Source of the DNA: Paraphysomonas bandaiensis
Taxonomy: Eukaryota > Protista > Chrysophyceae
Direction: 5' to 3'
DNA: 64,000 nucleotides
Assembly: GCA_965644295.1 (NCBI GenBank)
Contig: CBFFRP010000032.1
Span: forward strand, 59,208 to 123,207
Shown: positions 1-64,000 of the stretch, in pieces
Numbering within the stretch: the stretch's first letter is position 1
How the letters are laid out: each line of letters begins with the position of its first letter
Notes under the pieces: generated by a model
Told to the model about the DNA's origin: nothing
The model's database searches: none
What the model saw: the letters and a program-made list of their open reading frames with translations, nothing else
Position numbers and translations under genes: made by a program

Positions 1-1871
1 TTGGTGCTTTTCTCTCGAGCAGTGGTTGCCCAACAAGATGTACTGAGGGATAAAGTCTTAAAGCCAAGTGATAAATTTAAGGAAAATATCAACCAAAAAC
101 GAGGCGTGAATAATGGGCACGTGAAGCTTGTTGAAGTTGTTTCAAAGAAGCCTAAGTGCTCCTCCTCTCATGTATGTAATATAGCAAGGCGTTCAAGACC
201 ATATCCAATGACTGCGTCACCTATGTAGTTACTTTCTAGCTTATGTTTATCTTCATATATGAAGTACTTGAAGTGTATGTGACTATTGAATCTTGCTTGT
301 CTACTGTTGCAAGTATTTCACATATTCTTCTGTAAATCTTATTGTAACATAACGGTATCATATGTGCACATATTATACTATATAAATGACGAATTTATTG
401 TATTGCAAATGTGCTGACTGGATTTAATGTATTAGCGTTTTCTTTACTAATAATATTTTCTTTCCTACTTGAAGTACTTCCAGTGTCTGGACTACATTTT
501 CCTGCGTTGGGAGAGTGCTGATTTTTGTCTTTTATACACGCTACCAGAATATAGCCCTGTAGTTTACTTCTGCGTTACGTGCGTACAGAAATGAGTTACG
601 TGCGTACAACTCAACATGCAGTAGCTAAGAATAGTACAGGGTATCAATATTCAATGTACAATATAACTAGCGACTACCGGATCTATAATTATAGATGTCA
701 AGTTGAGTGTGCATGAGCTTGTGATACCATCATATAAGTATCAGGTGTCTCCTGACCGCTCCAACTACCGGCTAGAAGGTGACTCTCAAGCGTAGAACTT
801 GGAGGTAGTTACCAGGTACTCTTCATCTGCTATATGCAGTGTGATATGTTAGTTAAATATTTTATATGGAATGTGATCCAGTTGATATCATTAGAAAGCT
901 CGCGTAAATGTTTAGCAATAATACATGGATTAGAACTCTTGGGCATGTGTTTGGTGCATTTGAGAGCTCACCTTGTACATTTTATTTAGTTTTTCTTAGC
1001 GTAAGCTATTTATGTGCTCAAATTAACCGCAGCTTTGGCGATTTTTTAGAACAACAAATTGTTTATATCTTCAAGCACACCTATAACCTTCAATGATATC
1101 ATCAGTGTGTCAAAAAATATAAATGATTACTGTGCTAAATTGATATCTTTAGCGCTATGAAAAGTGGTTTTATTCCGATAATTAATTTCATAACATTTTT
1201 ATACAATTTAAAATTCTAATATGTTTATCATAGTTTCCCTACAAGAGTATCTTATCGAGATATGTACTAACTGCTGCCCATATCGTATCATGTGGAATGT
1301 GGAAGATATTTATTATTCCAGTCTACTACATCCGCTACTGCTGCAGTCATTGATTTTTAATTCCACCGAAAATAGCCTCTTTCTCTTCTTCCTCGTTCAT
1401 TGAGTATTCTATGCTCTTACGTCTACACCTATACAAACTATCGAACAGTTTAGCTCCTAATAGGACTGTATATCAATTAACTGATATTGAAAAGGTTCTG
1501 CTGATTAGAGCGCTTTTATTCGGACGATGTGTTAGCATGAAACGCTAACTGAAGTTAGCAACCAAATGGAGCTAGTATTTGAACCCGTCCATTTCATATA
1601 CTACATTGTACATATATCATATTCACATATAACATATATGACGATATATCTTAAGTCATAAGTAATGATTCTTATTTTCATAGAAACTGGTTTAGAATGT
1701 CACTTAAATGAAATTGAAAGGTAAGTAGTAGTAACATGAATATGTCGTTGACATATATCACACTAAAAGTACATGGATAGAGCCTGATATTTTAAATTAC
1801 TTATCAACACCCATGGCGCGAACTATATTGTCACATCTGGCATTTCATGTTATTCCTTACAAACAGTCAAT

Positions 1872-4162
1872 TTATTGGTGGCTCATTTGCTCTAGCTTCT
1901 CTGCAAGCCATTCGTTCTTAGTGCACTCTTCCTGGAAGTCCTTCACAGTTTTAAAATATTTCCGCTGTTCATCCACAAGCTGCATACACAGTGTCAATTA
2001 CAGATACAGTTGAACTTCTCACAGAAGCAATATTTATTCTCGTATAACTTACGTTCTGGTGGGTCGCCTTCAGCTCCTCCACTCGCTGTTCTTGTCGCTC
2101 TGCAGTGACGCATTGTCTCATCAATGAATCCTCCACCCCCTTCAATATATTCTTAAATTGTTCTAGGTATTCTGCAGAAGACTGTGGGTTTTGCATCGCC
2201 TCATCAAAGCTTCCACCAATAGAGTTTAGTAACTTGACCTGGTCAATAGTTATCAGAAAACAGTTTAACATTGTGATGTCTCAAGCACAACCTCTTTCTG
2301 CAAGAAAGAGAGCGTAGTGTCGAGTGTGTTATACAGTGAATAATACTTCTTAGTCTCGTCGAGTTTCCATGCGACCTGAAATCATGAACCACCATACTAT
2401 CAAAAAGTCCCAGAAAAAAAGAATGAATACCTGTTGGTAAAGCTCCACGAATCGGCGCTCGTATTGAATAAGTTCCGTGCGAGTGGGAACGTCATCAATA
2501 ATGCGAATATTCCTGGCGAGGTCAAGATTTGTCTGTGCAAGTAATCCTCGTAGTCTGTTGTATTTCGCCATCACCTTTCCGTGCATGTCTTCAATGTCTC
2601 GAAGCTTCTTGTCCTCATCAGAATCCTTTTCTTCTCCGCCTTCGACTGCGGCAATCATACCCTGTAGCTCCTGCATTTGAGCCTTGCACGACTCCTTAAA
2701 TGATGCTTCTTGTGCCCGCAGAGTTTCGTTAAGCGATACAAGATTCTTCAGAGTTGCCAGTTCATCCTGCTCATTCGCGGCACGTTCAAGCTGTGCAAGC
2801 TTCTCAATTTGCTGTTGAAGACGGAGGTTGTATTCAGCCGCCTCATTGCGCTCCTGCTCCAACACACGCATGCTCTCAAGAAGTGCCTGCGTAGCCCCCT
2901 TCAATTCAGCAACCTTGACTGCTGCCTGCTCCTGTTGCTTCACAAAGTTCTGCTGCTGCCTTTTGAGTGCGGCGGATTGACCAAGCTTTCCACCCGCTAA
3001 AGATTCGTCGATAGCCTTGCGAGCCTCTTCTACCTCTGCTTTGTAGGCCGCGACAGCAGACCCTATTTCACTGGACCCAAGACCAACGATCTGACCAACT
3101 GATGACCCAGATATGCCACTTCCTCCATCAGCAGAGTCGATTTGACTCATGTGCTGAAGCATCTCTGCCTGCATTTGACGGGCCTCAGCGGCGAACTGCT
3201 CCTCCTCTTTCTGTGCCTCTGTATACATGCATGAGAATACCTTACTTATCGACAGCAAAAAGCAAAAAAATCACGACAACAAAAGTCATACAATTGTCAC
3301 CTGCATGCGCCTGTGCAAGCTTCTTCTCAAAACCCGTCAGTTGGGTGCGGTTGGAGGATGCGCTTAGCTTACTCAATCCTGAGAGGGTCACGTCCGGGCT
3401 ACCACTATCCATGATATGAATCACTTTTTTTCCAGTTTCCAACATTGCGTTTTGGACAACTGATACATTTCCCTTGCTTTCTCCTTCCCCTAGTGCTTCG
3501 GTTGAAATAGCTGTTTTACTGCCCCGCCGGGTACGGGTCTGTCCATCTTCTTCCGTCTCACCAACACCAGATGCGAAAGACTCGCCATACTCAAGAAGGC
3601 ACGACCTTACCATAGTCTCCTCAGATCCGCCCATTACCTGCCGTCGCTTGAAAATTCTATTGGCTTTGTTCCGGCCTAAAATTTTAGCCAAATCTGGTGT
3701 CACTGTCCTGGGCTCAGATTCATGAGGAAACTGAAAATGTTTCGAGAATTGCAGAGTCGAAAAGGCACGTAGTTGTGCCTCTCTCTCCTCTCGACGCTCA
3801 AAAAACTTTTTCACAAGCCACACCATGACAGGATATATGGCTGGAAAGTCAGATCCGCCAACACCTCCCTGAATTTGGTGCGGTTGCAGGTCGCAAGGAC
3901 AATTCATTTTCCTGAGAGCGGTAACGATAGCCTCCGACAGAGCGATCCTCTGACCGATAGTGGAGTTCTCTTGGAATAAAATATCCACATCCACATCCTC
4001 TCCTGAGGATATAATGCACCAGCACAGGCCCCCCACCACCTTATCAAACTCACTCAGAGTGTTTATTCGAGCTCTGAAGTATCCCGCAGAGAGAAGGATC
4101 TCGATGATCTCATCATATTTCTGGCGTTGATATACCTTCTCTGTCTCAGATGTCTGATCCAT
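1872..4162 (-). CDS. CCDC93: Coiled-coil domain-containing protein 93 (CCC/Commander complex subunit), 5 exons
   Basis: N-terminus LLSAGYFRARINTLSEFDKVVGGLCW...CDLQPHQIQG and C-terminal IDDVPTRTELIQYERRFVELYQQ are CCDC93 signatures. ORFs 3242-4162, 2350-3258 and 1969-2271 join via GT-AG introns. The last exon reads LVDEQRKYFKTVKDFQEECTKNE...MSHQ* (stop at 1872). Confidence 0.92.
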
Positions 4163-5574
4163 CTATGTGCTGGGTGTATAGGGATATAGTATATGATGTG
4201 CGGGAGATATATGATACAGAGGGCCGGGCCTGTAAGCTCATCACAGCACAGGGTTGCTCTCTTGTGTCTATGTGCAGGAGTACTGCTGTATATGTCATAC
4301 ACTGCTGCCTGCTGCTGCAGAGAGAATACAGTACGTAGAACACTATATGATACGCATCTCCTGTAGGATACTGGCGTTACTCGGTACACACGTACATATG
4401 TACATATGTACCGTCTGGATGTACGCTGGGCTCCTCACCTTCAAGCCCATTGCTAGAACACACCACTCCACTGTCAGTAAACCCATGCTGACATTAAGAT
4501 ACCTAACATCTCAACGAGAGTGATCAGTGAATGGGATATAAGAGTCGGCTTATGCTCTGTGTTGTGTTGCATAAGTGGTTTAAATGATGTGTTCTTGTCA
4601 ATCAGATGATCGGATCAGTCTATATGCATCCCGGTGGTATCCTACCGATCACGTGGATGCTAGTAGAGGAGAGATGATCCAGGCAGATTTGCCACACGAG
4701 ACGAGCTAAATGAATAACGTATCAGCCCGTGATCTGTATTAAATTGGATAAACACCACCAACAGGGTCATGAACATGAAATGTGAAATCGTTGAAATATA
4801 TGAAAGATATCGATCCCTGTGGAGGAAAACACTGTCTTTCTTGATCGCATCAACGTTGGAAGGGCGCTGTAGATAAGAAGTGCCGAATACCAATGACGTT
4901 ATTTGAATGAAACCCATCATCAATTCAATGTGATAATAGTTATAGCATCTAATATACCATCACGACGAACAAAGGTTTCATTTTGCAGTGGATCTATTAC
5001 GTCACGTCCACATTCCTCTCAAATTGTCAAGATTAAGTAATATTGATTCTGTTTTTTCAAAATCTTATATTACTGAATATCAGGGTTAGAAATAAGATAT
5101 TGATATTGTACTATATATTTTTTAGTTATTGTATGAATTTCCCATAGCAAATCAAGAGTACAAAATGTGTACAGGAACAACATATATCATGTATAGCAAT
5201 ACTTTTTCTAGCCGGTCCAACAATAATGTAGCAATACGTTAATCAACATCTAAATATATGCGTGTTTTCATATTTAGTTCGAATTACTTAGCTAGATCAC
5301 ATGATTACCAAACTCACAACACTTTCAAATAAAGTAATCGGCTGTGTCTTCAACTAATAACGTACTCGAATTATGTAGGTGCGACGCATGGAAAGTATGT
5401 ACCTGTGGCACAGAGTACAACAATCTAGAAAGGAGTTAATCCGTTAATCCAGAATCCAGACAGTAGTAAAATAATAATGAGGAGTTTTTGTTGAAATATT
5501 ATTTATTTCACAGCATACGAGGAGTAAAACGCAACACAAGAAACATAAACTATTCAAATAGAAATAAGTTGAGC

Positions 5575-7938
5575 CTAAATAAGTAGCATACGTGCATCAG
5601 ACACCTTTCCACCCTTAGGAGAGTTTCGGGTCTCTTCTCGAGCGGAAGTCACAGAATCATCACCGTGCTGTTTCTTCTTCCCAAACACAAAACTGAATCT
5701 ACTTTTTCTCTTTTCGGGAGGAATAACTGGGGGGGTCGGATCTACAGCCTTCGCTGTTTCCATGACAGAGGTAGCAGATGCCCTCTTACTATCTTTGCTG
5801 TCTGTTTCTGTAGGTGAAGAAAAAGGAGGAGAAAAAGATAAACGGCGGCTTTGTGATTGCCGCGTGGGAGCCGTGTAGCTACTACTAGATTGTAATTTTG
5901 GAGCGGGAGAATCAGATAGTAGCGTCGGAACGCTACTTGATTTATGTAGAATAGGAGGTCGCGCCGGTGCGGGTTGCATGGTTACCCCATCTCTTCCTTC
6001 AAGCTGCAGAGATAGATTATACATATTCCGCGACCATTCCGCAGACTTAGCAGAAGACAGATGTTGGCCTTGGCGAAACTCTCTGCTCAGTACAGTTTGC
6101 ACGAGGCGCAACGGATGAAACGAATATTGCATACGTTGTATACGACCGATTTGTAGTAAACACCTCGAGAACAGCCTTTTTTTATCCATGTTCAACAAAT
6201 GTGGAGCATCCGATAGATACGTAGGATTTCCCTCTACAGGGTATTGGAAAAAATTATGATGTCTAATTATATATGAGAAGAGTTAACCTTCAATGCTACA
6301 AAGCTCTGCAAGATGGGCACCCAGATGTGGTACGATTCCTCCTGTCGCACGTTCACTGTCGTCTACACCGGGATTAGACATATGTCGAAATGCATTTCTT
6401 GCTGTCGCTACCCCAACTCCTGCTGAATTGCTCAACCCCTCTGAAACGAAACAGTAAGAAATCGGCAAAGTAAATAGATTAATTTTTTCTCGGGTATCTA
6501 ATTCTAGTGCAATGAATACCTTTCCACTCTTCTTCGTCCATTGCCAAAAATGCCGATCGAATGGTAAGTACTTCCCTATATTGCTGATAGTTCTTCGACG
6601 CAGCCATCAGGTTCTGAACAGAAGTCACAGTAAAGAATAGCATAAATATAACCCGCCCTGAATATGGCATACCTGTAATTTGCTTAAGTCCCTGTGCGAA
6701 GCATCATGAACAAGTTTAATGGTTTGTTTCAGTCGGGAAATACATCCTTGCTGCAGTGCTGTCAGGATGGCCATTACTCCATTAAAGTTATTAAGACTTT
6801 CTAAGTGTACAGCGATCTCTATGAAGGTCATATAAAGCTCCGCACGATGTTGTGGAGACGGCTGGTTCAAGATCGATTCAGTTACCCAGCATGACTCGGC
6901 ATTGAAACGATCGATGAATCGACGCACCTCCAGGGCTTCCCCATGGTGCCGCGGTTCAGTCCATCCACATCGATATAGAGAGTGTAATGGAATTGCCACA
7001 AAAAGGGTGTGATCCATAAGTGTCCATTGTCGTGCTAGTTCAAGAGTATCGAAAGACAAGATATCAGTTAGCGCTGGATCCGACAGTAGGTCGACACCCA
7101 AGGGTATTCGTGGCTCTGGTATATCATTATCCTCGTCACTAATGTTATCCAGCTGTGGAACTGGTGGTGGTGGTGGTTCTTCTCCGTCATCCTCATCGTC
7201 CTCATCTAGAAGGTCTTGGGTAACACCAAAAACTGCGATAGTAGGAAGTTTATCCTTCTCCCGCTCCATACTAGCCTTGCGCCTCTTCTCTTGTTTCTCA
7301 CGTTGTCGTTCTGCTAGTTGCTTCTGTTTCTTCTCCTCACTATTATCCCATGTACCCTCCACATACAACGCTTTCACTGTATTATTATTTGTTTGTGTTG
7401 GTTGGACATAGTTACATGACGATTTGGCAAGGCAAAAAACATCGTGTATTGTATCATATATCTCACAATGACTGGAACGCATGGAGGCAAGAAGTTTTTC
7501 ATCCTCGGATATAAAAATAATGAATTCTTCGAAATGGGTCTTCATATCTACGACATCACTTTTGAATAGGAAAGGGTGAAAGTATTTCAGCCATATTCTT
7601 AAGAACTCTAGGGCTCCTTTGGCAATATCTTGCTCGGAATCATCTGGAGATGAAGCAACGGTTCGAAGTATAAGAATAAAAACACGGCGAAATAAACTCT
7701 CCACAGAACAGAAAGATAACATCATTACAAATATACACTCTGATAAGTCGCTCCAGTTGTCAACTCCTCCTGGAACACTGGCTTTTAAAGTATCCGACTT
7801 GCTGAACAGAATGAATTGCGCCCGCAGGAGGTTGTTGAGGGTGGTGCCCACAATAATTTTATCGTGACTAGCAATCTGAACATTGCGCCAGTCTTCTAGT
7901 CTGATATCCAGCATACCATGCTCGTCAACAGCGTTCAT
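5575..7938 (-). CDS. Ras guanine-nucleotide exchange factor (REM + CDC25 domain), multi-exon
   Basis: CDC25 motifs LARQWTLMDH, FIDRFNAESCWV, LNNFNGVMAILTALQ...ISRLKQT, KNYQQYRE, IVPHLGAHLAELCSI and NMDKKR are spread over ORFs 6625-7938, 6479-6670, 6283-6468 and 5575-6198. Ser/Pro-rich tail. Confidence 0.88.
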
Positions 7939-8521
7939 TATACCTCTCTATCTGTCGACTATACGTCTATCTGTGTGTATATATATCTGTTACCTCTCCA
8001 TCTGATAGAATGAGAATAGATGTGGGCGTTGGAGTTAACAACAAGACACCGTGTTCTTCTATGATCCGGACCCCAGTTATCTGCCAGAACAGACACGTAT
8101 ATCTCTTACTATGGCAGGTCTATGTGTTTATTGAGGGGTGTGGAGTCTGATTGCTTGGTGTTGTTAACGAATCTCTGTACATCATCTATACATATACATA
8201 CACGGTATACGTCCTACCAGAGTACACCGTACACACTGTTCGTGTATTTCGCCTAAAAAAAATAAGATTATATGGAGAGTTGTACGTATACCAGGTATAT
8301 GACATACATATCCAGTATACCGGTATACCACGGTATACACTGTATGTTGCGATGTATGTTGTCTATGCTCTCACGCTTCTCTATATGTCTATGTATATAT
8401 ATATATATGCCCATCCATAGCAATATCGATATTCGTCCATTGTACAGTCCACGTTTCGCTACTGATCCTCTAGCTACTCTTCACCTGTTGCGCTGACCGT
8501 CTGTATATCAGCGCCGTCCAG

Positions 8522-9036
8522 ATGGTCGTGTTCATGATAGGTATTCATGTGGTGATAGATGCATGTATATATGTATGTATGTGGCTCATGAGATCATTCA
8601 GTTGGAAAGAGCGAGCCATTATATGAAGCTGAGCTAGGCTCCACAGGAAAAGATGAACTGGCGTATTTACACCAGTTCATACTTCACTCCAGTTTGGACA
8701 TGGTTGACAATGCCATGTGGAATAACAGTGCAACGTAAGTACCAATGACACCTAATCGCTACGCACCTTATTTTCGATCATACATTCAGATTTTTGCGTG
8801 TAGTTGATAGATTCAACAATTTAGCAGTATCGGCATACTGTACCCCTGGAGGGGTATATCTCCTTCTCCTTCACGAAGGAAGAAGTGAAGATGCAGTACG
8901 AGGTTTCATGACAGAAGTCCATGAGCTGTATGTTAAGCACATGCTAAACCCATTCGCTGTGTTCGATTCACCAATTTGCTCTCCTCAGTTTGATTCACAT
9001 GTACGAATGGCATCGAGGAGATTCCTGTCATTGTAG
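8522..9036 (+). CDS. TRAPPC2: TRAPP complex subunit 2 (sedlin/Trs20), 3 exons
   Basis: Spliced product MVVFMI/VGKSEPLYEAEL...YLHQFILHSSLDMVDNAMW.../LRVVDRFNNLAVSAYCTPGG...FMTEVHELYVKHMLNPF matches the sedlin family. Confidence 0.9.
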
Positions 9037-10202
9037 AATTAATTAATTTGTCGTGCGGGGTTTTATCAGCGCAACCTGCGGTGCCGCAGTAATGTGGATA
9101 GTCCCTTTAGCATTGATACTAGAGTGTGTTGTATAATACGGGGATCGTATGTGATTGTCATGATAATAATACTATTTAGTAAAAGAACTTCTTAATATCT
9201 CTTAGCCCGGTATTTCTTTCATGTTATTAGGATTCATCTTTATATAAGATAGTATATTTGAAATATAATGGTCAATGAAATATATCATGAACTGAATTAA
9301 TTATTGTATTTGTCGAAGATATTTGATCGTCAACATAACAATCGTCGTTTTCAGTTACACTTCTAACTATTCCGTAGAGGTGATAGTTATGTCTGCATTA
9401 TTATTCACTTTTCTACATTACTGTGTTCATCACTTTGTTGAGATCTGAAGATTCTATATACTTGCAATTGAGTGCAGTATTATGTGAGATGCAAGGATCG
9501 AAAGATATATATGTAATTAGTACATTATATTGTGTAGTATGAAACTGAAGTAGAAGTGGGTGACTATACAGGATACGATCACTGAGTGTGTGGTTTGTAG
9601 ACTATAGTAGTAAATGAATGGTGTTGAACACATCGAACACAACTTAGGTTCTTTATCATGTAATGTTTATAATTTCATCTTATCAGTTGAGAGTAGTAAA
9701 CCTTAGCAAATAATGTCAACTTCTGTTACACTTTACATTCTAAAAATTACAACATTCTTCTTACTATTACTAAGCTTAAATCTGCATTCATGTTACGACA
9801 GGCCACGATGACTACCTTAAACGATTTTGCGAAAAAACACTCACTGCAGAAAGTAATATAAGATCCTCATTCGTGCAGTAAATATTTTTTACTCTGAAAT
9901 GGACCCGCGAAAGTTGTATAGAATGTAGCTATTCAGGTTAGGCATCATATACGAACATAGCTTCTTCCAACTCATGAGACATTGAGGAACAAAATTAATA
10001 TTTGGTTATGAATTAAGAATCATTACAACATATATTACTTCAACTACCAACTGCCTATATCTGCCGTTCACCGAAATGAAGCCTATTGATGCAGCTAAAA
10101 TCTAACTATTTTTCTATTTCTGCACTTCGTTGGTCGGCAGTTGCTGCAAAAAACTACAGTAAAATATTAGGATGATAGATGAATAAGCGGGGACGATGAG
10201 AT

Positions 10203-12242
10203 TCACGAGTGGCAAGAAACCTTCTGTGCGTGCTCATTGATTTTGGCGTCCAGGATAGAGTTGAATAAATCCTTGGATAGATGCTGCTCTGGTGACAGCA
10301 TCATAGCATACTGCAAAGCTATCGCAAGTTTAGCTATTTCTCGTCCAGAGAAACCTTCGGTTCTTTTGGCAACGCTCTTTGTGAAATCGTCGGAGAGACA
10401 CTCCTTGTCTACGGTGTATGTCTTGGTAGAACCGACACCGTTCCAAAGCCTTTTCAGGAAGGATGAACCTGTGGTGGTAACAGATTCCTCCACGACTGTG
10501 CGCATATAAAGCTTAATTAGATCGAATCGCTGCGGCAGTGCTGGAAGTCCAATGATCATGGACACATCCAACCGGTCCAGGATAGCGCTGTCGAGTTCCT
10601 CAGGCCTATTAGTAGCCAAAACCAGCATGAATTGGTTAGAGTGTGTACCTGTCTGATACAGCAGCGCATTGAGAGCATGTCTTATATGGGCATTGTCGGA
10701 AGAGGCTTGTCGCTCTCTGGCACCAAGGAAAGCTTCAGATTCGTCTATGAAGAGCAGTAGACCACGCTGACTACGGGATGCCCAACGAAATAGGGCGTGA
10801 AGCTGGTTGACAGCATCCTCTCCAAGAGGACCGATATCTCCTCCAGACATTACGGCATAGTCCATCCCAGATGATTCCGCCAGTTTCCTCGCAATAAGCG
10901 TCTTTCCAGTTCCGGGTGGACCATATAGAAGAACATGCCTGTATGATGCACCCAAGCGTTTAGTATTGCGGGTTGCAAGGGTAAGCTGTACAACACGTTC
11001 CATATCTTCCTGGCAGAGAACGACATCGCTAAAGCACATAGCCACCTCGTCCTTCTCTTGTGACACACTCTTGCCCGTACCTGACCACAAACCCAGTGCA
11101 CGTAACAGCGACCAAGAATAGGACGTCTCCCGCACGAGCATGGGTCTACCAAATCGCGACTGTATTAGCTGTCGACAAGACACTGCGGCCTCCCGAGCTG
11201 CGTAGTAGAGCATTACGGCGGCAGCTACAAGTCCCAGAAGTAAAAATAGTTCACGAGGGTGAGTCACCAAATCTGTTACAAGCAGACCCGCCTGTGTGTA
11301 GAGAACCTTAGCGTTGTCCATAAATCGCTGGGCATCTAATGCAGATTGCAAGTGCAGCTTCCTAATCGTGATGTCCTCATTCTTACGCTCGAGATCTGCC
11401 TTTGCCTGCATCTCAGCTCGAATTTTTTCCTCCTGGAATCTTGCTCTTTCTTCTTCCAAATCCCTATCAAATTCTATCCTTTGTTGCTGCAACTTCTCCT
11501 CAGTTTCTCTGCGCAAAAGCTCTCTCTGAACCACCAACTCCCTCTCAAACTCAACAGATTCCTGTAGACGTCGCCTCTGGAATTCTTCTTCTCGAGATAT
11601 GCGCAGATTGAGCAACTCAACTTGGTACTTAAACACTGCTCGCTCCTCCTCCACTTCGGCCGCCATGCGCTCCCGTTCGAGCTCTGCTTGTTCCTCTTCA
11701 AGAAGTGCTTCCCGCTCGATGAGCTCTTTTTGCACAAGAGCAAGCCTTTGCTCTTCGATTACTTGCTGGTCGGCCTCTTTCGCAAGCCGCCGCTCTATCT
11801 CCTCAAAAACTAATCGCTGATCACTGCCACTATTACGCAAATCCGCAGCCAATTGTTCCAATGCTTCGTAGCTCAATGCCAGTTCTTGCACAGCAGCAAA
11901 ACTATGCATGAACAAAACATTTTTGTCGACAATGGGAAAATTTTTAATGCTTATACTGTCACCCTTTCTGTCCCTGTTCGGTACTGTATGATGAGGGATC
12001 ACATCCACACTGTCAGGAAAAAAACGCTCTGCGTCATATCCAAGTACCCCCATATGGGTTCTTCCCTGTACGCTGTCATACTTCAGTTCATATACTTTTA
12101 TAGGGACATTTTTAATTTTGATCAATGACTCCGTGCAATTCGCGAGATTGACGTCCGTATATAGCACAGATTCGTGTTGAGAGTGGACTGAAATAATATA
12201 AAACTGAAGTAATGAAAGAATCCATATATTGATAGCCATCAT
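10203..12242 (-). CDS. ATAD3-like AAA ATPase with N-terminal signal-like peptide and peptidase-S74/MYRF ICA-like domain
   Basis: Walker A LLYGPPGTGKT, GMDYAVMSGGD, LLLFIDESEAFL, LNALLYQTG and LATNRPEELDSAILDR, with an upstream coiled coil and TM segment, match ATAD3. First ATG at 12242 (MMAINIWILSLLQFYIISVHS). N-terminal about 110 aa resemble the MYRF ICA domain. Confidence 0.85.
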   Translation of the reverse strand: MMAINIWILSLLQFYIISVHSQHESVLYTDVNLANCTESLIKIKNVPIKVYELKYDSVQGRTHMGVLGYDAERFFPDSVDVIPHHTVPNRDRKGDSISIKNFPIVDKNVLFMHSFAAVQELALSYEALEQLAADLRNSGSDQRLVFEEIERRLAKEADQQVIEEQRLALVQKELIEREALLEEEQAELERERMAAEVEEERAVFKYQVELLNLRISREEEFQRRRLQESVEFERELVVQRELLRRETEEKLQQQRIEFDRDLEEERARFQEEKIRAEMQAKADLERKNEDITIRKLHLQSALDAQRFMDNAKVLYTQAGLLVTDLVTHPRELFLLLGLVAAAVMLYYAAREAAVSCRQLIQSRFGRPMLVRETSYSWSLLRALGLWSGTGKSVSQEKDEVAMCFSDVVLCQEDMERVVQLTLATRNTKRLGASYRHVLLYGPPGTGKTLIARKLAESSGMDYAVMSGGDIGPLGEDAVNQLHALFRWASRSQRGLLLFIDESEAFLGARERQASSDNAHIRHALNALLYQTGTHSNQFMLVLATNRPEELDSAILDRLDVSMIIGLPALPQRFDLIKLYMRTVVEESVTTTGSSFLKRLWNGVGSTKTYTVDKECLSDDFTKSVAKRTEGFSGREIAKLAIALQYAMMLSPEQHLSKDLFNSILDAKINEHAQKVSCHS

Positions 12243-12793
12243 ATGAATTCGAGTGGCAGCTGAACCGATGCAAAAGATCAATTAATTATCCCGTTGAACT
12301 GCTGAATCAATGCAATACACCTGCCAGCTGATGACTATATAGAATGGAAGGAAGCATAACACACACAGTCCTCACCACAGCACAACGGAAATTGTTATAT
12401 GTTTCTTCATACCGTATATTCTGGACCTAGTTTTCCTAGTTTTCCGTTGTCAGCTGACATAAAAGTCGCTGTTTCTACAGAAAACGACTTTTGCCAAAAG
12501 TGGAGGCAGATACAGCAGTATGCTGCTGCCAAGCTATAAAGTCCACAGCAGAATACAGTATACGAAGTATGCTGCAACATCTACAGAGTACATACACACA
12601 TATCCAGCAGTCCAAACATACAGTACATACTGTACATGTACTCTGCTCATGTCAGTCACGGTATGGTGCAATCCTCTGCAAGGCTCAACTAAGAATATAC
12701 ATACATACATACCGGCCACATACAATTGTTAGTGACCCGTCTGTAATAGTCTCCCTATAGTGCACTACTATATAATAGCTACCCTATAGACGT

Positions 12794-15406
12794 ATGGACG
12801 AGTCAGAAGACCAGAAGACAGCTGTTCTTGCGGAGACTAAGCGGCTGCTGGAGAACTTGAATCGAGAGAGTCTAGCCACAGTTACCCTCAAGACCATTCG
12901 AGATGAGCTGATGGGTGTGTTCGGGGATTCAGTTATTCAGTACAAAGGAGATATCAAAGCGTGCATTGCAGACTATGTTGCGACTTGCTCCTTAGTTGAG
13001 GAGGAGGAGATTGACGAGAAGGAGGATGAGGAAGAGGAAGAACAAGACATCACCGATGAGGATGAAGATGCTGAGGTTACTGACGATCCCTTTGTGGCGG
13101 CACTACCTGATGAATGGAAGGCCTCCTTCGGCGAAGTGGTGTGGGCGAAAAGTAATAAGAGATTCCCGTGGTGGCCAGCATATATATATAACCCGTGCAT
13201 GGTCAATGCTAGTGTAAAGCTTGGTGCAATGAAGTGTGCAGGAAAGAAACATTGTGTGTATTATTATGGAAGTTCCGACTTCGGGTATGTTCTACCCAAA
13301 GACATCAAACCGTACAGTGATCATCGCGAGGTCATGGTCAAGCAGAAGATAACTAATAAAAAATACGAACGCATGTTTCCGAAAGCTTTGGAGCTAGCGG
13401 ACGCAGATGTTCTCCTAAGCGTTGATGAACGGGTTGCATGGAATCATCGCACGGTCAGGAAGAGGAAGTCAACGAAAACAAAAACTGCTGTCGCTAAAAC
13501 AGAGGCTAAGAAGTCTGCTCCACGGAAGACTGCATCCGAACCTGCGGGGCAAGGTAGCAAACAGAATACCGAACGGGAGGACGAAGTACCGGAAGAAGAC
13601 AATTATGCAGAGGAAGAAATGGAAGAGGAGGAGGAGGAGGAGAGTGAGGCCGAAGCGGAATTTGAGAAGGAAGATAGCTCTGACGAGTACATTGAAAGCA
13701 GACCCGCCCCGAAAAAGGAGAAAGCAAAGAAAAAGACGGAGAAGGAAAAAAAGTCAAAGGAAGATAAAGCACAGAAAAAGCGACCTCGTGATGACTTGAC
13801 TGAGACGGAAAAGGTAATTATTGGTCACAGCCACTTTCCCGATGTGTTTCCTAACCAACTCGTCATATCAGAAGACGACATCCAAGAAGCGAAAGACTGA
13901 CAATGGACAAGCAAATGAGCCGAAGGCCAGTAAGAAAAAGCGGCCTGTTTCTGACACTTCTAAACCAGTACCCAAGGTATGTACATATGGTGTTGCACTC
14001 ATATGTACTAATTGCTTGTGGCAGAAATCTCGACAGTCTGAGGAAAAGGAGAGTGACGAAAAGCAACGCGAGAAGCTGCAGCGCATGAAAGCCAGTAATG
14101 TTAGTCTTTGTTTTCTTGGTCTGTATATAAATGATTCAGAGAGTAGGTACCTGTATGGAAGCAAGCAAGATTAGATACAGCTGTTACCACTGGTAGTGAT
14201 GGCAAGACGAAGACAAGGGAACCCGAGACAAGAGTACAGCGTGCAAGACGACTGACCGGGTAAAGTAGAATATGCATGTACCTATTAATATCTTCACACA
14301 ATGAAATGTATAATACACATTTTCAATGGGTTGTCGCTGGTGTGGCTGACCTTGGTAATACCAGGCTTATAGAAATGCACCTTGGCAAGAATCCTGCCAA
14401 TGTGGAAGGTGCCCTCAAGAGCATGTGGAAGGCCAAGGAGGTATGTCCTGCGCCCTATTTTTTTTTATACCCTTCAAGTCAGCTCTATTGTAGATGAACC
14501 TCAATCTGGAAGAACTGAAGAATAGTGGTTTTGCAGAAGCCCTCTCAGTGCTGCGAAAGCACAATAACTCGGAAATCGCCTCCGCAGCGAAACAAATCCG
14601 GAGCTACTTTAAGCAGGTATGGGAGTTCCAGATTAGTCAGCACCATAACGTCGACGCAGAGCCTGGTTGGGGCTGCTAGTGCGAGTAGTGGCACCCAGGT
14701 TGAACAGAAAGATGTCAATGCGAAAAAAGATACAGAAGTAGAAACGAAGGAGGATACCAAAGCAAAAGAGTCAGTGGTGGATACGAAGGAGAAGTCCGAG
14801 TCAAAAACGAATAGCAGTGCGGAAGAGAATGAAGGGGAGATGAGGGTTAATGACACCAAGACAAATGAGGGAAAAAATGAAGAGAGCAATTTGAAGCAGG
14901 ATATTGAACTGGAGACAAAGGATAATGAGGCCAAGATGACAGTTGAAACAACTCCCCGTGATGACGAGTCGCTAGAGTCATCATCCGCGTCGCTTGCTCT
15001 TCCTACAGTAGGAAAGGGCGACTGTGTCTCTGGCTCGTCTGTAGCTTTGTTGCTCAACGAGGGATCTGCGCTTGCAGGGTGTCCTAGATCGGTAGTCGAG
15101 CGTATCGCTGGTGTAATTGAGCGGTTAGTGATTTTGACATATAGTATCACGGATTTAACTAAGTATTGATTCAGACTATGTCCTCCTGAAGATCCTGGGG
15201 ATGGAGGCATGGAACGCTATATGAGCGCAGTTCACAAGTTTGCATTCGCTCTCAAGGTATCACACAACTCTGTGAGCTGATATTGATTGAGTTAATGTGC
15301 TCATATGTAGGACGAAAAGTATGCGGCCATGGTTGAAAGGATAACGAAACAGGACCCAAGTGTCGATATCGCTTTTATGGTAAAGACACCTGTAGAGGAG
15401 TGGTAG
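12794..15406 (+). CDS. Chromatin protein: DEK-C-like N-terminus, PWWP domain, acidic/lysine-rich linker, TFIIS-N-like helical domain; multi-exon
   Basis: VTLKTIRDELMGVFG (DEK-C-like). GEVVWAK...RFPWWPAYI...CVYYYG (PWWP). LEELKNSGFAEALSVLRKHNNSEIASAAKQI (TFIIS-N-like). Several short GT-AG introns. Inferred stop TAG at 15404-15406. Confidence 0.78.
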
Positions 15407-15954
15407 ATGGGAAGGTTCTCTACAAGCTTTGTGAATTGCAACCTTGTTGAAGTCAAGCTACCGCGTATAGATTCTTATTGTGGCTCTTCAATTGTCACTA
15501 CTACTTGTAACTTGACCTTGAATAGGTATGTCTATTTAAAGAAATTATAAAAATACGTAGTCGAATAAATCAAGCTATATATTATTGTGAAAATTCAAGT
15601 TAAGATATTTCTGATGCAAAAAATAGAGTAAATCGGAATGGCTTTGACGATGTAGCTGTAATGCTTGCAGCTGAAGCGTCTAAAATGACATGTATCTACA
15701 AGAGTATTTAATTGTATGGAGTATAATTTGTCAAACCCAATGTAGGATAAAGCGACTTACCCCTTAAGTCTAATAATTTTACACATGCAAGACGACTAAA
15801 TAGAAAATGTTGAAATCTTTTATTCCGACAAAGCTTCATATCAGCAAGGGGGTTAAAAAATAGGTTGTTGCAATAAATAACTCGATACCAGAACGTGGAG
15901 ATTATAAGGATTTGTCGGATAGGGTCGCATTGACAGATAAAATAAAGAAGGTGG

Positions 15955-16208
15955 TACGTAGTAGTGAATAGGCATTATTAGGCATAATAAAATAAATTAT
16001 TAGCAATAGGCGTCCGAACTAATTTAGCATTGAAATTGAACTTACTACTAACTACTAGTTCTTTAACTCTGATATCCTACTGCCGCCGCATAACACTACG
16101 AAAGCTGCTGTTGTGCGTCGCTGCAAGCACCAAGGTGCGAGCACCTCCGCTTTAACTCTATCACTCAAAAACCAAACGCAGTACAAGCAGAATGTTGATA
16201 TACCTGAC
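15955..16208 (+). repeat. Diverged interspersed repeat, copy 1 (copy 2 at about 48673-48862)
   Basis: Shared collinear blocks GTAGTGAAT, TATTAGCAATAGGCGT, GAACTAAT, CAAGCACCAAGGTGC and CAAGCAGAATGnTGATATACCTGA. Confidence 0.75.
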
Positions 16209-17630
16209 AGCTGCTGGCTTCAGTAGTTTTGATATGCTTAATTTCAGCAGCTAGCCCAATGCCCCAGTTAACCTTCAGGTGGGACCAGCAGTCCCGGATG
16301 CCAGCTTATACGTCAGGGCCCAAAGAGGTCTACATTAATGACACTTATATGTATCAATTCATTACATTGCAAGTAATTGGAACAGCAAACAATAATTGCT
16401 ATAATTGACTACAGCCTACGTCAGTTAGTTAACAATAACTTGTTTAGCAGCCCTGCTAATCTGTACTATTCATTAAAATGAAATCAGTAAAAAAGAGTAA
16501 CATCAGCAGAAAACTTAAAAAGCATCATTTTAAAAAACATCTTTATACATAACAAACTGTGATGTCTACAAACCAGGAATACTCTCAACACTAGAATTCC
16601 TTAAGAGGAATGATGCTGAAGTATAAAACAAGAATTAAACTACTCTTGAAAATTACCCTTCAGTGATGAAACATAAGCAAAATAGAAGATGAAATATAAG
16701 ACAATTTTACTTGTAGCATATAATAACCCTCATCAATTTGGCATTAAGCCGAAATTTGACCATTTAATGTCGTTGTGGTACTGTGACAAGATGTACCCTA
16801 ATTAATCGTAATTGATTAAAGCAGAACAGTTATACTGTTAGTGATAGAGTTAAAATATACACACGGCACGAAACGGCATTTGCTTGAATAGACGCAGCAT
16901 CAACTGTGCTGGAATTTTTTCTTTACTCTTCTCTCACTATAGCAGACTCAACGTAGTATATGTTGTAGGGTAGGTGTCTTTTTAATTCCTTCCCCTATGG
17001 TTGTAGTGTCTAGTTTTGGTATTTTATTGCAATGCAAAATAGCTGCCTGTAATGAATACTAATATACCAAGGACCAAGTAGCTACTCGTGTGTGTAGAAG
17101 TTAATTGCTTTTTAAATAATACCTTGTTCGCGCATAACATCTCGTATCTCGTGCGTGTAAATGCACAATGTCTGCGACAATAATTTACTATTTACAGTAA
17201 ATTTTATGAAACAAATTATAAATCTAAATCTCGAGGAAAAGTAACAATAGTTATAACTTTCTTATATCCTACGAGGCTTTATATGGTGCTATTGGTTTTT
17301 TATCAAAAAGCCTGACATTCATTCTCTATTGTCTTAGGGTTCACTAACCTCTAAGCATTGTCAGTGGAGATATAGATTCCATATATCGACACTACTACAG
17401 TGCACTTAATTATGGCAATAACAAGTCCAATTTGAACATCAAAGCCTTTTAGTATTTCACTAAAATGAAATCAAGTAAGAGTATGAAAGCGCTCTGTAGA
17501 AGGAACACGTACGTACAATGCAATTTATTCTACAATGATCAGATGAACAGTAAACATTCATCTACTTCTATAACACCAGAAGTTTGCATATGACTAAAAC
17601 CATATATAGAGTGACAACTACTGACATACA

Positions 17631-18651
17631 CTACGCTATACAAAGGAAGTCGTCATGAGTTAGTGGTAAATCGCCGGTAGGTGTCGGGGGCACTAGCGAT
17701 TGTGCCGGACATGTCTGGTACCCTTTTTGCCTAGAATGCGCTACCACGCACACTACAGCACCATAGCCGTGCTCAGTCAGAAGTGACCGAGCCTGTGCAA
17801 AGGGAGCATGACAAACGCCAAACTGATCGGTCATGATGATCATTTTGGGAGTGCTATGTTCCGTAGCCAAGCCATGGTCGATTGAGAGTACTCGGCGCCG
17901 CTCCATTCCGACCACTAACTGACTTACAGGATCCAAACTGTTCCCATATTCAAGCGCCTTCAACAGCCATGAGACCTCAATATCCCCATTAGCATATAAA
18001 ACTGCGGCCGAAAATTGCAAGGGATGCAAAGCCTTGAAGCTGTCGTACCTAATTGCCTCCGCAGCGCGTTGGTGCAGTTGGTGAATCTCCGCATCACACT
18101 CACACTCTTCCAAACCTCCCAGCGAGGACGCATAATTAGAGGCATACTCTACAATTTCATTTCTGTGCAAGTGGCGATACTCATAGGGGTACGGGTATAA
18201 CTGACCAAGCATGCAGGTACGGATATTTTCACCCATGCACCCTGCAAGTACAATCTCGGTATCCGGATGAGCGTGACTGAGTAAAAACTCACGACATAGA
18301 ACCCCTGGAGCTATAGGATGTACGCTATCAGTTACAATGACAGCTTTCTTTATAGTGGGTGATGAAAGTTGTCGTAATTGTACTAAGGCCGCACGCTCAG
18401 CGCATATTGCACCACCAATATATCCCTGCTCTGCATTGGCTCCTGCCATTCCAATAAATACACTATCACACAACACCAAGCCTCTTACCCTCCACAAAAA
18501 GAACCTTCCCCGCAGATTCCACCACCAATATGCAATACACCCTGAAGCTGGACTGCTTGGGGGACGAACTCAAGAGTATTCGCTTCCTATTGGCCAGAGC
18601 TATCAGATCCACGTTATTGTCCGCTAGAATGGACGGATCTTCGAATATCAT
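17631..18651 (-). CDS. Two-domain cytidine deaminase-fold protein (second domain degenerate), 2 exons
   Basis: SPKQSSFRV, GANAE...ICAERAAL and IAPGVLCREFL in domain 1. FSAAVLYANG...APFAQARSLLTE is a catalytically dead second copy. ATG at 18651; intron at about 18465-18503. Confidence 0.75.
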
Positions 18652-20497
18652 CGTACGAGAGTGGCTATGAGGAGTGAAGGTATGTGTTCTGGCGAGTAGC
18701 AACCTCAAGCCTCTAGACGTTGCTGAGATTGAGCAACACGCTGGACGCTGCTGATGTGGTGGAGATTAACAATCTGCTTGCTTTTCAGCTAAAAACTGAG
18801 AATCTGAGCTGTGCTGTGCAATAAACAGGATTTTAGGTGGTAAAAATAGGTCGGCTTCCAAAATTCCTAAGAAAATCAAGTTTTTTGGCACTTATTGAAC
18901 TAACTTTTCTATGTATAACTATAATTTCGGGGGTTTCTAGGAAACAGATGCTGTCTGGACGTTACTACGTCGTAACGGCCTGGCTGTCTGTCTCATCTAT
19001 GAATCTTACAGAGATATCGCTGTGTCAATACCAGAAGAAAGAAGAAGGAGAACAGAGATCGAAACAACTCAAGCGGTTGTCTCAAAGGCATGACGGCGTA
19101 ATGATAAAGCTATTCTCTGAATGAACGAGACCCTCTGAGCTCTCAGTCTCTTCATTGCACAGCTCTGATACTGGCTGCATTGTGAATGAAGAATATATTT
19201 CTGCAACTGCAGTAAGGAATGATAGTATCTCTTCTGAGGCTCGTGCTTCTACATGACAAAGGTACTAAACTCTATCAATAATTGGAGGTTATCGAAGCTA
19301 TGAAGTCACTCTAGAAGGAAGTCAGGATGTTCATAACGGGATACAAAAGGACTGCTGTTAACTAGAAGGCTTAGGGTAATACGTCTATCTACGAAGGTAC
19401 GAGACATATTCCAATACAAGCATTTCGAAGAGTTGATGATGCATGACACAAACTGCAACGAGTGTATGACACAACTGTGGGATAGATGCCTGCATGAAAA
19501 TAGGGCTGAAGACATGGGTCCATGACGGTTGGTCGCATGGATTCCATACAAATATGTCGAAACGCAAAGTACTTCAAGGTGAAATATGTTATGGAGACCT
19601 TTTTCAAGATGTAAGAATAAAGACTTCGGAGCAGTGTCTGAAACATCTAAGGTGGCTGATACGCTAATAGGTGAGTGTTTTGTGTCGATAACTAGTAGAA
19701 AGAATGGTGTATCCAGTAGACTACCTGAATTGTCCTGCGTAAGTTAAAAAGAAAGAAAACGAATTATTCTGCAATCCTGAACTGTAGTACTCGAATATTA
19801 ATTCTTAAATACAACCACAATGAAATTCTATACACTAAAGTTTATAATGTAGTATTCACTGTAATAGCCTAGCTCAGACAGTAGTCATGAACAAGCGTAT
19901 TTGAAATCCGTTGAAACACGTTTACGGAAGAGACTGACTGATGTTTTAAGGTCACTAATTCATGCGTTAATCTCATAGTGCAGTTATGTATCGATCATAT
20001 CATATCAAACAATAGAAACGCACCACTGTATTCTTACAGTACATGTTTTATTTTACAGGTGGAGTCATACATCCAACTGTGTCCTACTGTGAGATTCGGT
20101 GGTTGCGTACCCTATAGCAGTGTTAGAAGAGATTACATCATTTAATTGGCAATGTTGAGTTCTACTGTATGATATAAATTGTACAAATCAAGACAGTAAC
20201 TATAGTACCATAGATGAAACCAGCTTCCAGTACAATGGGTGAATTTCGTTACAAAGGAATTAAACTCAGTTCCTGATGTATGGATGTCGTATTGACATGA
20301 ACTTATGATGATCTAATGTTCACCTGATGTTACATGAACACTATAAGAAGTATTTAGGTTAGTAACTACAATTCCTCTTTGGATGAGTAAATATGAGATT
20401 TACGTAAAGCAGTCTCAAGGTTCATACATAGTAAAAGTTTAACTGAACACCTACGTCTAGTGTGGAAGTAAATTTGCGAGGTTGTGACCGCTTACGT

Positions 20498-20604
20498 CAG
20501 GGCCTGGTAATTTTAATGCTAACGCCATTATATTTGCAGTAACATATTTTATTAATGGCCATTATACGTGCGGGGAATGGGCCATTAACGGTTGGTATGC
20601 CCTG
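20498..20604. mobile_element. hAT-type MITE (107 bp)
   Basis: Termini CAGGGC...GCCCTG are inverted repeats, flanked by an 8-bp duplication GCTTACGT / GCTTATGT (1 mismatch). A diverged inverted copy lies at about 49029-49121. Confidence 0.7.
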
Positions 20605-20961
20605 GCTTATGTACTGTTACGAGAGGTCTCATGCCCTCAAACAAATATCAGTAACGCAAGATTAATGTTGCTTGTATGAGATAGATCGCAACAGAGCATC
20701 GTGACTGGTGATCGTAGTATACCACGTTTTCATAATTTTCTCACTGTCTTCTTCAGAAATAAAGATCACAAAATCTTAGAAATTAAAAATGTAGTACAAA
20801 CAAACAATCATTGCATATCGTTCATGAGAGCTGAGTTCATGTCACCACATGATCCACACACGACGACATACACTACGTACGATGAATTAATATTTACTAG
20901 CTTCATACACCATCTATTTCATGCGTGCTACTAAGCACGACTACAAAACCTTCTTCTATCC

Positions 20962-23900
20962 TCAGTCGAAAATGCCTAAATTAGAATGTTCAACCATTGA
21001 TTTCTTCATGGGACCAGACGGACGGATAGATTTCGTGTGACCGACAAGATAGTTGACGATGTCATTGTGACCATTGTGGTATGCCAGCAATGCAGGTGTT
21101 AAACCACAATCATTCGGATGCACACTTTGCACTCCGTTTTCTACGAGCCACTTTACAATATCTATATCACCAACAGCGCATGCCATATGGAGAGCAGAAT
21201 TTTGGCTAGAACTGATGTGATGAATGGAGCAACCCTGTTGCGCCAACCACCGTGCCATATTTAGATTACCAGAGAGACACGAGTAAAGGAAGGCCGTGCG
21301 ACCTGATATATCTGCTTTGTCAATCGAGGCTCCGTTCTTTATTAGGCAAACCACGACATCAGGAACATTGTTCATACATGCAAAATGCAAAGCCGTTCGC
21401 CCAAATTTATCGACATCATTTACATCAAAAGTTTCCGTCTGGGATAGCAGTAGCAATACCAGGGCTGCATAACCGTTTCGTGCAGCCGTATGTAACAACG
21501 AGCAACCCTGTTCGTCTCGGACAAGGAGGTCCAAATGTGGCAACACTGACCTCGGCATATCAAAAACGTCTCTCAGTAAATCTGTCATGCCACGTCTACA
21601 CAAAATATGCAGCGGTGTCACCCCTTTTTTATCTTTAGCCATCAAATCCCCACCCGCCTTAATTAGAAACATGATCAAATCCGAGTACTGCTTTTCACAA
21701 GCTATATGTATTGGTAGCGAGCCATCGGCAGAAAGAGAGTGCAGTAAAGCACCTTTGCTCAATAAATACTGCACTATTGAGACGCTACCAGACATGCAAG
21801 CTAAATGCAGCACCGTGTAATTTTCAGGTGAGTTGCTGGACAACACTGACGTACCAGTTTCGATTAAATAGCGGCAACGCATTAAATCTCCTTCCTTACA
21901 GGCTCTGAACAACTCCACCTTCATTCGCTCTGACTCAATATTAGCCTCATCAGAGGTTGTGGTGCATTGTTCAATTTCACTATATACATCTGCCAACTTG
22001 TCATATTCTGACTCGAACCCAAAGTTGCCGCTGTATTCCTGAGTGCTATCCGACATACAGGAGAACATTGATGTCTTCTTACGAGAAGTGGTTAGGCCTG
22101 CAGAAACACCAGGACTGTTTCCCTCTTCTCTTGGGCGACTTCTCTCGATTTCCATTGTATTTTTCACATCCGTACTGAACCATGTAATGATATCCACATG
22201 CTGATATTTGATCGCCATAGATAGGCACGAGTATCCATGTACATCTTTCACTAGTGGATCCGCACCGTATTGAAAGAGCAACCTCGCCATATCTAAATGA
22301 CCTTTCGCAACGGCATAGAAGAGAGGTGTTCTACCGGAATCTGTTCTTTCGTCCACTTCGTGCCCTTGCATGATCAGAAACTTGAGGTACTCTGTGTGTC
22401 CGCATCCGGCAGCGTAATGCACCAAAGTTTTACCGTGGGGAAATTTTCGCTTCGCAATCATCGTCGGGTTCAGGGTTTCTAAAATAGTCTTCGCACTCGT
22501 GAAATCGTCGACTCGTAATCGATCTTCGAGTGTTCCGAGCGACGAAAAGACTTCTTCATCATCATTTCCCGTACAATCAACATCGGTCAGTGGTTTCGCT
22601 AAATCCTCCAGCAAATGTTGATGCCCGTTTGCCGAAGCCATATGAATAGGAGTTACACCACTGGAATTCGGCTTTCGAGGGTCTAAACCAATGCTCATTA
22701 ACCACCTGGCAACATCCATATGCCCATTTTCACAGGCCAAATGCAAAGCCGTGTTTAAGGGATCAGACGAGCCACCAGTACGAAAAGCATCAACCTCTTC
22801 GCTGTCATATAGCCACTGCAAAATTCGCAAATGTCCAAAGTATGAAGCACATAGAAATGGGGTAGAGCCAGAATTATCTGCAGCGTCAATCTCTACCCCA
22901 TTCTTCACTAGCCACATTGCTAATCGAAGATGGCCATAAAGGCATGCTATATGCAATGGAGTACGCCCAGATATCTTATTCCTACGATGCACGCTCGATC
23001 CTCGGCGAACTAAATATTTGGCGATATCAATATTTCCATTTGCGCAAGCCTTGTCCATTGGAGTATGATCGTGAAGATTTACACCCTCTAAGTCTTGGCC
23101 ATTATCAACCAGAAGACGGACAAGTTCACAGTTTCCACTCGAACAAGCACCATGTAAACAAGTATCCCCAGAATTATTGACAGTATTCAACGGACACCCA
23201 CTCAAACTGAGCAAATATTCAACGACATCGTAATTCCCATGAAGACAAGCTACATGAAAGGGTGTATTTCCATTAGAGTCTTTGCAGAGCTGCATTGCTC
23301 CGTGCTGTAAAAGAATACGAACGCCGGAAGGTGAGCAGCTTTCACATGCTCGATGTAGAGGTGTACGACATTCCATATCCATTGCATTAGCTAATGCTCC
23401 TTTCTCAATTAGTAGGTAAATGCATTTTATACACCCCTTCGAGCAGGCCAGATGTAGCAAAACTTCTCGTTTCACGCTCAAAATATTGGGGTCAAATTCA
23501 TCAAAAACATCAACCAGGGATTTCAAGAAAGTGTAATTAATATGTTCACATACATAATGCCAGATCGTGAATCCCTCAATGTTTCGGAGCGTTGAATCCG
23601 CGCCAATAGACAGCAGCCATGCTGTTAACTCAAGAAATTCTCCTTTGCATGCAAGGAACAACGGTGTTTCACCATCATTATTCACAGCATTCACATCGAC
23701 ATTAGCTTCAAACACAAGCCACTGGGAAAGAGGAATAGATCCAACTGTGGCGGCAACATGAATCGAGCAATTGCCACAACATTCTTCGAACGGTGTGCAG
23801 GGATCTGCCCCTTGTGCAACCATCATCTTCACGGCATTGACATCTCCAGCCCTGCATGCAGCAAGTAAACTGCTTTTCAAGCCACGTCGTGTTGTGTCAA

Positions 23901-26900
23901 CGTCGAGAACAACTTGCTCTTCAGTTGGAAAAGATGTTGGACTATTTATTTCATAATTACCGGTTGGTAGCAAGTAAGGAACGCCTAATTTCGTTTCGAA
24001 TGTAAACACAAAAATATCTAGCGAAGAGTATATATTACATTACCTGAGTCGTCAACAGAAGATAGTTTCTCCAGCCATGTCGCAATGTCAGTATTCCTCG
24101 CCAGTCGTGAAATTTGAATAGCTGAAAGGCCTGCCTTATTTCGAACGTCGGCCCGAAGACCAGCTGACACAAGCCACTCAATGAGACCTGTATTCGATGT
24201 GCGGCAGGCGAAATGCAACGCACTGTTTCCCGACAAGTCAGTGAATGACATGGCAGCGCTGCCTTCCTCTACTAGACATTTTGCAATTTCGAAATACCCT
24301 GCAGCACACGCAGACAGAAAAGGTGTCATGCCATGAATATCACGGCGATTAACAATCGCATCATAAGAAAGCAAACAGCGAACTGCATCGACATGGTTGT
24401 TACTTGCAGCACAGTGCAAAGGTGTTGACCCATTATCATCAGTTGTATTTACATCCGCAGAGTTCGACAATAAGTGTTCCAATACATGCACATGTCCTCT
24501 GTAACTGGCACAATGAAGAAGGCTTAATCCAGTTGACGACGACAGATTAACATTATCAGCGGTAATGTAAGGAAGTAGAGATTCTAATCCATTCAAACAA
24601 ATGTAGTGCATCGGGGTCAGTCCCATCGCACTTGGAGTTAAGAGGCAAGCACCTTGATTGACGAGCCACGCAGCAACATCTGGATGGCACTCCTGACAGG
24701 CATGGGTTAATGGAGTCATTCCTTCATCATCATACTCATCCAATTGGGCACCGTATTCATATAACAATTTCATAGAGTCTATGTCACCAGCTCCTGCAGC
24801 AAGGTGGGGTGCCCCCCTTCCATCCTTGAGGTAAAAATGAATATCCACGCCAGAGTGGAGAAACTCCTGTACATCACGTGATCTTCCCTCACGACAAGCT
24901 CGTAAAAAGTCAGTTTTCTGTTGTAAGACTCGTTTGCACTCCGCTTCTTTTTCATCATTAATAAATACCCCTTCCACTTCCAGTGAATCAGACTTAATTG
25001 CTCTTACTTCCGTAGAGTCTACCAAAGCGCGCAAGTGAAGTAAATATAACTCTCCTTGCCCAGTGACGTATTTCCTCATATAGGATTTCCAAAATTTGGA
25101 TGCAGTGCTAAGTTTACCTGTGACCTCATCACCTTCATCATCTACCAAAACAAAGTGATCGATTGTGCTTTCAGTTTCGTTTACAGAGAACAAAGACAAT
25201 ATAATTTTACTCATTTCGGACCATGTCAACTCTGCAGAGAGATAAGCCTCTTTGATTGAACCGTTTTCTTCATTTCCCATCCGGAAACGAACTTTTTCTG
25301 TTGTACTATCTGTAGAGTTGGGAGTTGACGTTAACTGCTGCACAGTATTAACCGATTCTACGCCACTGCACTGCCCGATATGATTCAATAAAGTGCTATG
25401 CAGTCTAGCATTGGTAATTAGTGCGTCAGCAGTAGAAGCCTGCACAAAATCAACATAACTCCCAGCGCTCATCGAAGTGGACACGGTATCAAGTTCAACT
25501 GCAAATCGAGGGTGGCCAGCCCCACTATCCAATGGAGCATTCCTAAACGACTCCCAGAATTTGGTTGCTGTTTGGATTGGTTGCCCAATTACGACATCTT
25601 CCTTATCGAGAAGACTTAAACTCCGAATCCAATTACTTCTGGTTTCAGATAATTTGCAATTAGACAATATCGCCGTTGTTAGGTCGTCCCAATTTGCATG
25701 ACAGTTGACAGATACAGCAACTACATTTCCAGCGTTCGTGACAACAGTAAATGTAACATCACCTTCATGGGAATGACATGTTGGGGAGATTTGTACTTCT
25801 CTCTCGTTCTCTTTTTCAAATACCAAATAGTGCAGGGGAGCATATAACTCTGACATTTTCATATGAAATGACCAGAAGCCCTCCTTGGTTTGAAGTTTCG
25901 CACTCATCACCTTCCCGTTAGCATCAAAACATTGGAAATATAATATACTCTTCGATTCAATCCCGAGCTGTGCTGCCACTTCGGACCAAATATCGAAACC
26001 GGGGCTTGAATGAAATGGTACAGATATATTAAAAACATGACTTCTGCTATTTTTCATCGCCACAGTAAAGTCGTAATTTGTTGATACCTCAGGTGTATCA
26101 TCTTTGCCATGTTGCTGCTTGGTGTTCACTGCAGCGAATGAGCATTTTGAGATTGAGTCGTAATCAAACAAAGTTTCGACTTCGGATATTGGTGCGCTCG
26201 ATTCGCCAGAGCTGTCATGAAACAAAATAACAGACTCCACAGCTTCATTCGATGGTATCGACAGTGCTTCAGAAAGAGAGCATACAAATTCACTCCAGAT
26301 ACAATTCTTCGGAACAGTCACAGCAGCAGATTTCGAAGAATTTCGAGATAAAAAAAAAGTGATTGTGATATCACTTGCTACCCCCATTTCTGTGTCATTC
26401 CCCATATCAATGCTGCTCTCGGTGTCTGCATGTACATTCTCTTTTTCAGGGATACTCTCAACAAACTCAAACCCACTCTGCAGAGAATCATGGCTGGCAC
26501 CAACCTTTTGAGTTGTAAGTTGAACCACTACTCGCAAAGTATTACCATTGCCATGAAAAGCGACAAGTTTCCAAAGTTTGGCAGCTTCATTAATTTTTCC
26601 ACTCAGTTCATCACCATCATCGTCGATCAGTATTGCGTGCGAAACTACTGTGCTTGTCGGAAGCGTTTCAACCTCACATAACACATTCAATATGTCGTCC
26701 CATGTTACTCTCTCGTGAAGTACAACAACCTTACGATTCGCAACAACATCGTTATCCAAATAGGCATCGACAGTAACAAAAACTTGCCGTTCGTCAGTAA
26801 CGACACTTGGTCTGTCCTTGCTAGATTCAGGTTGTTCTTGAACTATAGGATCACATACTGCCGGAAAAAAATTCTTATCAACATTATCCTCACCACAGAT

Positions 26901-29900
26901 ATACACAGCGAGGGTCAACACTTCAGAGAAATCAAATCGATCAACATATTTCCAAAATTTTGACAACGACTTCAAAGGTGTGCTCAACGCCTCACCAGAT
27001 GAGTCGACTACCACGAAGAAATTTATATCCGTCGAGACTGGCAAACCAAGCGATGTCGAAACCAACTCCAGTATCTCCTCCCAAGTGCAATGGCGGGGCA
27101 AAAACAAGTCGAATTGTTTATCTCCATCAGGATACAAGTAAAACTTAAAATGTCTTGATGAGGCTTCCAACTCAGTATTATCTTCTGTACTACCATCGGA
27201 CAAACAGACATTCACAACAAGTCGCAAACCAGCAATATTTGCATTAAACTTGAGTAGTTTCCAAAGTCTGCTATACTCTGTAACTTCGCCACTAAGTTCT
27301 TCGTCGTCGGCATCTAGTAAAGCAACACTACGGATCAATGAACATTGAGAAATGGAAAACATATCCGATATGCTGCTAACTAAATCATCCCAACTACCCT
27401 TCTGATTCAATGATATCACCCTCTCATCATCAGGAACATCTTTGATAAATGTAAGAATAGAAAACACATCTTCAGAACCACCTAAACCGTCTGAATCATT
27501 AGAACACAAGTTATGGGTATCGCTCTGCACTTCTACTGATATATCCTCGCTATCAATGGACGCAGACTTAGATCTATTTTCATTAAGATACACAGCGAGG
27601 GTCAACACTTCAGAGAAATCAAATCGATCAACATATTTCCAAAATTTTGACAACGACTTCAAAGGTGTGCTCAACGCCTCACCAGATGAGTCGACTACCA
27701 CGAAGAAATTTATATCCGTCGAGACTGGCAAACCAAGCGATGTCGAAACCAACTCCAGTATCTCCTCCCAAGTGCAATGGCGGGGCAAAAACAAGTCGAA
27801 TTGTTTATCTCCATCAGGATACAAGTAAAACTTAAAATGTCTTGATGAGGCTTCCAACTCAGTATTATCTTCTGTACTACCATCGGACAAACAGACATTC
27901 ACAACAAGTCGCAAACCAGCAATATTTGCATTAAACTTGAGTAGTTTCCAAAGTCTGCTATACTCTGTAACTTCACCACTAAGTTCTTCGTCGTCGGCAT
28001 CTAGTAAAGCAACACTACGGATCAATGAACATTGAGAAATGGAAAACATATCCGATATGCTGCTAACTAAATCATCCCAACTACCCTTCTGATTCAATGA
28101 TATCACCCTCTCATCATCAGGAACATCTCTGATAAATGTAAGAATAGAAAACACATCTTCAGAACCACCTAAACCGTCTGAATCATTAGAACACAAGTTA
28201 TGGGTATCGCTCTGCACTTCTACTGATATATCCTCGTTATCAAGGGACGCAGACTTAGATCTATTTTCATTAAGATACACAGCGAGGGTCAACACTTCAG
28301 AGAAATCAAATCGATCAACATATTTCCAAAATTTTGACAACGACTTCAAAGGTGTGCTCAACGCCTCACCAGATGAGTCGACTACCACGAAGAAATTTAT
28401 ATCCGTCGAGACTGGCAAACCAAGCGATGTCGAAACCAACTCCAGTATCTCCTCCCAAGTGCAATGGCGGGGCAAAAACAAGTCGAATTGTTTATCTCCA
28501 TCAGGATACAAGTAAAACTTAAAATGCCTTGATGAGGCTTCCAACTCAGTATTATCTTCTGTACTACCATCGGACAAACAGACATTCACAACAAGTCGCA
28601 AACCAGCAATATTTGCATTAAACTTGAGTAGTTTCCAAAGTCTGTTATACTCTGTAACTTCACCACTAAGTTCTTCGTCGTCGGCATCTAGTAAAGCAAC
28701 ACTACGGATCAATGAACATTGAGAAATGGAAAACATATCCGATATGCTGCTAACTAAATCATCCCAACTACCCTTCTGATTCAATGATATCACCCTCTCA
28801 TCATCAGGAACATCTTTGATAAATGTAAGAATAGAAAACACATCTTCAGAACCACCTAAACCGTCTGAATCATTAGAACTCAAGTTATGGGTATCGCTCT
28901 GCACTTCTACTGATATATCCTCGTTATCAAGGGACGCAGACTTAGATCTATTTTCATTAAGATACACAGCGAGGGTCAACACTTCAGAGAAATCAAATCG
29001 ATCAACATATTTCCAAAATTTTGACAACGACTTCAAAGGTGTGCTCAACGCCTCACCAGATGAGTCGACTACCACGAAGAAATTTATATCCGTCGAGACT
29101 GGCAAACCAAGCGATGTCGAAACCAACTCCAGTATCTCCTCCCAAGTGCAATGGCGGGGCAAAAACAAGTCGAATTGTTTATCTCCATCAGGATACAAGT
29201 AAAACTTAAAATGTCTTGATGAGGCTTCCAACTCAGTATTATCTTCTGTACTACCATCGGACAAACAGACATTCACAACAAGTCGCAAACCAGCAATATT
29301 TGCATTAAACTTGAGTAGTTTCCAAAGTCTGCTATACTCTGTAACTTCGCCACTAAGTTCTTCGTCGTCGGCATCTAGTAAAGCAACACTACGGATCAAT
29401 GAACATTGAGAAATGGAAAACATATCCGATATGCTGCTAACTAAATCATCCCAACTACCCTTCTGATTCAATGATATCACCCTCTCATCATCAGGAACAT
29501 CTTTGATAAATGTAAGAATAGAAAACACATCTTCAGAACCACCTAAACCGTCTGAATCATTAGAACACAAGTTATGGGTATCGCTCTGCACTTCTACTGA
29601 TATATCCTCGCTATCAATGGACGCAGACTTAGATCTATTTTCATTAAGATACACAGCGAGGGTCAACACTTCAGAGAAATCAAATCGATCAACATATTTC
29701 CAAAATTTTGACAACGACTTCAAAGGTGTGCTCAACGCCTCACCAGATGAGTCGACTACCACGAAGAAATTTATATCCGTCGAGACTGGCAAACCAAGCG
29801 ATGTCGAAACCAACTCCAGTATCTCCTCCCAAGTGCAATGGCGGGGCAAAAACAAGTCGAATTGTTTATCTCCATCAGGATACAAGTAAAACTTAAAATG

Positions 29901-32900
29901 TCTTGATGAGGCTTCCAACTCAGTATTATCTTCTGTACTACAATCGGACAAACAGACATTCACAACAAGTCGCAAACCAGCAATATTTGCATTAAACTTG
30001 AGTAGTTTCCAAAGTCTGCTATACTCTGTAACTTCGCCACTAAGTTCTTCGTCGTCGGCATCTAGTAAAGCAACACTACGGATCAATGAACATTGAGAAA
30101 TGGAAAACATATCCGATATGCTGCTAACTAAATCATCCCAACTACCCTTCTGATTCAATGATATCACCCTCTCATCATCAGGAACATCTTTGATAAATGT
30201 AAGAATAGAAAACACATCTTCAGAACCACCTAAACCGTCTGAATCATTAGAACACAAGTTATGGGTATCGCTCTGCACTTCTACTGATATATCCTCGCTA
30301 TCAATGGACGCAGACTTAGATCTATTTTCATTAAGATACACAGCGAGGGTCAACACTTCAGAGAAATCAAATCGATCAACATATTTCCAAAATTTTGACA
30401 ACGACTTCAAAGGTGTGCTCAACGCCTCACCAGATGAGTCGACTACCACGAAGAAATTTATATTCGTCGAGACTGGCAAACCAAGCGATGTCGAAACCAA
30501 CTCCAGTATCTCCTCCCAAGTGCAATGGCGGGGCAAAAACAAGTCGAATTGTTTATCTCCATCAGGATACAAGTAAAACTTAAAATGTCTTGAGGCTTCC
30601 AACTCAGTATTATCTTCTGTACTACCATCGGACAAACAGACATTCACAACAAGTCGCAAACCAGCAATATTTGCATTAAACTTGAGTAGTTTCCAAAGTC
30701 TGCTATACTCTGTAACTTCACCACTAAGTTCTTCGTCGTCGGCATCTAGTAAAGCAACACTACGGATCAATGAACATTGAGAAATGGAAAACATATCCGA
30801 TATGCTGCTAACTAAATCATCCCAACTACCCTTCTGATTCAATGATATCACCCTCTCATCATCAGGAACATCTTTGATAAATGTAAGAATAGAAAACACA
30901 TCTTCAGAACCACCTAAACCGTCTGAATCATTAGAACACAAGTTATGGGTATCGCTCTGCACTTCTACTGATATATCCTCGCTATCAATGGACGCAGACT
31001 TAGATCTATTTTCATTAAGATACACAGCGAGGGTCAACACTTCAGAGAAATCAAATCGATCAACATATTTCCAAAATTTTGACAACGACTTCAAAGGTGT
31101 GCTCAACGCCTCACCAGATGAGTCGACTACCACGAAGAAATTTATATCCGTCGAGACTGGCAAACCAAGCGATGTCGAAACCAACTCCAGTATCTCCTCC
31201 CAAGTGCAATGGCGGGGCAAAAACAAGTCGAATTGTTTATCTCCATCAGGATACAAGTAAAACTTAAAATGTCTTGATGAGGCTTCCAACTCAGTATTAT
31301 CTTCTGTACTACAATCGGACAAACAGACATTCACAACAAGTCGCAAACCAGCAATATTTGCATTAAACTTGAGTAGTTTCCAAAGTCTGCTATACTCTGT
31401 AACTTCGCCACTAAGTTCTTCGTCGTCGGCATCTAGTAAAGCAACACTACGGATCAATGAACATTGAGAAATGGAAAACATATCCGATATGCTGCTAACT
31501 AAATCATCCCAACTACCCTTCTGATTCAATGATATCACCCTCTCATCATCAGGAACATCTTTGATAAATGTAAGAATAGAAAACACATCTTCAGAACCAC
31601 CTAAACCGTCTGAATCATTAGAACACAAGTTATGGGTATCGCTCTGCACTTCTACTGATATATCCTCGCTATCAATGGACGCAGACTTAGATCTATTTTC
31701 ATTAAGATACACAGCGAGGGTCAACACTTCAGAGAAATCAAATCGATCAACATATTTCCAAAATTTTGACAACGACTTCAAAGGTGTGCTCAACGCCTCA
31801 CCAGATGAGTCGACTACCACGAAGAAATTTATATTCGTCGAGACTGGCAAACCAAGCGATGTCGAAACCAACTCCAGTATCTCCTCCCAAGTGCAATGGC
31901 GGGGCAAAAACAAGTCGAATTGTTTATCTCCATCAGGATACAAGTAAAACTTAAAATGTCTTGAGGCTTCCAACTCAGTATTATCTTCTGTACTACCATC
32001 GGACAAACAGACATTCACAACAAGTCGCAAACCAGCAATATTTGCATTAAACTTGAGTAGTTTCCAAAGTCTGCTATACTCTGTAACTTCACCACTAAGT
32101 TCTTCGTCGTCGGCATCTAGTAAAGCAACACTACGGATCAATGAACATTGAGAAATGGAAAACATATCCGATATGCTGCTAACTAAATCATCCCAACTAC
32201 CCTTCTGATTCAATGATATCACCCTCTCATCATCAGAAACATCTTTGATAAATGTAAGAATAGAAAACACATCTTCAGAACCACGTAAACCGTCTGAATC
32301 ATAAGATATATCATTTTCCAATTGATCCGCTGTAGTCAGATTTTCGTCTTGTTTGGCTAAAGATTTCTCGTTCTCTAATTTTTCAACACAATGAACGGCA
32401 AACGTTAAAACCTCAGATGCTTCATACCGATCAACCAATTTCCAAAATTTGGACAATGTGTTCAAGGTCGCACTTAGAGATTCACCTGTGCTGAGGTCCA
32501 CATAGATAAAATGGTCAATTTCATGCGTTAATTTTACATCCAGCGACGATGAAACGACATCAACAATTTGATCCCATGTGCTGCGACGAGGTAAAAACAG
32601 GTCAATCACCTTCTCGGAATAATGAGGCAAGAAAAACTTGAAGCGCCTTGAGTCTGATGAGTTATGATATCCCGCAGATAAAATTCCTGCTTCATTTGAA
32701 TTGATATGTACTGCGAGACTGATTCCACTAGAATGTTTGTGAAACGAAAAGAACTCGAGAAGAGTTTTATACTCAGACAATTTACCACTGAGCTCATCAC
32801 CATCATCATCCATCAAAGACAGGTGTGTTATCACACAATCTGGCGACAACTCCAGCGTTTTCGCAATCAGTTTCATCAAGTCATCCCAATTTTCCGTTGC

Positions 32901-35900
32901 ATACAAATTAATATAGCGCGAAATAGTAGGAGAACCACTGAGATACACAGGGATAGAAGGACAATCTGAGAAAAAAGTTAATCACGAATTACACTTCATA
33001 CAAGCACTCATTACCCGATAGTTCACCAGAGCTTGACCGAGATCGTTCCAATGACGGCATGCGAATAATAGGTAGTTCTGCCTTACTAGATCCCTGGCTA
33101 TTATCAAGATATACTGCAAGAGTGAGGACTTCAGAAGAATCAAAACGATCAACGGCTTCCCAAAACATTGTCACAGACTCAAGTGGGGTGCTCAAAGCTT
33201 CTCCAGATGAATCCACAACTATGAAGAAGTCGATTAAATTAGGAGAGTGCAACTCCAACGCGGACGAGACAAGAACAAGAAGATCATTCCAGCTGCTATG
33301 GCGCGGAAAATAAAGATCAAAATATTTCTTTCCATAGGGAAATTTAAAGAATTTAAAATGGCGAGATACAGTTGGAGTATTATCCGAGGCCACAGAAGCA
33401 TCTCCTTGTTTACAAGCTAGACCAGATAAACCATCACTCGGAATAGTATGGGCAACTACAACGAGGTCTTGTACATCACTAAACATATCTATAACTTTCT
33501 TAAATATAGGAAAACTCTTTATTGGAGCACTGAGGGCTTCACCGGAAGAGTCTGCGATCGTAAGGTATTCTACACTACCTGCCGTTTGTGACTCAAGAGT
33601 ACTGGAAACCTGCGCTATTAATTCTTCCCACGTTTGGATCTTTGCAATATCAATATTGGTAGCACAAGCAATATCACCTGTATTCAGTGATACTTTCAGA
33701 GTCTTCGAAGGGCAAACATCATATGCAGAAGCTAAACAGGTGGGCAGCACTTCTGTATACCTTTCGCATACATGAACCGATAACAACAGCAGCTCTGACG
33801 ACTTCAACCTATCATAGCACTTCCAAAAAGTCGACATAGACTTTAGTGGAGCGCTAAGTAATTCACCACTTGAATCAGTCGCTTCGAAATAATCAACACA
33901 CTCATTAGACTGGAGCTTCAATGCCTCCGAAATCAGCTTCGTCGACTCTAACCATGAAATATCGCGAGATAAATATACATCGACAGGGGGTCCTCCCTCT
34001 TCCTCTCTTCGAATTCTCACGAGTACTGGCCCCTCAACGTCAGTTTCACCACCTGATGATGAAGACCGTGAAGCAACTACTTCTACAGAATCTTCCACGG
34101 AGACTTTCGTCGAAGGCTTATTTTCTTCAACATACACAGCTACTTTTAACCCGTCGGTATACTTGTGAAAAGTCAAGTACTTCCAAAAAGCTTTGCAGTC
34201 GAAAATATATCCACTTAAATCATCGCCGTCAGAGTCTATTACTTTGACGTGAGTTATACTCTGCCCAACAGGTACATTCAACGCCATCCCCACCGACGCG
34301 GATATCGCATTCCAATCGTCATTGTGACGTAAAGATACATTGCGAGCATATATCTTTGTCTTAGATGCCAGAAAAAAAGGTACAGAGATGGTCGCTGAAT
34401 TACATAACGAGTGACTAAATACAGCGCATATATATTATCACATACCTGAAGCATCAGTACCAGGCGTCATAAACAATTTAGCAGAATCTTGATTATCAGA
34501 ACACCCTTCTTGTATCCTCGTGTATGCAGCCAGCAAAATTACTTCAGAAAACGGAACACGGTCTACGTACTTCCAGAACTGGGTGAATGATGATAAACAT
34601 GGGCTCAAAATGTCACCATCGGAACTGATGGCAAAAAAGTACTCTATCGCATGTGGAATATCAAGCTCTCTCTTTGCTGTGTGCATCATATCTCGCCATG
34701 TCATGTACCGATTAAATTCTACTGCGATTTGAAAGTCTCTATTGGAACAGATACAGCATTGGAAACACCTTTCAGTTGGCACTACCGGTACACCTTCTGA
34801 AGCTGAGCAATATTCACCACTTTCTGACTCCTTGATATGTACAACAATTCGGACATCTGACAAACTTTTATGAAACAATAGCAATTTCCATAAACTTTTA
34901 TAGTCGTCAATACAGCCACTAAGGTCATCACCCTCAGTGTTAATTAACACCAAATGCGATACACTGTAACCGCAAGGGACTTCCAGTGATGCATTTATTA
35001 AGTTTGATAGATATTCCCAATCGTCATCAGCATTTAATGATAGCAATCGTACTTTCTCCGAGTAGCCAGCCAAATTAACCGCAACCAGGAAAATATCTAA
35101 GCGAAAGCATCAGTTCGTAAATCACCAGCAGCATAATGGGTTACGTACCTTGTTCGTCGTGGCTCACATGTTTGGAATGTTCACACAATTCTTCTTGCCT
35201 TGCACACCGTTCATAAGAGTCTTCGCACAAATCATTGGCATATAGGTGTACTGCCAACGTTATAGTTTCCGATATCCCCACGCGATCCACGTATTTCCAA
35301 AATATGTCAAGTGAAGACAACATAGGACTATCAGCGTCGCCAATGAAATCCACCGCAATGAAATGCTCAATACACCGAGCATCCTTGATATCAAAAGTTG
35401 CTGAAATTAGCATCAAAATTTCCTCCCAGCTCATATATCGGCTAAGTAATACATCACTGATCTTTTCACGAAAAGGGTATAGAAAAAAATTGAACCGTCT
35501 TGATGTTGGGACAAATATGGTAGAACATCCCGTGGAAATTTCCTCATGAGGATTGACAGTATCCAAAGCGAGGCAAACATCGACATTCTTGTGGATCATC
35601 AGTAATTTCCATAGCATAGTTCCATCAATGATATTACCGCTCACTTGATAACCATTTCCATCCATTAAGGTAAGACGGGTACCTGAATCACATGGCACCC
35701 CAAGTGCGTTCGAAATTACAGATAAAACATTACACCAGCTATCGCCCCAGTTGAGTGTAACCAGCAATTTTTCGGCAGCCTTTGAACACAAATACACTGG
35801 AATCCGAAAAGCTACAAGCAACAGTTATATCATTTAATTGAGTCGATACATATTCACCTGCTAAACTACCAGGCGCTATGGTTTCTGCGTCGAACAGATC

Positions 35901-38459
35901 ACCAGCATTGAAGATTTTCTCTTCAGCACCCTCTGGCGTTGCCGCCACAGCTGCAATAGCTTCTTCACCATCCCGTTGAGTACAACCCCCAGCAACTTCA
36001 GAGCGGATATTATTTTCAACACTGTCAAAAGTTTTTCCAGTGTCACTTCTACTACAACTAGATAAAGTTGGCTCCAACTCACTTGTAGTTTGCAAAGTAA
36101 TATGTGCCAGGGTCAGGTCATCTTTTAAAATAGCAATAGATTTCCAGAACTGTCTCGCGTTGTGCAAAGGTGGACTAAGTATGTCACCATCAGAGTCAAC
36201 AATGCAACACGATAGCACCAAGGATTGCGCAAGTCCCACAGGGCAGGATAGTACGTTTACAATTTCTTCCCAAGTAGCACCCTCACGTATTAACACGTCC
36301 GCATCTATACCTCCATGCCTAACGGAAATGGCAATATGCTCTTGACACGCCTCATCACTTGTGACAGAATTATACGAACATTCTGTCTCCTCAAAGAAGA
36401 GGGATACAGTCCCACCAGATTCAACATAAACTCGTAAATAATAAGAACCATCATCAAATCTATAATTTACTATTCTCTTCCAAAATGATTCTGCTGTGGT
36501 AATGCATTTTCCACGAAGATTTCCGTTGGCTTCTACAATCTCGAACGAATGAATACATGCATCAGATGGAATATCCAACGAAGTCGCAAACAACTCCTGG
36601 AGAGAGTCCATACTGCATCCGTGTGGAAGTGTCACTATGATATCACTGACTGGCGACACCCTCACTCTCACAGACAGCTGTGCTGAAGCAAGATCAACCA
36701 CATAGCAGACAGAGTCTGCGTCATATTCCCTGTCCTCGCGAGACAGGAGCTGTACCAATTCAAATTTAGAAGATACGCGGTCTTGCATATAAGTCACATC
36801 TCCACATGACGGAACTAAGGATGAGATACTATAACTTGACACTTCAAGAGCTGTTGAAATGAGTGCTACAATATCGCACCACTCCATACTACCTGATAAC
36901 GTGACAAATTTGGGGGGGGAGGCAAGTGATAAGGTTACTGCAATTCGCCAAGCAATATCCACATATATGGAAGGCGAAAACTTGGAACACGTACTTCTAC
37001 AGGTGTTTCTGTTCGTACTTTCAGCATCGCATAATAGAGCCCATAAATTGTCACTTTCATACAATACAGTTTCATCATCCTCGCTGTTGCGAAGTGTCAA
37101 CGAGGATAACAAATGACACTGCTTCAGGTTCAGTGTCCTTCTGATGAAACCCTTCAGGCCGGATACACTTACTGTATCGTCGATACGAATCAAAGGTGAG
37201 TCCAAGTGGGATGAAAACCCCTTACTTTTAATCTGCACCATAAAAAAGTTTTCACCTTTGGCAATACTAGCAAATGACATCCCATCATCGAAGCTGTATG
37301 CATCACAGGCTTTCCAAAACGTATCCACACTTTCAATAGTCGGACCAATACGCCTACAGTTTCCATCCAGTACACATATGCTGACGATTTTACGGTCTGA
37401 CTCACTCCAACCATCGTAAAGATTCAATGAAAACGCTTCCAATAATTCATTCCACGACTGCTGCTGGCCGATGTGGAATATCGCACTGTGCTGGACATCA
37501 AAATATTTACAGCCTCGTAAACGTATATTCCCTACACGGCGCATTATGCACGCACAAAGTTAACGTTTTGACGTACCTCGAAAATCAAATTTTTTACCAT
37601 GAACGAGAGCTGTACGTCCATCATAAAACACTTCGGAAAATACATGGTCTTGAAGTGCCACGGTATACACCCTCACATGTGTACGACGGTCAATCTCCAC
37701 ATTTTTCTTGTATCTTCGCCAGACATCTGCTACACATGTCGTTTCTACACCAATAGCATCACCTTCTCCATCCACGACCTCCACTCCAGTAACACGTAGG
37801 GTGGACACTAAATGTAGTCCGGATGCGATCATATTCAACGCATCTGTCCATGCAGCTGTACTTGGAATCTTCACAACTCCTTCCACAGACGGAGAAACAG
37901 ATAATACACATGGAAGTGGATGGGACTCAGGAGCGTGTACCATTAGGCTGCATATGCTTCTACCATCATGAGTATTCGAAACTATCTCCCAGAATGATGT
38001 CTTATCTGTAGCTTCAATATCAACACTACTCTCCATCAATGAAAACTTCGAGATTGAGTCGCCCCTCAAATTATCGAACTTCTTTGAAATTGCATGAGTC
38101 AGTTCATCCCAAGAACAATTAGCAATTACGTCAACAAGGGCATGTTCATTTAGATCAAAACACAAGAACACTCTAAGCTTGATTATACTGTCATGCGAGA
38201 GAACAAACATACAACTTTCTGCTGGATTGTAGGCTGTGTCAAACATGTCCCAAAAAGTACTTGAGTCGCTTATTTCTTTGCCATAAATATTATCTATCCC
38301 ATAAATTAATGAAACACAATAATTGGTCACTGGTATGTCAAATGCGGTTGAAACTTCTCTCAGTAATGACTTCCAAGGACACATCCGGGTCAGAAGTACA
38401 TCTTTCTCCACCACAGAATCACAGTTTTCGATGTATCGAAATCTTATTGTCTCTTGCAT
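20962..38459 (-). CDS. Giant protein of about 5,731 aa: about 35-40 tandem PB1-like beta-grasp modules followed by about 30+ ankyrin repeats; 7 exons
   Basis: Seven ORFs join in frame through six phase-1 GT-AG introns read directly from the sequence: 37532-37576, 35812-35857, 35097-35148, 34395-34445, 32966-33014 and 23985-24043. The spliced CDS is 17,196 nt, divisible by 3. The recurring module is hhhxL...W-x-x-h...hh-D-x-D-G-D/E-x-L-S...FWK...LAV. C-terminal GxTPLHxA ankyrin repeats. Confidence 0.88.
26903..32302. repeat. Near-identical coding tandem array, 687-bp unit (229 aa, two PB1-like modules) x about 7.9
   Basis: Identical antisense ORFs recur at 26960, 27647, 28334, 29021, 29708, 30395, 31079 and 31766 (spacing 687, once 684). 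Only scattered SNPs and an in-frame 3-bp indel differ between units. Confidence 0.97.
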
Positions 38460-39124
38460 ATCTGTAATTATCTACACACAACAAATGGAAACTATACGAT
38501 GACGGCTCCTTTAAATTGTTGAGTACATTTTCTTATTGCAGTGATTTCTTTAATAGTTCGATGAGACCGAACACACGCACCGACAGTTCAGCTCAATCCT
38601 CTGCTAGCTATGATGTCAAACTAAAATCGTTAAACCGAAGATTCACACTAATGATAGCATAGACGAGTGGGTACGATTTCACAGATTAATAGTTAGTTTC
38701 TCTCTCATGATGTGGACTGTGTCTGTCAATCACAATGGAAGCCACTTGCGGCTATGAAAATTTCATGTTCCAGGGAAGGAATATGGCTATTTTTATGGAT
38801 TTCTCTCATTTTATTGATAATATCGGTACTTTTGATGTAAAAAGCATATGTGTATGAAAAGTAGAGTATACTGGTATACTGGTATACTGGTGTACTGGTA
38901 TACTGGTATACAGCAGTGTGGGGTGAATTCAAGGAGCCAGTATAACTATACTGTTCGCTGTTCGTCGTACAGTGCTGGTGTTGGTAATTTTTTAAAGGAG
39001 GACACAGAAAACTCACAGTTACTTCTAAGACTGCGCCTCGTCTTATTCCTGCTTATCATGAAGCCTGTATGATAGCATATATTCACGGGGTGTTGACATA
39101 GCTCCGTCACTAGAATAATCTCCA
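38460..39124. promoter_or_regulatory. Putative bidirectional promoter between the two PB1-ankyrin genes, containing a (CTGGTATA)n minirepeat at about 38866-38911
   Basis: 665 bp between divergent ATGs at 38459 (-) and 39125 (+). An 8-bp unit is repeated about 5.5 times. Function is inferred from position only. Confidence 0.45.
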
Positions 39125-42100
39125 ATGGGTGATATATATAAATTTCGAAATGCTCAAACTAAAGAAGAATGCTCGGTGTTCATTCCCTCTAACATATCGT
39201 GGAGTCAATTAATTGGACTTGTTTCATTAAGATTGGATTTAAAACACAGTGTCACTCACTTTGCTCTTGTCCAACAAACGTCGCCCTTTCCTGTGTCAAC
39301 CATAGCAGATGTAAACCAATTTGTCGATGGATGTAAGCTATATAGCACTGTGCCAGGACCAGCCTTTGTGGTGCATTTGGGCAACTCTGTGGAGTCTTGT
39401 GGGATAGGTACAATTGTTTCTGTTCTCCGAAAGGTTCTAATTTATCTATAGATACTTCCGCGCACCTCGACAAAAAGTTAGATTCTTCGAATATACGAGC
39501 TGTCAATGTGAACTCAACCACACATTTTGATGGTAACACCACCGCGAAACAATCTATTGATAAGCCTCTTCAGACCTCACCTCATAATTCCCCTCCATCA
39601 TTGGCGTTTATTGGAATTCAGAAGCATCAATCCGTTGTACAGAGCTGTAATAATGGGACATCGAATCAGTGCCGCATTGCCATCAAAGTAGCGGACTCCA
39701 ACTCTGGAGAAGTGTTTCATGTATCTATTCCAGCGAAGTGTCCATGGAATGATCTCGTGAAGTATATAACTACTGAATTCAATCTTGTACGATGTGATAC
39801 TATAACCCTGATGTTGAAAGACAGTGATATGGACCGTATGAGCCCTGTCATTGATTCTGACAGTAAATTTTGGAAGTATTACACCACTCATTGTAGAGAA
39901 GATGGAAGCTACTTTGAAGTACTTGGAGGTAATAATGTGTTATCTGAGCCGTCACTCCCATCGACCAGGGGTTCCCCTCAAAGAATTGGTCAGCGTGCAG
40001 ATGATATATTGTCTACTTCTCCAGAGCTTCCTCTGCAAAAGAAGCCAGCGTTAAGTTCTAGTAAGGACTGCTCTCAGAGCAGTTCAAGCAAGACAAAAAG
40101 GCAATATAACACTTGCTCTACCCAATTAGCTGATGCCACAAAGGCCGTGAGAGCATCAATACCCAGCCATGACTTGAGTGCTCTGATGGATGCCTGCAGT
40201 CGGGGAGACATTGCTACGGTACAACGGTTATGCGACCAATCACCCTCGGCTTTGTGCCACTGTGATGACAGTGGAAACACCCCACTTCACATAGCCGCAT
40301 TGCATTCACAAAATGCTGTGCTGGAGTATTTGTTGAGATCTCGTGCGAACATTCTTGCAAGAAACAATGTAGAGAACACGTGCATTCACATACTGTGTGC
40401 GAAAGGAAACCTTCCCATTGTGAAGCAAATGAAAGTTAGTCCAGGGTTCGACGTGAATCTTCCTCGGCCTGATGATACACGTCTATTACACTTGGCATGT
40501 CGCTCCGGTAACTATGATTTGGTGGTCTGGCTGGTTGAAAACGGAGCCAAAGATATGAATATCGTTAATGAGAACAGTGTAACCCCGTTGCATTTTTCGT
40601 GCCTAGGGCCACACTTAAAAATTGCTCAATATTTAGTTGCTCAAGGTGCACACGTAAATGTCCGTGACAAAAGTGGCTTTACTCCCTTATTTTTTGCTTG
40701 CTCGTTTGCTGACTTTGTAATGGTGCAATGGCTTGTTTCACAAGGTGCCCTTGTTGATATAGCGAGCCACAAGGGTGATACTCCTTTGCACTTAGCGGTT
40801 GCTCGTGGCGATGAAAGTATTGCAAGGTTTTTAGCTGAGCAAGGTGCTAATTTAGAGCTGCGTAATGGAGATGGCCTGACTGCTGTGGAACGAGCGCAAC
40901 TGCGGAAAAATACTCAGTTAGCCCATGGTTTGCTATCAATATATCAGAAAGGATGTCCCTCACCAGATGAAGTTGACATTGTTGCCGCGTTTCACAAAGC
41001 TTGTGCGGATGGCAGAGAGATTGATGTAGCCTCTTATCTTGACCAAGGTATAGACCCAGGTGTACGCAATTCAAAATATTACACCGGGTTACACTTTGCT
41101 GCGATGTATGGCAAGATTGAAATAGCAGAGATGCTGCTGGACAGTGGGGCTGAAGTAAATGGCATAGATAGACATTTAGGCAAAACCCCACTGCACTTGG
41201 CCAGTGAGCATTCACAGGTAGAAATGTCGCAGTGGTTAGTTCAACGCGGTGGTGCAAACGTTATGCTATGTAGTTTTGACGGTCGGAATTGCTTGCATTA
41301 TGCTGCACTCAGTGGAAACTCTGCATTAATGGAGTGGTTTGTAGAACTGGGAGTAAATCCTCATGCGGTTACCGTGGAAGGTAGCTCAGTATTACATAAT
41401 TGCTGTTTTGCTGGCAATTTGCCGGGTGCTATGCTCTGCGTGTCGCTAGGTGTATCGGAGACACTGACAGACTCGTACAAATCCACACCACTTCATGTCG
41501 CATGTGAGCATGGATTTGAAGACCTGGCTAGGTGGCTGTTAGATGTGAATTCCGACCACATTAATGCTCCTAATATTCATGGAATGACTCCATTCCTATT
41601 GGCTGTATTCAATGGACACTTTGAGTTAGTGAAGGTCTTGAGTGATCGTGGTGCAGATACTAATGCTCGTGCTTATGCCGCACGGCAAAGGAATTCTGCC
41701 GCTCATTTTGCATGTATTAGGGGCTCTCTGCGGATATTTCAATGGTTAGCAACATGCTTGCATGTCGACTGTTCCTCTTTTAACAATCAACATGAGACTC
41801 CGGTGTCACTAGCACGAAAGCACAATCACAAGGAGATTCTTTCTTGGGTTGCGGAATTTGGAGCAGAGCATGGTATTGACATGGAGGCTTTATCGGATTG
41901 CTGTCAGGTTCTTGATACATCACCTGTTAGCAACTCCAATTGTCTCATTCCTGCTGTGCGTGCTGGTGACTTAGATTTAGTTAATCACCTTGTCAGTAAT
42001 GGAGCTAATGTCAATATGACATATGAAAAAGGCGTCACCGCGTTACATGCTGCGTCATCTCAGGGCAGACTTGATATTGTAAAGTATCTTGTTGAGCATG

Positions 42101-43242
42101 GGGCGGATGTGTCTATAAAAGACAATGAGGGGATGACCGCTTATGATTACGCTGTAAATGGTAATCATTCTTACATTGCGATGTGGTTGAAGCCATCGGA
42201 AGTTAAATCTTTGTGTAAAACGAAATCTCCGTCTATGCTTTTTTCATGTTTCACTTTATCCGATGATATTGCTGATTGTCCTCCATCGGAACCAACTTCA
42301 GATTACGAAAGCAACGCAGAATCTATTGCACCAAGTCGCTACAATGACTTTCGTGTGGCTTGCAGTGATAATGACTTAAATACAGTCAAGGCGCTTGTCA
42401 AGCAGGATAGTATGTGCGTGCGTACAACTATACAGCCAACTGGTAGAACTGGGTTGCATTATGCATGCCTTCATGGGAATTTGGGAATAGCGGAATATTT
42501 AATTGAAAATGGTTCAGATATTAATGCTGTTGATGATGAGGGTTCAACTCCGCTTCATCTTGCTTGCGAGGAAGGAAAAAACGATGTTGCGCTTGTGCTG
42601 ATTCGCAGTGGTGCTGATATGAGTATCTACGACGACTTCGGCACTACAGCACTACATAAAGTGTGCGAGCACGGTTTATTATCTCTAATGAAAAGAATAA
42701 TAGATTATTCTCAGTCAGTGCTTGATTTAGATATGACTATGAAAACAGAAGACGGCGGCTTATCAGCCATGCATATTGCAGTCGACAAGGAAAATGTAGA
42801 CATGGTGAAGTTGTTGACTTCTGTTCCAGATTTAGTGAATGCCAGGGACGAATTTCATCGAACTCCTCTTCATGTTTGTAGCATTGATGGGAATTGCACT
42901 ATTGCTGAAATTCTTCTCGATTGTGGCGCATTCATAAACGCCAGAGATGATGACAGTATGACTCCTCTGCTATATTCTTGTACAAATGGGCACTTAAAAC
43001 TAGCTAAACTCTTAGTTTCGCGAGGAGCTAACGTGTTAGCTGAGAGTGAGAAACAAGGAAATTGCTTGCACATGGCTTGCAAGCGAAATGATTTTACAAT
43101 GATTAAATGGCTTGTTGTTAAATGCGGTGTCGACCCAAATGGGGAGAGTTTTCAAGGCGTATCTCCTCTGCAGATAGCGCGTAGTTTAGAATCTACTCAG
43201 ATCGCAGATTGGTTGTTGGCGAGATGCAGTACTAGCAGTTGA
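39125..43242 (+). CDS. About 1,357-aa paralog: two PB1-like modules plus about 25-30 ankyrin repeats; 2 exons
   Basis: Phase-1 intron 39408-39451 joins ORFs 39125-39451 and 39397-43242 in frame (CGI/DTSA). The module IAIKV...VSIPAKCPWNDLV...LMLKDSDMDRMSPVIDSDSKFWKYY matches the giant gene. Many GxTPLHxA repeats. Confidence 0.88.
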
Positions 43243-43352
43243 CCGAGAAGACTCTAATATGTAAATTATATATTCATCACTTTTTATCATCGTTGTTTGG
43301 TAGAGCTGACACATTAGTGGTATCTTTCTACTACACTTTGAGTATTGAATGT

Positions 43353-43371
43353 GGGTTAGGGTTAGGGTTAG
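43353..43371 (+). repeat. Short interstitial telomere-like (TTAGGG)3 tract
   Basis: GGGTTAGGGTTAGGGTTAG. Confidence 0.5.
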
Positions 43372-43570
43372 ACTAGGAAGCGTATATTCTTTTACACGAT
43401 TATGGTAGAGTAATTAGCATTTTCCAACTAGATGTGAAAAATTTGGATAATGATTTAATACAATTACGTAAAACCATGCTGGTTAACTCTATTCTATTCG
43501 ATACTATTTTGTACCAGAAATGTAATGATTCGCATAAATAGTAGCTTTATTGTAAACTGTGCTCGCATAC

Positions 43571-43877
43571 TATTGAACTACAACCAACTCCTACGTGCGT
43601 ACTTGAAGTTTGGTAAAGTCAATCGCTAGTAGTTATCCTGTATTCTATGTAGCAATGAAATACAGAATATACATGACTACAGTATAGGAGTAGCTATTAC
43701 AAGTATACAAAGAAACTGAAAATATAGTAGCTGTTAAAGATATGATTTGTAGAACAGAATGTTGATGTTGGTAAATGACGTGGTTCCTAACTCACAGGGC
43801 TACAACATCATAAACTTACTATATCTCCTATAATATCAATCAGTCAATATTGCACTAACTAAAAGCGTAAATTAATA
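43571..43877 (+). repeat. 5' LTR (TATT...AATA termini)
   Basis: Base-for-base identical by eye to 48360-48666. Confidence 0.95.
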
Positions 43878-46800
43878 TGGCAGCGGATGGAAATTTCACG
43901 AATGTCGCCTCAGGCTCAAAGGTACCTCCCTTCGAGGAACTGAACTTCAAGAAATTCAAGAAGTTCTTCACCTCATTCCTCATGAGACACAATCGAGCTC
44001 ATCTTGTCCTCTCAAAGGATAAACCAAGGCACATTCATGATCTAGACTCTACAGTCCCAGCGGGAGCTCATATGACTGATGCACAGAAGAAGCGACTACG
44101 CAAAGCGAAGAAACTCTGGAACACCCGGAACGAGACCGCGTACTCCTTCCTGATGGAAGTGTGCAATGCTCACCCAAAAGCAGGCACAACAGCGGCTCTC
44201 TACGAAGGAAGTACAGCAAAAGGGTTACTACAGGCACTGGAAGAGAGATTTCTCAATGTTGAAAAGAATACAGTACAGGCAGAGGTCACAAAGTTCAATT
44301 CAATGAAGATTACCTCAAGTCAGTCAGGAGCAGAGTTCGTCGACAGCGTTGAAGCCCAGGCCAAGATTCTCGAGAATCTAGGTCGTGAAGTCACGGAAGA
44401 CGACAAGCTCACTCGACTAAAGGAAGGTCTCACAGACAAGAGATATTCCCAACTAGCACACAGCCTGTATACAGCAAACGATGTGACATACGCAAGAGCA
44501 AGCAGCCTAATCAAAGGGTATGAAAACACATCATTCGGCAAGCATGCGTTGCAAAATTCAGGGGAAGACAGTGTCAATCAAGCAGTGGATGACAGTAAAT
44601 GGAAAGAGCACAAGAGAAAGGGCAGATGCAATAAGTGCAAGAAACTTGGCCACTTTGCTAGGGAGTGCAAGACTCCAGAGCATGTCATAAAGAGGATGAA
44701 GGGGACAAGATCACAGAGAAAAGATAGAGATCACAGAAACAGGGGTGATAACAAAACAAAGCTACCTGTGTGTGAGATATGTGACATCCCAGGCCATCAG
44801 ACTAAAGACTGCTTCCACTTGAAGACTGCTAAAGCTGCAGTGGTCAGTTCTAAACGGGGGCGAGACTCTAGAAGGGAAACGGCACCCTACAAGAACAAGA
44901 AGAAACCGCGAGTGTCTGTACATGATTCAGAAGATGAAGCGGGATACGAATCGATGATATGTGTGGAAGAAGAGGTGAATCTAGCACAGAGCATGTCAGA
45001 TGTTATTTATTTAGACAGCGGGTGCAACAAGATGATCCTTACCTCCAAAAACCACATGACCAACCTTCAGCGCGCTGATAGGCAGATGTCCACAGCGAAC
45101 AAAGGTAAACTGTCAATACACAGTGTTGGCGATGTAGGAAGCTTTAAAAAGGTGTACTACGCACCTGAAGCAAGTAAGAACCTCGTAGATATGAAGAGCA
45201 TCACAGATAGGGGTTGTGTTGTGACGTTCGATAATGATGAAGTCGTCATTCGAAATAAGACTACGAACAAGACACTCATTAGACAGAGAAGTGTTAATGG
45301 ATTATATCCAGTTCGACTCGAAGACTTACTTCAGCTTGGAGAAGAATCCTCAGCAGCACTTGAGGAGCAGGGGTTTGATGACCAGCGAATTCTATGGCAC
45401 AAAAGACTTGGCCATGTCAACTATGATAAACTGACTGAGTCCGACCGCCGAGGCCTAGTTGATGGAATAAATCTGGACAAGAAATATTTCAGAAAAAAAC
45501 ACAAAAAAACGATATGCAAATGTAATACCTGCATGCGATCGAAACTCACGAGAAAGAACTTCAGGACTCCACGCCAGTTGATGAACTTAGACAACAACCC
45601 AAAGGAGAGAGGGGTGCTCAGTGCAGATACGATGGAAGTCCTAAACACGCCATCGATGGAAGGCTACAAACATGTGTTACTATTCAAGCACAGTGATGCA
45701 AAACATGTATGGGCTTATGGGTTGAAAAACAAGACTGGGAGTGAAGTGTTAAAGTGTATGAAGGACATGGTAGAGACCCAACTTGTCAAAGAAGGATTGC
45801 AACTACGACGATATCATGCAGATGGCGCAGGAGAACTAGTAGGGCAACATGTCAGGCAGTACTTACGTGAAACCACCAGCACAAGGACTGTACAGGTTAC
45901 TTGGACTCCACGTGACACACCCGAAATGAATTCGCTATCGGAACGCACTAATCGTACAGTGAAGGAGATGGCCCTTGCTATATTGCTCGATAGTGGCATG
46001 CCATCAGTATTTTGGTTCAAAGCAGTCTTGCATGCTGTATATCTGATCAACAGGTTACCTACGAAGACAACGAAAGGATACATCTCACCTTTTGAGTATA
46101 TTACTGGAACCGCACCAGATGTGAGTGACTTGAAGATCTGGGGCTGCAAGGCATGGGCTATTGTGCCGAAGGAGCAGCGCCGCAAAGAGTGGAAAGAAAA
46201 GGGAAAACCTGGATACTATATGGGACAATGTCAACAACCTGTTGGACACCAAATATATATTCCAGACCTGAATGCTATTATTGTTGCAGTCAATGCACAG
46301 TTTGATGAGTCAATTCCAGAGCGTTCACAGGAGTATTTCGACGAAATAGATAATCTACAAATCGACACCTCAGAAACAGCAGAGAGTGTAAATGACTATC
46401 AGTACCTGGTGGGCCTCAGACATCTTGATGGACACCTGTGTTATGTTACCACCAGAGTGATAGAGAGAAGAGGAGTCATTGTTGCATATAGGAGATTAGA
46501 TATGAAAGGAAATACTACCGAGGAGCAAACTCCAATTCATATCAAAGATGTAGTAAAGATGACTCACTCTACAAAGTGTCAGACCGACAAGTTTAATAGT
46601 TTGCGAAATGAGTTGGATCAGACTTGTAATGACAGTGACAATGAACAGAGGACTCCTGACCGCTCAAATCGGGGCGCATCTTCAACAGGTGGGGCAGATC
46701 GAAATCCCAGAACTGAAAAACGACCTCGAAAAAAACGGCACATTGTTAACGTTGGTGTCCTCGGCGATGTCTCATTGTTTCTTGATTCCTCCAACAGCAC

Positions 46801-48311
46801 AATTAAAGAGCCACAGACGCTGGCAGAAGCAAAGAAGACTCCACAGAGAACATACTGGATTGAAGCTACCAGGAAGGAGGTGCACAAGCTTGAACGAAGG
46901 ACATGCTGGAAGATTGTCCGAAGGCCGAAACACCGAAAAATCATAAAATCTAAATTGGTCTTTAAAGTAAAGCGCGACCATCTTGGAAAAATTAAGAAGT
47001 TCAAAGTTCGACTTGTGGCGAAAGGGTTTACTCAAGAACAAGGAGTCGACTATAATGAGACATTCTCCCCAGTAGCTAAAGGTGTATCATTTAGGCTAGC
47101 ACTAGCACTGGCTCTGCGATACAATCTGCAACTCCGTCAACTCGATGTAGAAACGGCATTTCCGTATGCAGATCTGGACGAAGACGTGTTTATGTCTCCA
47201 CCTGCAGGAATAGATATTCCACAAGGCTGTTGTTTGAAGATTCTGAAGAGTTTGTATGGCCTAAAACAAGCGCCTCGAAATTGGCATTCAATGCTGAAGG
47301 ACAGTATAAAGGCGATGGGATGATATCATTGTGCTCAGCTCTGACAGCCGTCATATTGAAGAAGTCATCAGCGCCTTTAAGACTCAATATGCCATGCAAG
47401 ATATGGGGGACCTTAAGCATTATTTAGGTCTTACCATTGAGCGTCATAATGGCCAGATTAAGTTACATCAGTCTGCATATGCTAAAGATGTTGTGGCCAG
47501 ATTCAATCACTTGTTGTCAGAAAAGAAGAGACGGTGCAAGGCAACCACACCTCTACCACCTGGCCTAAAGTTGTCCAAGGATGCAAAAGAGGAAGAAACT
47601 CGAAAACAGAGAGAATACGTTGATGCATTTCCCTATCAATCTGTTATTGGTGCCTTAATGTATTTGGCAGTGCATACTAGACCAGACATGGCATATACAG
47701 TAAATCTTCTCTCCCGGTTCACCACAAGACCCACGTACGCTGCATGTCAAGCTGCTCTGCATACTTTATTGTATTTAGAAAATACAGTTGATCAAGGTAT
47801 CATATTTCCTAATTTCACAGATGAAGACCCTCTATGTGTGTACTCTGATGCAGATTGGGCCGGAGATCTGGATACATGCAGATCCACTACAGGGTATATC
47901 GTATATCTGTGGGGTGCTCCAATTGCATGGCAGTCCAGACTGCAGCCAACAGTGGCTACGTCGACTATGGAAGCTGAATATATGGCTGCATATGCTGCAA
48001 TTCAGGAGATTGTATGGATACGAGGGGTGATGACAGAGCTCGGAATTCGTGGATTTGAGCTCAGTAAGAATGCGTCTCCAACAATCTTGAATATGGACAG
48101 CAAGAGTGCGATTGATCTAGCTCAGAACCCGGTAAATCATAAACGTTCCAAGCATATTCGGATCAAGTATCATTGGATTCGAGAGCAAGTGGGAGGCTGT
48201 ATCGTCAGGCTGAATCATGTGCCAACGGCAGAGATGACAGCAGACGTGATGACTAAAGCCTTGTCCGAGAAGCTGCACTATCAGCATGTGCACACTATGG
48301 TATCGCACTAA
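43877..48311 (+). pseudogene. Copia gag-pol polyprotein, broken by a deletion/frameshift at about 47320 within RT
   Basis: Zinc knuckles CNKCKKLGHFAREC and CEICDIPGHQTKDC. Protease YLDSGC. GAG-pre-integrase LWHKRLGH. Integrase D..D..E (PEMNSLSERTNR). RT KVRLVAKGFTQ, QLDVETAF, SLYGLKQAPR. RNase H YSDADWAG...STTGY. The stop at 47323 coincides with loss of the segment before DDII. Confidence 0.93.
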
Positions 48312-48359
48312 GTAGACTTGCTCATCACAGTATATTCTGATATGTTCATTGAGTGGGAG

Positions 48360-48666
48360 TATTGAACTACAACCAACTCCTACGTGCGTACTTGAAGTTT
48401 GGTAAAGTCAATCGCTAGTAGTTATCCTGTATTCTATGTAGCAATGAAATACAGAATATACATGACTACAGTATAGGAGTAGCTATTACAAGTATACAAA
48501 GAAACTGAAAATATAGTAGCTGTTAAAGATATGATTTGTAGAACAGAATGTTGATGTTGGTAAATGACGTGGTTCCTAACTCACAGGGCTACAACATCAT
48601 AAACTTACTATATCTCCTATAATATCAATCAGTCAATATTGCACTAACTAAAAGCGTAAATTAATA
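48360..48666 (+). repeat. 3' LTR
   Basis: Identical to 43571-43877. Preceded by the polypurine tract and followed by TSD CATAC. Confidence 0.95.
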
Positions 48667-48672
48667 CATACA

Positions 48673-48862
48673 TACATGTAGTGAATGTCTTAATATTAGC
48701 AATAGGCGTTTACGAGTCAGAACTAATGTAGCAAAGCAACTTAACTAACTAGTGCTTAACCCTAATATCCGCTCGCGCGCCACCGCAAGCACCAAGGTGC
48801 AATCACTTTCGCTCTATCGCTCAAAGCAAACAAGTGAGCAAGCAGAATGATGATATACCTGA
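48673..48862 (+). repeat. Diverged interspersed repeat, copy 2 (see 15955-16208)
   Basis: Same collinear blocks as copy 1. Starts a few bases after the Copia TSD. Confidence 0.75.
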
Positions 48863-49028
48863 AAATGCATATATATATGGCTAGTTAGTGATTCACAATA
48901 GTCGTAATAAACATCTTGATTTCAAATTAGATATCTATATACGTTATAATATCAGCATGGAAGTCTTCTTCAGTTACGTCATATTCTAATATATGTCATT
49001 TTCAAACAAACTGAATTTCCCCTATTAA

Positions 49029-49121
49029 AGGCCTGGTAACAGTTAATGACCCATTTCCCCGCTATTATAATAGCCATTAACAAATATGTTCCGGGAATTA
49101 CAATGGCCATTAATGGTAGGG
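49029..49121. mobile_element. Degenerate copy of the hAT-type MITE at 20498, opposite orientation
   Basis: GTTAATGACCCATTTCCCCGC...ATAATAGCCATTAA.AAATATGTT aligns to the reverse complement of 20498-20604. Confidence 0.55.
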
Positions 49122-49665
49122 TCGATGACTAACTCTAGATTATATCAATCATAATATATAGTGTGGGGGTATCTTAATTACTAATTAGGTAAAGAGATAC
49201 AGACTACAAATCATAACTACACATCATCATTTTTCTCGCTCTCCACTAGCACATCAAGATCTTGCTGCAAAGCTTCCAGGCCCTTTGAGGTGGCTTAATG
49301 CTTTTAATTGATTGTTGTGATGCAAGTACTTTCTGTATTAAATAATAAACGATGTAGTAGTAATGAGACGATTGTAGTAACACATCAATCACCAACACCA
49401 ACTTTCTCTACAGGTTTTATCTTTAACAGGTACTGTATTTTCAGTTTCTTTGTATATTATATTCTTACTCCTACTTCTGTTGTCATGTATGCAAATCAAA
49501 CTAGGACATCCTTTAATTTCGCCGAGAATGTACCACATGCTTAAAAATTCTAATCAATCGCACAGTGTCTAGTGACAAATGATATTTTAAAGACAGCAAT
49601 AATGTTTGAGTTATAGATAGATAGCAATCAATCAACTACACGACGTGTTTACGGTTATGAAAAAT

Positions 49666-50406
49666 CTACAAGCCAATATAATAATCACAATTATAAGATT
49701 TCCATTTTTTTTGTAAATCATTAGGCAATTGTCCCCATGATACGCCAGTAACAACACTATAATCTCTCTTCCATCCATTGCACATATCGATTACTTCATT
49801 CTCCTCAGGGAAATCGGCGCCCTCTTCACCGCTTTCAACCCCACCGTAATTCTCAAAATTGCCGATATTCTCAAACTCCTCTTCTCGTTGCACAGGATCG
49901 AAGTATTGAGATTCTTCTCGTTGTGCTTCAGATTCAAACAAATCGTCTATGAGGTTACCCAGGGCCTCAGGGTCTTTGTATTTGTCCTCCACAACATATT
50001 GAGACATAGGAGGGGCAGGCTGTGCAGCAAGTGTCAACGCAATTCGCACAGCTTCATCTTTGGAATGATCGACTAACTTCTGCATTTCGATAGCATCTAT
50101 GGTGGCAAGTTTCGCTTGCAGTTCATTTATCACTTTTTCAGTTAATAAACTATTTTTCACCATCTATTGAAATCTGTTAAGGCCAGATAGTGCATGCGGG
50201 TCGTAACATACCTGGGACTCAACCTCCAGAAGCCTTCTCTCCATCGCCTTCACGTAGTCATCCATATCTCCCAGTCCACTAGATTGAACACATTTCATCG
50301 CGTGCCAATAATTGAATCCTATGATGAAAACTCCAGCAAATAATATAAAAGCAGCTGCAGTTGTAATTGAAATCTGTCCCTTCTTTTGCCCATGCCCATC
50401 CGACAT
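49666..50406 (-). CDS. Type II membrane protein with coiled-coil stem and small C-terminal Cys/Trp domain; 2 exons
   Basis: Single N-terminal TM (AAAFILFAGVFIIGFNYW). Intron at about 50164-50211 (ESQ|gtatg...aatag|ATG). C-terminus CNGWKRDYSVVTGVSWGQLPNDLQKKWKSYNCD. Confidence 0.7.
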
Positions 50407-50806
50407 GATCCTGACTATTTGATAACTAGCAATAGCGTATAATTGAGGTCACAAGTTAAGCTACTGCGACTGCTAGGACGTCCTCCTTGTGCATGTATGT
50501 TAGTATATGGTTTCATGTGATGCGATGGTGTCAGACAATACAGTACTCAGCTCTGTATGCTCCCATGCGGTATACCGCCGTATAAAAGACTTTGTATTCT
50601 GCTGCACAGCAGAGTGCACACTGCACAGGTACACAGCAGCAGTATGTACAGCGCCGATCTCACTAAGAGAAAGATCACATCCACACTCCTCTACACAGCA
50701 GACCATACAGATACATACAGAGTATAGTTCTGGTCTCCCCGGGACTATATATTCTCAGCGAGTGTGTTTGTGCCTCTAGTAAGGTTACGTATATCCTAAC
50801 GTAGTA

Positions 50807-52204
50807 ATGAGTTCATCCGATGACGTGTGTCTGATTGTGGCCAAGGGGTCGGAGTATGCGATAAAGGTTAATGATATTCATTGGCTGCTTTATGTATCTC
50901 ACCTCATCTGTGTGTCTAGGGTTTAGTTGCTCTTGATGTATCTGGCATTCCGTACACTACTTATATTGGTACATTATAGTGACTGTTTTGTGTGTATTGA
51001 CAAGTCCGAATAGTTGATATAACACGACTGAAGAAAATATTGAACCCACCACATCTTGTACCAGTCCTCTGCTTCAACTCAGAAGTAGTCCCGGATACCA
51101 CTGATATCATGAAGTTCTTGGATACAAAGGTATGACATATCTTGTACTTTGTGTTTGTTCTTTCCACATATGTTTATAATGTATGTTCCAGCTCCCATCT
51201 CCAGTGTTTTTTCCATCGCCAGAAAGCGATGTTGGCCGCTTAGTTGCTACGACAGAAGAAGAAATAGACTCTGTTCTTAGTCCCCTATTGCGGTACTTTG
51301 CATGGTATGACGCTGACGGATACAACCGAGCTTTAGGTGATCGTTAGTGCGTATAGCAAGGCGACATATAAATGCCTACTTCTATCCCGTGTTTTACAGG
51401 TCCTATAATAAGGAATCTCTTTCCGTGGGGTCTCCAGTGGACGGCTGATTGGGTCTTACGGGGTACCAGAAAGTAAGGCAACTTTTCTTTGTTCTACCTA
51501 ATGTTTACGTTTTTCTTGAAACAGCAAAATGAAAACGATTCTTGGACAGGCAGGTAATAGTTTGCACGGAAATGGTATTCAACTCTCAACGCTCTCCATT
51601 TCTAGTGCCTGATCTAGATGTAGAGGACCCAAAAGCCGTACGCCAGAAACTTGATGATCTCTTGGCAAAGTACGTAGCCGTAATATGATCTCCGTGATGT
51701 AACATTATTTTCTCCCACTGTACACGACAACTAGATATGAGTCTATGTTCCCAACGGCCTTCGATACTTCCGACGATTCATCTCGTCGAGGACCTTATTT
51801 GTGTGGCACAGAGCGACCAAGTAGCGCCGATTGTGGACTCTATGCAATGTAAACCCGATTTGTCAATGTTACTTGTACTAGTGTGTTGTTTTACAGCTTA
51901 CGAAGTTCTATTTAATCCCAATACACTGCCATTATTACAGGCTTCAAAGATTGGTGTCGACTTCAGGGGATTCCAATGTTCCTCCCTGTCTTCCCGACCT
52001 CTTGAAACCATATCCCGCCTTGCAGGTTTATAATAAGGCTTGCAGCGATTATTCATGATACCACACACAATCGTTATTTTATACCCTGTATAACATTGTT
52101 GACAGGCGTATATGAAACGCATGGAAACTGAATATCCTGTGGTGATGCTAGGAAGCAAGCGCCGTCCTCGTGATGCCCCGAAACCACCGGCTCTTGTAGG
52201 CTAG
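50807..52204 (+). CDS. Glutathione S-transferase-fold protein, about 9 short exons (missed by the ORF track)
   Basis: Hand-spliced: MSSSDDVCLIVAKGSEYAIK/GLVALDVSGIPYTTYI/...LNPPHLVPVLCFNSEVVPDTTDIMKFLD (GST-N) ... GPYLCGTERPSSADCGLYAM (GST-C N-capping box) ... AYMKRME...PPALVG*. Internal splice sites are approximate. Confidence 0.75.
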
Positions 52205-52790
52205 TGTCATCAATTTGGTACATATGTCGAAGATTCTTTGTTCAGTTATACATGCGTCTTACTTTTCTTTCTGGAATATGACATGCTACTCACTGTATTC
52301 TTGAAATAGGTTGCTTATCGTAATAAGAAGGTCGATGAATTGTGAATTTCTTCTGTATTTATCAGCAGCATGAATTTGGCACCTCATATATATAGCACGT
52401 AATTAAACCTCTTCGCTATCAGTTTTCTTCTTCAAGAGACATAGTATACAGCCCTATCCACAAACCTATGGGCATATCCACAATATCGAGAACAGCTAAC
52501 TGTTATAAAAAACTCAATGCAGTACAAAATAACATCAACGGAGTCATCATAGAGTAGTTTGCAAAATCTTAATATTTCGAATTATTGGCTATTATGGTAC
52601 TCAATACAAAATTATTACACGAAAACTACTATTCCAGCAAGAAATGATGCACTCGAGCTATATGGACAATTTTCTGGGGAAATAGTTGCGGTATTCACTA
52701 GAAGTCGGCTCTATTCGCAAAGATCCATACGATAACCTCCGTGAGTAACCGCTCTCTTCCTACTATATTGGACAACAAAAACATAAAGAG

Positions 52791-55700
52791 TTAAGATACG
52801 AGTTGGTGCACTGATGTAGCAAGCACTACCTGCAGAATGGGGCACTTTTCCTCCATGTGCCTACTCGAGTTACCAGCTCCACCAAGCAATTCATCGATCT
52901 GGTTCTCCACCATTTCGTCGTCTATCTCTTCCAAACTCGGCGTGTACTGGGCACTGAGCCTAGATGAATCTAAACCAAAACAAATAACAATGACACAAGT
53001 GCAAACAATATAACGAAATGTATATTACCCCTTTGCCCTGGATCCAATGATTCATTGGATTCGATATCGCCTCCACCTCTCCTTGAGGTGGATGTTTCTG
53101 AATTCTGGCAAGAACTAAGAGTTGACAGCAACACACCATCTCCTGAGGGCCTTGGTGCCACATACGCCCCAACATATCCACCGCCATCGCTTGGTCCATC
53201 TGTCGAATCCCTAAACGACTTACCTGTACGGGAGGACATATCAACGGTATTTGGATTGCGATAACGCTCAGGTTTGAGAGACTCCTCCGAGAGTGATGGT
53301 TGGCGGAACAGATTCACGTTGAAAGCATCAGCAGCCGTTTCTTGATTATACTTTTTTAGTTCAGAATTTAATTCATCTATCTCAACTGCACACTCCAGTG
53401 ACATCGCCTATATAGCAGGTAATACCAGTCAATTATACTTCCACATTTCAATTAAGTGCACAAATAACATTCAACATACAGAGCGGTACCATCAACATTG
53501 TATACATACCGCAGATGGGGTTTTGAATTTCCGATTACAGAAATCCCAAAAGTATGCCAACAGGAAAGGAAGTGGAAACATGAGATAAAACGGCCCACTG
53601 TAAAATGCCTTCTTCAAACCAAGGTATCCCAGCAAGACAAGTGAGGCACAAATAAAGATAATCATCGATCGATTGAACACTTGATACCACATGTTTCCGC
53701 CAGACTGGTACTCATTTACATACACATAAAGCAACTGATACTTGTACATGAGGTACGCAAAAGCAAAGAACAGTGCACCAAATGGAACCAGCAAAGGTGC
53801 GATGCACATATAAGTTGTCAGAATCATCAACACCATGAGCAAATTGGGATATATCCAACCGTAGCAAATCTGATAATCCTCAAAGACACCAGAGCGTAAC
53901 TCTCGTCGGGTGAACTTCTTCTTGTCGAAACAAGTTTTGACACCTATGATTGTGAGAAGCGGCCATACACGAAGCATTTCAAAGGGAACAGCAGTGAGAG
54001 TCTTTACTATGAGAAGGTTGGCAAAGTATATTGACACCTGTATAGATATTAGAAGATTGAAGCGGTTATACCACATTTACATGCGTATACAAGTACGTAC
54101 TTGAGGAAGAGATTCACCAAGAATAGTTAGTATGCTTCCAGGATTATCAAGGATATCATGAATCCCCCCAATTATGGTACCAGCCGTCACGGTGACATAT
54201 ACGTTAGCCAACTGGTAATAGAAGTAGCGCGTCATAATTAAATCCTGAATTTCACTCTCGCACTTCAGTCCTTCGTAAAATCTAGATGTGAAGTCGAATA
54301 TGAAGGGTAGAACGGCAAGCAGTATAAGCAAAACCATCACAGCTAGGTATTGATTTAAAAGTTTATAGACCAAAGAGTCTTGGTATGCCTGAAGCCAGGA
54401 GTAGTCTTCCGCCAAATTATCAAGATTAGAGTATGCGTTGATCGATGCTACTACTGCAGACCAAAATACAGCCATGATTCCAAACACCATACCGGCAATC
54501 TGATGTCTAGCAGATACTTGGGACTGAGGTGTGGACACATTTTCCCATAGGATATCTTTCGTGTTGGGTGCCGGCTTCACATTCATTTCAAAATACTCGT
54601 GAGAAAGAAGCATTTGATAAGCTACGCTCTTAGATACACGTGACTTGAATGTCACAAAGGCGGTGGATGAGGTCGAGTAGTAAGCACCTAACGTGAGAAG
54701 TTCCAATGTGCGAGTTGCCTCCAGTACGCCCCGTATCGCTCCCTTACCAGCAACTCTCGCAGTGCGCACACTCTCACTTGCAAACTCATTGAAAGAATTC
54801 CCTGCAAGAGATGCTGCATCTCCCACGATACGCTTACCCACATCTAATACCCCGTTGTCGGACTTAGTCTTTTGGGGGGTCTCTGGGTCGCGACTAGAAA
54901 ACTCACTGCTTGCACACTTTGACATCTCTGGACTTTCCTCCGGACTAGATGCAGGTGAGTGAAGAGGGGATGTCAAGTCAGATGGAAGCCACCCACTTTT
55001 GCGGCGCTTATCTGCAAAAGGAGACACGATCCGCTGGGTTAAATTCTTGCGCGCATTCACCAAACTTTCTGCAGACTTCGTTTGAATGTATTCTATCATA
55101 TTACTTACGCGACTCTCCGGGTGAAGCCGCTTTAGTTTTTCCGACTGAATAGCGTCATTCTTCCTCGTATTTCGGAGGAATTCCTGCTGCAGCTGTCTCA
55201 CAGTCTCGTTTTCTCGACTAAGAATATACGAATGGTGCTGAATGGAATCCACTTTGATATAACCGCAAACAGTTCCGTAATCTAACATCCCTTGGCTAAA
55301 AAATTGAGTAGAAATATCGCTTGGTTTCGTATCGCTATTTTCTATCATGGTGGAGTCTCGTGGGGTCTCTATTTCTTCACGTATTGCAGACAAGTGTTGC
55401 TTGGCCCTCTCACTAATATCAATGCCCCCTGGAATTCAATACCGTTAAAAGAAGACACGAAGCTATCAGGATATCATACAACGCACTCACGAATAGTTAG
55501 ATTTCTAGGATATCATAACGACTCACCTACACTGCTTCCGCGACACACATTTTCCATGTCCTCTTTGATACTAAGGTAATATGATCTGGATAAGAGTATA
55601 GTAGGACGCTTTCCCGTTGCATTCCACAAGGCAATCGCTTTCTCTAGCTGGTTTCTTATCTGCAATTGTAGTTATAAGGCGGAAATTTCCTTTCTGGTAA

Positions 55701-56760
55701 CAATTAACAGAACCTTCCTTCGTTCTTCACAAAGAGTCTCTAGCTGCTTTAAATCCAGCATTACCTCCACCGCAAACACATCCCCTACGATATCAGCTTT
55801 TATGATAGAAACCAAATAATAATATTAACATGACGCTACATCAGCACCACGGATCAGCACAGGACACTGATGCACACCCTGATAGCCATACCAGGAAAGA
55901 GTTTTTCGAAGAAATCTTTAAGAGCAGGTGCGGACTGGAGAGCAATAGGAACGTTCTCTAGCATAATGGTGTAGTGTGTCTGCGGTGCTGTGTCTGGATC
56001 TCCCTGGATATAGTCACAATACTGGCCTACTATATAGTGCTGAACATACAATAGCTTACCTGAATGAGATACTCCAGCCGTTTAAGCACAAAGTGTTTGT
56101 ATTCCATATAGAAGAGATGACAAGCGTATGCCATGAATATGTAACTAAATATCGCAGGAACCCACAATTTCTGTCCCATATACCCATCGACATCACCGTC
56201 AACAACATTAGCTAAGGTGTACTTATTCCATCTGCACGTATAAATCACCATAACAATAACAATAATAATATACTTACGCGCCAAATCCACCATTCGCGTT
56301 ACCGTACAATGGCACAAGTAGCACAAGTCCCCAAAACATTATAAAACAGCTCAACCTGCTCAATTTGAGTTAGCCCGACAGAATTTATAGACAAAATCTT
56401 ACTTTAAGCATATCGCTAAGAACCTCAAGAGCATATATCCGTCCAGCCCAACCATATGCAAGAATTCATCCCCAGAAATCATATATATATGCCTCACCCA
56501 CCCCAAGAAATATCGCGGCGGCTTTGATGGAACCCTGTTAGTGGCCTGAAACTACATCACTGCAACACACTTATACAGAGTGAGAGAAAAACCTCGAATC
56601 TCTTTTTGATTCGCTTCATATATATGAGCTTCAAGTGTCGACATAGTTCGAATAATATTAAGAGGATCCCAAATATGACGAGATTGATATATATGGTATA
56701 GAAGAGGCCTTGTGTATCACTGGCGGCCTGCTCGAGGCGCCGATGGCTTGAGTCGGCCAT
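52791..56760 (-). CDS. OSCA/TMEM63/CSC1 family mechanosensitive or calcium-permeable channel, multi-exon
   Basis: YTLANV, HYTIMLENVP, STAFVTFKS, APNTKDILWEN, RYFYYQLANV and TYMCIAPLLVPFG...YKYQLLYVY...YQSGG. The 3' end is approximate (last exon boundary ambiguous). Confidence 0.9.
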
Positions 56761-57372
56761 GCGAACAGATCGTTCACTAATATTTAATTATATGAGAGGT
56801 GACCGGGCGGTGTGTGCTGCATACATACATTAGATACCATCTTCACACACGCTCCGTGCATTAAATCTGTGCTGTGGTGTACCTCTGCACTGGTACGTAT
56901 ATATGAGGGCACTTCTTGTACAGCCATACACACCATGCTGACACAGCAGTATGATGTCATATAGAGGTGTATATACAAGTATACCGCTGTATGTATCAAC
57001 GTACAGTACAGCAGAAGTATATGCTGATGTACAGTGTATTTGACCAGAGTTTTATGGGATTCGATCAGCAGTTTCCTCTCCCACACTGCTCTGCTCTGCT
57101 CTGCACTGGAATTTACCGACATCGAAGAGGTTCAGTATTCTATTCTTCAACAATGCTACTCTGTTCCCCTCAGCTCTGATAGTTTTGCGTATGATATATA
57201 TGAATATCTATTGATCGTTGTATTAGTTGGGGTTGTATAGTGGAGGGGTCGGGCCTCAAGATTATACACATATATTGTTCGTGACTCCATAAGGTGTGGG
57301 TGTATGAGTGAAACTTAGAGACTGACATTCTAGTCAATGACAATAGTTGAACACTGTCATTGAGATAAATTT

Positions 57373-57747
57373 ATGAATATGAACAGCACTGATGTATACA
57401 ATGACGACAGTGAATCGAATATATTTGGTTCCACTAATAATGGTTACTATCTGTTTGGTGCGTTTGCTATGGTAGCGGCATATCTAACTCTGTGTTCTGA
57501 GGCCTTGAACTCCTTAGAAATTTTTACTTTGGGAACATCATACCACTTAATGTTACAACGGATGTATCGAGAAATAATGATGGTGGGTTTCGCATCATTT
57601 GTTTTCACGATACTAGATCAAACTGAAGTTAAACTGTCGACTGCGTTTTATCGAGCCTTCGGATTTGCCGACATATGTTGTTTCGTGATGGCATCATTTT
57701 TCTGTGTTCAAGGCATTTTTATTATGGTGGGATCTACTTTTTCCTAG
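57373..57747 (+). pseudogene. 5' portion of an MLO-like multi-pass membrane protein, interrupted by the downstream element
   Basis: MLQRMYREIMMVGFASFVF resembles the MLO motif KxELMxLGFISLL. It is followed by an F-x-x-A-D-I-C-C-F-V-M-A helix and then an abrupt stop and compositional shift at about 57740. Confidence 0.55.
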
Positions 57748-57858
57748 CTCTAGGAAGCTACAGGCACCATTTAAGAAAACTGCTTATTACAAGCTCTACC
57801 TCGGTCAACATGACCACATCCACCTCACGGTGACCACACTACAACTACAAATTGTCCC

Positions 57859-60800
57859 ATGCACCACAACTACCAAACACCTACAAATTCAGGTCTTTGG
57901 ATGGACGCCCAACAAACACCCAATAACAAACTACAAATAGAGCCTACACACACTCCAGTGCAGGGATGCAGCCCTGGCAGTGTTGCTCTGCCCCACAGCA
58001 TGGCCTCCCCCAGTGCCATCCTCGCAGTCTGCATATCCGACAGGGTCCCCATTCTGCGGGTTTACTCAAATGCCAATTTCGCCCCCATCAGCTCATTGCA
58101 ACAGCTGGAAACGCTGCTCCAAGCTTACTGGCCTACCCCACTTCACCCGAAACCACCCTGGAGGCACCTACTTGCACCGAACACGCCCTGTGGAATATTA
58201 AGGGTACCAGAGCTCCATCACAAACCTCGTCTACGGTGTTTTCATACTTTACACTCCTCCATCACACCCTCTCCAACATCATCACACACACCACCGATAC
58301 TCAGTCATACACACGCAACCTACACCACTGGAATACACCGTATCTTACACTGTATATTGTGCAGAGTACACACAATCCACCGCCTCCCGCCTCTACACAT
58401 GAAGAGTACTACAGCCCTTATACGCTCCTCCCTACCACTCCAGTATTCTGATGTATACGCCCTCCAGATCACACACCGACACACTCCACCCCCACTGCAT
58501 CTACTCCCTCCTACACTATGCCACTATACCTCCTTACATCACACCCCATACATTAACAACAAACACACACAACTCCTTAATATTCCTGAGCCATATCGAC
58601 CTGTCCGTGCCTTATTTTCGTCGCGATACAGTCTAGTCTACACATGGTGCCGACCGCAGAGAACCCCCGTTTCACCGTTACCTCCGCCCACTCTATTCCA
58701 CTCAACACACACACACCGTCCCATTTCGAACCCGCTGTTGTGTTCAACGCCATATGAGCCATGTAGCCATGTATACACATTGTGCTCGACGCAAAGACCA
58801 TATGAGATAATACAGCTCACGAGATGCCCAGAGCGGACTGTGGAGATGCTGTGCATGCACCTCGCGTGCCTGTTCACAGCCCATGGTACTGCTCACCTGC
58901 ATCAAAACACCCACATCCACCTCCCCTCCTGTGTCCGTGCACTAGCACAACACCACCAGCACACGCCAACTCGCGCTCTCACGCGATGCACAGAGCGGAC
59001 TGTAGAAACGCTGTGCATGTACCAGGTGTGCATGTTCACAGCCCATGGTACTGTTCACCTGCATAAAAACACCCACATCCACCTCCCCTCCCGTGCCCGT
59101 CCAACAGCACACCACCACCTACATTCTCCAACTCACGCTCTCACAGGATGCACAGAGCGGACTGTGGAAATGCTGTGCATGCACCAGGTGTGCCTGTTCA
59201 CAGCCCATGGTACTGCTCACCTGCATCAAAACACCCACATCCACCTCCCCTCCTGTGTCCGTGCACTAGCACAACACCACCAGCACACGCCAACTCGCGC
59301 TCTCACGCGATGCACAGAGCGGACTGTAGAAACGCTGTGCATGTACCAGGTGTGCATGTTCACAGCCCATGGTACTGTTCACCTGCATCAAAACACCCAC
59401 ATCCACCTCCCCTCCCGTGCCCGTCCAACAGCACACCACCACCTACATCCTCCAACTCACGCTCTCACAGGATGCACAGAGCAGACTGTGGAAATGCTGT
59501 GCATGCACCAGGTGTGCCTGTTCACAGCCCATGGTACTGCTCACCTGCATCAAAACACCCACATCCACCCCCCCTCCTGTGCCCGTCCAACAGCACACCA
59601 CCACCCACATCCTCCAACTCACGCTCTCACGCGATGCACAGAGCGGACTGTGGAAATGCTGTGCATGCACCAGGTATGCCTGTTCACAGCCCATAGTACT
59701 CACAAGCTTTCACACGACAATCCTCCGACGCAAAGAGGTGCGAAAAAACACCAACTCAGACCACGCCAGGTTGGACCTGGTTACAGCAGTGACGACAGCA
59801 GCGACGGTCCGCCCAAGCGTCGACCACGTAAACCCCCTAATAAGGTATCTCGACAGCCCACAACCCCAGGTAATACCCACCAAGCCGACGCTCCCACTCC
59901 CATGGCAGCTCCAGATAACGCGGGACAACTCCCCAGGAGACATAACCGTCCTTCCCCTATATCCCAATACATACACCCCCAGGCTACACTCCCACTCTCA
60001 TTGTTGTGTTCCCTGGGGTCCGAGCTATGTAGTCTCGCCTACACTTCGCACTCACCGCAGAGAACCTACGAAACACTATCACCTTTGTCTCCACCTCTAC
60101 ATCCAAAACACTCCCCCTGTATCACCTTGAAGCTGCTGTTGTGTTCCATGCTACATGAGCCATTTAGTCGAGACTACACATGGTGCTCGACGCACAGAAC
60201 CTACGCACAGCATTCCCGGGGTCCACATGATACAAACACACAGCGCACAGAGCACCCCTCGGCACACCAGCAGGGCCCAGGGTATACCTCTGACGATAGC
60301 GGAGATGGCCCCGCACGGAGGCCCCCCTCCCATCGACGCCGACGTGTCCATGCCTCCCACCAGACCGCACCATCCCTAACCACCCTCTTCGACTTCTTCC
60401 CCCCCATACCCACCCGTCAACAATCACACACCACCGAACAACATAATACCTGCGGTACAGACCACACTCACTCCGAAACATCGCACACTACTATAGTCGC
60501 TCCACCAGGTCACCACCCATCCACAGTCTCCCACCCACCTCTCACAGTAACAGCCCATGCACGCGACAAAACCTCCCACAAAAATCACGGCTCAGCGACT
60601 CTGTCCTCAACTCACTGTATCACTCCCACACCCCAGCTCCTGAAACCGAACAGGTCTGGCACCACAGATACCTTCACTCCTCTGTCCACCACGACTGGCC
60701 CCACTTCCCCCACGACTGCCAAAGTTAACCAGCTGGAGGCTAAGCCCCCACAACAGGACAGCACAGTCCCCTTCACCAATTTACTCACCAACACCTGGGC

Positions 60801-63800
60801 TGCCTACGACAACACCGGCCAAATAGCAGCGTCCCTGCGAGAGGATCTCCTACACCAACTCCACACCACCATCATGACCTCTCCGGACCCAACAGCCTGG
60901 CCCACACTCTTCAATACTGTCAACGACAGTTCCAACTACATACACGTCACCTCGTTCAACTGCGATACGGATTACGCCGCCACCCCCGGACGTGGCTTCT
61001 GCTCGGTGGCAGCAGCTCATCAAATTCTGAGGTCAACTGCACCAGGAAAATACAACCCTGTGCACCTTTCCAGCGAGGAGGATACCACCGCATTATTGTC
61101 ACTGGTGCAACGCTTGCTGGCCCTATGCCTCACTGCAGGCATCACTGCCACACGTATCCAAACACTGCGGCGTACACTCACCCGCATGAGGAATTCCCTC
61201 CGCTCCCCCAACTCACAGGCCAAAGCCCTCCCCGCCAAACACTACATGGACACCGAAGACTTCCTACTCATGCTTAAACTACTACGACTCCGATTCCAGT
61301 TCTGGCAGGGACACCCGCTGTACCTTCAGCGTGGCTGGGTCCTCCTCAAGACGTCGACAGGAACGACTCGACACCCCCCTACACCAGTCCACAACGTCGC
61401 GTATAGCGCATCTCACTACTTTCTCCTCAGGATTACCGATGTCGACAGTAAGTGCACCAATGCTTTTCGTGCAGCTAGACTCTCCCTGTTGCAGCTTCTT
61501 CAGTCCGCCCAAACATCATCCCACCTCTTCACTTGTCCACATCCAGTATCACACACCACGACATCATACCAACCCCACGGCACAACCACTCCCTCCCATA
61601 ACAACATGGACACTCTACACACACCAGCGTATGCAGCTGCACAGGACCACAACACCAGCTGTATCGACATATACACCTCACCACCACCCCCATGCACCAC
61701 ATCATCCCCTACCCCTCTCTATATCACCGACGGTATGGTGACCTTGAGTATCACTCCGCGTGGACTAAGGGAAATCGAAGCCCAAACTCTACATCCCGAT
61801 CAGCCTCAACCGCCCCGCACAGCAATACAGAACGCTGGCAGAATATTCAGGCTTCATGTATCCGCGCAGAACATCCACACAGCACACGATATCCCAGCCA
61901 ACGGATACTGTGCATACGGAACCCTCCATCGATTGCACATGCTCATGACCAGCAAACGACCTACAGCCACCTATTGGGAGCTCGACCTCCGGCGACCAGA
62001 GCACAGGACCTACGCAGGACAGTGGCTCAGCAACCTACTTCGAGACGTGCTCCTCCACCCTAGCTGTGACCAAACCACCATCGTCAAGCTACAACATGCT
62101 CTCACAGCCATGACCAGCAGGCATCAACACACATACACCACCCCGGACGACATTCGTCACTGGTTATCTGTCCGCGAAATGCACTGGCTCGCCACATTCT
62201 TCACCCCCACAACCACATGGGCCACTGATGGAGAATCAATCAGCATTGTTGGCATACCCAGCGACCCCCACGCGTACGGCCCTGCGTGGACGTCAGACGA
62301 ACTCCGTGAAGCCATACTTCTGAATCTCCCTCACATAGTCCTGCACAACGCACACTTCTACATCATCAACCCTGCCGGCCTCGCCATCAACCTTGACAAC
62401 GCTCTACTCAACCTTGAACCACACATTCAAGTGCGTGAACCCAGCGTTCAGCGCGACGTCCCGCCCATTAATGCACGCCCACAACATCCCACCAGCCCCG
62501 TAGCCACACCCACATGCCCTCCTGCGCCTTCAGAGACCACAGTGGCCGACACCATTCCATCATCAGACACCATAAACTCCTCCCCCCACAATTCTACATC
62601 TAGGCCACGGAAAACTCCCCGGACAAAAGGCAACCGGACCCCCACACTCCCCACCAGGACACAGCCCCCTCGTAAAGCCCGACACGCCCAGTCCTATGCA
62701 GACCTCCCTGACACAGTCCCTACACATACATTATACTGTCCACACGTGCCCTTCCGCACCTTACTCCAAGCAGCGAATCCACCCCAACCGCTCACATGGG
62801 ACCCTACACTCAAATATAAAGTCCTGATGGGCCTAGCAGACACCCTGCCCAAAGGAAATGCCTTATACGCCGGAGAGCAGATCCCGGCCCATGCCATCAT
62901 TTCCGAGTGCACTGGCCAAAGACTCTCTATCCTGGAAGCCCGGTCCACGGAGCGTTCCTCCGACTATCTCGTCCAAGACACACAAGGAACATTCGTAATA
63001 GACGCCAGGGACAGGAAAAGCAAACGCATACTTTGCGCAGCCGGATACATCAACGACCCGCTACAGGCCAATGCCGCCAACGTAGAGTTCTACACAAAAA
63101 CGGGACGGATATACATACGAGCATTACGCAAAATCAACCCCCACGAAGAACTCCTCGTCAACTACGGGTACCAGTATTGGGAAGACCAAAAGTGGTCGAC
63201 AGAGATCCTCCTCCAAGCAAGAGCGGCGTATGCCGAAGATATTGCGCTCCGAGAGCAGGAATGGCACACCTTACTCTCCCAAAAGCAGTCGCCACCACGG
63301 CAGACCCTCACCCTCCCCGAACCTTCGCGCAGTCCACTAACACACGCCACACATTTCAAATTCTCAACGTGGAACGTCAATGGCAACCCTTCCAGCAACC
63401 CCGGAAAAATAGAGGCCATACTCCACTACTTTCGCTCTCAAAGTCTAGATTGCCTTTACCTCCTCGACGTACGGCTCTCACAAAGACAAGCAGCCTACCT
63501 AGACGACTATATACAGGACCAGATCCCAGGGGTTCTCGTATGCCGCTTTCTTAACACGAAACCGAAGCTCGGACCCACTGACCCACACATGGGGGGCGCC
63601 CTCGCGGTGATAAGTGAAACATGGAAAGGGCGCATCCGATATACCAATTCTGACTGTACGGGCCTCGGCCTCATATCTCGCATCGAATTTCACACTGGCA
63701 GACCAGACATCGACGACCGACTCACCATAATAGGAGCATATCTACCCCCTAAACCTGCGACTGCTGGCCCGTGCACACTGTGGACATCACTACGAGCCTT

Positions 63801-64000
63801 TGGAAGAGCGACGCCCAAAAATGGTGCCTCACGACCGTATTCCATCCTCACGAACATCCTTACAAAATGGATTGTTAAAGCCAGGGCCAACGGCCACACA
63901 GTCCTTGTAGGCGGTGACTTCAATGCCTCTCTCGAGGGCCATGCTGGAAAGCGAGACCTACGTGGAATAGCAACATCCCTCCAACTTACAGCCCCTCTTA
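57859..64000 (+). CDS. Polyprotein of more than 2,047 aa: His/Cys-rich repeats, OTU-like protease x2, SET domain, APE (EEP) endonuclease (incomplete)
   Basis: Manual frame-1 translation has no stop from 57814 to 64000; first ATG is 57859. SET (about 62812-63183): PKGNALYAGEQIP..IISECTG, FVIDA, AAGYINDP, NVEF, IYIRALRKINPHEELLVNYGYQYW. APE (about 63352-end): FSTWNVNG, DCLYLLD, GAYLPP, VLVGGDFNA. OTU-like: TPGRGFCSVAA...SHY and IPANGYCAYG...HW...AHF. Confidence 0.85.
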   Translation, partial: MHHNYQTPTNSGLWMDAQQTPNNKLQIEPTHTPVQGCSPGSVALPHSMASPSAILAVCISDRVPILRVYSNANFAPISSLQQLETLLQAYWPTPLHPKPPWRHLLAPNTPCGILRVPELHHKPRLRCFHTLHSSITPSPTSSHTPPILSHTHATYTTGIHRILHCILCRVHTIHRLPPLHMKSTTALIRSSLPLQYSDVYALQITHRHTPPPLHLLPPTLCHYTSLHHTPYINNKHTQLLNIPEPYRPVRALFSSRYSLVYTWCRPQRTPVSPLPPPTLFHSTHTHRPISNPLLCSTPYEPCSHVYTLCSTQRPYEIIQLTRCPERTVEMLCMHLACLFTAHGTAHLHQNTHIHLPSCVRALAQHHQHTPTRALTRCTERTVETLCMYQVCMFTAHGTVHLHKNTHIHLPSRARPTAHHHLHSPTHALTGCTERTVEMLCMHQVCLFTAHGTAHLHQNTHIHLPSCVRALAQHHQHTPTRALTRCTERTVETLCMYQVCMFTAHGTVHLHQNTHIHLPSRARPTAHHHLHPPTHALTGCTEQTVEMLCMHQVCLFTAHGTAHLHQNTHIHPPSCARPTAHHHPHPPTHALTRCTERTVEMLCMHQVCLFTAHSTHKLSHDNPPTQRGAKKHQLRPRQVGPGYSSDDSSDGPPKRRPRKPPNKVSRQPTTPGNTHQADAPTPMAAPDNAGQLPRRHNRPSPISQYIHPQATLPLSLLCSLGSELCSLAYTSHSPQRTYETLSPLSPPLHPKHSPCITLKLLLCSMLHEPFSRDYTWCSTHRTYAQHSRGPHDTNTQRTEHPSAHQQGPGYTSDDSGDGPARRPPSHRRRRVHASHQTAPSLTTLFDFFPPIPTRQQSHTTEQHNTCGTDHTHSETSHTTIVAPPGHHPSTVSHPPLTVTAHARDKTSHKNHGSATLSSTHCITPTPQLLKPNRSGTTDTFTPLSTTTGPTSPTTAKVNQLEAKPPQQDSTVPFTNLLTNTWAAYDNTGQIAASLREDLLHQLHTTIMTSPDPTAWPTLFNTVNDSSNYIHVTSFNCDTDYAATPGRGFCSVAAAHQILRSTAPGKYNPVHLSSEEDTTALLSLVQRLLALCLTAGITATRIQTLRRTLTRMRNSLRSPNSQAKALPAKHYMDTEDFLLMLKLLRLRFQFWQGHPLYLQRGWVLLKTSTGTTRHPPTPVHNVAYSASHYFLLRITDVDSKCTNAFRAARLSLLQLLQSAQTSSHLFTCPHPVSHTTTSYQPHGTTTPSHNNMDTLHTPAYAAAQDHNTSCIDIYTSPPPPCTTSSPTPLYITDGMVTLSITPRGLREIEAQTLHPDQPQPPRTAIQNAGRIFRLHVSAQNIHTAHDIPANGYCAYGTLHRLHMLMTSKRPTATYWELDLRRPEHRTYAGQWLSNLLRDVLLHPSCDQTTIVKLQHALTAMTSRHQHTYTTPDDIRHWLSVREMHWLATFFTPTTTWATDGESISIVGIPSDPHAYGPAWTSDELREAILLNLPHIVLHNAHFYIINPAGLAINLDNALLNLEPHIQVREPSVQRDVPPINARPQHPTSPVATPTCPPAPSETTVADTIPSSDTINSSPHNSTSRPRKTPRTKGNRTPTLPTRTQPPRKARHAQSYADLPDTVPTHTLYCPHVPFRTLLQAANPPQPLTWDPTLKYKVLMGLADTLPKGNALYAGEQIPAHAIISECTGQRLSILEARSTERSSDYLVQDTQGTFVIDARDRKSKRILCAAGYINDPLQANAANVEFYTKTGRIYIRALRKINPHEELLVNYGYQYWEDQKWSTEILLQARAAYAEDIALREQEWHTLLSQKQSPPRQTLTLPEPSRSPLTHATHFKFSTWNVNGNPSSNPGKIEAILHYFRSQSLDCLYLLDVRLSQRQAAYLDDYIQDQIPGVLVCRFLNTKPKLGPTDPHMGGALAVISETWKGRIRYTNSDCTGLGLISRIEFHTGRPDIDDRLTIIGAYLPPKPATAGPCTLWTSLRAFGRATPKNGASRPYSILTNILTKWIVKARANGHTVLVGGDFNASLEGHAGKRDLRGIATSLQLTAPL
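58820..59700 (+). repeat. 162-bp coding tandem repeat x about 5.4 (54-aa His/Cys-rich unit)
   Basis: The GAGC(G/A)GACTGT anchor occurs at 58831, 58993, 59155, 59317, 59479 and 59641. Unit: RCTERTVEMLCMHQVCLFTAHGTAHLHQNTHIHLPS... Confidence 0.95.

Follow-up and report, generated by a model that had tools for sequence, protein, structure and literature searches.

The window examined here (the whole 64,000-nucleotide stretch of Paraphysomonas bandaiensis DNA) carries, as judged from the structure of the sequence, one intact spliced gene that encodes the whole of a predicted protein of about 5,740 aa. We favour, with a probability of roughly 0.55, the reading that this protein is a cytoplasmic giant, a flexible chain of 39 beta-grasp domains and at least 22 ankyrin repeats, whose role would be that of a multivalent scaffold or tether. 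The module family is without prior description.

ORF calling in the window recovered exactly the seven minus-strand ORFs at 20962-38459 that a sequence-only reading had joined into one CDS of about 5,730 aa, and the exon structure (Table 1) bears this out. Each of the six inter-ORF gaps holds a canonical GT..AG intron of phase 1 (donors RG/GTA or RG/GTG, acceptors YAG) that restores the reading frame. Intron sizes are 45-52 nt, except for intron 6, which measures 26 nt or, if a second acceptor is used, 59 nt. The exon translations (294+557+220+216+459+2973+1017 aa) together with six split codons yield about 5,731-5,742 aa, and exons 3, 4, 5 and 6 each start with the β1 strand of a module. The stop codons between the seven ORFs could be taken to indicate several independent genes, or a pseudogene, but we regard this as extremely unlikely: short introns of one kind bridge all six breaks, the exons are free of stops over about 17.2 kb, five of the seven ORFs lack a start ATG, and the internal ones would have to start within a module or an ankyrin repeat. 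The gaps between the ORFs (8-144 nt) moreover leave no room for promoters. A single gene is further supported by the neighbouring paralogue with its intron of the same kind, by paralogues whose module array and ankyrin repeats lie within a single uninterrupted ORF, and by a complete MMETSP transcript coding for 9 modules plus ankyrin repeats. A genome of 62.6 Mb in 669 contigs, the use of all three stop codons at the breaks and canonical introns at every break led us to reject both a bacterial pseudogene and an alternative genetic code. The window gave no Rfam or tRNA matches. We note that the 59-nt form of intron 6 (acceptor 23985) fits the sizes of the other introns better than the 26-nt form (acceptor 24018).

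Table 1. Features of the giant gene and its neighbour (a slash marks the splice junction).
Feature	Coordinates	Strand	Description
Inferred whole CDS	20965..38459	-	7 exons, ~5,740 aa; ATG at 38459, stop codon 20962-20964
Exon 1	37577..38459	-	294 aa; modules 1-3
Intron 1	37532..37576	-	45 nt, phase 1, GAG/GTACGT ... GTGTAG; in-frame TAA inside
Exon 2	35858..37531	-	557 aa; modules 4-8; module 6 degenerate (39 aa matched only)
Intron 2	35812..35857	-	46 nt, phase 1, CAG/GTGAAT ... TTGTAG
Exon 3	35149..35811	-	220 aa; single A-B pair (modules 9, 10)
Intron 3	35097..35148	-	52 nt, phase 1, AAG/GTACGT ... GCTTAG
Exon 4	34446..35096	-	216 aa; single A-B pair (modules 11, 12)
Intron 4	34395..34445	-	51 nt, phase 1, CAG/GTATGT ... 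ATTCAG
Exon 5	33015..34394	-	459 aa; two A-B pairs (modules 13-16)
Intron 5	32966..33014	-	49 nt, phase 1, CGG/GTAATG ... TCTCAG
Exon 6	24044..32965	-	2,973 aa; modules 17-39, then first ankyrin block
Eight tandem two-module (A-B) cassettes	26781..32270	-	684/687 bp each; from DNA comparison
Diverged terminal modules 35-39	25011..26780	-	
First ankyrin block	24084..24896 (approximate limits)	-	C-terminal end of exon 6; best Ank_2 stretch at ORF residues 2811-2896
Intron 6	24018..24043	-	donor 24043 CAG/GTAATG; acceptor 24018 (26 nt) or 23985 (59 nt); phase 1 both ways
Exon 7	20965..24017	-	1,017 aa; ankyrin repeats with two non-repeat linkers between; without beta-grasp module
Head-to-head paralogue	39128..43242	+	modules 39128-39400 and 39664-39939; 44-nt phase-1 intron 39408-39451; then ankyrin repeats

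All searches and folding were carried out on individual exons or modules rather than on the joined spliced protein. Searching with an HMM built from a two-module seed recovers 39 copies, each about 90 aa long (i-Evalue 3e-8 to 1e-33 each), over about 4,390 aa, close to the earlier estimate of some 35-40 copies over about 4,400 aa; by the same HMM there are none in exon 7. The ankyrin repeats expected after the modules are tandem 33-aa repeats above the Pfam threshold, with 4 Ank stretches closing exon 6 (Ank_2, 136 bits) and 18 in exon 7 (Ank_2, 454 bits). Consistent with the initial description, the Pfam scan contains no catalytic domain, a signal peptide was not found, and no segment outside the folded modules resembles a transmembrane helix (the highest KD-19 value, 1.99, lies inside a module). 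That description had also given each module an acidic D-x-D-G-D/E loop. The module itself stands, whereas the loop is not general to all modules, since the full acidic core D-x-[DE]-x-[DE] occurs in only 18 of the 39, or 7 of the 25 distinct ones.

The predicted fold of the module is that of a beta-grasp domain. For a B-type module the AF2 model (pLDDT 94, pTM 0.83) has the topology β1-β2-α1-β3-β4-α2-β5 within about 85-90 aa and includes a full helix α2; an A-type module has the same predicted fold. As modelled, the modules are thus of the beta-grasp fold by which the ubiquitin-like superfamily is defined, as had been anticipated for single modules. A single-chain model of two modules (A+B) consists of two folded domains without a fixed arrangement (pTM 0.53, linker pLDDT below 50) and without any confident inter-module contact, a picture closer to beads on a string than to a rigid filament assembled in advance. 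Of the original proposal of a covalently pre-assembled PB1-like filament or scaffold, the PB1-like fold survives and a scaffold is the most likely function, with membership in the PB1 family unproven and a rigid filament disfavoured.

Fold searches place PB1 domains in the top tier by Z, and the top Foldseek TM-scores belong to the PB1 domains of MEKK2/3 and NBR1 (0.64-0.71, rmsd 2.5-2.6), yet such searches fail to discriminate PB1 from the USP7 UBL, TBCB/TBCE, DCX or the ELMO RBD. The modules might be an array of generic ubiquitin-like or DCX/TBCB-like type, binding either lengthwise to a polymer (microtubules, for example) or to UBL receptors, with the ankyrin repeats as cargo site or anchor. 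That would make the protein a ruler or cross-linker of the cytoskeleton and not an oligomeriser of the PB1 type. TBCE and UBL4A lead the Foldseek E-values, the ESM Atlas neighbours of the module are assorted ubiquitin-like families (leads all below 0.9), and USP7 is a precedent for tandem UBL arrays. We nevertheless consider this alternative unlikely. TM-scores to UBLs are 0.43-0.55, lower than those to PB1; helix α2 is complete in the model; the Pfam DCX and ubiquitin models match none of the 54 modules scanned at E<=1, whereas the PB1 model matches six (best 1.3e-4); and nothing ties the gene to tubulin. USP7/HAUSP carries a C-terminal array of five UBLs on a protease, compared with 39 modules on ankyrin repeats here, and its UBLs share 12-14% sequence identity with the modules and give no sequence-profile signal.

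Among known domains, PB1 comes closest. In PB1 domains a DxD/EGD sequence is the OPCA motif; they usually occur in single copy and build polymers non-covalently, front to back. The modules share the length of about 85-90 aa, the beta-grasp fold and the topology with the PB1 domains of p62/SQSTM1, NBR1, Par6, aPKC, MEKK2/3, MEK5 and Bem1/Cdc24; the D-x-D-G-D loop after β3 aligns with their OPCA loop, and some modules have a Lys/Arg on β1. Unlike those proteins, with usually one PB1 domain each, the giant has 39 modules, which fall below the Pfam threshold and lack the second acidic cluster. Within Pfam, PB1 alone is matched recurrently, at 77.7 bits as the sum of many sub-threshold stretches, none of which passes, and no single module reaches the gathering threshold (23.6 bits; PF00564 / SM00666). 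A whole-genome scan with the PB1 model returned 10 other loci and no genes of the module family. Comparison by hhalign with 8 canonical PB1 domains from the same genome gave probabilities of 47% and 51% (P 1.9e-4 and 1.6e-4), with β2, α1, the DxDGD loop after β3 and α2 aligned in structural register. Because the Pfam matches stay below threshold and the hhalign probability is near 50%, we call the module PB1-like, its membership being unproven. Among 1.84 billion sequences the module profile retrieved no canonical PB1 proteins, and PDB sequence-profile searches (all modules, and A-type alone) gave nothing significant, with the PB1 domains of NBR1 and PKC-zeta at E 0.5-1.3. PDB matches to calmodulin and CD163 arose by chance through D-x-D-G-D and S-W motifs, and an EF-hand-like calcium loop was discarded as the main reading, as Gly stands at position 4 (D-x-D-G-D, not D-x-D-x-D-G) and the site is the β3-β4 turn of a beta-grasp. 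A literature search for multi-PB1 proteins yielded no paper.

The same profile search delimits the module family. It comprises 97 clusters among 1.84 billion proteins, with 1-12 modules per protein elsewhere compared with 39 here. The family is real, rare and undescribed, and the ankyrin fusion is conserved (21 of 27 long members); in the smaller members, too, ankyrin repeats come after modules of this kind. No model for it exists in the Pfam copy scanned, and members in public data are labelled just 'ankyrin repeat protein' or 'hypothetical protein' (P0001-P0009, P0014 and others). Exon 1 is matched over its full length by the metagenome proteins P0053, P0072 and P0068 (28-36% identity); P0053, orthologous to exon 1, and the metagenome ORF P0025, orthologous to the end of exon 6, apparently lie on one 22,972-bp ENA contig. 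Besides the plus-strand gene of the window, the own-genome paralogues include L023, L024, L025 and L026. All 12 of 12 orthologues of L023 have exactly 9 modules. In all of these the acidic core is present in modules 2-5 and 7-9 and missing from modules 1 and 6, and modules 4 and 8 retain a Lys/Arg on β1. The fixed module number, the position-specific acidic core and the ankyrin fusion argue for functional constraint in the family. Since module number and charge pattern are kept position by position across species, the 9-module group is tractable for asking which partners the beads have.

Within the giant, modules 9-35 alternate strictly between two types. A-type modules have a D-[DS]-D-G-D-[DE] loop and no Lys on β1; B-type modules have R-x-F-K-F on β1 and a loop reduced to D-S-S-G-E. 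The modules with the full acidic core are mostly of the A type. Linkers measure about 15 aa from A to B and about 40 aa from B to A. With the OPCA core defined as D-x-D/E-x-D/E after β3 (PMC7051960), the modules sort into acid-only, base-only and one dual type. OPCA's second acidic cluster is not conserved, its place being taken by a conserved L-S-x-x-I...F-W-K; a near-invariant Trp opens helix α1. A Lys/Arg at the mid-β1 column, the putative basic face, is found in 19 of the 39 modules. Among the 25 distinct ones, 10 have this residue and 7 the acidic core, with an overlap of 1 versus about 2.8 expected, a near-exclusion that is not significant.

These charge patterns raise the alternative of a self-zipping or polymerising chain, near the idea of the sequence-only reading, in which the modules are true PB1 homologues of a divergent lineage and acid-only A and base-only B pair front to back through OPCA-lysine contacts, in cis as a folded-back rod or in trans as a network or condensate. 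The strict alternation, the complementary A and B charges, the short and long linkers, the alignment of the acidic loop with the canonical OPCA loop and the position-by-position retention of acidic core and β1 Lys/Arg in the 9-module orthologues all speak for it. Yet the AF2 model lacks an A:B contact, every module is acidic or neutral in net charge and none basic, most modules of the 9-module paralogues carry an acidic core but have no basic partner, and cassette duplication by itself would yield alternation, which may be just a record of that duplication. We therefore think such a chain doubtful. If true, the gene would encode a covalently concatenated PB1 polymer of a length set by cassette copy number, which, anchored by its ankyrin repeats, could give a marine flagellate a condensate matrix or a scaffold that sets size.

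In the preferred reading, that of a flexible scaffold or tether, docking on a fixed partner would fall to the ankyrin end, and each beta-grasp bead would present a protein-binding face formed by the conserved β3-β4 loop (D-x-x-G-[DE]-x-L-S) and the F-W-K of helix α2, where PB1 domains have their acidic OPCA face. Disordered, acidic, Ser-rich linkers join the beads, and A-type modules may pair with B-type modules in the PB1 acid-base manner. Up to 39 small beta-grasp adaptors in one chain with an ankyrin end would amount to a natural experiment in covalent multivalency. Its value is tempered by a function that we infer, by the narrowness of the family and by a record length that owes much to recent, apparently unselected amplification.

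The extreme length of the protein is partly young. The eight cassettes account for 16 modules of the array and about a third of the protein length; cassettes 1-7 share 99.1-100% DNA identity and cassette 8 about 89%. This near-identity makes the record size recent, in contrast to the 9-module group with its fixed module number. Cassettes 1-7 differ by 10 substitutions, 8 non-synonymous and 2 synonymous, which gives no sign of purifying selection on the newest copies, and by one codon indel; the cassette count, in a 5.5-kb array of 99-100% identity, depends on assembly quality. The giant size could thus be incidental, an ordinary member of about 23 modules enlarged by very recent tandem amplification of a neutral or unstable kind or by an assembly miscount, with 39 carrying no functional meaning. 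Besides the identity and substitution pattern, it would account for the 7 modules of P0025 where exon 6 has 23, and for the limit of 12 in other proteins. We hold this to be quite improbable: the array is wholly in frame, its sole indel being a whole codon, and the 23 non-amplified modules already exceed every relative. It also concerns size rather than identity of the protein and is compatible with the scaffold reading. Cassette variants recur in the pattern U1=U3, U2=U4, suggesting that a double unit of 1.37 kb was duplicated.

We read the giant gene as intact and, with a probability of roughly 0.55, as encoding a cytoplasmic beads-on-a-string scaffold, in which 39 PB1-like beta-grasp modules would act as interaction beads on flexible acidic linkers and the ankyrin (Ank) repeats would anchor the chain. 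The seven minus-strand ORFs at 20962-38459 are those of the sequence-only reading, coordinates included, and its proposal that they splice into one CDS stands: each of the six breaks holds a putative short intron that would restore the frame (donor RG↓GTA(C/A/T)G or GTGAAT, acceptor YAG). Introns 1 to 5 measure 45, 46, 52, 51, and 49 nt, intron 6 measures 26 nt, or 59 nt if the acceptor is 23985; all six are in phase 1. Exons 3 to 6 start exactly with strand 1 of a module, the only 'starts' of five of the seven ORFs are GTG or TTG, and the translation summed exon by exon amounts to ~5,731-5,742 aa. That the ORFs are several genes or a pseudogene is very improbable: separate genes would start inside a domain at an intergenic spacing of 8-144 nt, and the head-to-head neighbour on the plus strand carries an intron of the same kind (39408-39451, 44 nt, phase 1), which follows a module and splits its two modules. 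The window belongs to a eukaryotic assembly of 62.6 Mb in 669 contigs; searches on the giant gene used individual exons or modules as queries.

The modules, estimated earlier at 35-40 copies, number 39 according to an HMM that was seeded with one module of each of two alternating classes (A-type and B-type) and converged in one round (i-Evalues 3e-8 to 1e-33). Exons 1 to 7 contribute 3, 5, 2, 2, 4, 23, and 0, respectively, over a region of ~4,390 aa; the Ank repeats expected downstream are recognised by Pfam, which places four stretches in the last part of exon 6 and another 18 in exon 7. The Pfam scan of the giant gene returned no enzyme domain and no TM-like segments were seen outside the folded modules, as had also been claimed. 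Conservation is strongest at a Trp that opens helix 1, in the loop D-x-x-G-[DE]-x-L-S, and in F-W-K of helix 2. In A-type modules the loop reads D-[DS]-D-G-D-[DE]-L-S-G and b1 mostly lacks a basic residue; B-type modules have b1 S-R-[RH]-F-K-F, the loop D-S-S-G-E-A-L-S, and F-W-K-Y-V-D-R. Both classes alternate strictly from module 9 to 35, with linkers of ~15 aa (A to B) or ~40 aa, acidic and Ser-rich (B to A). They cluster apart in a quick tree, which suggests that the array grew via duplication of A-B cassettes; exons 3 and 4 are each exactly one cassette. A-type modules resemble type 1 PB1 domains, defined by acid only, and B-type modules type 2, defined by lysine only (PMC7051960). The acidic loop, taken by the sequence-only reading as a module feature, has its full core in 7 of 25 distinct modules, the remainder being without it. 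Lys/Arg occupies the b1 column in 10 of the 25, together with the full core in one (~2.8 expected by chance); the statistics for the acid/base split among these 25 modules are weak, and the A/B alternation can be explained by shared ancestry.

Modelled with AlphaFold2 from an alignment of 54 modules of the giant gene and its paralogues, a B-type module is predicted as a beta-grasp, as had been supposed (pLDDT 94, pTM 0.83; b1-b2-a1-b3-(b4)-a2-b5), and a second model gives the same pattern for an A-type module. PDB matches (Foldseek) are ubiquitin-like folds only. The top TM-scores belong to PB1 domains, namely those of MEKK2 (2npt_D; 0.66/0.71, rmsd 2.6), MEKK3 (2c60; 0.64/0.71, rmsd 2.5), and the AtNBR1 filament (0.64/0.69); the UBLs of TBCE and UBL4A have marginally better E-values, yet TM-scores of just 0.43-0.55. 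A search independent of Foldseek gave a tie in Z among ubiquitin-like families: USP7 UBL (9.4), MEKK2/3 PB1 (9.3 and 9.2), ELMO RBD (9.0), NBR1 PB1 (9.0), Par6 PB1 in complex with aPKC (8.7), DCX C-domain (8.7), and TBCB (8.6). Because both searches return ubiquitin-like folds, the predicted beta-grasp fold is regarded as established; PB1 is the best-fitting subtype for the models, yet not set apart from other ubiquitin-like families. A UBL/DCX-like polymer binder, which the Foldseek E-values would fit and the Foldseek TM-scores would not, is an unlikely reading. A model of two modules has two confident domains but an overall pTM of 0.53 and a linker of pLDDT <50; neither a rigid nor a zipped arrangement is predicted, at odds with the pre-assembled filament proposed earlier. 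A true PB1-type self-pairing polymer is unlikely on the same model, the strict A/B alternation being in its favour.

PB1 (PF00564) is the sole Pfam family recurring in the modules. It totals 77.7 bits over exon 6 with no single stretch passing, and matches 6 of 54 single modules (best E 1.3e-4); over the whole genome, its Pfam model picks up 10 canonical loci but no module gene. Compared by hhalign with eight aligned canonical PB1 domains of this genome (motif W/Y-x-D-D-[ED]-N-D-x-V-x-I-S-S-D), all modules reach a probability of 47% (P 1.9e-4) and A-type modules 51% (P 1.6e-4), with b2, a1, the b3 acidic loop, and a2 in register both times. The module profile retrieves 97 proteins (E<=1e-3) from 1.84 billion representatives, no canonical PB1 proteins among them; 21 of 27 long members scanned are Ank fusions. 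The earlier assignment to PB1 holds as far as a PB1-like beta-grasp with its loop in register, single modules staying below the Pfam pass: the module is probably a far-diverged PB1 relative, its membership unproven. Pfam has no model for it, and a literature search of incomplete coverage found no multi-PB1 or beta-grasp-array Ank proteins, which is absence of evidence only. New here are the PB1-like beta-grasp family and the extreme array architecture, not a principle.

Paralogues with modules followed by Ank repeats are L023 (2,027 aa, 9 modules), L024 (2,020 aa, 11), L025 (1,828 aa, 8), and L026 (499 aa, 1-2). Relatives of L023 occur in JGI, ENA, NCBI, Logan, and MMETSP (25-55% identity; best name 'ankyrin repeat protein'); one is a complete MMETSP transcript, therefore array and Ank repeats are co-transcribed at least there. 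Exactly 9 modules are present in 12 of 12 relatives examined. In a position-by-position comparison of 12 sequences (L023 and 11 relatives), modules 2-5 and 7-9 retain the acidic core (10-12 sequences), all 12 lack it in modules 1 and 6, and modules 4 and 8 retain Lys/Arg on b1. The strongest case for individually functional beads, and for the importance of the loop, is this conservation by position across species. The linkers of L023 (G000:C164) and L025 (G000:C354) are Lys/Glu/Ala-rich and helical-looking (e.g. E-E-K-H-A-K-A-K-A-L-E-E-F), whereas those of the giant gene are acidic, Ser-rich, and disordered-looking; bead spacing may therefore differ. In L024 (ORF 440-6499 (+), G000:C290), residues 881-2020 match P0018 (JGI/IMG, 1,140 aa) at 100% identity, therefore the same strain or species is already public, with a truncated gene model. 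L024 modules 3278-3565/3905-4186 and 2954-3235/3581-3862 have identical amino-acid sequences, so L024 too has a recent internal duplication. L027 (G000:C74:71500-77500, ORF 28-2991 (-)) combines one module with two PH domains and no Ank, and one long database match has a FYVE finger; either combination may point to a membrane or phosphoinositide setting for the module.

Orthologous fragments match exon 1 of the giant gene (P0053, P0072, and P0068; 28-36% identity) and exon 6 residues 1850-2967 (P0025, 1,172 aa, 7 modules and Ank; 34%); a single ENA contig of 22,972 bp appears to carry both P0053 and P0025. Eight tandem cassettes of 684/687 bp each (U1-U8, copy number as given by the assembly) lie in exon 6, of which 1-7 are 99.1-100% identical in DNA; the variant pattern U1=U3, U2=U4 indicates a probable double-unit duplication. 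Cassettes 1-7 differ by one codon indel and 10 substitutions (8 non-synonymous, 2 synonymous), so purifying selection has left no trace in them since they were amplified. P0025 counts 7 modules to the 23 of exon 6 and no other protein among the 1.84 billion representatives exceeds 12, therefore the expansion looks lineage-specific; without it, ~25 modules would remain. An incidental runaway repeat of meaningless size, which these substitutions would suit and the unbroken reading frame of the array would not, is quite unlikely, and is compatible with the scaffold reading.

The giant gene and its head-to-head paralogue have a ~660 bp intergenic region in common, where a microsatellite also lies; orthologues of the paralogue are the metagenome proteins P0061, P0070, P0078, and P0083 (28-35% identity).

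Features of the window
Feature	Position	Strand	Remarks
CCDC93 homologue	2350-4162	-	CCDC93_N + CCDC93_CC, two overlapping ORFs
RasGEF-domain protein	6625-7938	-	ordinary eukaryotic gene
ATAD3-like AAA ATPase	10203-12281	-	ordinary eukaryotic gene
PWWP/DEK_C protein	12794-13900	+	ordinary eukaryotic gene
Tandem A-B cassettes	26781-32270	-	exon 6 of giant gene
Microsatellite	38866-38911		(GTATACTG)x5.8, between divergent paralogues
Head-to-head paralogue	39128-43242	+	2 modules (39128-39400, 39664-39939), then ~1,100 aa Ank
Copia-type LTR retroelement polyprotein	43877-48311	+	zf-CCHC, gag_pre-integrs, SH3_retrovirus, RVT_2
OSCA/TMEM63-type (RSN1_7TM) channel	53492-55393	-	ordinary eukaryotic gene

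The CCDC93 ORFs can be joined by a putative 82-nt phase-1 intron (3300-3219, CAG↓GTGACA ... ATACAG), and the Copia-type polyprotein is split into two ORFs at ~47323-47331. At 58001-64000, GC content rises from ~42% to ~55% and GC skew is strongly negative.

What the first reader, a model, noticed from the sequence alone, without database searches (positions are those of the whole stretch)
57859..64000. Hidden >2,000-aa retroelement polyprotein fusing a SET methyltransferase and two OTU-like proteases to an APE endonuclease
Seen: + frame 1 is open for more than 6.1 kb with no introns. It is missing from the ORF track because its stop is off-window. It carries a SET domain about 55 aa upstream of an APE domain (TWNVNG...YLP...GDFNA), with two Cys...His protease-like modules further upstream. 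Established: APE followed by RT is the non-LTR retrotransposon layout. Some clades carry accessory cysteine proteases (Ulp1 in NeSL, Josephin-like in Dualen/RandI), and some dinoflagellate retroelements carry DNA methyltransferases. A SET domain is not a standard non-LTR component to my knowledge. Inference: the element may bring a lysine methyltransferase plus deubiquitinase-like enzymes to its insertion site, to write or erase chromatin marks, evade silencing or process its polyprotein. This is the best candidate for an undescribed system in the window.
Basis: partly seen in the sequence, partly recalled or inferred. Interest (0 to 1): 0.92.

Follow-up and report, generated by a model that had tools for sequence, protein, structure and literature searches.

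The report
Giant LINE retrotransposon with SET domain
The window ends in the first 6.1 kb of a roughly 10.9-kb jumping gene (a LINE-type retrotransposon) from an unidentified marine micro-eukaryote, whose single giant protein carries a histone-methyltransferase-type SET domain and two probable cysteine-protease modules next to the usual endonuclease and reverse transcriptase; I found no description of this combination.

Summary
Frame 1 of 57859-64000 has no stop in 2,047 codons, while frames 2 and 3 have 42 and 50. Pfam finds SET (aa 1666-1770) and an APE-type endonuclease (aa 1837 to the window end), both above the curated cut-offs. Five metagenomic contigs about 99 % identical to the window continue past 64000. 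They show APE and RT (RVT_1, YADD) in one frame, then an RNase H-like DEDHD block, a CCHC knuckle, a stop about 3,547 codons from the start, and a conserved 3' UTR without poly(A). Two contigs end in unrelated or sister-copy DNA at internal points, as 5'-truncated copies would. Differences among copies are mostly synonymous (50 vs 32, p = 2e-12). Unnamed metagenomic relatives at 22-46 % identity also pair SET with APE-RT; one of them has SET downstream of RT. SET is therefore a clade feature, not a one-off capture. The two Cys...His modules keep their Cys and His in a 35 %-identical family. A low-confidence AF2 model (pLDDT 54) hits mostly OTU deubiquitinases, but below significance (best E 0.055), so "OTU-like" stays tentative. 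Function, host and LINE clade are undetermined. Verdict: a new variant of a known kind.

The parts
57748..57858 (+). Probable 5' end and short 5' UTR of the element. The host-like ORF 57373-57747 stops at TAG 57745-57747, and composition changes to C-rich here. The exact boundary is not defined.
   Evidence: Sequence read. Composition. In-frame stop ending at 57813.
57859..64000 (+). First 2,047 codons of the single giant ORF. In the family the ORF is about 3,547 codons, and its stop lies about 4.5 kb beyond the window.
   Evidence: Extension by L001-L005.
57859..60900 (+). N-terminal low-complexity region rich in Pro, Thr and His (aa 1-1014), with two acidic-Ser then basic motifs (PKRRPRKPP at 59812-59838, SHRRRRVH at 60328-60351) that may be nuclear localisation signals. 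It is kept open in frame, but translation is not shown.
   Evidence: No stops in frame 1 against 15 and 26 stops in frames 2 and 3 over the first 3 kb. Composition and motifs. The 35 %-identical family P0160 has only about 82 aa upstream of module 1.
58816..59700 (+). Tandem repeat of 5.5 x 162 bp, encoding 54-aa Cys/His-rich units.
   Evidence: TRF. Units printed. Only a weak Rtr1/RPAP2 zinc-finger hint (E 0.4).
60901..61458 (+). Cys...His module 1 (aa 1015-1200). Putative catalytic Cys1048 sits in TPGRGFC and His1186 in SASHYFLL. This is a candidate papain-fold protease; the fold is not established.
   Evidence: Cys and His motifs conserved in P0160. AF2 failed (pLDDT 34). Weak similarity to module 2. 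No Pfam hit.
61834..62403 (+). Cys...His module 2 (aa 1326-1515). Cys1351 sits in IPANGYC at the N-terminus of a predicted helix, and His1499 in HNAHFYII in a predicted beta-strand. Tentatively OTU-like.
   Evidence: Relatives P0009, P0013 and P0160 keep the motifs. AF2 pLDDT 54 and pTM 0.53. About 40 of the top 50 Foldseek PDB hits are OTU DUBs, but the best is E 0.055 with TM 0.35-0.40. BFVD was not decisive.
62854..63168 (+). SET / PR-SET-like lysine methyltransferase domain (aa 1666-1770). The motif positions are the GxG region at 62851-62877, AAGYINDP at 63037-63060 and EELLVNYGYQYW at 63145-63180.
   Evidence: Pfam SET 37.4 bits and PRDM2_PR 25.9 bits. A profile of 7 family SETs hits EZH2 at 1.3e-13, then PRDM12, KMT2C, LegAS4, PRDM9, SETD7 and EHMT2. 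The invariant residues are N, Y, G, Y and W.
63367..64000 (+). APE-type (EEP) endonuclease, N-terminal two thirds, cut by the window end.
   Evidence: Pfam Exo_endo_phos. The rest of the domain, with IDHILH and DHRP, is in P0001 and L004. The catalytic D/N/D/H columns are invariant across the clade.

Best explanation
Window 57748-64000 is the 5' 6.2 kb of a young, recently mobile APE-type non-LTR (LINE) retrotransposon of at least 10.9 kb, sitting in a gene-dense, intron-poor marine micro-eukaryote.

Shown: it encodes one ORF of about 3,547 codons. The order is an N-terminal low-complexity region with Cys/His repeats, Cys...His module 1, Cys...His module 2, SET, APE, RT (YADD), an RNase H-like block (D-E-D-H-D), and a CX2CX8HX4C knuckle. 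A conserved 3' UTR of at least 168 nt without poly(A) follows. The element belongs to an isolated clade, so far seen only in unnamed metagenomic proteins, in which a SET domain is a conserved component.

Inferred mechanism: the element copies itself by target-primed reverse transcription. APE nicks the target, RT extends from the nick using the 3' UTR-bound RNA, and RNase H removes the template. The SET domain keeps the SAM-pocket and catalytic-Tyr motifs, so it probably works as a lysine methyltransferase carried in cis by the integration machinery. Its most likely substrates are nucleosomal histones at or near the new insertion; a host or element protein in the RNP is also possible. This would set the chromatin state of new copies. 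The two papain-like, possibly OTU-type, modules either cut the giant polyprotein into working parts or remove ubiquitin-like modifiers that would otherwise mark the RNP or local chromatin for restriction.
For: Architecture:
- SET and EEP pass Pfam cut-offs.
- L004:4133-8422 is one open frame containing the C-terminal half of APE plus RVT_1 at 71.5 bits.
- The RT is nearest to R2 and LINE-1 ORF2p among solved structures.
- YADD and the APE catalytic columns are invariant across the clade.
- The D, E, D, HPE and AD columns of an RNase H pattern are invariant in four families, and a faint precomputed RNase_H hit lies downstream of P0158.
- The CCHC knuckle is conserved in all four families.
- The stop codon and 3' UTR are seen in L003.

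Mobility:
- There are at least 6 independent contigs at 98.7-99.8 % identity from several marine samples, including Tara Oceans.
- L001 changes to unrelated AT-rich DNA at window-equivalent 60009, and L003 changes to the 3' end of a sister copy at 61911. Both look like 5' truncation.
- Among-copy variants are 50 synonymous against 32 non-synonymous, with 48 of 82 at third codon positions. The expected synonymous share is 24 %, giving p = 1.9e-12.

SET as a clade feature:
- P0160 is an intact 2,805-aa ORF at 35 % identity, ordered SET-APE-RT.
- P0021 (31 %) and P0025/P0158 (24 %) have the same order.
- Fragments P0162, P0007, P0010, P0018 and P0042 also carry SET next to APE.
- In L008, SET lies in an ORF downstream of APE-RT yet is 32 % identical to the window's SET, E 1e-15.
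- The SET motifs are conserved.

Modules: the Cys and His motifs are conserved at 21-27 % identity, and the Foldseek hit list is enriched in OTU proteins.
Against: - No biochemical or expression evidence was available.
- The canonical SET NH(S/C) motif reads ND here, so catalytic activity is assumed, not shown.
- The OTU assignment is below significance: no Pfam hit at E <= 10, pLDDT 34 and 54, and best Foldseek E 0.055.
- The RNase H profile finds nothing in the PDB by sequence or in Pfam.
- Every metagenomic copy has at least one private frameshift. No single copy of this family has been seen intact end to end.
- No TSD or 3' junction was seen for the window copy.
- Modules 1 and 2 are absent or undetectable in the more distant SET-LINE relatives.
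- Translation of the first roughly 1,000 codons is unproven.
Confidence: 0.75

Rival explanations
1. Same retrotransposon, but the SET domain is not a histone-mark writer. It could be a binding-only or pseudo-enzyme module that tethers the RNP to chromatin. It could also methylate a non-histone target, such as the element's own protein or a host restriction or repair factor.
For: NH to ND change in the SET NHxC motif. The PR-domain profile also matches (PRDM2_PR), and by my own recollection many PR domains are weak or inactive enzymes. The nearest solved SETs span many specificities, so no substrate can be read off.
Against: The GxG region, the Asn, and the YGxxYW block with the catalytic-type Tyr are conserved across 22-38 % identical SET domains in the family alignment. 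By my own recollection, active PRDM9 also lacks NH.
Confidence: 0.3
2. The two Cys...His modules are not OTU deubiquitinases. They could be another papain-like self-processing protease, or non-catalytic (structural or metal-binding) domains whose Cys and His conservation is incidental.
For: No Pfam or PDB sequence hit. Low-confidence models. All Foldseek matches have E > 0.01 and TM <= 0.40. No Asp two or three residues before the Cys as in DGNC-type OTUs (the motif knowledge is my own).
Against: The Cys sits at the N-terminus of a predicted helix and the His in a C-terminal beta-strand, in both modules. Both residues are kept in P0160 at 21 % identity. About 40 of the top 50 PDB fold hits are OTU proteins.
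Confidence: 0.3
3. The true ORF starts later, for example at Met764 as the gene callers chose for P0001, or at Met1006. The first 0.75-1 thousand codons would then be 5' UTR or promoter repeats that merely happen to be open.
For: Low-complexity composition and a recent DNA-level tandem repeat. No homologue of this region anywhere. The P0160 family has only about 82 aa before module 1. Codon-position bias is weaker in the first 2.9 kb.
Against: No stops in about 1,000 codons, against 15 and 26 stops in the other two frames of the same 3 kb. The repeat unit is 162 bp, or 54 codons, so the frame is preserved. In aa 615-1014, variants are 6 synonymous against 3 non-synonymous, a small sample.
Confidence: 0.35
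4. This is not a mobile element with an integral SET. It would instead be a host SET gene next to, or chimerically assembled with, a LINE insertion (a one-off capture), or a domesticated host gene family.
For: Only one junction with host DNA is visible in the window. All relatives are metagenomic contigs whose assembly could be chimeric.
Against: The same SET-APE junction occurs in at least 6 near-identical contigs and in families at 24-46 % identity. One continuous frame runs from the modules through SET into APE in the window, and through SET, APE and RT in P0160. Different contigs have different flanks and apparent 5' truncations. Copies are under purifying selection while remaining multi-copy.
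Confidence: 0.03

Closest known systems
[quoted passage not shown]
   Same: The order is APE, then RT, then an RNase H-like block, then a CCHC knuckle, in one ORF. 5'-truncated copies occur. The RT is recognisably LINE-type.
   Different: About 1,800 aa of extra N-terminal protein, including SET and two Cys...His modules. The ORF of about 3,547 codons is far longer than the 1,275-aa LINE-1 ORF2p seen. No separate ORF1 is seen. The next-nearest non-family LINE proteins match only at E about 1e-22, against E of 1e-158 to 0 within the clade. Clade placement was not testable here.
Dualen/RandI group (APE + RT + RNase H + RLE; I recall a cysteine protease from Kojima & Fujiwara 2005, not verified here)
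   Same: A very long single ORF with APE, RT and RNase H, plus, if my recollection is right, a cysteine protease accessory. A protist or algal host. No poly(A) tail.
   Different: No restriction-like endonuclease motif is recognisable after the CCHC. Here the protease-like modules are N-terminal and duplicated. I know of no report of SET in Dualen.
[quoted passage not shown]
   Same: A LINE polyprotein carrying an N-terminal cysteine protease of the ubiquitin-like-modifier-processing kind.
   Different: Those are RLE-type, target-specific elements whose protease is Ulp1-like (C48). By my recollection, C48 proteases have the His before the Cys. Here the element is APE-type with a Cys...His order.
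Retrotransposons that captured DNA cytosine methyltransferases in dinoflagellates and charophytes (PMC5890265), and the MBD-carrying Copia family of arthropods (PMC6673714)
   Same: Retroelements that have incorporated a host epigenetic writer or reader domain into their coding sequence, presumably to manipulate their own chromatin state.
   Different: The writer here is a SET lysine methyltransferase, not a DNMT or MBD. The carrier is an APE-type LINE.
SET-TE fusions counted in the 172-genome survey of chromatin domains (bioRxiv 10.1101/2021.11.30.470311), and SETMAR
   Same: SET domains co-occurring with TE-derived domains in a single gene model.
   Different: SETMAR is a host SET gene fused to a dead mariner transposase, which is a domestication. 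The survey text I read names SET only as a category and does not describe a SET-APE-RT LINE clade. Its supplementary tables were not checked.

Membership tests
APE-type non-LTR (LINE) retrotransposon | EEP/APE endonuclease N-terminal to the RT in the same ORF | tested here: met
   Exo_endo_phos at aa 1837-2027 in the window. APE C-terminal half plus RVT_1 in one 1,430-aa open frame of L004. The same order is seen in P0160, P0021 and P0158.
APE-type non-LTR (LINE) retrotransposon | LINE-type RT with an intact YxDD catalytic motif | tested here: met
   RVT_1 at 71.5-73.3 bits. PDB matches are R2 (8e-12) and LINE-1 ORF2p (4.5e-7). YADD is invariant.
APE-type non-LTR (LINE) retrotransposon | Multi-copy, with 5'-truncated copies and no LTRs | tested here: met
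   At least 6 contigs at about 99 % identity. L001 and L003 end at internal points (win-equivalent 60009 and 61911), next to unrelated DNA and a sister copy's 3' end respectively. No repeat of the element elsewhere in the window.
APE-type non-LTR (LINE) retrotransposon | Target-site duplication flanking a full insertion | not testable with these tools
   The 3' junction of the window copy lies beyond 64000. No contig spans a whole copy with both flanks.
Named LINE clade (L1, Tx1, I, Ingi, Tad1, Ambal, Proto, Dualen and others) | Position in an RT phylogeny with labelled reference elements | not testable with these tools
Only the isolation of the clade is shown.
Dualen/RandI | A second, restriction-like (PD-(D/E)xK) endonuclease after the RT and CCHC | tested here: not met
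   No Pfam or PDB hit in the 732-aa post-RT region. No PD...(D/E)xK pattern seen by eye after the knuckle. This is motif-level only, so a very divergent RLE is not excluded.
SET-domain lysine methyltransferase | SET fold recognised by profile | tested here: met
   Pfam SET 37.4 bits against a cut-off of 22.4. The family profile hits 149 distinct solved SET-containing sequences at E <= 0.1, with EZH2 best at 1.3e-13.
SET-domain lysine methyltransferase | SAM-pocket and catalytic motifs (GxG, NHxC, ELxxxY) | tested here: inconclusive
   The GxG region and EELLxxYGxxYW are conserved. The Asn is invariant, but the His is replaced (IND instead of NHS). This is compatible with PR/SET-type enzymes, but activity is not shown.
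SET-domain lysine methyltransferase | Methyltransferase activity on lysine | not testable with these tools
   Needs a biochemical assay.
OTU cysteine protease / deubiquitinase | Profile-level sequence membership (Pfam OTU) | tested here: not met
   No OTU hit for the whole ORF at E <= 1, nor for either module at E <= 10. No PDB sequence hit.
OTU cysteine protease / deubiquitinase | OTU fold with the Cys at a helix N-terminus and the His in a beta-strand | tested here: inconclusive
   The module 2 model has pLDDT 54 and pTM 0.53 with the expected Cys-helix and His-strand placement. OTU proteins dominate the top 50 PDB hits, but the best is E 0.055, prob 0.82, TM 0.35-0.40. Module 1 was not modelled usefully.
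OTU cysteine protease / deubiquitinase | Conserved catalytic Cys and His | tested here: met
   TPGxG[FY]C with HY (module 1) and IPAxGYC with HF (module 2) are kept between the window and P0160 at 21-27 % identity.
RNase H (type 1) domain of retroelements | D-E-D-H/R-D catalytic pattern in order (as defined in PMC4640811) | tested here: inconclusive
   The DGS, E, DC, HPE and AD columns are invariant in four families. However, no Pfam or PDB profile hit was found. Only a faint precomputed RNase_H hit lies next to P0158.

The most novel reading that the evidence does not exclude
A clade of LINE retrotransposons encodes its own active histone-lysine methyltransferase and ubiquitin-family protease(s), and delivers them in cis with the integration machinery. 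Each new insertion, or the element's own chromatin, would then be marked by the element rather than by the host, either to escape silencing or to self-limit. As far as I could find, this would be the first retroelement-encoded histone-mark writer, a counterpart to the DNMT-carrying retrotransposons of dinoflagellates and charophytes.
Probability: 0.3. Interest if true: 0.85.

Novelty: new variant of a known kind. Interest (0 to 1): 0.7.

Why it matters
Transposons are usually treated as targets of chromatin silencing. A few are known to carry readers (chromodomains, PHD, MBD) or DNA methyltransferases. A conserved, selected SET domain inside a LINE polyprotein would extend this to histone-mark writing and would give a concrete, testable case of an element editing its own chromatin environment.

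The element is also unusually large for a LINE: one ORF of about 3,547 codons. It adds a deep, previously unnamed branch that is visible only in marine metagenomes. One copy is already mis-filed as a bacterial MAG protein (MBQ27685.1), which shows how such elements contaminate bins.

If the Cys...His modules are deubiquitinases, the element would combine two host-manipulating enzymes otherwise typical of viruses and bacterial effectors.

Tried and rejected
- Pfam on the pre-SET 700 aa, on each module separately (E <= 10) and on the 732-aa post-RT region gave nothing useful.
- PDB sequence searches of the modules, the post-RT region, the single SET+APE sequence and the RNase H-like profile gave nothing. 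One call failed because I used the wrong frame.
- AF2 of modules 1+2 with 3 sequences gave pLDDT 34 and was unusable.
- A profile search for more module-2 relatives returned only P0009 and P0013 again. Local profile searches found the modules only in P0160.
- hhalign of module 1 against module 2 gave probability 6 %, so paralogy is not shown.
- The JGI metagenome scan first failed for lack of a conserved stretch, then returned only two weak SET loci, L006 and L007. The IMG/VR scan returned none.
- Host identification failed. There is no rRNA, tRNA or Rfam hit in the window, and an exact look-up of a host ORF was not on record.
- The 344-aa ORF upstream of P0160 in L010 is not related to the window's N-terminal region, so there is no evidence of a shared ORF1.
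- No 2A-like NPGP motif occurs in this family.
- I considered a variant genetic code because of in-frame TAA codons in two host genes. I rejected it in favour of short in-frame introns.
- Literature searches for a described SET-bearing LINE found none. The search covers open-access text only.
- For the synonymous/non-synonymous counts I used a majority-rule reference held only in memory as a frame guide. It was neither printed nor saved.
- I do not take the contig for human. It is gene-dense with multi-kilobase uninterrupted ORFs, and its only close matches are marine metagenome contigs.

Full report
**1. The observation.** Translating window 57859-64000 in frame 1 gives 2,047 codons without a stop. 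The same stretch has 42 and 50 stops in frames 2 and 3. From its base composition, the chance of 2,047 open codons is about 1.6e-28. Even the first 3 kb, which are low-complexity, have no stops in frame 1 against 15 and 26 in the other frames. The nearest in-frame stop upstream ends at 57813, and 57859 is the first ATG after it. The ORF lister omits this ORF only because it runs off the window. The stretch stands out by composition: GC 0.55 with strong C-over-G skew, against about 0.41 GC elsewhere. Pfam finds SET (aa 1666-1770, 37.4 bits, cut-off 22.4), the related PRDM2_PR profile (25.9 bits, just under its cut-off of 27), and Exo_endo_phos (aa 1837-2027, 25.0 bits, cut-off 24.5). A 162/324-bp tandem repeat at 58816-59700 encodes 5.5 Cys/His-rich units of 54 aa.

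**2. Surroundings and host.** The other 57 kb of the window hold long uninterrupted ORFs. They include ankyrin-repeat proteins of 2,976, 1,281 and 1,015 aa, an ATAD3-like AAA ATPase, a RasGEF, a PWWP/DEK_C protein, an OSCA/RSN1-like channel, and a frameshifted Ty1/Copia pol. There are no tRNA genes and no Rfam matches. Two host genes are split by a single in-frame TAA. In the channel gene, the Pfam profile runs on across the break with about 19 extra codons, which fits a short in-frame intron better than a variant genetic code. This is an intron-poor micro-eukaryote, and I do not take it for human. The host was not identified: an exact look-up of a host ORF found nothing. No other copy or fragment of the element lies in the window.

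**3. Extending the element.** A search with the SET+APE part found one 90 % cluster, P0001-P0006. It comes from ENA marine metagenomes including Tara Oceans, and includes one protein filed under a Nitrospiraceae MAG. Their contigs L001-L005 are 98.7-99.8 % identical to the window and overlap it up to base 64000. Beyond that point:
- L004:4133-8422 is one 1,430-aa open frame with the C-terminal half of APE (GDFNAS, IDHILH, DHRP) and RVT_1 at 71.5 bits.
- By sequence, the RT is nearest to R2 (8e-12) and LINE-1 ORF2p (4.5e-7) among solved structures.
- After the RT comes a block with DGS, E, DC, HPE and AD columns that are invariant in four diverged families. This is the D-E-D-H-D order defined for LINE RNase H domains in PMC4640811.
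- The RNase H assignment stays motif-level. Neither Pfam nor a PDB profile search confirms it, and only a faint precomputed RNase_H hit lies next to P0158.
- A CX2CX7-8HX4C knuckle follows and is conserved in all four families.
- The ORF ends at L003 6797-6799, and at least 168 nt of 3' UTR follow.

Using the majority frame of the six copies, the reading frame runs 2,932 codons from about window 59704 to that stop. That makes about 3,547 codons from 57859, and an element of at least 10.9 kb. Each metagenomic copy has its own one- or two-base indel(s) at different places. The family frame is therefore continuous, but no single copy of this family was seen intact end to end. The window copy is intact as far as it can be read.

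**4. Evidence that it is mobile and selected.**
- L001 switches to unrelated AT-rich DNA at window-equivalent 60009.
- L003 switches at 61911 to the last codons and 3' UTR of a 79 %-identical sister copy. This is a head-to-tail junction with no poly(A).
- Both junctions fit 5'-truncated LINE insertions, although metagenome chimeras cannot be excluded.
- Among the six copies, 82 single-base variants split into 50 synonymous and 32 non-synonymous, and 48 of them fall at third codon positions. Random change would give 24 % synonymous (binomial p = 1.9e-12).
- The copies therefore descend from lineages that were under selection for the protein.

**5. SET is a feature of the clade.** An exhaustive HMMER search of 1.84 billion representatives, followed by a profile search, found relatives at 22-46 % identity.
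- P0160 is an intact 2,805-aa ORF: 838 aa, then SET 839-940, APE 1027-1274 and RT 1710-1984.
- P0021 has SET-APE-RT and the post-RT region on L009.
- P0025/P0158 has SET 497-594, then APE and RT.
- Fragments P0162, P0007, P0010, P0018 and P0042 span SET and APE.
- In L008, the 2,371-aa APE-RT protein P0060 has no N-terminal SET. The next ORF, 7251-8630, has one (35 bits) that is 32 % identical to the window's SET (E 1e-15), and no second APE lies downstream. The same kind of SET therefore sits on the other side of the RT in that lineage.
- All these proteins are unnamed metagenome predictions. The next-best LINE proteins outside the clade score only E about 1e-22.
- In a seven-sequence alignment, the Asn, the YG and the YW of the EELLxxYGxxYW block are invariant. 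The GxG region is conserved, and the canonical NH reads ND.
- The profile matches 149 distinct solved SET-containing sequences at E <= 0.1. EZH2 is best at 1.3e-13, followed by PRDM12, KMT2C, LegAS4, PRDM9, SETD7 and EHMT2. The fold is secure, but the substrate cannot be inferred.

**6. The two Cys...His modules.** Pfam gives no OTU hit or any other hit, and PDB sequence searches give nothing. P0160:1-840 aligns collinearly with window aa 1001-1660 (E 6e-10). It keeps TPGxG[FY]C with a later HY in module 1, and IPAxGYC with a later HF in module 2. Fragments P0009 and P0013 keep the module 2 His block. AF2 on both modules failed (pLDDT 34). On module 2 alone, with four sequences, it reached pLDDT 54 and pTM 0.53. 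That model puts the Cys at the N-terminus of a helix and the His at the start of a C-terminal beta-strand. Foldseek against the PDB gave no hit at E <= 0.001, yet about 40 of the top 50 hits are OTU deubiquitinases: nairovirus vOTU, Wolbachia OTU, OTUD5, OTUD2 and otubains. The best is E 0.055, prob 0.82, TM 0.35-0.40. BFVD was mixed. Similarity between modules 1 and 2 is weak. My reading is that these are papain-like and possibly OTU-type, but unproven. They were found only in this family and its 35-54 % relatives, not in the more distant SET-LINEs.

**7. Mechanism.** Shown: the domain order, the catalytic motifs of APE and RT, multiple copies, probable truncations, and purifying selection. 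Inferred from established LINE biology: target-primed reverse transcription by APE and RT, with RNase H removing the template. The conserved 3' UTR block, which is identical over about 50 nt between sister subfamilies, is a plausible RT recognition site. Inferred with less support: SET acts as a lysine methyltransferase brought in cis to the integration site or the RNP. The Cys...His modules either cleave the 3,547-aa polyprotein or strip ubiquitin-like modifiers. Whether the first roughly 1,000 codons are translated is open. They are kept open, but they are repetitive and lack homologues.

**8. Comparison with known systems.** The backbone is an APE-type LINE with RNase H and a CCHC knuckle, as in the I group, plant L1, Proto1 and Dualen (PMC4640811). 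It is not Dualen-like in the defining respect, because no restriction-like endonuclease is recognisable. NeSL and some Utopia elements carry a Ulp1-type protease, but they are RLE elements. The closest analogies in concept are DNMT-carrying retrotransposons (PMC5890265) and the MBD-Copia family (PMC6673714). A survey of 172 genomes lists SET among the chromatin domains found fused to TE domains, but the text I read does not describe this architecture. Five literature searches found no description of a SET-bearing LINE. Assignment to a named LINE clade could not be tested, because no labelled reference RTs were available.

**9. Verdict.** This is a real element and most likely recently active. 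It is a new variant of a known kind: a LINE clade with a conserved SET domain, plus lineage-specific putative cysteine proteases. Interest is 0.7. The most novel reading still open is that it is a retroelement-encoded histone-mark writer; I give that a probability of about 0.3.

Noticed in passing
window 43877-48311 (+): A Ty1/Copia-type retroelement pol with zinc knuckle, pre-integrase, SH3-like domain and RVT_2. The RVT_2 domain is split between two ORFs by a frame change near 47323/47331, so the copy is probably degraded.
   Followed up: partly
window 20962-38459 (-) and 39397-43242 (+): Divergently oriented blocks of very long intron-free ORFs. They include ankyrin-repeat proteins of 2,976, 1,015 and 1,281 aa. 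The 2,976-aa ORF also gives many scattered weak Pfam hits in its N-terminal part (PB1, LysM and others) that look repeat-driven.
   Followed up: no
window 53492-55393 (-) and 35739-38459 (-): Two host genes are each split by one in-frame TAA (54077-54079 and 37560-37562). In the RSN1_7TM/OSCA-like gene, the Pfam profile continues across the break with about 19 extra codons. That suggests a short in-frame intron of about 57 nt rather than a reassigned stop codon.
   Followed up: partly
window 57373-57747 (+): A 124-aa ORF with a hydrophobic, membrane-protein-like sequence and no Pfam hit ends exactly where the element begins. The insertion may have truncated a host gene. The other flank is off-window.
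   Followed up: no
L003 1-203 and 6770-6967: The 3' end of a 79 %-identical sister subfamily abuts a 5'-truncated copy head-to-tail, with no poly(A). The two 3' UTRs share a block of about 50 nt containing a small hairpin (GCAC-CATG-GTGC against GCGC-CAAG-GTGC) and a terminal CTCATGTAATAATCAGA. This may mean the element inserts next to existing copies. It is a single instance.
   Followed up: partly
L005 7145-7310: Element sequence stops at L001-equivalent 7062 and unrelated AT-rich DNA follows. This is either a 3'-deleted copy or a chimeric metagenome contig, and it is not what simple TPRT predicts.
   Followed up: no
L005 (GCA_002726235.1, PBSN01000010.1); protein P0002 = MBQ27685.1: A copy of this eukaryotic retroelement is deposited as a contig of a 'Nitrospiraceae bacterium' MAG. 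This is bin contamination.
   Followed up: partly
L008 1-9000: The distant relative has the opposite strand composition on its coding strand (GC skew of about +0.26, against -0.29 to -0.38 in the window element). It also carries SET downstream of the RT, so it likely comes from a different host and has a rearranged architecture.
   Followed up: partly
window 63454-63474: In the first APE acidic motif, this clade reads L-x-D-x-R (LLDVR in the window; D and R are invariant in the clade alignments) where I would expect the Q-E-T of L1-type endonucleases. This could be a Glu-to-Asp change at a metal-binding position. The comparison is by eye only.
   Followed up: no
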